Source: a virus (lineage: Duplodnaviria; Caudoviricetes). Taken from it: a stretch of DNA of 58,084 nt. The position numbers were made by a program, and so were the translations under genes. The notes beneath the pieces were generated by a model, which saw only the letters and a list, made by a program, of their open reading frames with translations, had not been told where the DNA came from and did no database searches. Positions 1-58,084 of the stretch are shown in pieces; positions within the stretch are counted from its first letter, which is position 1; every line of letters starts with the position of its first letter. The stretch spans positions 1 through 58,084 of IMG/VR virus record IMGVR_UViG_3300032285_005007; one strand, given 5' to 3'.

Positions 1-9
1 GGTACAGGA

Positions 10-618
10 ATGATGCAAATGATGGATGCATTTGGTTGGGGATCATATTCACCTGCTATTAACTTTATGTTAATGCCTGTTAGTTATGATATACAAAAAA
101 TCCAAGCAATTGAATTTAACGATCAAATTAGAAAGTCACAGTATACATTTGAATTAGTAAACAATCAATTACGATTATTCCCAATTCCAATTTCACATTA
201 CCATACTTTACGTTTTGAATATATTTTAGAATCTGATCGTAATAATCCATACGCGAATAACAACGGACAAGATTTAATTACCAATGCCTCTAATGTGCCA
301 TACGAGAATCCAACTTATAACTCGATTAACTCAATTGGTCGTCAATGGATATTTGAATACGCTTTATCTATTTCTAAAGAAATTTTAGGATATGTTAGAG
401 GAAAATATGCTACTATTCCAATCCCTGGATCAGAAGTAACATTGAATCAAAGTGATTTGATTACGGCCGCAACAAGTGAAAAAACAGCATTGATAGAACG
501 TTTAAGAGCATATTTTGATACAACTTCTCGTAAAACATTACTTGCTAATAAAGCAGAAGAAGCACAAAGTCAAATGAGTATATTAACCGACGTTCCAATG
601 ACAATTTTTATAGGATAA
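10..618 (+). CDS. Neck/head-completion protein (T4 gp13-like), probably 5'-truncated by the window edge
   Basis: C-terminal WIFEYALSISKEILGYVRGKY..IPIPGSEVTLN pattern resembles gp13-like neck proteins; frame open from window start; first gene of the neck/tail module. Confidence 0.65.
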   Translation: MMQMMDAFGWGSYSPAINFMLMPVSYDIQKIQAIEFNDQIRKSQYTFELVNNQLRLFPIPISHYHTLRFEYILESDRNNPYANNNGQDLITNASNVPYENPTYNSINSIGRQWIFEYALSISKEILGYVRGKYATIPIPGSEVTLNQSDLITAATSEKTALIERLRAYFDTTSRKTLLANKAEEAQSQMSILTDVPMTIFIG

Positions 619-619
619 C

Positions 620-1129
620 ATGGCATTATTTGGTACACAACGTGACGTTTCTTTATTAAGACATCTTAATCGTGAGTTGTTATGGGATATTATTTCACAA
701 GAATGCGTGTATTATCAATTTAAAACAGGACCAACTAAAGTAAACATGTATGGTGAAATGGCTGGTGCAAAATATTATGGAGCACCGGTTATTTTAAACA
801 TGCTTGTTGATAGAGGTGATAATACTTCCCCAACTAGTGATATGGGTGTAGATTATGCTCGTCCTATGGTATTTAAATTCTTAGCAGACGATTTAGTTGA
901 TGCAAATCTAGTACCTGATGTAGGTGATATCATTATGTGGTATGAAGGATATTGGGAAGTTGAAAATACAAATGCTAACCAGTTATTTGTAGGTAAAGAC
1001 CCATCTTACCCATATGAACCAAACCCACTAAACCCAGGTTTAGGAAACTATGGCTCCAACATATCTATTATGTGTGTATGTCATTACGTACCTGCAGATA
1101 AAGTACAGATTACAAAAGAAAGGATATAA
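620..1129 (+). CDS. Neck/head-closure protein (gp14-like)
   Basis: NMYGE and PDVGDII..YWEV motifs; lies between gp13-like and gp15-like genes. Confidence 0.55.
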   Translation: MALFGTQRDVSLLRHLNRELLWDIISQECVYYQFKTGPTKVNMYGEMAGAKYYGAPVILNMLVDRGDNTSPTSDMGVDYARPMVFKFLADDLVDANLVPDVGDIIMWYEGYWEVENTNANQLFVGKDPSYPYEPNPLNPGLGNYGSNISIMCVCHYVPADKVQITKERI

Positions 1130-1131
1130 AC

Positions 1132-2037
1132 ATGCCATCAAGAAGAAAACCAACCCCAAAATCTCAATTAGAGATCCAAAATGATCAGATACACCCATAC
1201 GTGTTTCCTGAAAATGGTAAATCTTATGGTAATCCTAACATACCTAATGACTTTAATCAATTTACTCCTACAAACCAAAGCGGAGTAAATTTTAACCGTT
1301 CAGAAAAATTATCTTTTACAGACGATACATCTAAACCATTTACAGTTGGATTACAGGATATAGACGAATCAATAATGTACTATTTTCAAAATGTAATTAA
1401 ACCAACAGTAATCCAAAATGGTGTTCGATTAGCAGTTCCTATTATATATGGTGCTCCTGAACGTTGGAAATCAGTAACCAAAGATGGATATTATAAAGAT
1501 AAAAATGGAGCAATTATGTCTCCTTTGATTATGTTTAAAAGGGATACAATGGATAAAAACCGTTCCCTAACAAACAAATTAGATGCTAATACACCTCATC
1601 TTTATACATCTTGGGTAACTAAATACGATTCTAAAAATGCATATTCGAATTTTAGTGTATTAACAAATCGTATTCCTGTTAAACAATTTGTAGTAAACGT
1701 AGTACCTGATTATGTTAACTTAACCTATACATGTATTGCCCAAACATATTATGTAGAACAACTTAATAAAATAATTGAAGCAGTAAACTATGCTTCTGAT
1801 GCGTATTGGGGTGATCCTGAACGCTTTAAATTTAAAGCATCTATTGATTCATATTCTACAGTAGTAGAAATTGGAGATAGTACCGCTCGTATTGTAAAAG
1901 GAACTTTTACCATTAAACTATTTGGTTATATTGTACCAGATACCATTCAAAAAGAGGTAACAGCTATTAAAAAATATAATAGTAAAGCCCAAGTTATTAT
2001 CGGAGCAGAAACAGTTAATAATTTAAATAATCTATAA
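1132..2037 (+). CDS. Tail terminator/sheath stabilizer (gp15-like)
   Basis: VPIIYGAPERW and VPDYVNLTY...EQLNKIIE motifs; position upstream of the sheath genes. Confidence 0.55.
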   Translation: MPSRRKPTPKSQLEIQNDQIHPYVFPENGKSYGNPNIPNDFNQFTPTNQSGVNFNRSEKLSFTDDTSKPFTVGLQDIDESIMYYFQNVIKPTVIQNGVRLAVPIIYGAPERWKSVTKDGYYKDKNGAIMSPLIMFKRDTMDKNRSLTNKLDANTPHLYTSWVTKYDSKNAYSNFSVLTNRIPVKQFVVNVVPDYVNLTYTCIAQTYYVEQLNKIIEAVNYASDAYWGDPERFKFKASIDSYSTVVEIGDSTARIVKGTFTIKLFGYIVPDTIQKEVTAIKKYNSKAQVIIGAETVNNLNNL

Positions 2038-2040
2038 CAA

Positions 2041-2187
2041 ATGGCAGCAAAAACAAAAGGACAAGCAACAGTTTCATTCGTAAGCAAACCTAAAAAGAAA
2101 AACCCGGGCGTTCACGCAAAATCAAAATCAAGTAAAAACAAGAACAGCAAAAATTATGTTAAGTCATATGTTTCCCAAGGAAAATAA
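2041..2187 (+). CDS. Small, very basic protein (48 aa), absent from the ORF track
   Basis: Hand translation MAAKTKGQATVSFVSKPKKKNPGVHAKSKSSKNKNSKNYVKSYVSQGK; ATG 3 nt after the previous stop; fills the gap exactly. Confidence 0.75.
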   Translation: MAAKTKGQATVSFVSKPKKKNPGVHAKSKSSKNKNSKNYVKSYVSQGK

Positions 2188-2198
2188 TATATAGATTT

Positions 2199-2525
2199 AT
2201 GGCCATCCAATCTACTTCAACATTCGAGTACAATTCAGGAACATATACAAATCCATATTTCCGTTTAGTACTTCATTTACCACTAAGTGGTGATCAAACA
2301 CCAATTGATTGTTTTATGTACCCATCAAAAGATGCTTACGTAAGTGGAAGCAGTTATATTGCATGTTTACCATTTTATGTTTCAAATGCATCTGCATCTA
2401 TAGATAACGATGCAAGCAATGTAGTAAATAAATTCTTATTATATGCTACAAATGAAATTACCGGATCCTTGGAGATTATGAGTCCTGGTTCTACATTTGA
2501 TGTAGTTGAAATACCAACTATTTAA
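2199..2525 (+). CDS. Hypothetical protein, possibly virion-associated
   Basis: 108 aa ORF tightly packed in the structural module. Confidence 0.7.
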   Translation: MAIQSTSTFEYNSGTYTNPYFRLVLHLPLSGDQTPIDCFMYPSKDAYVSGSSYIACLPFYVSNASASIDNDASNVVNKFLLYATNEITGSLEIMSPGSTFDVVEIPTI

Positions 2526-2573
2526 TTTTGAATAGATCCATATATTTATAAACACAAATTAATAAATTAAATT

Positions 2574-2837
2574 ATGTCAATAGTTACAGAACAAAAGTTT
2601 TTATCAGAAGAAGAATTAACTTCTTTAAAAAAAATCCAAACAAATACACAAGCGTTAATTGCTGAATTAGGTGAAATTGAATTAGTTAAATTGCAGTTAG
2701 AAAATCGCCACGATGCTGCTAAAACATTCTTAAGTGAATTAAGAACTAATGAACAAGAATTTACCAAAAATGTATTTGATAAATATGGTAAAGTCAATGT
2801 TAATCCTGAAACCGGTGAAATTACAGTGATAGGTTAA
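2574..2837 (+). CDS. Hypothetical coiled-coil protein
   Basis: 87 aa helical ORF ending NPETGEI; preceded by ATATTTATA at 2542-2550. Confidence 0.75.
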   Translation: MSIVTEQKFLSEEELTSLKKIQTNTQALIAELGEIELVKLQLENRHDAAKTFLSELRTNEQEFTKNVFDKYGKVNVNPETGEITVIG

Positions 2838-2855
2838 TCTGGATTTAAATACACC

Positions 2856-2864
2856 ATATTTATA
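2856..2864 (+). promoter_or_regulatory. Putative phage late promoter motif ATATTTATA
   Basis: One of about 16 intergenic copies; directly upstream of sheath gene 1. Confidence 0.6.
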
Positions 2865-2882
2865 ATAAAATAAATTATTACA

Positions 2883-4652
2883 ATGGCAGAAACAATTGTA
2901 TCACCTGGTGTATTAGCGATAGAGAACGATCAATCATTCACAACTCAACAACCTGTTCAAGCAGGTGCTGCTATCGTAGGCCCAACAGTAAAAGGTAAAG
3001 TAGGTATTCCTACATTGGTAACAACATATAGTGATTACGTTAATAAATTTGGTACATCTTTTTTAAGTGGAAGCCAATATTACACTTATTTTACTTCAAT
3101 TGCAGCATATAACTATTTTGCAGGTGGTGGGAATACTCTATTAGTTACTCGTGTAGTAAGTGGAAGTACTACTACAGCTTGGACCCCAGCATCATCATCA
3201 TTCATTTCATCATCAGCATTTAATGCCGGAGCACCATATAATACTTCTCCATTTGTATTAGAAACAATATCTGAAGGAGTTCTTATGAATAGTGTTGGCC
3301 CTACAGGGTCAAATGGTACTTTATTAAGTGGTTCAAATGAAAACTATAGATGGCAAATTACATCACCAAATACAAGTAGTGGAACTTTTTATTTAGTTAT
3401 CCGTCAAGGAAATGATTCAAACGTTCAACAATCCGTTTTAGAAACTTGGGGTCCACTTTCATTAGATCCATTTGCTTCAAATTATATTGAAAAAGTAATT
3501 GGTAACCAAGTTGAAAATATAGCAAGCGATAATGGTGAATTTTATATCCAACTTTCAGGTAGCTATATTAACAAATCTGCATATGTACGTGTTAGTAGAG
3601 TCAACCAGACAACCCCAGGATATTTAGATAATGTAGGTAATCCAAAACCACAATATACAGGATCTATTCCAATAGCTCAAACAGGTGTATTTGGAGATGG
3701 TAAAGGAAAAAACATCCCAACAGGTGTTGCGGGTGCATATTATAATAATATTACAGATACAAATGTTCAAGGTTTAAGTCCTTATGAATATACTTCATCT
3801 ATTTCGTTATTAGCTAATAAAGATGCATTTAAATATAATTTATTAGTTGCACCCGGACTAATTGCTGACCCAACATATTATCCTTCACATTATACTGTAG
3901 TAAATCAAATTATTAATACTGTACAATCAAGAGGTGATGCAATGACCTTAATTGATTTAGTAGGATATAATTCCAATCTACTCCCAGTAGTAGCAAATGC
4001 TCAATCTTTTGATACTTCATATGCTGCGGCTTATTGGCCTTGGGTTTATACTGTAGATCCTAGTACTGCAAATCAAGTTTGGATTCCTGCAACAACTATG
4101 ATCCCAAGAGTATATGCTCAAAATGATGCTATTGCTTATCCTTGGTATGCACCAGCAGGTATTAATCGAGGAATAATGACAAACGTTATTAAAACCGAGC
4201 GTGTATTAACTCAAGGAAACAGAGATACATTATACCAAGCAAATATTAATCCAATTGCAACCCTACAAACTCAAACTGGAGCTTCAGTAACAGTATTTGG
4301 ACAAAAAACATTGCAGAAAAAAGCAAGTGCCTTAGATCGTGTAAATGTACGTCGTTTATTAATTGAATTAAAAAGTTATATTTCTCAAATTGCTGATACA
4401 TTTGTATTTGAACAAAATACCGAAGCAACAAGAAATAGTTTCTTATCTTTAATTAATCCTTATTTATCATTAGTTCAACAACAACAAGGTTTAACAGCAT
4501 TCCAAGTTATTATCAATGAAACTAATAATCCACCATCAGTAGTAGATCAAAACCAATTAGTAGGTCAAATCTATTTACAACCTACTAGAACAATTGAATT
4601 CATTGTACTAGACTTTAATATATTACCTACAGGTGCAACGTTTCCTGCTTAA
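2883..4652 (+). CDS. Tail sheath protein 1
   Basis: N-terminal SPGV, YAAAYWPW, PWYAPAGINRG, FGQKTLQ..SALDRVNVRRL, FVFEQN motifs of contractile sheath proteins. Confidence 0.95.
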   Translation: MAETIVSPGVLAIENDQSFTTQQPVQAGAAIVGPTVKGKVGIPTLVTTYSDYVNKFGTSFLSGSQYYTYFTSIAAYNYFAGGGNTLLVTRVVSGSTTTAWTPASSSFISSSAFNAGAPYNTSPFVLETISEGVLMNSVGPTGSNGTLLSGSNENYRWQITSPNTSSGTFYLVIRQGNDSNVQQSVLETWGPLSLDPFASNYIEKVIGNQVENIASDNGEFYIQLSGSYINKSAYVRVSRVNQTTPGYLDNVGNPKPQYTGSIPIAQTGVFGDGKGKNIPTGVAGAYYNNITDTNVQGLSPYEYTSSISLLANKDAFKYNLLVAPGLIADPTYYPSHYTVVNQIINTVQSRGDAMTLIDLVGYNSNLLPVVANAQSFDTSYAAAYWPWVYTVDPSTANQVWIPATTMIPRVYAQNDAIAYPWYAPAGINRGIMTNVIKTERVLTQGNRDTLYQANINPIATLQTQTGASVTVFGQKTLQKKASALDRVNVRRLLIELKSYISQIADTFVFEQNTEATRNSFLSLINPYLSLVQQQQGLTAFQVIINETNNPPSVVDQNQLVGQIYLQPTRTIEFIVLDFNILPTGATFPA

Positions 4653-4676
4653 CAATATATTTTAAAGAGAATATTC

Positions 4677-4685
4677 ATATTTATA
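4677..4685 (+). promoter_or_regulatory. Putative phage late promoter motif ATATTTATA
   Basis: Intergenic, ATATTTATAATAAAA context identical to 2856, 6422 and 10666. Confidence 0.6.
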
Positions 4686-4698
4686 ATAAAAAGATAAA

Positions 4699-6405
4699 AT
4701 GGCAAATTTTACAGTATCCCCTGGGGTAGCAATTAGTGAGATAGACAACACGTATTTAACAGGAAATCCTGTTCAAGCTGGTGCTGCTATTATAGGCCCA
4801 ACAGTTAAAGGACCTGTTGAGGTACCAACATTGGTAACTTCTTACTCTGATTTCGTAACATTATTTGGAGATAATTTTGTTAGTGGTGGTAACGCTTATT
4901 CATACCTTACTTCAATTGCAGCTTACAACTATTTCAATTACGGTGGAACTTCATTATTAGTAGCACGTGTAGTAACTGGATCATATACTTCAGCAACTAG
5001 TACTTTAGTTACAAACTATTTAAATGCAGCTTCATCTTCATTTACTTTAGAAACCATTTCTAAAGGTATTATAATGAACAGTTCAAGTTCATTGAATGTT
5101 TCTGGAGCATTAGAATCAGGATCAGCAGATAATATTAGATGGGAAATTACCAATTCTAATACTGGATCAGGTACATTTAATGTAGTAATTAGAAGAGGAA
5201 ATGATACTACAAACAATAAAGTTGTTTTAGAGGCATTTAACAATGTTAATCTAGATCCAAACTCTTCAAGATACATTTCTCAAGTAATTGGTGATCAAAC
5301 TTTGAATTATAACTCCACCACTAATCAAATGGAATTAAGTGGAAGTTATGCTAATTTATCTAAATACGTACGAGTTAAATCGGTTAATGCCCCTACACCA
5401 AATTATTTTGATGCTAGTGGTCAACCTGTATCAGCATATACTGCTTCTATCCCACTTAACGGAAGTGGATCATTTTATAATGCAACTGGAGACATTTCAG
5501 GATCCACAGGAGCTACAATGTATGATAACATTGGTACTAATACACAAGGTTTAATAGGTTCATGCTACAACAACATGATCTCATTACTTGGAAATTCAGA
5601 AGCATACCAATTTAATGTATTATTTACTCCTGGATTAACTAACGATAATCACGCAGCACAAATTACAAACATTATTACAAACACTCAACAACGTGGAGAT
5701 AATTTGTATGTAACAGATTTAACAGCTTTCAACGGAACAGTTGCTAGCGCAGTAGCTCAAGCCCAAACAAGAGATACTTCATATGCTGCCACCTACTGGC
5801 CTTGGGTTCGTATTGTAGACCCAGCAACAGGAAAACAAGTATGGGTACCAGCTTCAACTGTAATACCAGGTGTATATGCTTTCAACGATAAAGTAGCTGC
5901 TCCATGGTTTGCACCAGCAGGTATTAATAGAGGTGGATTGTCTACAGTATTACAAGCTCAATACAAATTATCTCAAGGAAATAAAGATACTTTATATTCA
6001 AGCAATATTAACCCAATTGCAACATTACCTAAACAAGGTGTTGTAGTATACGGACAAAAAACATTACAAAAAGCTCAATCGGCTCTTGATCGTGTAAATG
6101 TACGTCGTTTGATGATTGAATTAAAAAATTACATCCGTCAAATTTCCAATACATTAGTATTTGAACAAAATACAAATGCTACAAGAACAGTATTTGTTAC
6201 AAGAGTTACTCCATATTTGGAAGGAATTCAACAAAAACAAGGATTATACGCGTTTAAAGTAGTAATGGATGCTTCAAATAACGGACCAGCAGTAATTGAC
6301 CAAAACCAATTAATCGGTCAAATTTACGTACAACCAACACGCACAGCCGAATTTATATCTCTAGATTTCATCATTACACCAACAGGAACTGAATTCCCAG
6401 GATAA
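4699..6405 (+). CDS. Tail sheath protein 2 (paralog)
   Basis: Same sheath motifs (SPGV, YWPW, WFAPAGINRG, SALDRVNVRRL). Confidence 0.95.
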   Translation: MANFTVSPGVAISEIDNTYLTGNPVQAGAAIIGPTVKGPVEVPTLVTSYSDFVTLFGDNFVSGGNAYSYLTSIAAYNYFNYGGTSLLVARVVTGSYTSATSTLVTNYLNAASSSFTLETISKGIIMNSSSSLNVSGALESGSADNIRWEITNSNTGSGTFNVVIRRGNDTTNNKVVLEAFNNVNLDPNSSRYISQVIGDQTLNYNSTTNQMELSGSYANLSKYVRVKSVNAPTPNYFDASGQPVSAYTASIPLNGSGSFYNATGDISGSTGATMYDNIGTNTQGLIGSCYNNMISLLGNSEAYQFNVLFTPGLTNDNHAAQITNIITNTQQRGDNLYVTDLTAFNGTVASAVAQAQTRDTSYAATYWPWVRIVDPATGKQVWVPASTVIPGVYAFNDKVAAPWFAPAGINRGGLSTVLQAQYKLSQGNKDTLYSSNINPIATLPKQGVVVYGQKTLQKAQSALDRVNVRRLMIELKNYIRQISNTLVFEQNTNATRTVFVTRVTPYLEGIQQKQGLYAFKVVMDASNNGPAVIDQNQLIGQIYVQPTRTAEFISLDFIITPTGTEFPG

Positions 6406-6421
6406 AAAATAAAAATATTTA

Positions 6422-6430
6422 ATATTTATA
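6422..6430 (+). promoter_or_regulatory. Putative phage late promoter motif ATATTTATA
   Basis: Intergenic, upstream of the tail tube gene. Confidence 0.6.
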
Positions 6431-6446
6431 ATAAAAAGAAAACAAA

Positions 6447-6935
6447 ATGGCAATTTTAGATCAAAATCAAATATTTTTTACCCCATTTGAACCAAAACAA
6501 AGCAACCGCTTTATTGTTTCAATTGACGGTGTTCCTGGATATTTAGTTAAAGGAGTTAGTGCGATCTCTATGACACAAACAGCAGTTGCCCTTAACCATA
6601 TCAACATCCAACGATATGTAAAAGGAAAAACTGTTTGGGGACCTATCACATTTACAATGTATGAATCAATCACTCCATCAGGTGCACAAGCAGTAATGGA
6701 ATGGGTACGTTTAGGTCACGAATCAGTAACAGGTAGAGATGGATATTCTGATTTTTATAAAAAAGATATTACCTTTAATTCTGTAGGACCTGTAGGTGAT
6801 TACGTATCTGAATGGGTAATCAAAGGAGCTGTAATTACAAGTGTTAACTTTGGTGATTATAACTGGGATGATGATGGAACTGTAGTAAACATTACAGTTG
6901 AAGTTCAACCAGATTACTGTGTATTGAATTACTAA
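6447..6935 (+). CDS. Tail tube protein (gp19-like)
   Basis: 162 aa, follows the sheaths; FEPKQSNRF, W..ITFT, YKKDI, W.IKGA pattern. Confidence 0.9.
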   Translation: MAILDQNQIFFTPFEPKQSNRFIVSIDGVPGYLVKGVSAISMTQTAVALNHINIQRYVKGKTVWGPITFTMYESITPSGAQAVMEWVRLGHESVTGRDGYSDFYKKDITFNSVGPVGDYVSEWVIKGAVITSVNFGDYNWDDDGTVVNITVEVQPDYCVLNY

Positions 6936-6957
6936 GAACAAACCAACAAATTATACG

Positions 6958-6990
6958 AAAGCTCCAAAGAAATTTGGGGCTTTTACTTTC
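6958..6990 (+). terminator. Intrinsic terminator after the tail tube gene
   Basis: AAAGCTCCAAA-GAAA-TTTGGGGCTTT hairpin followed by a T-rich tail. Confidence 0.8.
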
Positions 6991-7002
6991 TTTCAATATA
7001 TT
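6973..7002 (+). promoter_or_regulatory. Bacteroidota-type -33/-7 promoter
   Basis: TTTGG(6973-6977)-N19-TATATT(6997-7002), 6 nt before the ATG at 7009. Confidence 0.65.
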
Positions 7003-7008
7003 GGGCTT

Positions 7009-9210
7009 ATGAAAAACTTATTAATATTCCTTTTATTGACTAGTATAGGATACGGTCAATATTGTCCTGCACTAGGACCCGATCAACTGTTACCTTGTGG
7101 TGTAGGATCAACTACTTTAACCGCAAATTTAAGTCAATGTGGAGCGGGTAATAACCCCAATCAAACAACAAATTATACCGTTGCTTCCATACCATATGTA
7201 GCTCAAACCAATACAGGAACATCTGTTTTTATGACGGATGATTCCCAACAAGGGCCATTTGTTATTGGATTTAACTTTTGTTTTTACGGACAAACATATA
7301 GTCAATTCTATATTGGTTCAAATGGATGGATTTCATTTAGTGGAGGACAACCTACTACATTTACTTCATCCCCATTACCAACTGTAGGTGCTTTAACACC
7401 TAAAAATTGTATTATGGGTCCTTGGCAGGATTGGCATCCTGGAATTGGAGGTCAAATCAAATACCAAACAAGTGGTGTTGCACCATGTAGAAAACTAACA
7501 GTAAGTTGGATAAATATGCCTATGTTTTCTTGCACTGGAAACCAAGGTACATTCCATATTGTAATTGAAGAATCAACCAACTATATCAGCAACTATATCC
7601 AATCAAAACCTGCTTGTTTACAATGGCAAGGTGGAACTGCTACTGAAGGAATCCATAATGCCGCGGGAACGGCAGCAGTAACTGTACCTGGAAGAAATTC
7701 TACAGCTTGGACAGCAAATAACGATGCTTGGAAATGGACTCCAAGTGGACCAGTAGTTACTCCAACATTAACTTGGTATCAAGTAGGAAATCCTGTAGCT
7801 ATTGGAACGGGACCCACACTTACCGTTACACCAACAGGACCAACATTGTATACTTGCCATTTAGAATATCCATCATGTAATGCAGGATGGTCTTCATGTA
7901 ATGCCGGAACAAGTTTAGGACCTGATACAGTACTAGTTGTACCTGGTCCTCCAAATTTACCTCCACCCGTAGTAATTCCATTTAATCCAAATTGTATTGG
8001 AAGTTGTGATGGAGCTATTAGTGTAATTTCAAGTGGTGGAACAGGCGTTCAAACGATTTCATGGAATGGACCTGCTAATGGTTTTAATCCAATTGGGTTA
8101 TGTGCTGGCGTATATAATTTTACAATTGTTGATGCTGCTGGATGTACGGTTTCTGGAACTGCTACGCTAACAAACCCTGCTCCTATTGTAGTAGGTCCTA
8201 TAGTAGCGTCGGATACTGTTTGTTTTAATACAACCAATGAAGTGTATAATGTACCCGATTTGGGAGCAGGATTCACATATCAATGGAGCAGTATCGGTAA
8301 TATTGTTTCGGGTCAAGGTACAACTTCTATAATAGTAGACTATACCTCTATACCAGCAGGATTTATTCCTGGAGTGGTAGATGTTATAGCTACTAGTCCA
8401 AATGGATGTACAAGCCTTCCTATTTCATTCGATGTTACTGTATTTAATATTTTATCTGTAATTGATCCTGCAGGTCCGTTTTGTTCAAATGATGAGTTTT
8501 CAACATTAAATGCTACTCCAATTGGAGGTGTCTTTAGTGGAACAGGAATGATGGGTGCTGATTTTTATCCTGCATTTGCTGATACTTTAGATAATTTTAT
8601 AACTTATACCTATTTGCAAAGTGGATGCTCATTCGATACTACAATTAATATTACTGTTTACGAACAGCCAACTATTACCCCAATTACCCCGTATAATGAA
8701 TTTTTTGAATTATGTGATGGTGATTCTATACCGAGCATATATTCGGTAGTTGCTTCTTTACCCGGTTATAATGAATGGACTGTATTGAATAATACGACCC
8801 AAACAGATAACTTAAGTATCGCTTGGAATGCGCCTGGGATGTTTGATATTTCGGTAGTACATTATTCAAATGGATGTCCTTCATCCCCACAATTTAATCT
8901 AGTTACTATAGTTCAATGTCCTGAATTGTTATTTTATGTGCCAAATTCATTTACACCGGATGGAGATGAACATAATAATACCTTTAAATGGACTTTTACA
9001 AGTGGATTTGATCCATTTGACTTCCATGTAGAAATTTACAATAGATGGGGAGAATTGATATATGAAAGCTATGACCATAACGATTATTGGGACGGAACAT
9101 ACTCTAACTTCCCAGTAACCCCAGGTCTATATAACTATAAAATCCATTTTGGTAGCCAAAAAAATGATGGTGCCTATGAATTTGCAGGAAGTGTTAATCT
9201 TATTAGATAG
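7009..9210 (+). CDS. Secreted T9SS type-B cargo protein (gliding motility-associated CTD, SprB-like repeat)
   Basis: Signal peptide ending GYG-Q; C..SCDG.I.V..SGG...GLCAG.Y..TIVDAAGC repeat; C-terminal YVPNSFTPDGDEHN...IYNRWGELIY...WDG...G.V.LIR. Confidence 0.9.
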   Translation: MKNLLIFLLLTSIGYGQYCPALGPDQLLPCGVGSTTLTANLSQCGAGNNPNQTTNYTVASIPYVAQTNTGTSVFMTDDSQQGPFVIGFNFCFYGQTYSQFYIGSNGWISFSGGQPTTFTSSPLPTVGALTPKNCIMGPWQDWHPGIGGQIKYQTSGVAPCRKLTVSWINMPMFSCTGNQGTFHIVIEESTNYISNYIQSKPACLQWQGGTATEGIHNAAGTAAVTVPGRNSTAWTANNDAWKWTPSGPVVTPTLTWYQVGNPVAIGTGPTLTVTPTGPTLYTCHLEYPSCNAGWSSCNAGTSLGPDTVLVVPGPPNLPPPVVIPFNPNCIGSCDGAISVISSGGTGVQTISWNGPANGFNPIGLCAGVYNFTIVDAAGCTVSGTATLTNPAPIVVGPIVASDTVCFNTTNEVYNVPDLGAGFTYQWSSIGNIVSGQGTTSIIVDYTSIPAGFIPGVVDVIATSPNGCTSLPISFDVTVFNILSVIDPAGPFCSNDEFSTLNATPIGGVFSGTGMMGADFYPAFADTLDNFITYTYLQSGCSFDTTINITVYEQPTITPITPYNEFFELCDGDSIPSIYSVVASLPGYNEWTVLNNTTQTDNLSIAWNAPGMFDISVVHYSNGCPSSPQFNLVTIVQCPELLFYVPNSFTPDGDEHNNTFKWTFTSGFDPFDFHVEIYNRWGELIYESYDHNDYWDGTYSNFPVTPGLYNYKIHFGSQKNDGAYEFAGSVNLIR

Positions 9211-9228
9211 TGCAATATTTATAACAGT

Positions 9229-9600
9229 ATGAAATTAGAAAATCTACGTGAGTTAGTAAAAGAAGAGTTAAGCAGAAAGCTTAATGAAGAATACCAAGAC
9301 AAATTCAAAATGGTTGGTATGATCATCACTAACATTAAAAAACGACCACAAAAAGAAATATTTTCAGATATTCGTTCACTACCTGGCATTACAGTAGCAT
9401 CAGCTAAAGAACCTATGGACTACAGTGAACAAAATACTGAAAAATTTCAAACCGTTTTAACTATCAAAGTTGATGGTCACCCTTGGATTGTAAAAGGTGG
9501 TTTTGATAGATCAAAAATGGAAGAAATACGCAAAGAAATATTAAAGATAGATGGAGTATTGTCATTTAATGTAAACCCTGACAATATTACTACTCTTTAA
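9229..9600 (+). CDS. Hypothetical protein, possibly virion-internal
   Basis: 123 aa; preceded by ATATTTATA (9215-9223); N-terminus MKLENLRELVKEEL. Confidence 0.7.
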   Translation: MKLENLRELVKEELSRKLNEEYQDKFKMVGMIITNIKKRPQKEIFSDIRSLPGITVASAKEPMDYSEQNTEKFQTVLTIKVDGHPWIVKGGFDRSKMEEIRKEILKIDGVLSFNVNPDNITTL

Positions 9601-9641
9601 TATATGTATATAAAACAATTAAGTTATAATAAATAAAAATT

Positions 9642-10373
9642 ATGGAAGAGTTTAAAACACCAACTGAAAAAGTTGAATTACCCTCAAAAGGTTTAGTATA
9701 TCCACCAGAAAATCCTTTAGCAAAAGGTTATGTAGAAATGAAATACATGACTGCTAAAGAAGAAGATATTCTTCTTAATTCAAACTATATCAAAAACGGT
9801 ACCGCTATTGATAAATTATTAAAGGCAATGATTGTAACTCCAATCAATTACGATGATTTGATTACTGGAGATAAAAATGCAATTATGATTGCTTCTCGTA
9901 TTTTAGGATATGGATCTGAATATACGTTTACATACAATGATGAAGAACATACAGTTGATTTATCTCAATTAGATTCTAAACCATTAGACGAATCCAAATT
10001 TACCCCAGGAGTAAATGAGTTTGATTATACATTCCCATTCTCTAAAACAAACATTACATTTAAATTCCTTCAACACCGTGATGAAAATAATATTCAACGC
10101 GAATTAGATGGACTTAAAAAAATTAATAAAGATAATTCCCCTGAATTATCAACTCGAATGAAATTCATGATCACATCAGTTGATGGAAATAGCGATTCAA
10201 AATTAATTCGAGAATTTGTAGATAAACATCTCTTAGCACGAGACGCTAAGTCTCTTAGAACATATATTAAAGATTTTCAGCCAGACGTAGATCTAACTTT
10301 TTTTCCCTCTGGGGAATCGGATAGAGTCTCTATCCCAATTGGGGTTAGGTTTTTTTGGCCTGACTTCGAATGA
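9642..10373 (+). CDS. T4 gp26-like baseplate hub assembly protein/tail assembly chaperone
   Basis: ELPSKG.VY and MTAKEEDIL motifs, C-terminal FFWP; lies between tube and tape measure genes. Confidence 0.75.
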   Translation: MEEFKTPTEKVELPSKGLVYPPENPLAKGYVEMKYMTAKEEDILLNSNYIKNGTAIDKLLKAMIVTPINYDDLITGDKNAIMIASRILGYGSEYTFTYNDEEHTVDLSQLDSKPLDESKFTPGVNEFDYTFPFSKTNITFKFLQHRDENNIQRELDGLKKINKDNSPELSTRMKFMITSVDGNSDSKLIREFVDKHLLARDAKSLRTYIKDFQPDVDLTFFPSGESDRVSIPIGVRFFWPDFE

Positions 10374-10650
10374 TGATTCGGCTCAAGTAAAATTAGCCAT
10401 TTACAAACAAATTCACCAAATTTGTTTTTTTGGAAAAGGAGGATATAGTTGGCCTGTTGTATACAACATGCCAATTTATCTTCGTCGTTTTGTCTTTAAT
10501 GAAATGAAACAATTTTATGAGGAAGAAAAAGCAGCAAATGAAAATGCTGCAAAGAAACATAAAACCTCTCCAAAAAACCCATCTTCCCAAACTCAAACAT
10601 TCAATATGGGAGTCCCCACTAAAGGCAAACCACCAGTATCGTATCAATAA
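10339..10650 (+). CDS. Tail assembly chaperone C-terminal extension, probably reached by frameshift
   Basis: Overlaps the previous gene in the +1 frame across a T7 run; only a TTG near its 5' end; YSW..VYNMP..LRR motif. Confidence 0.6.
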   Translation: MGLGFFGLTSNDDSAQVKLAIYKQIHQICFFGKGGYSWPVVYNMPIYLRRFVFNEMKQFYEEEKAANENAAKKHKTSPKNPSSQTQTFNMGVPTKGKPPVSYQ

Positions 10651-10665
10651 AAATTGATATTTTTG

Positions 10666-10674
10666 ATATTTATA
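10666..10674 (+). promoter_or_regulatory. Putative phage late promoter motif ATATTTATA
   Basis: Intergenic, upstream of the tape measure gene. Confidence 0.6.
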
Positions 10675-10691
10675 ATAAAATAATTTAGGAT

Positions 10692-12992
10692 ATGGCTGCT
10701 AATGATGATGCTAAAGAATTAAAAAGTCTTGTTGAACAGTGGAAAGATGTTACTAAACAACTTAATAATGAGTTAAAAACAACAAGATCTCTTGCTGCGG
10801 AATCATTATCACCTTTTGAATCTTTAGTTGATGTTTTTGACAAACTTGAAAAACATAAAATTCGAGAAAATCAATTAAGCTCCGAGGAATTAAAAAAATT
10901 ATCACTAAAAGTTCAATTAGAAAAAGAAAATTTAAATAATTCTAAAAAAGCTTTAGATGCAAGATTAGGTTTCCTTAAAGCACAAGAAAATGATTTAAAG
11001 AATAACCTTATAGGAATTAAAAAGACTACCAAAGCTTATAAGGAAACTGTTAAAACATTACAAGACGTTCAAAAGGAAATGAACAGTAATGTTGCTGCTT
11101 CTCATGAATTTGAAAAAAGAATTGAAGATACTACTAAAAGTGTTGAGGATTTAGAAAAAGCATTAGCTCAAGCCGCAAGTCAAGCTAAAAAACTCGAAAG
11201 TATAGATAAATTTAAAAAATCTTTGGATAAGATTTCCACCCCTATGGATAATATTCTTAACCCAATGAATCTTCTTAATAAAGCTATTAATTTTGCTGTT
11301 GGAGGAATATTAGAATATGATAAAAGATTAGGTGATACTGCTAAAAGTATGAATTTAACATACGGAGAAGCAGATAAATCTAATAAAGCTATGGTTGCAT
11401 TTGCAGATGCCTCCAAAAGCGCCTACGATAACTCAGAAGATTTAAATAAAACTGTAGTAGACTTAAATAAAAATTTAGGTACTTCAATAAAATTTGAACA
11501 ACTTACTGGTGCCCTTAAGGAAGATGTAGCCTTGATGTCTCAATTAGAAAACATAGCTGGATTAACCTCAGAAGAAACCCAAGGAATACTTAATTATACA
11601 TTAGCTACTAATCAATCAGCAACAAAAGCTACAAAAGATTTAATGGCTAATTATAGAGTAGCAGGTCTTAAACGTGGAGTTGTATTAAATGAAAAAGATG
11701 CTTTAAAAGAAGTATCAAAATTATCAAATTCCATCAAATTATCCACAGCTGGTGGTGCTGCTGGATTAGGTAAAGCTGTAGCAGCTGCTAAAGCATTAGG
11801 AACCGATTTGGGTAAAGTAGATGATATAGCAGGAAGCATCCTTAACTTTGAAGAATCCATTGAATCAGAATTAAGTGCAGAATTACTTACTGGTAAAAAT
11901 CTAAATCTAGAAAAAGCACGTGAAGCTGCTTTAAATAATGACCTAGCAACCCTTTCAGATGAAATAAAGAAAAATGTTGGTAGTACTGCTGAATTTAATG
12001 AAATGAATAGAATCCAACAGGATGCAATTGCAAAATCTGTTGGTATGACTCGTGAAGAATTAGCAACAACTTTAACTAACCAAGAAGCCTTAAAAAATAT
12101 AAGTGCCTCTTCTGTAGAAGATGCCCAAGAACAATATAATTTAGCAGTAAAAAACGGGAAAGAAAAAGAATTTTTAAATAAATTAGGAGATGAAGCATTA
12201 GGAAAACAATTTGAACAAACCCATATGCAAGAGGAAGCTGCAATCGCTCAAAAGAAAGCAAATGATTCAATAATTTCTGCTTTAGGTCCTATGGAAGAAC
12301 ATAAAAAGTCTTTTAAATTAATTTTAGATACTGTAATATCTATTATTAAAAATTTCGGGGCTTTTAAAGGACTTATAATTGCTGTAGGTGCTATTATGGC
12401 CACTAAATTAGTTGCCCAAGCAGGAATGGCTGCAGTTTCATTTGCCGCCCAATTAGCTTCAGCAATAGCTATGAAGAGAGCAATAAAACAACAATCCTCT
12501 GATATGGATCCCCTTATAGCAAAACAAGCCGCTCTTACTGCTTCTCAAGTAGCAGGTGCTGAAGCCGCTTCTTTTGGTACTGTTACAGTTGCTATTCTCT
12601 CGGGGCTTGCTTTAGTTGGAGCAGCAATAGCTGGATTCTCAATGATGAATGATGGTGTTATCTCCCCATCATCAGGAGGAAGTGGTTACGGAGATAGAGT
12701 AATGTATGGTCCTGAAGGTGCAATTTCATTCAACAATAAAGATACTATTGTAGCAGGAACGGATTTATTTAAATCTGATGATATGGTATCTGCCCCTAAA
12801 GGTGCAGTTCAAGTATCAAGCGGTAATAATTCATCTAGAGAAATAGCAGAATTAAGAAGCGCAATTATGGCTTTAGCTTCCCGACCAGTAAATGTATCAA
12901 TTGATGGTAAAAAAGTAATTGAAGCTACAACAGGTGCTAATCCAAACACACAAGGAGTGGAATCTGCTAAAAATAGCTTTAAAATGCAATAA
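10692..12992 (+). CDS. Tape measure protein
   Basis: 766 aa helical, Ala/Lys-rich, hydrophobic stretches near the C-terminus; follows the chaperone genes. Confidence 0.8.
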   Translation: MAANDDAKELKSLVEQWKDVTKQLNNELKTTRSLAAESLSPFESLVDVFDKLEKHKIRENQLSSEELKKLSLKVQLEKENLNNSKKALDARLGFLKAQENDLKNNLIGIKKTTKAYKETVKTLQDVQKEMNSNVAASHEFEKRIEDTTKSVEDLEKALAQAASQAKKLESIDKFKKSLDKISTPMDNILNPMNLLNKAINFAVGGILEYDKRLGDTAKSMNLTYGEADKSNKAMVAFADASKSAYDNSEDLNKTVVDLNKNLGTSIKFEQLTGALKEDVALMSQLENIAGLTSEETQGILNYTLATNQSATKATKDLMANYRVAGLKRGVVLNEKDALKEVSKLSNSIKLSTAGGAAGLGKAVAAAKALGTDLGKVDDIAGSILNFEESIESELSAELLTGKNLNLEKAREAALNNDLATLSDEIKKNVGSTAEFNEMNRIQQDAIAKSVGMTREELATTLTNQEALKNISASSVEDAQEQYNLAVKNGKEKEFLNKLGDEALGKQFEQTHMQEEAAIAQKKANDSIISALGPMEEHKKSFKLILDTVISIIKNFGAFKGLIIAVGAIMATKLVAQAGMAAVSFAAQLASAIAMKRAIKQQSSDMDPLIAKQAALTASQVAGAEAASFGTVTVAILSGLALVGAAIAGFSMMNDGVISPSSGGSGYGDRVMYGPEGAISFNNKDTIVAGTDLFKSDDMVSAPKGAVQVSSGNNSSREIAELRSAIMALASRPVNVSIDGKKVIEATTGANPNTQGVESAKNSFKMQ

Positions 12993-13019
12993 TATTTAAT
13001 ATTTATAAACAAAATAATT

Positions 13020-13298
13020 ATGGGACTTAAAGACAGACTCCAACAAGCAGGATCCAGCTTAACAGCATATGATGGAAATACCCCACCAATTAATCCTTTA
13101 GCTACAAACCAATCCACATTACATGCTATCGCCTCTGGACAACCAGGATACTCAGTATCTGGGATTAATTCAAACATAGTAAATGGGCAATACCAGCAAT
13201 ATCAAGATGGAGCCCCTAATAGCTTACCATTCCCATCTAATTTAGATTTAAATAACGGATTTACACCATTTCAATATTTGAATAATCCACCTCATTAA
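13020..13298 (+). CDS. Hypothetical structural protein (paralog of the next gene)
   Basis: Shares NPLAT.QSTLH, GYSV and Y.DG..N..P.P..LD with 13305..13709; late motif at 12999-13007. Confidence 0.7.
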   Translation: MGLKDRLQQAGSSLTAYDGNTPPINPLATNQSTLHAIASGQPGYSVSGINSNIVNGQYQQYQDGAPNSLPFPSNLDLNNGFTPFQYLNNPPH

Positions 13299-13304
13299 GA
13301 TATT

Positions 13305-13709
13305 ATGTCTAATGGATTATTACATAAATTTAATAGTGGTGGATCTAACTATGCTTTAACTAATAACATAGGTTCCACTAACCCTTCTACCGACCCGATA
13401 GAAGAAAAACTTGTTATGGAAGGTTCCCCTTACTCAGCTAATAATGGACAAGGTGTACCGGTAAATCCCTTAGCTACTAAACAATCAACACTTCATTACG
13501 ATACAAAAACAAATTCAGAAGGATATTCAGTAATTGGGGGGAAATCAACATCATTAACAACTAATAATTATTCTTCTTATAGAGATGGAACAACAAATGC
13601 AATCCCATTACCAACCACTTTAGATCCTAATGATCCTACTGGTGGTGACCCCATCTATAAATTAAAATATACTTCAAAAAACCCGTACGAAAAAAGTACT
13701 TTTCAATAA
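13305..13709 (+). CDS. Hypothetical structural protein (paralog of the previous gene)
   Basis: Shared motifs as above. Confidence 0.7.
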   Translation: MSNGLLHKFNSGGSNYALTNNIGSTNPSTDPIEEKLVMEGSPYSANNGQGVPVNPLATKQSTLHYDTKTNSEGYSVIGGKSTSLTTNNYSSYRDGTTNAIPLPTTLDPNDPTGGDPIYKLKYTSKNPYEKSTFQ

Positions 13710-13715
13710 ACATAT

Positions 13716-15689
13716 ATGGGACTTTACCAAATACTAACAGATCCACAAAACTTTAAATTTTACGCGGAAAAATCTTTTCCTGGCGTTAATGCTAAGTTTA
13801 CAAATGATACATTTGGTCAAAAAAGTATTGGATTTGGAGATTCAAGCCAACCATATATTCAAATTTCACCACCACCAGTTGTAGGACCTACAACAGGTAC
13901 TGGACTTCAAAAAATAGAAGATAATATCCGATACAATTCTAAATCTTGGGGTCCTGATTTTTTAAATAGAGGTAATCTTTTTGGAGCTGTTAGAACAGCT
14001 GATGATGTAACAAGATTAACAAAATATTTTTTTGACAAAAGAAATATTAGCGGTTATTTATTTATTGCCAAACAAAATTTACTTTCTAGAATGTCTCCAT
14101 CCACTGAGGCATCAACCGGTGTAGCTTACGGTTTAGGTAATTTTAATGCAGGTGTTTACACCCCAGCTTCAACAATAGGACAAGCGGCATTAAGTATTAT
14201 TGAAGGGCATTTACTTAAACAAGGTATTGATCCTACGGGATTAATTAATCCCTTAAGTATTAAAACATACCAACAAGCAATATATAAGAATCAACTAGAA
14301 GAAGGAACAGATTTTGAAAAAAATAATCGCTTAATCAAATTAAGTAGTCTATCATATCGCACTGAATCTGAAATTGAAAATTTAAATTCTTTAATTGCTT
14401 CTCCATATAAAGTTAGAAAAAAGCCAAATTTTTTTATGTCTTATGGAGGTGGACCCGACTCAGTTTTAGGAATAGGTCCAACTCGAATTAAATATGCTAC
14501 AGATAATACTGGAGAAAACGCATTAACTACCGTTACTAATAGAACAGGATTAAAAAGTATTATGTACTTTCAAGATCCAACACCATTAACATGGGATCGA
14601 AAAGATCTTTCCCAACCTAGTAAAAATGTAGATGTTACTATATCAGAAGATTTTAGAAAAAGATTAGTAGATAGCGCAACCCCAGGACAACAAATATTTC
14701 TTAGTATTTCTCCTAGTTATAAACTAGATGCTAATGTTAGTGGAAGTTCAACAACAGGTAATATTGAAAAAAGAACTAACTTTAGAGGAGCAGGATCACG
14801 TGGAAATAGAAAAAATTATCAAGAAGGTAAAAAAGATCCTACTTCTGGAAAAGTATTAGGTCCAACAGATATTATTAATGCTGTTCCTATATATCAAGGA
14901 ACTACTCCATCCAATAATGACATATTAAAGGATATGATTGATTTCCGTATAGGAATTTATGATAATGATACAATTGGGCAGGGTAATATTATCCAACTTA
15001 ATTGGATGCATTTTAGAGTCCTTTTAGATGAGTTCTCTGATTCGTATGGTGCTGATTGGAAAGCAATAAACTATATGGGTAGAGCAGAAAATTTTTATAA
15101 ATATGAATCATTTAAAAGAGATATTTCAATTGGATTTACTGTAGCGGCTCAATCAAAACAAGAATTATTACCAATATATAGAAAATTAAATTATTTAGCT
15201 TCTTCATTAGCACCTAGCTATTCTACTAATGGTTTTATCCGTGGGAACTTATCACAAATTACTTTAGGTAACTGGCTTTGGGAACAACCCGGATTTATTA
15301 GTTCAGTAGACTTATCTATCCCTGATGATTCCCCTTGGGAAATCAATCTACCAGTAGACGGAGATAAAAATAATCTAGATTCAAATGTCAAACAGGTTCC
15401 TCATATGGTTAATGTAAAAATTAAATTTACCCCAATCCATCGTTTCAGGCCAGAAATTACTAAATTATCCAACCAACCAAACCCAGATAAATTCTCAGAA
15501 GATAATATTACATTTTACGATTCAATATATGGTCCTCAAAGATATATTTCTTTACAAGATAAAAAAACTAATGGATATGATGTTAATGCATTAAATAATA
15601 TTCAGGCATATTATGATAGCGGACAAGTTGCTTTCACTCTCCCAACAAATGAAGATCTTCTTAATGAGTCTTACCCCAACCCAGAATAA
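13716..15689 (+). CDS. Baseplate/tail tube initiator-like protein
   Basis: C-terminal domain W....YMGRAE.FYKY..F.RDISIGF.V...ITLGNW....PGFI.SV resembles tube-initiator folds; position after the tape measure. Confidence 0.55.
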   Translation: MGLYQILTDPQNFKFYAEKSFPGVNAKFTNDTFGQKSIGFGDSSQPYIQISPPPVVGPTTGTGLQKIEDNIRYNSKSWGPDFLNRGNLFGAVRTADDVTRLTKYFFDKRNISGYLFIAKQNLLSRMSPSTEASTGVAYGLGNFNAGVYTPASTIGQAALSIIEGHLLKQGIDPTGLINPLSIKTYQQAIYKNQLEEGTDFEKNNRLIKLSSLSYRTESEIENLNSLIASPYKVRKKPNFFMSYGGGPDSVLGIGPTRIKYATDNTGENALTTVTNRTGLKSIMYFQDPTPLTWDRKDLSQPSKNVDVTISEDFRKRLVDSATPGQQIFLSISPSYKLDANVSGSSTTGNIEKRTNFRGAGSRGNRKNYQEGKKDPTSGKVLGPTDIINAVPIYQGTTPSNNDILKDMIDFRIGIYDNDTIGQGNIIQLNWMHFRVLLDEFSDSYGADWKAINYMGRAENFYKYESFKRDISIGFTVAAQSKQELLPIYRKLNYLASSLAPSYSTNGFIRGNLSQITLGNWLWEQPGFISSVDLSIPDDSPWEINLPVDGDKNNLDSNVKQVPHMVNVKIKFTPIHRFRPEITKLSNQPNPDKFSEDNITFYDSIYGPQRYISLQDKKTNGYDVNALNNIQAYYDSGQVAFTLPTNEDLLNESYPNPE

Positions 15690-15691
15690 TC

Positions 15692-16003
15692 ATGAATAGA
15701 TATAATGTAGCCCAAATCATTAAAACCCCAGAGGATCCAAGAAGAAGATATACAAATATTAAATATCCTTCGATTTTTCCAACTTCTGCCGATATTTATG
15801 TATATACGGGTCAAGGAGATAGATATGATACTTTGGCTTTAACATATTATAGTGATACTACATTATGGTGGGTTATTAGTAGAGCTAATCCTTCCCAACC
15901 AAATGATACATTATATCCGAGTGTTGGAGCCCAAATTAGAATACCTGCAACTTCAAGAATCCCACAATTGATAGCAGCATTTCAGAATTTAAATAATATT
16001 TAA
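15692..16003 (+). CDS. LysM-like baseplate wedge/tail X protein
   Basis: GDRYDTLA..YY.D..LWWVI..AN...G.QIRIP. Confidence 0.8.
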   Translation: MNRYNVAQIIKTPEDPRRRYTNIKYPSIFPTSADIYVYTGQGDRYDTLALTYYSDTTLWWVISRANPSQPNDTLYPSVGAQIRIPATSRIPQLIAAFQNLNNI

Positions 16004-16016
16004 AATATAAAAAGTT

Positions 16017-18662
16017 ATGGCACTAGTAGGAGAACCAATCCCAGATTACGTTCAACGTCAGATACAAGTTAGACAAGCCTCTTATGGTAGTGGTAGTCTT
16101 CCTGATCTTCCAAGAACTGATGAAATTTTACTTCATCAAAATGCAGGTAATGCCTTTATCAAAATGGCATCTGGCGTCTCAGTTTCTTCAAAAAAATTAG
16201 AAGAAATGGGGTTTGACACATCTAATGTTGAACAATTAAAGGGGATGGGTCTTGCTAAAAATTATGTTTTATTTGGTGGGACTGCTCAAATATCTCAATT
16301 TAATAACGATCGTGGAGGAACCGATGGGATTTTATTTCAAAAAACAGAATTTTTAGGAGATAATGGAGCATACAGTCTTGAAAATGATTTTGGTATTGTT
16401 CCAATGCCTGGTATAGAAAGTTTAGAAATAAAAGCATTAAACCGAGGTTCATTAAAAAAAGCAACAGTTAAATTAACTGCCCAAACCAGAAATCAACTTG
16501 CTATTCTAGATGTTTTGTATATGCGTTTAGGATACACTGTTTTACTTGAGTGGGGGAATTCAATTTATATGGCTTCTTCTAATCGTGAAAAAAAAGATGG
16601 AAATATTGAATCTGGAAGATTACAAAAAATGTATACCTCTATTATTGAGGACAATGCTTTATTTTTCAATAGTTCATGGTCATCCCATAAATCATATAGT
16701 GATATTTCAACTAAAATAGCTAAAGTTAGAGAATTATATGATGGTAATTATGATGCTTTATTAGGTAAAGTTTCTAATTTCAACTGGTCATTTAACCCCG
16801 ATGGTTCGTATAGTATAGAACTTACTATTATTAGTTTAGGTGATATAGTTGAATCATTAAAAACCAATGTCCCAGCATCATATGAAACATTAGCATATGT
16901 TGATCAAAATGACCTTACTTGGGCTACTGAAGGTGAACCTATTGACCAACATAGAAAAGATAATATTATTCTTTCCTTACTTCATGTATTTCGATTAGTA
17001 AACATATCACCAACAGGAACAGCTATTACTATATATACCAAAAAAGGTAATGACCCCAATTTTGGAAAAAAAGCAACTCTTGGAAATTTATTAGTTGAAG
17101 GAGAAGCTAAACTTTCTACTTCCGATCACTTTTTAACAGAAACTGTTAGAGTAGGATTCCAAGATAATGAAAAATGGATATCATCTGAAGATTTAGTTGA
17201 AGGATATTATGATTCTGATGGGCGAATCCTTACAGAAAAAGAAGCTAAAGAAATAGCATCAAACCAAAAAATAGAATTAAAAGATCTTAAAGGTTATGGG
17301 TATGGAAAATTTTCCAAATTAAGAAATTATGGTCAAAACAATACCGAATATATAGACTATGCCAAAATAGTATTTTCGGGCCCAGAAGCATCTTATGCCT
17401 ATTCAGAGACCAACACAACAGTATTTTCAGAAGTTGATTGGAAAACATATAATGAAATTCCCGAAGCCGATCAATTAACAGATCCTTCAATATCCAACAA
17501 CCCTATTGTTTTATTTAGGAAAAAATTTGTAGATGAATATTCAGGGTTCACTCTTAAAGGAACAAAAAAGTTAGGAAATAATTCTAATTTTTCTCCACAA
17601 TTCTTAATTCAAGGTCGTTTCCTTAGAGCTAATGATAGTTTCATAAATGCATTAGGGAGTGAAACAAACCCTAATACTATTAAATTTGCTCAAGCAATTT
17701 CCAAATCTCTCAGCTCAAAAAATTTCAAATCTTTCAAAAATCCATTAAAAGGAACAGGATATCAAGAAAAAGATGCTTTTGTAATAAAATTGGATAAACC
17801 TCAATACTATGTAAGATTAGGATATTTATTAAGTTTACTTAAACAAAAAGTTATTACTCGTGTAAAAATCAATGCGGCTAAATATGATGATAACCCAAAC
17901 ATATTTGATATAGATACATCAGATAATAATAAGATGTTATGCCTACCTCTTCAGATTTCATTTGATTGGAGAACATGTATAGTAAGCCGAAAAGATTTTT
18001 ATAGAGATTCATGGCAACAAAACATCCTCCCAGAAATAAATGAATGGCGTATAGGTGAGACTAATACGGCAAATATTATGAATATCTATTTGAATTTTAA
18101 TTTTCTTGCAGATGCCATGTCTTCTAATATGGATGAACGAGGAAATATTTCGGTATATGATTTTATTAAATCTATATGTGATGGGATTAATAAAGCTATG
18201 GCTGGAGTAAATAACTTAGAACCAGTTATAGATGAAGATACTAATACATTACAAATATTTGAATCTTCTCCTATTCCAAAAGATTCACCACCATCAAAAT
18301 ATACTCTTCAACTTTATGGCTATGGGAATGGAGCTACGAGTCCTGCAGGGAATTCAACATTTGTTAGAAAAGTAGACCTAAAAACAGCTATCACCCCAGA
18401 ATATGCTACTATGATTACAGTTGGAGCAACAGCTAATGGATATGTTAAAGGAACTGAAGCAACAGCATTTGCTAGATGGAATGACGGTTTAACAGATAGA
18501 TTTAAAACAGAATTAATAGCAGCTGATAAAGATACTAACGATGATGCTAAAGGAACTCGTGAAGATACTGCTAATAGTTTTAACCAAGCTATGAGTTGGA
18601 ATGCCAAATGTTTTGGAATAGAAGGAGGAGGTAATCTTTGGGACATGTTCCCTTCAATATAA
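16017..18662 (+). CDS. Baseplate hub protein (gp27-like), large N-terminal subunit
   Basis: PMPGI, YMRLGYTVLLEWG, YDALLGKVSNF.WS..PDGSY motifs; position after the LysM gene; appears to lack the terminal hub strands seen in the next three genes. Confidence 0.6.
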   Translation: MALVGEPIPDYVQRQIQVRQASYGSGSLPDLPRTDEILLHQNAGNAFIKMASGVSVSSKKLEEMGFDTSNVEQLKGMGLAKNYVLFGGTAQISQFNNDRGGTDGILFQKTEFLGDNGAYSLENDFGIVPMPGIESLEIKALNRGSLKKATVKLTAQTRNQLAILDVLYMRLGYTVLLEWGNSIYMASSNREKKDGNIESGRLQKMYTSIIEDNALFFNSSWSSHKSYSDISTKIAKVRELYDGNYDALLGKVSNFNWSFNPDGSYSIELTIISLGDIVESLKTNVPASYETLAYVDQNDLTWATEGEPIDQHRKDNIILSLLHVFRLVNISPTGTAITIYTKKGNDPNFGKKATLGNLLVEGEAKLSTSDHFLTETVRVGFQDNEKWISSEDLVEGYYDSDGRILTEKEAKEIASNQKIELKDLKGYGYGKFSKLRNYGQNNTEYIDYAKIVFSGPEASYAYSETNTTVFSEVDWKTYNEIPEADQLTDPSISNNPIVLFRKKFVDEYSGFTLKGTKKLGNNSNFSPQFLIQGRFLRANDSFINALGSETNPNTIKFAQAISKSLSSKNFKSFKNPLKGTGYQEKDAFVIKLDKPQYYVRLGYLLSLLKQKVITRVKINAAKYDDNPNIFDIDTSDNNKMLCLPLQISFDWRTCIVSRKDFYRDSWQQNILPEINEWRIGETNTANIMNIYLNFNFLADAMSSNMDERGNISVYDFIKSICDGINKAMAGVNNLEPVIDEDTNTLQIFESSPIPKDSPPSKYTLQLYGYGNGATSPAGNSTFVRKVDLKTAITPEYATMITVGATANGYVKGTEATAFARWNDGLTDRFKTELIAADKDTNDDAKGTREDTANSFNQAMSWNAKCFGIEGGGNLWDMFPSI

Positions 18663-18670
18663 TTTAAATT

Positions 18671-19684
18671 ATGCCCAGTAGTTTTGTAGAATCAAGAATA
18701 AACCAAAATCTAGAAGTAGCAACAGAATACTTTAAAGCTTTGGTTTCTGAAAATAAAAAAAGTACCACTGATAAAATAAAACAATCAGCCGGTTCTATAG
18801 GTTTTATTCCTTATAACGTATCATTTACTATGGATGGTTTAGGTGGAATTAAAATTTATAATGAGTTAGTTTTAGATACTAGCTTTTTACCTCCTGGATA
18901 CACCAGCACAACCGAATTTATTGTAACCGGAGTAAATCATAAAATACAAAACGGGGATTGGGAAACAGATATTAATGTTACTTTAATCCCAAGAACTAGT
19001 CCTATAACTGATGCTCTTACAGGTAGTCTTCAAATATTTGGTCAAATTGAAACGGCACCTGTAAACCCACCAAGTACTTTGGGTTCTACTAACGGTGCTT
19101 CTGTATTAGGAGATGAGGCTGATTTTTGGTCTTTATTAACTATTTGTATTTTTGAAGATGGAGATGATCAAGGACGTGCGGATGTAGCTCAATCTATTTA
19201 TAATAGAGCTCTATCAGGGGTTTATTCATCAACAATTGCAGCAGTTGTCAAAAGAGATGGACAGTATGAACCTGCATTTGCCTCAGGAACTAAAGTAACA
19301 TCAACTGCATGGAAAAATATCAAAGATAAAGCTACAGCTATTGCTGCTGTAAGATCAACAAAACCATCAACCTATACTACTGACCAATTAGCACTAGATG
19401 CTCTTAAAAGCGTATATAATGTTTTAAGTAATCCAACATTCCAAAATCAATCAAAATCATTCGTTCAAGGTCGTACAGACTTTTTAAGTATTACTCAAGG
19501 TTCAGTTAGTAGTAGAAATTCATCAGTTGGTGCTGGGCCAAATGATCCAACAGGTAAACGTGGAACCTTTGTAATGAGAAGTACTGGAGGAGGAAATAAT
19601 GTATTTGGTTGGGCATATAATTATACCAAAAATGTTATAGCACAACCACCAGACCAAAATTGGTGGAATAAATATAAATTTTAA
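18671..19684 (+). CDS. Hub C-terminal cassette 1 with SleB/Hydrolase_2-like cell wall hydrolase
   Basis: Shared ~125 aa N-terminus; C-terminal E....QGRADVAQSIYNR...VV..DGQYEP. Confidence 0.7.
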   Translation: MPSSFVESRINQNLEVATEYFKALVSENKKSTTDKIKQSAGSIGFIPYNVSFTMDGLGGIKIYNELVLDTSFLPPGYTSTTEFIVTGVNHKIQNGDWETDINVTLIPRTSPITDALTGSLQIFGQIETAPVNPPSTLGSTNGASVLGDEADFWSLLTICIFEDGDDQGRADVAQSIYNRALSGVYSSTIAAVVKRDGQYEPAFASGTKVTSTAWKNIKDKATAIAAVRSTKPSTYTTDQLALDALKSVYNVLSNPTFQNQSKSFVQGRTDFLSITQGSVSSRNSSVGAGPNDPTGKRGTFVMRSTGGGNNVFGWAYNYTKNVIAQPPDQNWWNKYKF

Positions 19685-19686
19685 TT

Positions 19687-28557: not shown

Positions 28558-29916
28558 TTGACCCTCTCTTCAATTGATGAATATGGACCATCGTTCCAGA
28601 TGAAAGTAATATCTTCTTTACTAACACATAAAGAATTTTTACAAAACATAAACGACGTACTAAGTGATGAATATTTTTCAAATCCAGCACACAAATGGGT
28701 TATAAATCAAATCATCCAATATTATGAAAAGTTTCACACAACAATTTCAATGGACATCCTAAAGGTGGAAATGAAGAAATTAGATAACGAAGTACTTAAA
28801 GTATCCGTTAAAGAGCAATTACGTGAAGCATATAAAGCAGATATTGATGATTTAGCATATGTACAAGAAGAATTTTCTACGTTTTGTAAAAACCAACAGT
28901 TGAAAAAAGCATTATTGAATAGTGTAGATTTGTTAAAAGCTGGAGATTACGATTCGATCAAATATATGATTGAATCAGCAATGAAAGCAGGACAAGATAA
29001 AAACATTGGTCACGAATATAAAAAAGATACTGAATCACGTTACCGTGAAGATCATAGATCAATTGTACCAACACCATGGGAACCAATTAATGAATTAATT
29101 CAAGGTGGTTTAGGTAATGGAGATTTAGGATTGATTTTTGGTAATCCTGGAGGAGGTAAGTCATGGACTTTAGTTGCTTTAGGTGGACATGCTGTTAAAA
29201 TGGGTTACAATGTTATCCACTACACCTTAGAGTTAAGTGAAGCATATACTGGAAGACGATATGACGCTTTCTTTACAGGAACACCAGTAGATCAATTAGA
29301 AAAACATAAAGCAGAAGTAGAAGCATTAACAGCTGATCTACCAGGAGAATTGATTATTCGTGAGTATCCTATGGGAAAAACCACAATAAATACAATAGAA
29401 TCTCACATTAAAAAGGTAATTGATTTAGGAATCCAACCAGATCTTATCTTGATAGATTACATTGATTTACTTTCAACAAGAAAAAGAAATGTTGACCGTA
29501 AGGGAGAGATTGATGATATTTATACAAGCACGAAAGGATTAGCTCGCGAATTAAACATACCAATTTGGTCAGTTTCGCAAGTAAATCGCGCGGGAGCCAA
29601 AGATGATATTATTGAAGGCGATAAAGCAGCGGGATCATACGATAAAATGATGATTACCGATTTATCGCTCTCATTATCAAGAAAAAAAGAAGATAAAGTT
29701 AACGGAACCGGAAGGCTCCATATTATGAAAAATAGATATGGAATGGATGGTTTGACTTTTCAAGTAGATGTTAATACATCAAATGGTCATATTGCAATTG
29801 GAGACCATTACGATGAAGAAGCAGATACAGTTGCACCGAAAAAACAGTCAAATGATAACTTTGACGATTTAGATAAAAAAATGTTGGCAAATAGATTTTT
29901 TGAATTAAACGCATGA
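28558..29916 (+). CDS. DnaB/gp41-like replicative helicase
   Basis: GNPGGGKS, TLELSE, IDYIDLL, SQVNR, KNRYG; TTG start after AAAAGTT. Confidence 0.92.
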   Translation: MTLSSIDEYGPSFQMKVISSLLTHKEFLQNINDVLSDEYFSNPAHKWVINQIIQYYEKFHTTISMDILKVEMKKLDNEVLKVSVKEQLREAYKADIDDLAYVQEEFSTFCKNQQLKKALLNSVDLLKAGDYDSIKYMIESAMKAGQDKNIGHEYKKDTESRYREDHRSIVPTPWEPINELIQGGLGNGDLGLIFGNPGGGKSWTLVALGGHAVKMGYNVIHYTLELSEAYTGRRYDAFFTGTPVDQLEKHKAEVEALTADLPGELIIREYPMGKTTINTIESHIKKVIDLGIQPDLILIDYIDLLSTRKRNVDRKGEIDDIYTSTKGLARELNIPIWSVSQVNRAGAKDDIIEGDKAAGSYDKMMITDLSLSLSRKKEDKVNGTGRLHIMKNRYGMDGLTFQVDVNTSNGHIAIGDHYDEEADTVAPKKQSNDNFDDLDKKMLANRFFELNA

Positions 29917-30863
29917 TAACAGAACTTAGACCCCACTACAAACCATTCGAATATCAAACAGCATTCGAATTTTACAAAGATCAACATAGAGCCCATTGGC
30001 TAGCAGACGAAGTTCCATTATCTTCAGACTTAAATGACTGGAAACTTAAATTAAGCGAATCTGAGAAAAATCTAATTGGTAATATCTTGAAATCGTTTGC
30101 TCAAACAGAGACGTATGTAAACGATTATTGGGCAACAAAGGTAGCAGTATGGTTTCCTAAACATGAAATCAAAGCTATGGCGTGTGCATTCGCTGATTTC
30201 GAATCGATACATGCTGAGGCTTATGCTCGTTTAAATGAAGAACTTGGATTAGATGATTTTGAGGCATTTATGGAAGACGAGGAAGCAAAAGCTAAAATTG
30301 ATCGTCTAGTTGAATTACCTGGAGATACATTACGTGAAAAAGCACTTTCATTAGCTATATTCTCTGCATTTACAGAAGGTGTAAATTTATTCTCTTCATT
30401 TGCAGTATTGATGTCTTTTCAATTACGTAACTTAATGAAAGGTACAGGCCAGATTGTTGAATGGAGCGTTCGTGATGAATCATTACATTCAAAAGCTGGA
30501 TGCTGGTTATTCAGAACATTAATGGAAGAAAACCCAGAGTTAAATAACCCAATGATGACAATTGATATTTACGAGGCATGTGAAATTTCAGTTGGATTAG
30601 AATTTGACTTTATTGACAAAGCATTTGAAATGGGTGAAATTGAAGGTTTAAATAAAGACCAATTGAAAAATTTCATTAAAGAACGTGCTAATCAAAAATT
30701 AATTGAATTAGGTTATAGTCCTTTATACAACGATATCGATCCAAATCTTTTAAAACAAATGGAATGGTTCGGACATTTAACAAGTGGTAAAACACACCAA
30801 GATTTCTTCGCAGGAAGAGTAACAGATTATTCAAAATCAACCGCTGACTGGAGCGATTTATAA
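29913..30863 (+). CDS. nrdB: Ribonucleotide reductase class I beta subunit
   Basis: W...EV, ESIHAEAY, EGVNLFSSF, RDESLH, DFF..RVTDY. Confidence 0.95.
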   Translation: MITELRPHYKPFEYQTAFEFYKDQHRAHWLADEVPLSSDLNDWKLKLSESEKNLIGNILKSFAQTETYVNDYWATKVAVWFPKHEIKAMACAFADFESIHAEAYARLNEELGLDDFEAFMEDEEAKAKIDRLVELPGDTLREKALSLAIFSAFTEGVNLFSSFAVLMSFQLRNLMKGTGQIVEWSVRDESLHSKAGCWLFRTLMEENPELNNPMMTIDIYEACEISVGLEFDFIDKAFEMGEIEGLNKDQLKNFIKERANQKLIELGYSPLYNDIDPNLLKQMEWFGHLTSGKTHQDFFAGRVTDYSKSTADWSDL

Positions 30864-30872
30864 AAACAACAA

Positions 30873-32600
30873 ATGAGCAAATTAAACGTAGACACAAGTA
30901 AATGGGTGAAGGGTAAAGATTTCCCTGAATGGATGGATGAGATTGGTACTTCAATCATCTCACAAGGATACTTACTCCCAGAGGAAAATGTATTTAAAGC
31001 ATTTAATCGAGTAAGTAAAGCGGCAGGACGTAGACTAAAACGTAAAGATTTAGTACCGTTTTTTGCTGAGGCAATGGAAAAAAATTGGTTGTGTCTTGCG
31101 TCACCTGTACTTTCAAATTTAGGTACTGAACGTGGTATGCCTATCTCATGTTTTGGAATTGATACAGACGATTCAATTGAAGGAATTGCATTAGCAAATT
31201 CTGAGTTGATGCGCTTATCATCTCAAGGTGGAGGTGTAGGTATTGGTCTATCTCGAATTAGAGGTAGAGGTAAAGAAATTTCTGGAAACGGTGTTTCCGA
31301 GGGTGTAGTTCCATGGGCTAAAATTTATGACTCAACTATCCTAGCAACCAACCAAGGTTCAGTTAGACGAGGAGCAGCTTCAGTCAACTTACATATCAAC
31401 CACCCAGATATTGAAGAATTTTTAATGATTCGTCGACCAAAAGGAGATGTAAATCGTCAATGTCTTAACTTACACCAATGTGTAGTAATTGATGATGATT
31501 TTATGAACAAACTAGAGGATAAAGAACCACGCGCTTTAAGATTGTGGGGAGAAATCCTTAAAACACGTTTGGAAACAGGTGAACCCTATTTGATGTTTGA
31601 AGATAATATCAACAACAATAATCCTCAAGCATACAAAAATAATAATTTGCATGTTTCGATGACAAACATTTGTTCTGAAATTGCACTTTACACAGATCCA
31701 TTACATTCATTTATTTGCTGTTTATCATCTTTGAATTTGGCTAGATGGGATGAATGGAAAGACTATAAATTTGAAAACGGAATGACCTTACCTGAATTAA
31801 CTTGTTGGTTTTTGGAAGGTGTATTACAAGAATTTATTGACAGATCCAAAAATGTAAAATTTATGGAAAACACATACCGTTCAGCAGTTAAAGGTAGAGC
31901 AATTGGTATTGGTGTTTTAGGATGGCATACATTCTTACAAGAAAAAGGCATTCCATTTGCTGGTTTACAAGCAAATTCATACACTCGAATTATGTCTCAA
32001 TTTATTGAGGAAGGAGCATTAAAAGCATCTCGTGATCAAGCAATTGAATATGGAGAACCAGAATGGTGTAAAGGTACAGGTTTAAGACACACACATCATT
32101 TAGCAATTGCCCCAACAGTATCCAATGCTAATATTTCAGGTGGTGTTTCACCTTCAATTGAACCAATTCCTGCAAATGTATTTAACTTGAAAACGGCCAA
32201 AGGTACATTTATCAAGAAAAACCCAACATTGGAACGTTTATTGGCTTCAAAAGGATTTAACATCGATAGTATTTGGGAACAAATTGCTAAAGATAAAGGT
32301 TCTGTAATGGGATTACCTGATCATATTTTATCTGCTGAAGAAAAAGAAGTATTCTTGACCTTCAAAGAAATCAACCCATACGAAATCGTTCGTCAAAATG
32401 GTATCCGTCAAAAACACATTGATCAAGCTATTTCATTGAACTTGACTTTCGACCCATCTGATTCACCAAAATATATTAGTGAGGTACATAAATTGGCTTG
32501 GAGAGAAGGCATCAAAACGTTATATTACATGCGATCAGAAAGTATTCTAAGAGGAGATAATCTTCAACGTACTGCGGATTGTGTTTCTTGCGAAGGATAG
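30873..32600 (+). CDS. nrdA: Ribonucleotide reductase class I alpha subunit (no ATP cone)
   Basis: PISCF, QG..RRGA, TNICSEI, CCLSS, APTVS, KTLYY, terminal CVSCEG. Confidence 0.95.
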   Translation: MSKLNVDTSKWVKGKDFPEWMDEIGTSIISQGYLLPEENVFKAFNRVSKAAGRRLKRKDLVPFFAEAMEKNWLCLASPVLSNLGTERGMPISCFGIDTDDSIEGIALANSELMRLSSQGGGVGIGLSRIRGRGKEISGNGVSEGVVPWAKIYDSTILATNQGSVRRGAASVNLHINHPDIEEFLMIRRPKGDVNRQCLNLHQCVVIDDDFMNKLEDKEPRALRLWGEILKTRLETGEPYLMFEDNINNNNPQAYKNNNLHVSMTNICSEIALYTDPLHSFICCLSSLNLARWDEWKDYKFENGMTLPELTCWFLEGVLQEFIDRSKNVKFMENTYRSAVKGRAIGIGVLGWHTFLQEKGIPFAGLQANSYTRIMSQFIEEGALKASRDQAIEYGEPEWCKGTGLRHTHHLAIAPTVSNANISGGVSPSIEPIPANVFNLKTAKGTFIKKNPTLERLLASKGFNIDSIWEQIAKDKGSVMGLPDHILSAEEKEVFLTFKEINPYEIVRQNGIRQKHIDQAISLNLTFDPSDSPKYISEVHKLAWREGIKTLYYMRSESILRGDNLQRTADCVSCEG

Positions 32601-32668
32601 TATATGTATGACCGTAAATAGGTTTTTTGTATTTGTTTTGTAATTGTTAAACTAATTTAAAAATAAAA

Positions 32669-34573
32669 ATGAAAAACCTTTTATTGTCTTTGTTATTCTT
32701 AGTAGTAACTTTTAACGTGTTTTCCCAAGCACCAAATGCACCAGGAAATGGTATTTATGCCATAATCCATCCAACTTATCAAGTAGCTCCTACCGCTACA
32801 GGTTTCACAACCGCTAACGTAACGTTGCAAAACACTACATTAACGAAATTTACCGCAACTCAATTTCGTGTGTTTTATGACAAAATTGCATTTACAAATG
32901 CTACAGTTGCTCTAATTGGTTCTACAACCAACTTGGACATGCAATATGTAGTTAATGCAGCTAATGGTTACATTACTATTACGCTTGTATACACAGGTGC
33001 TTCATCTACCTATACTTTAGCAGGTGGTGAAAGATTTGCAATTACATTTACACATGCCGCTCCTGCTGTATTCAATAACTTAGCTTCAATTTCCAACTTA
33101 ACTTGGACAGGTGCTGCAACATTTTCACAATATGCTGCTAAACAAAATGGTATTGATACTACTTTAATATTACACAACTATGGTGGTCAATTTATCTTAC
33201 CAACATTTACATTTGCTGGTAACTTTACAAACACAACAGGTACAGCAGCTAAAAACTTACCATTAGCATTACAAACTCGCCCTGCAGGTGGTTCTACTTG
33301 GTCACAACATTCATCTTATTTAACGGATTTAAGTGGTAACTTTACATTTACAGTTAACTTAGATACAACTTATTGGGATGTACGTTTAGCAATCCAAGGT
33401 GATACAATGGGTATTGGAAATGCTATCTCAGCAACTGATGCACAATTAATTAATCAATGGGTATTAGGCAACTCAACAATGTCAGGATTTGATTATTATA
33501 CAGCTGATGTAAATGGCTCAAATAACGTAACAATTTCAGATGCCTATGGTGTATTTGCAAAAGTATCAGGTAACTTTACAGTATGGCCAAACAACGTTAA
33601 AAACGTTAAATTCTTTACAGCAACAGAATACGCTACAATCAATAACTCCGCTACCAACTACACTTCAACTATACCAGGTGTAACTAATTTCACATATGAA
33701 ATTATAGCAGGTCAACCATCCACAGTAACTTATTATGTAGCGGTACCTGGTGATGCGAATGGAACAGGATATCATATGGCTCGTCAAACACCAATTGAAA
33801 TCTTGATTGATCCAATCCCTGGAATTGAAAACCAAATCTACAATGTAATCGATAATACAGTAGAATATGATTTCCCAACTTCACAAATTGAAGTAAACGT
33901 ACCTCATTTATCTGTACAAGCAGGAAATTTAGTTAATATTCCTGTAAAAGTATTTACAAACGGACAAGAATTGAATTCATTGCAATTTGGATTGAAATAC
34001 GATCCAACAGTACTTGAATTTAAAAATGCTTACTCTACTTCAAACGTAATGAAATGGTTAACATTTATCAACCCAAATAACGACGAAATTAAATGGGGTG
34101 GATATGATGCAACTGATAACTTGAATCCATTACAAGATGGTGATGAGGTAATGACATTGCAATTTTTAGCTCTACAACCACAAACATCATGGTTAGAAAG
34201 CCCACTTTACACAACTGATAAATTTGCAGGAGCTACTAATTCAAAAGATCTTGAAATTACACCTACAAATGGAATTTTACAAGTACTTAAATCTATTGGT
34301 GGTAAAGTAATTGCTCCAAACACAATTGAAGTAAACCCAAATCCTGTATTAAACGATGTTGCTATTACATTTAACGTAACTTCAACTACAGATGCTCATT
34401 TAGCAATCTATGATTTGCAAGGTAGAAAAGTTGTTACAATATTGGAAGGACAATTACCAGCAGGACAATTCACATATGTAAAAGATTTAGGTAAATTAGC
34501 TCAAGGAATGTATGTAGTCAATTTATCCCTAGATAACGAAAACCCAATCAATACAAAGTTAATTAAACAATAA
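32669..34573 (+). CDS. T9SS type-A cargo protein with cohesin-like and dockerin-like domains
   Basis: Signal peptide VFS-Q; ISATDA...ADVNGSNNVTISDA dockerin-like repeat; V.IPV.....LNSLQFGLKYDPTVLEF cohesin-like; CTD NPNP...IYDLQGRKV...L.QGMY...KLIK. Confidence 0.8.
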   Translation: MKNLLLSLLFLVVTFNVFSQAPNAPGNGIYAIIHPTYQVAPTATGFTTANVTLQNTTLTKFTATQFRVFYDKIAFTNATVALIGSTTNLDMQYVVNAANGYITITLVYTGASSTYTLAGGERFAITFTHAAPAVFNNLASISNLTWTGAATFSQYAAKQNGIDTTLILHNYGGQFILPTFTFAGNFTNTTGTAAKNLPLALQTRPAGGSTWSQHSSYLTDLSGNFTFTVNLDTTYWDVRLAIQGDTMGIGNAISATDAQLINQWVLGNSTMSGFDYYTADVNGSNNVTISDAYGVFAKVSGNFTVWPNNVKNVKFFTATEYATINNSATNYTSTIPGVTNFTYEIIAGQPSTVTYYVAVPGDANGTGYHMARQTPIEILIDPIPGIENQIYNVIDNTVEYDFPTSQIEVNVPHLSVQAGNLVNIPVKVFTNGQELNSLQFGLKYDPTVLEFKNAYSTSNVMKWLTFINPNNDEIKWGGYDATDNLNPLQDGDEVMTLQFLALQPQTSWLESPLYTTDKFAGATNSKDLEITPTNGILQVLKSIGGKVIAPNTIEVNPNPVLNDVAITFNVTSTTDAHLAIYDLQGRKVVTILEGQLPAGQFTYVKDLGKLAQGMYVVNLSLDNENPINTKLIKQ

Positions 34574-34576
34574 GCT

Positions 34577-34894
34577 ATGTCAGAAGAAACAAACGAAGAC
34601 ACTTGGTCAGGCCTTAAAAAAACGATCATTGGAACTCTTACTACAGTTATTACTGGAGGTGGTGTATGGTTAGGAACAGCTCTTTATGGTGGCGGACACG
34701 ATGAAGAACCTAAAGAAGAAACCAAAACAGAACAACCTGCATCAGCTGCTCCTGTAATTGTAAACGTTCAACAAAACCAAGAAAACAAACAAAAAGTTGA
34801 AAATGGTGGTGGAACAGTAATTCGTGAGCGAGTAATTGAAAAACCAGCTCAACCAGCTGCACCTGTACAGAAACCACAAGAGGAATCATGGTAA
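34577..34894 (+). CDS. Small membrane-anchored protein
   Basis: One hydrophobic segment followed by a Pro/Glu/Gln-rich tail. Confidence 0.7.
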   Translation: MSEETNEDTWSGLKKTIIGTLTTVITGGGVWLGTALYGGGHDEEPKEETKTEQPASAAPVIVNVQQNQENKQKVENGGGTVIRERVIEKPAQPAAPVQKPQEESW

Positions 34895-35616
34895 GATTTT
34901 TATTTATATTATTGACGCTAGGGCTGTTTTCTTGCAAAACAGCTCAAGCTCAAGGTGGTATAGGTACTGTTAAAACAGAACAATATCAAGCTGATTTTGA
35001 GAAAAAACAGTCACTTGATGTTGTATCGGACTATGATGGTTCTATTCAAGTTCCTATCCAATTGCTTAAAATTGGAATCAACGAGGAACTATATGAAATG
35101 TATCCTGAACTTAAAGACAAACGTGTTGGTTTAGGTGTAACAAACATTGTGATCGAATACCTTGAATATACTAATCGCTTTACGTTTACTGAGGAAAAAG
35201 AAGACATTAAGCAACGTATGATTGCTCAAGATAAAGCATCTGATAAAGGTATTTCATCAAACAAAATAGAGGTAAAAGGAAATGTAGTACTTGCAAAGTA
35301 TTTCGTTTACATTGAAGTTTATGATTTCAGTGTATCCGAAGACGAAATAGTTAAAGTAAATGGTCAACAAACCACTACTCAAACAACACGTTTAGGGTTG
35401 CAGATTAAATTCGTAGATGCTGAAACCGGCCAAATCATTGTAGGTTCAGGTTTAGGCGAGTCAAACACGGTAAAAATGTCGTCTATATTGGGAGATGTTA
35501 CCGATGAGGTAAAATTCAACCAATCTACAATTGGAATCTCAACTAAAAAAGCACTAGAAACTGCATCATCCCGAGTTGTATCACGATTAATTAGCAAAGG
35601 TGTATTCAAGAATTGA
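34888..35616 (+). CDS. CsgG/HfaB-like exported protein, possibly a lipoprotein
   Basis: LFSC lipobox or AQA-Q site; VGLGV.NI..E.L..TNRF and LGLQIKFVDAETGQII.GSG.GE. Confidence 0.7.
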   Translation: MVRFLFILLTLGLFSCKTAQAQGGIGTVKTEQYQADFEKKQSLDVVSDYDGSIQVPIQLLKIGINEELYEMYPELKDKRVGLGVTNIVIEYLEYTNRFTFTEEKEDIKQRMIAQDKASDKGISSNKIEVKGNVVLAKYFVYIEVYDFSVSEDEIVKVNGQQTTTQTTRLGLQIKFVDAETGQIIVGSGLGESNTVKMSSILGDVTDEVKFNQSTIGISTKKALETASSRVVSRLISKGVFKN

Positions 35617-37142
35617 AAAAATACTTGTTTATATTGTTCCTGCTGTGTATATTTAATATAGACGCACAGACGTATAATTATAGTTATACTGACCCTTGTA
35701 CTGGGAATTTAAAAACAATAGTAGTTCCGATAAATGGTAATGTTACTGTTGCATATTACGGTGAATTAGGGTCATTTAACGCAAATGATTTTACAAACGG
35801 AAATTTTGAGGCGTGGGCAAGCAACATATTTAACCAATATGGGCAAGATTCACCATGTTCTCAAATTGTGGGGTTGGGAACGGCGGTTAACGTGACACAA
35901 AGTACAACTTTAAATGTTATGGGGATTTTAAATTCCCTATCAACAATAGCGAGTTTGACGGGTGGAGCAACAAATGTTCTAGGAGGAGCAGTTGGATCAG
36001 TATCCAATTCTTCTGGAGATGGAGAAAGTAACAATAATAACAACAATAACAAAAATGGAAACAACAGTGTCAGTAGCAATCCTAGTAATCCTAGTGGGAG
36101 TGGGGGTAGCGTCTCTAATCAGTCTAATCCAAACTCGCAGACCCAAAGTAGCGGAACGCAAGAAGGAACAGGAACAAGCAGTAGCGAAACTAGTGGAAAC
36201 CCTGAAGGAAGCGGGAGTGCCGGTTCTACCTCATCCACTGAAGGAGGAGGAAGTGAAGGAACAACCACAAGTAGTGGAGGTGAAAGTGGAGGAACCAGTA
36301 GTGATCCCGGTAGTGGAAGCACCAGTGGAAGTAGTAGTGGTGGAAATACCGGTGGTACTTCAGGAAACGGTAACGGTGGAGAAACCAGTTCGAATCAAGA
36401 AGGCTCGCAAACCACGTCAGAAAAAACAGAAGGCAAAACAAATATAACAGCCGGAGCTTCAACAACAGCTAAATCAACACCAACCTCTAAAGAGGGAGGT
36501 AAACCAAGTGTAGTCGCGTCAAGCGACTTCGTTGGTTTCAACTTCAGAAATTCAGACGTTAAATTAGGAGCCAAAGCAACTGGTGGTTATACAGCCATGA
36601 GATGGGATGGAAAACGAAGTTGGGGTGCATTAGCAGATTATACTTCAGCCTTAAAAGGTCCAAACATCACAGGTTTCTATGCTTGGATGAGACCTAAATC
36701 AGTCATTTTACTTTCAGGAACTGCAACTATTGGATTTGAAGGAAACAAATCCTTATATGGTACTATAGCATTTGGACAAATGTTCAAATTTAAAAAAGCA
36801 CCTACCCTCAAATTGGTTTATATGGCTACGGCATCATATGGTCAAGTCTATAGAGTATCATTTTTAGGAACAGCAGTAATTGGAGGTATAATGTATGATA
36901 TCAAAGTAGGTAAACGCATAGATATCAAGTTAATGGATTTAATGGTTTATGCTCCATATGTTTCATATTATAATGATGTTTTATTAAAGTCACCTTATGT
37001 AATGCTTCCTAGCATTGGAACAAACATAGGTATAACCAAGAAATTCAAATTTAACATAAACGCAGGAGGTGCTTGGGATTTAAAAACCGCAGCTCTAAAC
37101 TATACAGTAACATGTGGTACAAGAATATTGGTAGGACAATAA
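35613..37142 (+). CDS. Exported protein with Ser/Gly/Asn linker and putative C-terminal beta-barrel
   Basis: Signal peptide IDA-Q; ~170 aa low-complexity region; amphipathic beta-strands in the last ~210 aa. Confidence 0.65.
   Translation: MKKYLFILFLLCIFNIDAQTYNYSYTDPCTGNLKTIVVPINGNVTVAYYGELGSFNANDFTNGNFEAWASNIFNQYGQDSPCSQIVGLGTAVNVTQSTTLNVMGILNSLSTIASLTGGATNVLGGAVGSVSNSSGDGESNNNNNNNKNGNNSVSSNPSNPSGSGGSVSNQSNPNSQTQSSGTQEGTGTSSSETSGNPEGSGSAGSTSSTEGGGSEGTTTSSGGESGGTSSDPGSGSTSGSSSGGNTGGTSGNGNGGETSSNQEGSQTTSEKTEGKTNITAGASTTAKSTPTSKEGGKPSVVASSDFVGFNFRNSDVKLGAKATGGYTAMRWDGKRSWGALADYTSALKGPNITGFYAWMRPKSVILLSGTATIGFEGNKSLYGTIAFGQMFKFKKAPTLKLVYMATASYGQVYRVSFLGTAVIGGIMYDIKVGKRIDIKLMDLMVYAPYVSYYNDVLLKSPYVMLPSIGTNIGITKKFKFNINAGGAWDLKTAALNYTVTCGTRILVGQ
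36010..36500 (+). repeat. Low-complexity Asn/Ser/Gly/Thr-coding region
   Basis: AAC/AAT run and AGT/GGA-rich repeats inside 35613..37142. Confidence 0.8.
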
Positions 37143-38110
37143 TATTACTCATATTATTTTCATGTAACTTGTTTTCCCAAACATTTACATATTCTGGTTA
37201 CATCAAAAATGCTGATGGTACAGGTGCTGTAAATGTACCTGTTAAATTATATAGACGTACAACTCCAACTTTAACTGGGTTTACTTCACAAAACAACTAC
37301 AATGGACATTCATATTATCGTTCTACTGGTTCGGCATATTGGACAGATGCAAGAACTGCTTGTACTAATATGGGGGGACATTTAGTTACAGTAACAACTG
37401 CTGCTGAAAATACCTTCATCTACAACTTATGGCCTTCGGGATGGATTGGTTTAACTGATGAAGTCACAGAAGGTACTTGGAAATGGGTTACCGGAGAAAC
37501 ATATTCTTACTCTTCCTGGAACCCAGGAGAACCAAATAATGCGGGAAATGAAGATTATGTACAATTTGTTGGGGGTGGTAAATGGAATGACTTACCTAAT
37601 AATCAATCATTACCTTACGTAATTGAATTTGACTATATAAACGATTACACTCCATGGGTGTTATACCAAACAGTATACACTAACTCCTCAGGATTATATT
37701 CAATTTCCCAATCAACGAACCCAGCAGTTGAATGGTATATTCAAATAGACGCCCCTACTCCAGTGACATCCCACACTATAACAGATTTTAGAGGTGTAAC
37801 CAATGTAGTACTAGGAACAACATCTGCAAAAAGTATAAACTGGTTGCAATACGATACAAACAATGATGGAAAAATAAGCGTCTCAGATGCTATCTACATC
37901 AATAGAAAACAAAACGGGCTAGCAACATTCTCTTACACATCTAGAATATTTACCCCAACACAATATACTTCTTTAACAACAGGTACAACCGATTTGCGCT
38001 CCACTATACCAGGTGTAAGCTCAATTACAATTACATCTCCTGTAAGTGGTACCACTACAGGAAACTATTATTTAATCGCTCCTGGGTACAAGGGGCAAGT
38101 AACCTATTAA
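37112..38110 (+). CDS. Exported C-type lectin domain protein with dockerin-like repeat
   Basis: YNGHSYY...W.DA..AC...GGHL, WIGLTD...EG.W.W, W.PGEPNN, WND; DTNNDGKISVSDA; start set at ATG 37112. Confidence 0.85.
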   Translation: MWYKNIGRTIILLILFSCNLFSQTFTYSGYIKNADGTGAVNVPVKLYRRTTPTLTGFTSQNNYNGHSYYRSTGSAYWTDARTACTNMGGHLVTVTTAAENTFIYNLWPSGWIGLTDEVTEGTWKWVTGETYSYSSWNPGEPNNAGNEDYVQFVGGGKWNDLPNNQSLPYVIEFDYINDYTPWVLYQTVYTNSSGLYSISQSTNPAVEWYIQIDAPTPVTSHTITDFRGVTNVVLGTTSAKSINWLQYDTNNDGKISVSDAIYINRKQNGLATFSYTSRIFTPTQYTSLTTGTTDLRSTIPGVSSITITSPVSGTTTGNYYLIAPGYKGQVTY

Positions 38111-38111
38111 T

Positions 38112-38603
38112 ATGAAACTAATACTTTTATTACTACTTCCATTATTTGCTTGCGCACAAGAAGGCGTTACAAACTTTCAACGAGCCAACAACATCAACAC
38201 CACCATATCCTGTGTTTATGTAGATACCGTGTTTGTAACCGCAAAGGTAAGGGAACTAGGCACACGTGATATTCGCTTTGGTATCAAACAAATTACTGAA
38301 GATGCTTTATCTGAAAAATATTGTTTGGATGATAAAGGTGATGCTATTAAAGTTGAAATATATTACTTTGGTATTCCAAAAAATACCATTCGAGTAATGG
38401 GGATAGAACGTTCAAATGTAATTACTCAAGTTGGAGTGCGTTTATATCATAATAACAGCAAATATGAAGGTATAGGTGAATCCGAAACCGAAATTACAGC
38501 AGTTTTAATCGAGGTAAAAGAAGGTGCCATTCCATTTGAAAAAATGACAGTATCCTCTGCCCTAAAAAAAGCAATAAATGAAGCTATTAGCAAAATGCCT
38601 TAG
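38112..38603 (+). CDS. Exported protein, possibly a distant CsgG-like paralog
   Basis: Signal peptide ACA-Q; G.GES...F....S.ALKKA echoes the C-terminus of 34888..35616. Confidence 0.5.
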   Translation: MKLILLLLLPLFACAQEGVTNFQRANNINTTISCVYVDTVFVTAKVRELGTRDIRFGIKQITEDALSEKYCLDDKGDAIKVEIYYFGIPKNTIRVMGIERSNVITQVGVRLYHNNSKYEGIGESETEITAVLIEVKEGAIPFEKMTVSSALKKAINEAISKMP

Positions 38604-39030
38604 TATATTTTTCCCATTTATACTCTCAGCTCAAATCAAAATAGATGATGTTGGAGATGGATGGAAAGATAAAGTTGAACAAGCAATAGAGGTTGTAAAA
38701 CAATACGACCCTGAAAAATATACTTTATTAAAGGAAAATTGTGAGCATATCAGCTACTCACTTTTATCTTTCTCCACTACCGAAAATGGAACTACGATTT
38801 TAATTGCTCAAAAAGAAATAATAGCGGGAAATATAAACGATTTAGCTGCTACTTTAGTACATGAGTCTTTACATTTATATTTTTGGAGAAACAATATGAT
38901 ACTCCCAGAAAATGAAGAAGAAATACTATGTTACACATATGAACTTGAATTGCTTTTTAAAATACCTGATGTAGAACCGTGGTTAATAAGTCATGCAAAA
39001 AAGCAGATTGAACTTTATACAAATCCTTAA
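38578..39030 (+). CDS. Exported putative zinc metallopeptidase
   Basis: Signal peptide LSA-Q; LVHESLH...EE. Confidence 0.6.
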   Translation: MKLLAKCLSIFFPFILSAQIKIDDVGDGWKDKVEQAIEVVKQYDPEKYTLLKENCEHISYSLLSFSTTENGTTILIAQKEIIAGNINDLAATLVHESLHLYFWRNNMILPENEEEILCYTYELELLFKIPDVEPWLISHAKKQIELYTNP

Positions 39031-39053
39031 TATTTATAAACAAAAGAACGCTT

Positions 39054-39302
39054 ATGAGAAATTTTTTCAATCATCTATTCGATGACAACAATTCAATCAA
39101 CGAAAAATCAGTTGTTGGATTTATAGCATTTTTTATGCTATGTGTAGCACTAATAGTAGATTTAGTTACTGGTGCTTATGGTAACCCATTATTGATCAAC
39201 AAATTTATTTTTGATGGCTTTATGGTAATTGTATTAGGGTCATTCGGAATTGCTTCCGTTGACAAGTGGATTAACAAAAAAAATGATAAAAACGAAGAGT
39301 AA
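39054..39302 (+). CDS. Putative holin
   Basis: 82 aa, two hydrophobic segments, charged C-terminus; directly before the endolysin; late motif at 39030-39038. Confidence 0.6.
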   Translation: MRNFFNHLFDDNNSINEKSVVGFIAFFMLCVALIVDLVTGAYGNPLLINKFIFDGFMVIVLGSFGIASVDKWINKKNDKNEE

Positions 39303-39913
39303 TGAGTTTAAAAAGTTTACAAGAAAAAATTGGAGTAACAGCTGATGGAGCTTTTGGTCCAGGTACGTTAAAAGCCGCAATGGCGTTTTACAAATTAACC
39401 CCAGTACGTGCAGCACATTTCTTTGCACAAACAGCACATGAAACTGGTGAGTATAAATTATTTAGTGAAAACCTAAACTATTCAGCAGCAGGTTTGCAAG
39501 GTACTTTTGGAAAATATTTCCCTGGAACATTGGAAGAATCTTACGCTCGTAACCCTGAAAAAATTGCTAACCGCGTTTATGCAGACAGAATGGGTAACGG
39601 AAACGAAGCTTCAGGTGACGGATGGAAATACAGAGGTCGTGGTGCATTGCAATTGACTGGAAAAGCAAATTATAAAGCATTTGCAGACTATTTAGGAAAA
39701 CAAGAAATCATGGAAACACCGGATTTAGTTGCTACAACATATGCATTTGAATCAGCAATGTTCTTCTTTGACAAAAACAAATTATGGTCAATTTGTGATC
39801 AAGGTGTAAATGAAGCTGCTATTTTAGCATTGACAAAACGCATCAACGGAGGTACTAATGGTTTAGACCACAGAAAATTGTTAACTAACAAATATTACGG
39901 ATACGTAAAATAA
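39302..39913 (+). CDS. GH19 endolysin with N-terminal peptidoglycan-binding motif
   Basis: ADGAFGPGT, FFAQTAHETG, ENLNYS, YRGRGALQLTG, TKRINGGTNGL. Confidence 0.92.
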   Translation: MSLKSLQEKIGVTADGAFGPGTLKAAMAFYKLTPVRAAHFFAQTAHETGEYKLFSENLNYSAAGLQGTFGKYFPGTLEESYARNPEKIANRVYADRMGNGNEASGDGWKYRGRGALQLTGKANYKAFADYLGKQEIMETPDLVATTYAFESAMFFFDKNKLWSICDQGVNEAAILALTKRINGGTNGLDHRKLLTNKYYGYVK

Positions 39914-39935
39914 TTGTTTCTCTAGAAATAATTTG

Positions 39936-39962
39936 GAGCCCCATTTAGGGGCTCTTTTTTTC
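39936..39962 (+). terminator. Intrinsic terminator after the endolysin
   Basis: GAGCCCC-ATTTA-GGGGCTC followed by T8. Confidence 0.9.
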
Positions 39963-39993
39963 CTTATATACTTTCCAATATTTATCATCCGAC

Positions 39994-42900
39994 ATGGAGA
40001 AGTTTTTAAAGAATCAACAAATACCCTTAACGCAAGTTATTGACCCCAATACAGGTCAGGCATATTATTCTACACAAAACGTTGTCTATCAAGATAAAAA
40101 TAATACAGGGGTAACATATCTTAAAAATGTAATAGTTGATCAAGCAACTTCTGCATCTTATTTTAGTGGAAGTGTTGCAAATGCTGTATCTGCTTCATAT
40201 GCTTTAACGGCATCTTATGTTGTAGGTGGTATAGGATCCCCGGGTGGACCAAATACATCAGTACAATTTAATAAAAATGGCAATTTTAGTGGATCAACTA
40301 ATTTTACATTCAATAGTGCTTCGAACTCTTTAACTCTAACAGGTTCCTTAAATGTAACTGGTTCAACTTTACAAATTGGAAATAATACTTTAGCAGGTAA
40401 TACTACATTATCCGGAAGTATCATTATATCAGGCTCTAATTCAAACCCCGTACAACCTACTATTAAAATATATGGGGATATGGAAACAAACGGTGTAATT
40501 AAATTTATGCCCGTTGTTAAAAGTGTTGATCCTGCAATATCAGCATCATATATTTATGTTTCCGGTTCTACCAATGACTTATATTTTAGCCAAAATGGTT
40601 CAGGATATTCCAATACAACTCGTTTACGTTGGATAGAAGGTAATTTATACACAGGATTACTTTCTGGTGGGATATTAAGTTCAACCCCTGGTTCTAGAAC
40701 ATTCAATTTATCTTCAGGTTCAGGTATTATTGTAACATTAAATGCTACAACTTCATCCGCAGACCCATTCCCAACAATACAATATTTAAATTGGGGTAAC
40801 TTTACCAATCAACCATTAGTATATTCAGGATCTGCAAGATTAACATATGTAAGTGTAAATTCAGCAGGAGCAATTGATCAATCCCCCAACCCTGTTGGAT
40901 ATACTGATCCCACACAGTGGGATAATCAAATTGAAATTGGTGTAGTACTGCATTTATCCGGTGCTGTATCTACAGGTGTTTATAATGCACCTCAAGTAGC
41001 ATATGGGTTAGCTCAACGCACAGATGATTTTGTTAGAGCATTTGGTCCTATTAAAATATCAGGACACGTATTGCAACCTAGTGGATCTACTTTAGGATTA
41101 ATTAAAACATCAGGGAATGCTTACAATAATGGAGCTAATTATGTAGTTAATCCAAATCACCCTTCAACTGTATCGGATCCTGCTACTTCAGTAAGTAAAA
41201 TTTATCGATACTATGTATCGGGCTCTACACCAGTAATTAACACTGGAGTAGCAAATGCAGGATTTACAGGGATTGATCCTTCAAAATACAACAATAACGG
41301 TACTTTAGCTTCTGTACCTGGTGGGAAATATACAATTCAACGTGTATTTTGGATCCCAAATTCACCAACCAACGCATTTTTAGTTTATTATGGAAATGAT
41401 ACATATAATAGTGCTGATACCGCTCAACTTGCTATCCCTATTGAACCCTTTACAGAAGCCCCAAATACAGCACAAAATGCTATTTTATTAGGATATGTAA
41501 TTGCAAGTGGGAATGAAACAAATTTACAAAATGCTCTTATAATCCAAGCTGGATTATTTAGATCTATAAATGGAGTAGGATCATCTGGTACAACTCCCGC
41601 AATTAATACATTTGCAGGTTTAGCAGATGTATCTGTTGCAAGTAGAACGGTCGGTGATCTATCATATTATAATGGATCCTTATGGATTAACTCAAAAATC
41701 CTATCAGGTTCATATGGTATATCAGGTAGTTTAAATGTATCCCAAGGTATAACAGGTTCATTTAGCGGTTCAATTACTGCTCCTGGTTCAACAACTCAAA
41801 TTGTGTTTAATAATGGAGGTGTTTTAGGAGCAACCGGTAGTTTTGTATATAGCGGCTCACGTGTTGGTATTGGTAAACCAGACCCAAATGCTACATTAGA
41901 TATTAGTGGATCAGAACTTATCTCAGGATCCACAACATGGGTCCTTCCAGGATATGCTAATGGATATATTTCACCGGGTACTGATGGAATTTCCATAGGA
42001 AATAGCAATTCAGGAGTTCATATTCGTATACGAAATTCAAATAGAACCGGGTTAGACCAAAGTGTAGGTATAGGAAGTCCTAGCTTTGGATGGACAACAT
42101 CCCAAAACGTTACCATTAAAACTGGAGGGACTACTTCAGGTTACCAAGGTATATTAGTTGGTAATGGAACAAATAATAATATTTTTTCAGTTCAAGGAGA
42201 TAGTAGGGTAGGAATAAACCTAGCTACAGCTACTTCTGCTTTACATGTTCAAGGCACAGGTGCAACTTCTTCTACAACTGCATTGACAGTACAAAATGCA
42301 AACGCTAGTGCGTCATTGGTTGTATTAGATAACACTTATGTAGGATTAGGAAAATCCCCAAGTTACCCTATAGATGTTGCCCTTACTAATGGAGGAAATG
42401 CTAATTCAGCTCTATTTGCTTCGGGAATCCACCCAGATGGAAGAGCAATTTTATATGGAAAAGCTAATACAAATACAGAGCAATTAATATATTGGTGGCA
42501 TAGTGGAGGTATAGGAATAGGTACCGGAGGATCAACAAGAGGTGGAGCTGTTTCTTATGTAGGAGATACAAGTTATTATGGTCCTGCTCATGGTATGTAT
42601 TTTATGGAAACTGGAACTACTTTTGGTCCCGTTAATATAAAATATAGACTTGGAATAACTACCAGTACAACAAATACTCAATTTGCTTCAGGGGTTTCAA
42701 ATAACTCAACAAATATAGAATCTAATACTTTTACATATGTTGCTAAAAGTCATACTTTCTATACAGGAACCACTTCAGGTAATCAATCTCTCCCATCCCA
42801 ATTTATCCCTTTATATTTATCGGATTCTGGTTCTGTTGGTATAGGAACAACAAACCCTACATCTACATTAGATATATCAGGTTCAGGTCGCTTTACAAAC

Positions 42901-43038
42901 GGTTTAACAGTAACAGGTTCACTCATAGTAACCGGAGGTATAACGGGCTCACTTTTAGGAACCGCTTCATATGCAACTCAAGCATTAAGTGCTTCATTTT
43001 CATTAACAGCATCATATATAGACGGAGGAACTTTTTAA
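39994..43038 (+). CDS. Fibre-like virion protein
   Basis: 1014 aa Gly/Ser/Thr-rich; SASYA and TGS repeats; VGIGT.NP...LDISGS modules; late motif at 39978-39986. Confidence 0.7.
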   Translation: MEKFLKNQQIPLTQVIDPNTGQAYYSTQNVVYQDKNNTGVTYLKNVIVDQATSASYFSGSVANAVSASYALTASYVVGGIGSPGGPNTSVQFNKNGNFSGSTNFTFNSASNSLTLTGSLNVTGSTLQIGNNTLAGNTTLSGSIIISGSNSNPVQPTIKIYGDMETNGVIKFMPVVKSVDPAISASYIYVSGSTNDLYFSQNGSGYSNTTRLRWIEGNLYTGLLSGGILSSTPGSRTFNLSSGSGIIVTLNATTSSADPFPTIQYLNWGNFTNQPLVYSGSARLTYVSVNSAGAIDQSPNPVGYTDPTQWDNQIEIGVVLHLSGAVSTGVYNAPQVAYGLAQRTDDFVRAFGPIKISGHVLQPSGSTLGLIKTSGNAYNNGANYVVNPNHPSTVSDPATSVSKIYRYYVSGSTPVINTGVANAGFTGIDPSKYNNNGTLASVPGGKYTIQRVFWIPNSPTNAFLVYYGNDTYNSADTAQLAIPIEPFTEAPNTAQNAILLGYVIASGNETNLQNALIIQAGLFRSINGVGSSGTTPAINTFAGLADVSVASRTVGDLSYYNGSLWINSKILSGSYGISGSLNVSQGITGSFSGSITAPGSTTQIVFNNGGVLGATGSFVYSGSRVGIGKPDPNATLDISGSELISGSTTWVLPGYANGYISPGTDGISIGNSNSGVHIRIRNSNRTGLDQSVGIGSPSFGWTTSQNVTIKTGGTTSGYQGILVGNGTNNNIFSVQGDSRVGINLATATSALHVQGTGATSSTTALTVQNANASASLVVLDNTYVGLGKSPSYPIDVALTNGGNANSALFASGIHPDGRAILYGKANTNTEQLIYWWHSGGIGIGTGGSTRGGAVSYVGDTSYYGPAHGMYFMETGTTFGPVNIKYRLGITTSTTNTQFASGVSNNSTNIESNTFTYVAKSHTFYTGTTSGNQSLPSQFIPLYLSDSGSVGIGTTNPTSTLDISGSGRFTNGLTVTGSLIVTGGITGSLLGTASYATQALSASFSLTASYIDGGTF

Positions 43039-43388
43039 TGGCAACTAGAATACCCTTTCAATGGAATACCGCTAACTTCAATTGGGACGCAACCAACCCA
43101 ACTGATGGGAAAACATACCCACCAAATGAAATAGTTACCGGAACTAATTTATGGAATGATTGTGCTTTGATCATTGAGATTATCAATGCAATGCAAGGGG
43201 GAGCTAGCCATGATGATTATTTTGATAAAAAACCTGAAAAGAAAAAGCAGTTTATCAAACTACTTTGCCAAGTTCAAGGAAAAGAATACAAAGAAACTAA
43301 AGAGGTACATAAGACCAAAATATTTATATCAGACATAAAACTAGTAGCTAAAGAAGTACTAGGAGTAGACGTAAAAATAGACAGATAA
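43038..43388 (+). CDS. Hypothetical protein
   Basis: 116 aa, translationally coupled (TAATG) on both sides. Confidence 0.75.
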   Translation: MATRIPFQWNTANFNWDATNPTDGKTYPPNEIVTGTNLWNDCALIIEIINAMQGGASHDDYFDKKPEKKKQFIKLLCQVQGKEYKETKEVHKTKIFISDIKLVAKEVLGVDVKIDR

Positions 43389-43933
43389 TGTATACATTAT
43401 ACACAGACAAACAGGAATTATTTGAATGTTCCATTTCACTAGAAGGCGCTTCTGTTAAAAACAGTCAAGCACGTTTAATAGTAGAATCAGATAACTTAAA
43501 CCTTTTATTTAAAGGAACCATCGATTCTAGCGGTAAATGTACCGTTCCTATCAAGAAATTAAAAAATCTTTTAGAAGAATCCACAAAAGGTAAAATAAGA
43601 CTTGAAGTTATAGCAGACGATACGTATTTTACACCATGGGAATCAGATTTCGAGGTAGAAACTGCTAGAAAAGTAACCGTGGAAGTGAAATCTCAATCAA
43701 ATAAAACAACAATAGCGGAAGTTAAAACTGGAGTTACTGTAAAAAATATTAAGGTTGGAGATCACATTCAAAACTTGTCAAAAATGCTTGTAAAAGAAAA
43801 TATTAACGTACACAATATTGGTAAACATAGAGCCAAATTGAACAACGTTATAGCTTCTTACTTAAAAACAAACAAAATAAGCGATGGTGAAAAAGGCAGA
43901 ATAATCGAAGGAATTATTCAAACACTAATCTAA
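43388..43933 (+). CDS. Hypothetical protein
   Basis: 181 aa, coupled to the previous gene. Confidence 0.75.
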   Translation: MYTLYTDKQELFECSISLEGASVKNSQARLIVESDNLNLLFKGTIDSSGKCTVPIKKLKNLLEESTKGKIRLEVIADDTYFTPWESDFEVETARKVTVEVKSQSNKTTIAEVKTGVTVKNIKVGDHIQNLSKMLVKENINVHNIGKHRAKLNNVIASYLKTNKISDGEKGRIIEGIIQTLI

Positions 43934-43941
43934 AATAAGTT

Positions 43942-44193
43942 ATGGCTGGACCTTTTGATTTTACAGGTCAAAATATAGAGACAACGTATCAGAGGGTTCT
44001 TCAAACCGATGGCGTTAACATATATGATGGTACAGGATCACTTGTTGTGCTCCCGGGATCAAATACAGGTTCATTTGCCACTACAGGTTCAAACATTTTC
44101 AAAGGAAATCAAACAATAACAGGAAGCATTTCGGTAACAGGATCCGTGACTGCTTCCTACTTTGTTGGTACTATCGACGGAGGCACATTTTAA
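43942..44193 (+). CDS. Small fibre-related protein
   Basis: TGSFATTGSN.F.GNQTITGS motif; ends IDGGTF like 39994..43038. Confidence 0.7.
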   Translation: MAGPFDFTGQNIETTYQRVLQTDGVNIYDGTGSLVVLPGSNTGSFATTGSNIFKGNQTITGSISVTGSVTASYFVGTIDGGTF

Positions 44194-44207
44194 AATATTT
44201 ATAATCA

Positions 44208-47200
44208 ATGAGCACAATAATAACAAGAAATAGCGCAACATCTGGAAGTGTACCTTCTTCACTTATACAAGGTGAATTAGCAATTAACGTAAGAGACGGG
44301 CGTATATTCTATGGCTCTGGTTCTGCAAACATTGTAAAAGAATTTACAGGAAGTGCAAGTGGTGGAGGAGCAGCATTCCCATACACTGGCTCAGCTCAAA
44401 TAACAGGTTCATTAGGTGTAACTGGGTCAATCAATGGATTGCTTGTTGGACGTGGAAATGGTAACATTTCAACAAATGTTTCAATTGGTTCGACTACTGC
44501 ATTTGGTGGATCAAATACTGGAACATTTAATACAGCAATCGGAAATAGCACTCTTACCAGTAATACAACCGGATACTCTAATACAGCAATAGGTAGAAAT
44601 ACTTTACAAACTAATACAACTGGAAGAAATAATACAGCAATAGGCCAAGGTGCTTTACGTTTTAATACAACCGGAAGAGATAACACTGCCATAGGTGTTA
44701 ACTCTTTATATCAAAACACATCAGGATATATTAATACAGCAATAGGTCGATATGCTTTACGTTGTAACACAACAGGTCGTAGTAATGTAGCAATAGGACC
44801 ATATACTTTAACGTGTAATACAACAGGATATAATAATATAGCAATAGGTAAAAAAGCTTTATATTACAATTATTCTGGAAAGCGAAATCTAGCAATAGGA
44901 AATTATGCTTTATCTTGTAATTTAACAGGACAATATAATATAGCATTAGGTCAAAGTGCTTTATCTTTTAATTCATCTGGGGCATGTAATACAGCAATAG
45001 GTTTAGCTGCTTTATTTCTAAATACAACAGGAGTTCATAATACAGCAATAGGATGGAATGCTTTACCCGGTAATGATTCCGGAGCCCATAATATATCAAT
45101 TGGCTTTTTCTCTTCCCGATTCTTTAATGCATCTAACAATATTGCCTTAGGTAGATATGCACTTCAAGGTACATATCAATACGACCCAGGTTCTCAAACA
45201 TCATGTAAATGGACTGGTGGGAATAATATAGCTTTAGGTTGTTATGCTTTAGGTTGTAATACAACAGCTAATAGCAATATTGCAATAGGTAACAATGCTT
45301 TAAAGAATAATACAACAGGAAATTCCAATATTATATTTGGAACAAATGCCGCTCAATTTACTAGTGCATCTGCTAATGTAACATCTTTAAGCAGCTCAAT
45401 CGTAATAGGTACTAATACTAAACCATTAGCAAATAATGATATCAATGAAATTATAATTGGTACAAATGTAGCAGGTTTAGGTTCAAATACAACTGTAATT
45501 GGTAATTCAAGCACTACACGTGCTTGTATTTATGGGCAATTAACAGCAACTTCATTTACCGGATCATTACAAGGTACAGCTTCATTTGCCGTATCAGCTT
45601 CATGGGCTCCTAGTTCAGGTGGAGGAGCAGCATTTCCATTCACAGGCTCAGCTCAGATCACAGGTTCGTTAGGTGTTACTGGTTCAATTAACGGATTATT
45701 TGTTGGACGTGGAAATGGTAACGTTTCATCAAACGTTTCAATTGGCTCAACTATTGCATTTAGTGGATCTGCTACCGGAACAAACAATATAGCAATAGGT
45801 AGTGGTTCTTTAAGTAGAGTTACATCCGGAGGATTTAATACTGCAATAGGTTTCCGTACTTTATATGGTAATACAACCGGAATCAGTAACACAGCAATAG
45901 GCCAATATGCTTTATGTAGTAATATAACAGGAAGACATAACACCGCAGTAGGCTCTTCTGCTTTACGAAGTAATACAGCTGGATTTCACAATACTGCCAT
46001 AGGTCTAAATGCTTTACGTTATAATGTAGGATTCTATAACGCAGCAATTGGTTACAGTGCTTTATGTTCTAATACAACCGGGTATTATAATGTCGCAATA
46101 GGATATAGTACTTTACGCAATAATACAACTGGTCGATATAATGTAGCAATAGGATTATCTGCTTTACGTTCTAATACAACCGCTAATAATAATATTGCAT
46201 TAGGAAGGCGTGCTTTATGTTCTAATACAACAGGAACAGGTAATAATACATTAGGTGCTTGTACTTTAGTTAACAATTCAACGGGAAATCATAATGCTGC
46301 TATAGGTTATAGAGCTTTACAATATAATTCAACCGGAGGTTGTAATACAGCAATTGGATATCGTGCTTTATTTTGTAATACAACAGGACAACATAATACT
46401 GCAATAGGATACCTGGCTTTACGTTCTAATACATCCGGTTACTATAACACAGCAATAGGCCAAAATACTTTACGTTGTAATACAACCGGATTCTATAATA
46501 CTGCAATAAGTTCAAATGCTTTATGTAGTAATACATCCGGAAATAACAATACCGCAATTGGTGTCTATGCTTTACGCAATAATACAACTGGAAATAATAA
46601 TGTTGCAATAGGTTGTCGTGCATTACGTTACAACACAACTGCTAATAACAACACAGCAATCGGTCGATTTGCTTTATGCAATAATTCAACCGGATGTAAT
46701 AACACAGCAATAGGATACCAATCTTTACGAATTAATTCAACAGGAAACCATAACACAGCAATAGGCCAGTTTACTTTACGCAATAATACTACTAGCTGCC
46801 ATAACACCGCAATAGGATACCAGGCTTTACGTAATAACTCAACCGGAGCATATAATACCGCAATAGGTCAAAATGTTTTATATGGTAATACAACGGGTAC
46901 TAATAATACAGCAATAGGTCGATATGCTTTACGTAGTAATACAACCGGAATCAACAGTACAGCAATAGGTCCATATACCTTACGATGTAACACAACTGGA
47001 TTTAGCAATTTAGCATTGGGTCAAGGAGCATCATTTGCTAATTCTGTTGGAAATTGTAATATCGCAGTAGGAAGACGCGCCCTATATTGCAATACCTCAG
47101 GTAGTGTTAATATAGCAATTGGTGATTATTCTTTAGTATTTAATACTAATAGTAATTCTAACATAGCTATAGGAACTAAAGCAATGTATGCAAGTACAAC

Positions 47201-47882
47201 AGGTTGTTTTAATATAGCATTAGGTATTGGATCTTTAGGTTTTAACCAAACCGGAAATAGTAATATTGCAATAGGTACTAGTGCTTTATGTTCTAATACA
47301 TCTGGAAGAACTAATATTGCTATTGGCTATTCAGCTAACTCTCAGTTCGCAGGTAGTAACAATATCGTAATTGGTACTAATATTGGTTTACCAACCTCAG
47401 TAAATAACCAGATTAACATTGGTGGTTTAATATTTGGTTCAGGTTCAAACGCTCTCTCCGGGTCTGCAGCTGGCTTTCAAAGCATTACGGGATCAGCAAA
47501 TGGATCTGTAGGTATCAATCAACCAAATCCTCGATATACTTTAGATGTATCTGGAAGTTTTGGTTTAAATCAAGCAGCATTTATTAACCAAAATACAGCC
47601 TCTTTAGCATCTGGAACTCGAACACTATTTACAAATGCCACAGGATCATTTAACTCAGCATTCTATAACTACGTTTTACTTTCAGGTTCAAATGCAAGAG
47701 CAGGTCAAGTGATGAGTGTATGGAACGGTGGATCAATTCGATTTACTGATGTTACCACAACAGACATTGGTTCTACAACTGCAGTTGTTTTAACCGCGTC
47801 TTTGAGTGGAGCAAACGTTGTTTTATCAAGTACCTTACCAACATCGGGATGGACTTTTGAAACAGTAGTTAATTTAATATAG
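44208..47882 (+). CDS. Large fibre/adhesin with 14-aa beta-roll repeats
   Basis: N-terminal GELAIN..DGRIF anchor; dozens of N.AIG..AL..NTTG repeats (YadA-head-like); late motif at 44195-44203. Confidence 0.8.
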   Translation: MSTIITRNSATSGSVPSSLIQGELAINVRDGRIFYGSGSANIVKEFTGSASGGGAAFPYTGSAQITGSLGVTGSINGLLVGRGNGNISTNVSIGSTTAFGGSNTGTFNTAIGNSTLTSNTTGYSNTAIGRNTLQTNTTGRNNTAIGQGALRFNTTGRDNTAIGVNSLYQNTSGYINTAIGRYALRCNTTGRSNVAIGPYTLTCNTTGYNNIAIGKKALYYNYSGKRNLAIGNYALSCNLTGQYNIALGQSALSFNSSGACNTAIGLAALFLNTTGVHNTAIGWNALPGNDSGAHNISIGFFSSRFFNASNNIALGRYALQGTYQYDPGSQTSCKWTGGNNIALGCYALGCNTTANSNIAIGNNALKNNTTGNSNIIFGTNAAQFTSASANVTSLSSSIVIGTNTKPLANNDINEIIIGTNVAGLGSNTTVIGNSSTTRACIYGQLTATSFTGSLQGTASFAVSASWAPSSGGGAAFPFTGSAQITGSLGVTGSINGLFVGRGNGNVSSNVSIGSTIAFSGSATGTNNIAIGSGSLSRVTSGGFNTAIGFRTLYGNTTGISNTAIGQYALCSNITGRHNTAVGSSALRSNTAGFHNTAIGLNALRYNVGFYNAAIGYSALCSNTTGYYNVAIGYSTLRNNTTGRYNVAIGLSALRSNTTANNNIALGRRALCSNTTGTGNNTLGACTLVNNSTGNHNAAIGYRALQYNSTGGCNTAIGYRALFCNTTGQHNTAIGYLALRSNTSGYYNTAIGQNTLRCNTTGFYNTAISSNALCSNTSGNNNTAIGVYALRNNTTGNNNVAIGCRALRYNTTANNNTAIGRFALCNNSTGCNNTAIGYQSLRINSTGNHNTAIGQFTLRNNTTSCHNTAIGYQALRNNSTGAYNTAIGQNVLYGNTTGTNNTAIGRYALRSNTTGINSTAIGPYTLRCNTTGFSNLALGQGASFANSVGNCNIAVGRRALYCNTSGSVNIAIGDYSLVFNTNSNSNIAIGTKAMYASTTGCFNIALGIGSLGFNQTGNSNIAIGTSALCSNTSGRTNIAIGYSANSQFAGSNNIVIGTNIGLPTSVNNQINIGGLIFGSGSNALSGSAAGFQSITGSANGSVGINQPNPRYTLDVSGSFGLNQAAFINQNTASLASGTRTLFTNATGSFNSAFYNYVLLSGSNARAGQVMSVWNGGSIRFTDVTTTDIGSTTAVVLTASLSGANVVLSSTLPTSGWTFETVVNLI
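44361..44488 (+). repeat. Dispersed module repeat (other copies ~45618-45746 and ~48072-48173)
   Basis: Encodes GGGAAFP(Y/F)TGSAQITGSLGVTGSINGL..G.GNG three times. Confidence 0.85.
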
Positions 47883-47933
47883 TTATCTATATTTATCATC
47901 AAATACTAACATAATCTTGGATAGGGAAAAGAT

Positions 47934-49856
47934 ATGGCAAACGAATTTAAAATAAAAAATGGTTTCTTCTCTGAAGGAGACTCAAACATAACCGGATCAC
48001 TTAATGTATCCGCAGGTATAACTGGTTCACTTTTAGGAACAGCTTCATATGCACTTTCAAGCCCAGGTGGAGGAGGTGGAGCAGCATTCCCATTCACAGG
48101 TTCTGCTCAAATCACAGGATCACTAGGAGTAACGGGATCAATCAACGGATTACTTATTGGAAAAGGAAACGGTGTAAATGGAGTATCTAATATTTCAATT
48201 GGCTTAACTACTGCATTTTCTTCAAGTTTAAACACTTCTTCCTTTAATAACGTTGCCATTGGATCAGGTTCAATGGTAAACCTAACTAGCGGATCAAATA
48301 ATATAGCAATTGGACAAGATACTTTACGATTAACTATTTCAGGCAACCAAAATATTGCAATTGGCAGAAACGCTTTATGCAGTAATACTATAGGTAGTAG
48401 AAATATTGCAATTGGCCAGAATGCTTTATTACAAACTAATACAACCAGCCCCAATATAGCAATAGGATACCAAACATTACAATCTGGATCAGTCACTGAT
48501 AGTATTGCTATAGGTTATAAAGCAGGATCACGATTAAATGGAAGTTCAAATAATATCCTTATAGGCCGTAAAGCAGGATATGGCGCCACGGGGTCACTTT
48601 CATTTCCATATGCCAATATTGCAATAGGTTATGCTGCAGGGTGTAGTTTGGGAACAAAGTATGCACTTCTTCGTAACTATATTGGATTAGAATATGGTGG
48701 ATACTTCAAATACTATCCAACAACCACAAGATCTAGTTGTAATATATTTATAGGTTATAATTCTGGGAAAAATACATGCGCTCCAACACCAACTGATTTT
48801 CCTAATTTTAATCAAAAAGGATATGCTTCTAAATTTAATACAGCAATAGGAATTAATACTTTGTATTGTAATACTGAAGGGAATAAAAATACAGCAATAG
48901 GATTTAGTACTTTACGCCGCAATACAACTGGGTTTTATAATGTAGCAATAGGATATAGACCATTAAATAATAATACAAATGGGTTCAATAATATAGGAAT
49001 AGGTAAACGAGCTTTATATAATAATACAACAGCAGGTGTTAATACAGCAATTGGAAGTAATGCTTTACTTTCTAATACAACAGGAATGGGTAACGTAGCA
49101 TTTGGGTATAGTTCTTTAATATCTAATACTACAGGATGTCAAAACGTAGCAATAGGTGGTAGAAATGTTTTACTTCAAAATAGTACAGGAAGTAGAAATG
49201 TAGCAATAGGGTATAATTCTTTATTTAGTAGTAGAGTTAGTGGCAATACAGCAATTGGAACTTGTGCTCTGTTTGGCTCAACAACCTCAGTGCGAAATGT
49301 AGTAATAGGACATTGTGCCGGAGTGAATATATATTCATGTGGTGACAATGTAGCAATAGGATATAATTCTTTGATATGTGGTGGTGGTTGTAATAACACT
49401 GTGGTTGGTTCTTGCACTTTAACTTCTGCTTGTATATATACACAAGGTAATGTAGCTGTGGGAACTAATACATTACGATTAGGTAGAGGTATTTTTAATG
49501 TAGCTATAGGTACTAATACAATGAAAAGTTCTACTACTGCAGGGAAAAATGTAGCCATAGGATATGGTGCGTTATGTGCTAACACAACTGGGGCATATAA
49601 TGTTATAGTTGGAACATACACTTCTCAAACCAACACAACAGGAGGAGGTAATACAGCTATCGGTTTTAAAGCTACTTCTGCCAATTTTTGCAACTCAGTA
49701 ATCCTAGGAAGATGTGCTGTTGCAACGGCAAATAATCAATTTGTAGTAGGTGCTTCTTCTTATAATGCTGGAGCCGTTACCACAGAAACTTGTTCTGCAA
49801 CTAAAACATGGTCTGTAGTAATTAATGGAGTTGCACAAAAAATCCTACTCGCTTAA
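47934..49856 (+). CDS. Second fibre/adhesin with 14-aa beta-roll repeats
   Basis: MANEFKIKNG N-terminus; same repeat family; late motif at 47889-47897. Confidence 0.8.
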   Translation: MANEFKIKNGFFSEGDSNITGSLNVSAGITGSLLGTASYALSSPGGGGGAAFPFTGSAQITGSLGVTGSINGLLIGKGNGVNGVSNISIGLTTAFSSSLNTSSFNNVAIGSGSMVNLTSGSNNIAIGQDTLRLTISGNQNIAIGRNALCSNTIGSRNIAIGQNALLQTNTTSPNIAIGYQTLQSGSVTDSIAIGYKAGSRLNGSSNNILIGRKAGYGATGSLSFPYANIAIGYAAGCSLGTKYALLRNYIGLEYGGYFKYYPTTTRSSCNIFIGYNSGKNTCAPTPTDFPNFNQKGYASKFNTAIGINTLYCNTEGNKNTAIGFSTLRRNTTGFYNVAIGYRPLNNNTNGFNNIGIGKRALYNNTTAGVNTAIGSNALLSNTTGMGNVAFGYSSLISNTTGCQNVAIGGRNVLLQNSTGSRNVAIGYNSLFSSRVSGNTAIGTCALFGSTTSVRNVVIGHCAGVNIYSCGDNVAIGYNSLICGGGCNNTVVGSCTLTSACIYTQGNVAVGTNTLRLGRGIFNVAIGTNTMKSSTTAGKNVAIGYGALCANTTGAYNVIVGTYTSQTNTTGGGNTAIGFKATSANFCNSVILGRCAVATANNQFVVGASSYNAGAVTTETCSATKTWSVVINGVAQKILLA

Positions 49857-49863
49857 AAAATAA

Positions 49864-49893
49864 TTTGGATATTCAAAATAGAATACTTATATT
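49864..49893 (+). promoter_or_regulatory. Bacteroidota-type -33/-7 promoter
   Basis: TTTGG-N19-TATATT upstream of the sulfotransferase. Confidence 0.65.
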
Positions 49894-49914
49894 ATAGCAA
49901 ACAAAATAAAATTT

Positions 49915-58084: not shown

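What the first reader, a model, noticed from the sequence alone, without database searches (positions are those of the whole stretch)
32669..39030. Phage-encoded T9SS/cohesin-dockerin/CsgG/lectin envelope operon directly upstream of the lysis genes
Seen: seven tightly coupled genes, all with export or membrane signals. They encode a T9SS type-A cargo with cohesin-like and dockerin-like domains, a small anchored protein, a CsgG-like protein, a Ser/Gly-linker beta-barrel candidate, a C-type lectin with a dockerin-like loop but no recognisable T9SS CTD, a second CsgG-like protein and an HExxH peptidase. Established: cohesin-dockerin pairs assemble cellulosomes, CsgG forms an outer-membrane pore, and T9SS is characteristic of Bacteroidota. 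Inference: the phage builds a modular surface complex on the infected cell, in which the CTD-bearing scaffold docks the lectin and possibly itself. Possible roles are aggregating new hosts, particle attachment, superinfection exclusion or grazer avoidance.
Basis: partly seen in the sequence, partly recalled or inferred. Interest (0 to 1): 0.88.

Follow-up and report, generated by a model that had tools for sequence, protein, structure and literature searches.

The report
Phage envelope module beside lysis genes
A large phage of Flavobacterium-type bacteria carries seven tightly packed genes for exported proteins in one run with its lysis genes; they probably build a complex in the infected cell's outer envelope, the block is widespread in related phages, and its job has never been tested.

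Summary
Window 32669-39030 has seven co-oriented genes, overlapping or at most 3 nt apart. All seven carry a Sec signal or a membrane anchor.

- g1: T9SS type-A CTD and Cohesin, both above Pfam/NCBIfam cut-offs.
- g3: no family hit itself, but CsgG by transitive homology and by fold (Z 13.9).
- g6: a short paralogue of g3.
- g4: conserved N-domain, long S/G/T/N linker, probable C-terminal outer-membrane barrel (low-confidence model).
- g5: C-type lectin with invariant EPN and WND.
- g7: invariant HExxH.
- Dockerin scores lie below the cut-off in both g1 and g5.

The block is phage-only and conserved: g1-g6 in 56 of 56 related viral loci with enough flank. It forms one terminator-bounded unit with a holin-like gene and the endolysin. 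In relatives these lysis genes lie beside or inside the block (endolysin 45 of 56), even at about 40% g3 identity. The g5 head is swapped in relatives (lectin, LamG insert, GEVED, PA14).

My best reading (0.45) is an envelope/egress module coupled to lysis.

Precedents exist for phage CsgG/CsgF and for phage T9SS cargo, but I found none for this module. The scan noted the same module before on other DNA (31 findings, at least 28 genomes).

The parts
32669..34573 (+). g1, 634 aa. Sec signal (Gln at +1), N-terminal domain of unknown family, beta-sandwich plus dockerin-like Ca-loop module (about residues 186-375), cohesin (407-534), T9SS type-A C-terminal sorting domain (556-634).
   Evidence: Por_Secre_tail 36.5>27, TIGR04183 37.9>23, Cohesin 29.5>24.1, Dockerin_1 17.1<22.9; family counts 20/20, 16/20, 8/20..
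34577..34894 (+). g2, 105 aa. Bitopic inner-membrane protein: acidic N-terminus, Lys-Lys, one highly conserved Gly/Thr-rich helix, a periplasmic tail of about 65 aa rich in Pro/Gln/Glu/Lys, ending in an invariant Trp (..E-E/D-S/P-W).
   Evidence: 21 sequences; invariant W10, G27-G29, W31, W105. No family. Topology inferred from the positive-inside rule.
34888..35616 (+). g3, 242 aa. CsgG-fold protein with a lipobox-like L-F-S-C leader. It is the most conserved protein of the block.
   Evidence: 18/37 CsgG, 6/37 LpoB; pLDDT 78; CsgG E 1e-8; Z 13.9, rmsd 3.2, 174 aligned; Atlas lead.
35613..37142 (+). g4, 509 aa. Signal peptide, conserved N-domain of about 100 aa with two invariant Cys, a low-complexity S/G/T/N linker of about 170 aa (length varies among relatives), and a C-terminal all-beta domain of about 210 aa, probably an outer-membrane barrel.
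   Evidence: alignment. (AF2 mean pLDDT 43; 13 strands at 299-505, pLDDT 50-75). (the Foldseek rows listed are beta-barrel membrane proteins; best E 4.4e-4). No Pfam/NCBIfam hit.
37073..38110 (+). g5, 345 aa as listed (likely start at 37112). Signal peptide, Ca-dependent C-type lectin head with invariant EPN (153-155) and WND (171-173), then the same C-terminal module of about 155 aa as in g1, with a canonical D-x-N-x-D-G-x-I-x-x-x-D loop.
   Evidence: (Lectin_C 65.1 bits; Dockerin_1 21.5<22.9), (99.5%, E 4e-22; Lectin_C 19/19, Laminin_G_3 9/19, Dockerin_1 8/19).
38112..38603 (+). g6, 163 aa. Secreted short paralogue of g3 (CsgG/LpoB-type core without g3's insert and N-extension). Invariant Cys after the leader.
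   Evidence: alignment; hhalign 93.3%, E 2.6e-7 over 115 columns. No Pfam hit in 23 of 23 members.
38578..39030 (+). g7, 150 aa. Secreted small zincin-like protein with invariant H95-E96-x-x-H99 and E114-E115.
   Evidence: Weak zincin hits among homologues (SprT-like 5/22, Tox-MPTase2 5/22). Atlas leads only.
39054..39302 (+). Holin-like gene, 82 aa, with two hydrophobic helices and a charged C-terminus. In 14 of 56 relatives its homologue lies between g2 and g3.
   Evidence: No family. 'Holin' is inferred from features and position.
39302..39913 (+). Endolysin (GH19-type).
   Evidence: Glyco_hydro_19 31.6>25.5; phrog_181 E 3.4e-62; 74% DNA identity to the immuto endolysin.
39935..39955 (+). 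Intrinsic terminator-like hairpin (8 pairs, 6 G-C, then a T run) that closes the g1-to-endolysin unit.
   Evidence: It is the strongest + strand site in 29500-44500, and no comparable site lies inside 32669-39913.

Best explanation
The seven genes are a conserved, phage-only envelope module that belongs to the lysis (egress) unit of immuto-like phages of Bacteroidota.

Proposed course of events:
1. Late in infection, Sec exports six of the proteins and inserts g2 into the inner membrane.
2. g3 (CsgG fold, mostly lipidated), its short paralogue g6 and the tethered barrel protein g4 assemble at the outer membrane.
3. g2 reaches them from the inner membrane with its periplasmic tail. Its very conserved membrane helix may contact the holin-like protein.
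4. g1 leaves through the host's type IX secretion system.
5. g5 is an exchangeable sugar-binding subunit that carries the same Ca-loop module as g1. g7 is a small secreted zincin-like protein.

I think the complex acts at or just before lysis. It would open or weaken the outer membrane in the slot where other phages have spanins. At the same time it would bind the surface glycans of the lysing cell.

Shown: domain identities, export signals, conservation as a unit, one transcription unit with holin and endolysin, repeated linkage to the lysis genes, and head swapping in g5. Inferred: localisation, who binds whom, and the function itself.
For: (1) Operon. Gaps or overlaps of a few nt run from g1 to the endolysin. 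The one strong terminator lies directly after the endolysin.

(2) Linkage to lysis genes. Of 80 related viral loci, 56 had enough flank. In these, g1-g6 were present in 56/56, g7 in 53/56, an endolysin homologue within 7 kb in 45/56 and the holin-like gene in 17/56. In 14 of the 56 the holin-like gene lies between g2 and g3. The endolysin lies upstream reversed, upstream forward or downstream in different lineages.

(3) Linkage persists in distant relatives. L087 (g3 66% identical) reads g2, TM protein, holin-like, g3, small OMP-like, endolysin. L088 (59%) reads holin-like, TM protein, endolysin, g6, g1, g2, g3, g4. In L089 and L090 (about 39-42%) the holin-like gene and endolysin lie downstream or upstream of the block.

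(4) g3 is a CsgG-fold protein. With the endolysin it is the most conserved protein of the region against phage immuto: g3 71%, endolysin 79%, NrdA 62%, g1 26-34%, g4 25%.

(5) In g2 the membrane helix is the best conserved part, and the C-terminal Trp is invariant.

(6) The block is phage-only. One genome was scanned for each of 185,579 species. Only 4 loci were found, all MAG contigs that carry the same block.

(7) Precedent. Phage CsgG/CsgF of Melnitz and pelagimyophages was proposed by its authors to regulate lysis (PMC9004378, passages read).

(8) No other spanin-like pair lies beside the lysis genes in the window: ribonucleotide reductase lies upstream and a tail fibre gene downstream.
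Against: - No experiment and no structure of a complex exists.
- g2 and g3 do not look like classical spanins. By eye, g2's tail is Pro/Gly-rich and not a coiled coil. g3 is 242 aa and highly conserved, whereas o-spanins are tiny and evolve fast.
- The distal part of g3's long hairpin is polar (S-E-D-E, Q-Q-T-T-T-Q-T-T). That argues against a lipid-embedded CsgG-type barrel.
- A T9SS-secreted cohesin protein and an exchangeable lectin have no obvious role in membrane breaching. They fit a surface or glycan function better.
- In phage immuto the block is not next to endolysin gp191, though another annotated endolysin, gp236, lies about 6 kb downstream.
- In L088 a TM protein with a possible coiled coil sits between holin and endolysin. 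It could be the real spanin there (read by eye).
- Synteny among related phages is partly inherited, so the 45 of 56 are not independent events.
Confidence: 0.45

Rival explanations
1. The phage dresses the living infected cell with a modular surface complex. g1 is exported by the T9SS and stays on the surface. Its cohesin docks the dockerin-like module of the lectin g5, and possibly its own. g3, g4 and g6 provide anchoring or export. The complex serves superinfection exclusion, receptor masking, adhesion or aggregation of new hosts.
For: CTD and cohesin score above cut-offs and are conserved. g1 and g5 share one homologous module with a Ca-binding loop. The g5 head is exchanged among relatives: C-type lectin, lectin with LamG insert, GEVED, PA14, unknown. 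Such swapping is typical of proteins that track variable surface glycans. EPN/WND predicts Ca-dependent binding of mannose-type sugars (the motif rule is recalled). The window also encodes a T9SS type-B cargo (CHU_C 50.1 bits). Phage-encoded T9SS cargo has been reported before (PMC7468147, passages). 'Sibling capture' was proposed for phage curli genes (PMC7029224, passages).
Against: Dockerin_1 is below the cut-off in both proteins. g5 has no CTD and no evident route across the outer membrane. The lectin and g7 are missing from the deepest relatives, while g1-g4 and g6 stay with the lysis genes. Co-transcription with holin and endolysin leaves little time for a function on the living cell. 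In L087 and L088 the cohesin protein lacks a CTD of its own.
Confidence: 0.3
2. The block is a small phage-encoded outer-membrane export route. The CsgG-fold g3 (with g6) and the barrel g4 would form a channel, as in curli (CsgG), Fap (FapF) or Pel (PelBC) export. Through it the proteins without a CTD (g5, g7), or the unfolded S/G/T/N-rich part of g4, would reach the surface.
For: g3 matches CsgG best, then the ring-forming PelC, FlgT/LPHT and LptE. g4 has the order N-domain, long disordered linker, barrel of about 12-13 strands. FapF and autotransporter barrels are among its Foldseek matches. g5 and g7 have signal peptides but no CTD.
Against: There is no CsgF, CsgE or CsgA/B-like partner and no Pfam hit for g4. 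g3's hairpin tips are polar. The CsgG channel passes unfolded chains only (recalled), whereas g5 is a folded Ca-dependent lectin. The g4 model is of low confidence.
Confidence: 0.1
3. The genes have no joint function. They are separate accessory genes (morons) that share a permissive spot next to the lysis genes.
For: g5 heads and the presence of g7 vary. Phage genomes often collect accessory genes near lysis cassettes (general knowledge).
Against: The order g1-g2-g3-g4 is invariant in 56 of 56 loci and persists at about 40% g3 identity and 27% g1 identity. Start and stop codons overlap. g3/g6 and g1/g5 are paralogous pairs within the block. g3 alone has 5081 clusters at 90% identity in public data.
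Confidence: 0.05

Closest known systems
Flavobacterium phage vB_FspM_immuto (NC_055915) gp013-gp019
   Same: Same block after the ribonucleotide reductase genes: lectin gp013, gp014+gp015 (g1, annotated 'cohesin domain-containing protein'), gp016 (g2), gp017 (g3, 71% identical), gp018 (g4), gp019 (g6). It is a cultured phage with a known host, Flavobacterium sp. LMO8.
   Different: The lectin comes first. g1 is split into two ORFs. No g7 homologue was found. The block is not adjacent to endolysin gp191. All parts other than 'lectin' and 'cohesin' are annotated hypothetical. None of the 12 papers that name the phage (10 of them listed) deals with this block, judged by title and abstract.
Phage-encoded CsgG/CsgF of pelagimyophages and Methylophilales phage Melnitz (PMC7029224, PMC9004378; passages read)
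   Same: A CsgG-type outer-membrane protein encoded by a large myophage whose host lacks curli. The authors propose a role in lysis timing ('gated secretin or pinholin') or in 'sibling capture'.
   Different: Those are recognisable CsgG plus CsgF, close to proteobacterial ones. Here g3 has no direct Pfam hit and no CsgF. The partners differ (T9SS cargo, tethered barrel, lectin, zincin), the hosts are Bacteroidota, and the block is interleaved with holin and endolysin.
Curli channel CsgG (PDB 4uv2, 4uv3, 6l7a) and fold relatives PelC, FlgT/LPHT ring, LptE, TraT
   Same: g3 model against CsgG: Foldseek E 1.2e-8; VIA-align Z 12.1-13.9, rmsd 2.9-4.0 A, 171-195 residues aligned. Most homologues have a lipoprotein-type leader.
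   Different: 12-14% identity. Oligomer and membrane hairpins are untested, and the hairpin tips are polar. The next fold group lies lower (Z 10.1 and below).
Phage-encoded T9SS type-A cargo ('Cryophage', Bellas et al. 2020, PMC7468147; passages read)
   Same: Phage genes with a T9SS type-A sorting domain, variable between phage variants, proposed to alter the host surface.
   Different: Those cargoes are single enzymes or a PA14 protein. No cohesin scaffold, CsgG-fold protein, barrel or link to lysis was described there.
Two-component spanins (lambda Rz/Rz1 type; recalled knowledge)
   Same: An inner-membrane type II protein (g2) and an outer-membrane lipoprotein (g3) are encoded by overlapping genes inside or beside the holin-endolysin cassette.
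   Different: By eye g2 has no coiled coil. g3 is large, globular, CsgG-fold and highly conserved. Extra parts are present (g4, g6, g1).
Cellulosome-type cohesin-dockerin scaffolds
   Same: A cohesin domain scores above the cut-off. A Ca-loop module occurs on two proteins, one of them with exchangeable heads.
   Different: Dockerin scores are below the cut-off and only one canonical Ca loop is present. There are no glycoside hydrolase subunits. The context is a phage and T9SS, and binding is untested.

Membership tests
T9SS type-A cargo (g1) | C-terminal sorting domain matching TIGR04183 / PF18962 above the curated cut-off | tested here: met
   37.9 bits (cut-off 23) and 36.5 bits (cut-off 27), residues 556-634. 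20 of 20 homologues match.
T9SS type-A cargo (g1) | N-terminal Sec signal peptide | tested here: met
   Read directly: a hydrophobic leader ending ..F-S-Q, with Gln20 invariant. No SignalP was available.
T9SS type-A cargo (g1) | Secretion depends on a host T9SS | not testable with these tools
   The host is unknown. Relatives infect Flavobacterium and lie in Flavobacterium, Sediminibacterium and Bacteroidetes MAG contigs.
Cohesin (PF00963; g1) | Domain score above Pfam's gathering cut-off | tested here: met
   29.5 bits against 24.1, residues 407-534. 16 of 20 homologues match, best E 1.3e-11.
Cohesin (PF00963; g1) | Binds a dockerin partner | not testable with these tools
   Needs a binding assay or a solved complex.
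Dockerin type I (g1 and g5 modules) | Domain score above Pfam's gathering cut-off | tested here: not met
   17.1 bits (g1) and 21.5 bits (g5) against 22.9. 8 of 20 and 8 of 19 homologues match at E<=0.01, best 7.8e-5 and 2.8e-4.
Dockerin type I (g1 and g5 modules) | Two tandem Ca-binding loop-helix segments | tested here: inconclusive
   g5 has one canonical loop (invariant D261, N263, D265, I268, D272). g1 has one near-canonical loop. By eye the first segment is degenerate in both.
CsgG family (g3) | Match to Pfam PF03783 | tested here: not met
   No hit for g3 itself at E<=1. 18 of 37 aligned remote relatives do hit CsgG, best E 1.9e-17, and 6 of 37 hit LpoB. So g3 belongs to the superfamily but not to the family as Pfam defines it.
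CsgG family (g3) | CsgG fold | tested here: met
   AF2 pLDDT 78. Foldseek: CsgG E 1.2e-8. VIA-align Z 13.9, rmsd 3.2 A, 174 residues aligned. The next fold group has Z 10.1 or less.
CsgG family (g3) | Nonameric ring with two membrane hairpins per subunit forming a 36-strand pore | not tested
   No oligomer prediction was possible. By eye the hairpin tips are polar.
CsgG family (g3) | Curli partners CsgF/CsgE and substrates CsgA/CsgB encoded alongside | tested here: not met
   No curli family was found in any of the nine proteins of the unit.
C-type lectin CRD (g5) | Lectin_C domain above the cut-off, with the Ca/sugar motifs EPN and WND | tested here: met
   65.1 bits against 22.6. E153-P154-N155 and W171-N172-D173 are invariant in 19 of 19 sequences. 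The meaning of the motifs is recalled knowledge.
Zincin metallopeptidase (g7) | HExxH with a third zinc ligand, and a match to a peptidase family | tested here: inconclusive
   HExxH and E114/E115 are invariant. Only sub-threshold zincin hits were found (SprT-like 5 of 22, Tox-MPTase2 5 of 22). No PDB sequence match.
Outer-membrane beta-barrel / type Va autotransporter-like (g4) | C-terminal transmembrane beta-barrel | tested here: inconclusive
   The model's mean pLDDT is 43. Residues 299-505 form 13 strands at pLDDT 50-75. The Foldseek rows listed are beta-barrel membrane proteins, best E 4.4e-4, TM up to 0.62 against 12-strand KdgM and NanC.
PorP/SprF-type T9SS barrel (g4) | Match to the PorP/SprF models of Pfam or NCBIfam | tested here: not met
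   No family at E<=1 for g4 in Pfam or NCBIfam. None at E<=0.1 in 21 of 21 homologues apart from one chance FAD_syn hit.
Two-component spanin (g2 + g3) | Type II inner-membrane protein plus outer-membrane lipoprotein, from adjacent or overlapping genes in the lysis cassette | tested here: met
   g2 has one TM helix, N-in by the positive-inside rule. g3 has a lipobox-like Cys in 14 of 19 sequences. The genes overlap by 7 nt. Lysis genes lie adjacent or interleaved.
Two-component spanin (g2 + g3) | Periplasmic coiled coil in the i-spanin; small Pro-rich o-spanin | not tested
   No coiled-coil program was run. By eye g2's tail is Pro/Gly/Gln-rich, and g3 is a 242-aa globular protein.

The most novel reading that the evidence does not exclude
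The block is a so far unknown machine by which phages of Bacteroidota open the outer membrane at release, taking the place of spanins. It would consist of an inner-membrane tether (g2) coupled to the holin, a CsgG-fold ring (g3, g6) and a tethered barrel (g4). A T9SS-addressed protein (g1) would engage or jam the host's very large T9SS translocon. An exchangeable lectin would fix the complex to strain-specific surface glycans.
Probability: 0.2. Interest if true: 0.9.

Novelty: new variant of a known kind. Interest (0 to 1): 0.68.

Why it matters
How phages of Bacteroidota get through the outer membrane at lysis is poorly known. Here a large, abundant phage group keeps a fixed set of exported proteins welded to its holin and endolysin genes. 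g3 alone has 5081 clusters at 90% identity in public data and at least 150 relatives among IMG/VR contigs.

If the block is an egress device, it would be a new answer to the last step of lysis. If it is a surface display of exchangeable lectins, it would be a new way for a virus to re-dress its host through the host's own type IX secretion system. Either way it joins two isolated precedents, phage CsgG and phage T9SS cargo, into one system. It can be tested in a cultured pair: phage immuto and Flavobacterium sp. LMO8.

Tried and rejected
- Complex prediction of the g1 cohesin (residues 395-548, alignment A6) with the g5 C-terminal module (186-345, A7) gave 'no answer': score 0.16, mark 0.32, controls not folded. 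It counts neither for nor against binding.
- Profile searches of g3 (A1) and g7 (A3) against PDB sequences gave one chance hit at E 0.13 and nothing, respectively.
- PHROGs had no family for g1-g6 and only two unnamed weak ones for g7.
- Pfam on the 21 g4 homologues and the 23 g6 homologues gave nothing meaningful.
- hhalign of the g1 N-domain (21-190) against its cohesin was not significant: probability 0.3%, E 0.22. I therefore do not claim a second cohesin.
- Atlas look-ups gave leads only, and no structure search was possible: CsgG/LpoB clusters at 0.93-0.94 for g3; DUF6647 and eCIS_core at 0.93 for g7.
- Distant g3 relative P0142 found nothing in viral contigs.
- Sequencing runs. No run held half of the words of the stretch, and the RNA runs held 0.06. 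Laid contigs of a freshwater metatranscriptome (X2) include near-identical 151-210 nt pieces over the g2/g3 junction, g3, the holin-like gene and the holin/endolysin junction. These are Logan contigs from an RNA library that may contain DNA, so they do not show transcription. I do not use them as evidence.
- The sigma-70-type promoter scan found no excess over shuffles (56 found, 61.3 expected) and does not suit Bacteroidota promoters.
- Literature searches that found no description of this block: 0 papers; 5, none on phage modules. I judged papers naming immuto by title and abstract only.
- My split of g5-position ORFs into 'lectin head' and 'other head' was imprecise, because the best HSP of LamG-insert forms is the C-terminal part. 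I quote no counts from it.
- Rows dropped. 24 of the 80 viral loci were left out of the synteny count for short flanks. For alignment A5 I picked 28 near-full-length rows out of the 150 listed, leaving out fragments and fusion proteins. The alignments A1-A4 and A6-A8 are spread samples of about 20 from 41-64 unique homologues.

Full report
WHAT IS THERE. The window is an IMG/VR virus record of 58 kb, estimated 36% complete. All genes longer than 150 aa lie on the + strand. Its closest cultured relative is Flavobacterium phage vB_FspM_immuto, a 160-kb myovirus.

At 32669-39030 lie seven + strand genes. Two junctions have gaps (3 nt and 1 nt) and four overlap. A holin-like gene follows 23 nt later, and a GH19 endolysin overlaps that gene by 1 nt. 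The strongest terminator-like hairpin of the region sits at 39935-39955, directly after the endolysin. Nothing comparable lies inside 32669-39913. The nine genes are therefore best read as one transcription unit.

THE PARTS.
- g1 (634 aa) scores above curated cut-offs for the T9SS type-A sorting domain (TIGR04183 37.9 against 23; PF18962 36.5 against 27) and for Cohesin (29.5 against 24.1). Dockerin_1 is below the cut-off (17.1 against 22.9). Across 20 homologues the counts are CTD 20/20, Cohesin 16/20 and Dockerin_1 8/20.
- g2 (105 aa) has no family. Twenty-one homologues share an acidic N-terminus, Lys-Lys, a very conserved Gly/Thr-rich helix, a Pro/Gln/Glu/Lys-rich tail and an invariant C-terminal Trp. 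I infer a topology with the N-terminus inside and the tail in the periplasm.
- g3 (242 aa) has no direct family hit. A profile search over 1.84 billion representatives found 256 relatives at E<=0.001. I aligned g3 with 8 close and 28 remote near-full-length relatives. Of these 37 sequences, 18 hit Pfam CsgG (best E 1.9e-17) and 6 hit LpoB. The AlphaFold model (pLDDT 78) matches CsgG best: Foldseek E 1.2e-8; VIA-align Z 13.9, rmsd 3.2 A, 174 residues. It stands above PelC, FlgT/LPHT, LptE and TraT, which reach Z 10.1 at most.
- g6 (163 aa) is a shorter paralogue of g3 (hhalign 93%, E 2.6e-7).
- g4 (509 aa) has three parts. The first is a conserved N-domain with two invariant Cys. The second is an S/G/T/N-rich linker; length variation among relatives is largely there (homologues 420-736 aa). 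The third is an all-beta C-terminal domain. The model is poor overall (pLDDT 43) but predicts 13 consecutive strands at 299-505. The Foldseek rows listed for it are beta-barrel membrane proteins, including 12-strand KdgM, NanC, EspP and intimin, and also FapF. No PorP/SprF or other family is detectable by sequence.
- g5 is a C-type lectin (65.1 bits) with invariant EPN and WND. By recalled knowledge these motifs mark Ca-dependent binding of mannose-type sugars. Its C-terminal 155 residues are homologous to residues 186-375 of g1 (hhalign 99.5%, E 4e-22). That module holds the dockerin-like Ca loop (21.5 bits, just below 22.9).
- g7 (150 aa) keeps H95-E96-x-x-H99 and E114-E115 in all 22 sequences aligned. 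Only sub-threshold zincin hits were found.
- In g1, g4, g6 and g7 the residue after the leader is an invariant Gln, and in g5 a nearly invariant one. This is the Bacteroidetes 'Q-rule' for signal peptidase I substrates (PMC5837995 and PMC10653852, abstracts). It has also been noted for phage proteins of Porphyromonas (PMC10367356, passages).

CONSERVATION AND CONTEXT. g3 has 5081 clusters at 90% identity in the 5.8-billion-protein collection. All 120 listed rows are unnamed or 'hypothetical' and carry no Pfam domain. A scan of IMG/VR found 150 relatives, of which the best 80 loci were kept. Fifty-six of the 80 had at least 2.6 kb upstream and 5.2 kb downstream of g3.

In those 56 loci the counts are:
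- g1, g2, g3, g4 and g6, always in the order g1-g2-g3-g4: 56/56.
- g5, at least its C-terminal module: 56/56.
- g7: 53/56.
- An endolysin homologue within the locus: 45/56.
- The holin-like gene: 17/56, of which 14 lie between g2 and g3.

The endolysin lies upstream reversed, upstream forward or downstream in different lineages.

One genome was scanned for each of 185,579 prokaryote species. Only four loci appeared. All are MAG contigs (two Flavobacterium, one Sediminibacterium, one uncultured Bacteroidetes) and all carry the same block. The block is therefore phage-borne and not a recent host gene.

Distant relatives keep the link to lysis:
- L087 reads g6, g1, a small lipoprotein, g2, a TM protein, holin-like, g3, a 139-aa OMP-like protein, endolysin.
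- L088 reads holin-like, a TM protein, endolysin, g6, g1 (without a CTD), a stand-alone lipoprotein with a weak CTD match (20.1 bits, below 27), g2, g3, g4.
- L089 and L090 (g3 about 39-42% identical, g1 27%) have g1, g2, g3, g4, an unrelated or PA14-bearing protein, and g6. The holin-like gene and endolysin lie downstream in one and upstream in the other.

The deep core is thus g1, g2, g3, g4 (or a small OMP) and g6, together with the lysis genes. The lectin head and g7 are exchangeable. At the g5 position relatives carry a C-type lectin, a lectin with a LamG insert (9 of 19), a GEVED domain (2 of 7 other ORFs tested), PA14 (1 of 7) or nothing recognisable (4 of 7).

HOW IT MOST LIKELY WORKS. 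I rank first (0.45) an envelope module that acts at egress. An inner-membrane tether (g2), a CsgG-fold outer-membrane protein (g3) with its paralogue (g6), and a tethered barrel (g4) would form an envelope-spanning assembly. It would be made together with holin and endolysin and would help to open the outer membrane, in the slot where other phages have spanins. g1, g5 and g7 would deal with surface glycans.

For this reading speak:
- the operon structure;
- the repeated linkage to the lysis genes, which survives rearrangement;
- the high conservation of g3 (71% to immuto), close to that of the endolysin (79%) and above NrdA (62%);
- the conserved membrane helix of g2;
- the published idea that phage CsgG regulates lysis in Melnitz.

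Against it speak:
- the un-spanin-like look of g2 and g3;
- the polar hairpin tips of g3;
- the absence of any obvious lytic role for a T9SS-secreted cohesin protein and a swappable lectin.

It lacks a passing dockerin score, a route for g5 across the outer membrane, and time on the living cell if the block is truly co-expressed with the holin. The two readings could both be partly right. A dedicated export channel (0.10) and unrelated morons (0.05) are less likely.

WHAT IS KNOWN. Phage-encoded T9SS cargo was reported once (Bellas et al. 2020). Phage CsgG/CsgF is known in pelagimyophages and Melnitz. BFVD holds one 'CsgG' of an uncultured phage that matches the g3 model (E 1.8e-8). The immuto record names only 'lectin' and 'cohesin'. 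My searches found no description of the block as a unit. Supplements were closed.

The scan itself has noted the same module on other DNA: 31 findings in at least 28 genomes, with follow-ups that reached similar verdicts. These are not independent evidence. From them I took the lead to the Melnitz papers and the 'swappable head' reading, both of which I checked.

VERDICT. This is a new multi-part variant of known kinds (phage CsgG, phage T9SS cargo). Its function is untested, and it can be tested directly in immuto and Flavobacterium sp. LMO8.

Noticed in passing
window 7009-9210 (+): A 733-aa protein in the tail-gene region carries a T9SS type-B sorting domain (CHU_C 50.1 bits, cut-off 27) and a PKD-like domain (35.4 bits), with a weak SprB repeat. 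The phage thus encodes cargo for both T9SS classes.
   Followed up: partly
L088 6343-6699 and L087 6204-6575: In two distant relatives the cohesin protein ends without a CTD. A separate lipoprotein of 118-123 aa follows; in L088 it gives a weak Por_Secre_tail match (20.1 bits, below 27). This may be a split-off CTD-like domain.
   Followed up: partly
proteins P0223, P0255, P0226, P0227, P0232: Remote bacterial relatives of g3 occur as fusions. By eye, some have an N-terminal Ser/Thr-kinase-like part, a membrane helix and a Pro-rich linker before the g3-like domain. Others have the g3-like lipoprotein domain before a caspase-like part. No HMM was run on them.
   Followed up: no
L002 8914-10738 (immuto gp014 + gp015): In phage immuto the g1 homologue is annotated as two ORFs (363 and 243 aa). 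The split falls between the Ca-loop module and the cohesin. This may be a real split or a sequencing frameshift.
   Followed up: no
window 27852-28505 (+): A 217-aa ORF between replication genes gives sub-threshold GIY-YIG (20.5 against 22.6) and NUMOD1 (20.2 against 22.8) matches. It may be a homing endonuclease.
   Followed up: no
window 35992-36447 (+), inside g4: A 151-aa ORF lies in another frame across the low-complexity linker of g4. It is most likely an artefact of the repetitive composition.
   Followed up: no
L087 6905-7477: A 190-aa membrane protein with an acidic D-G-D-G-type Ca-loop-like stretch sits between g2 and the holin-like gene in one relative. It has no Pfam hit.
   Followed up: partly
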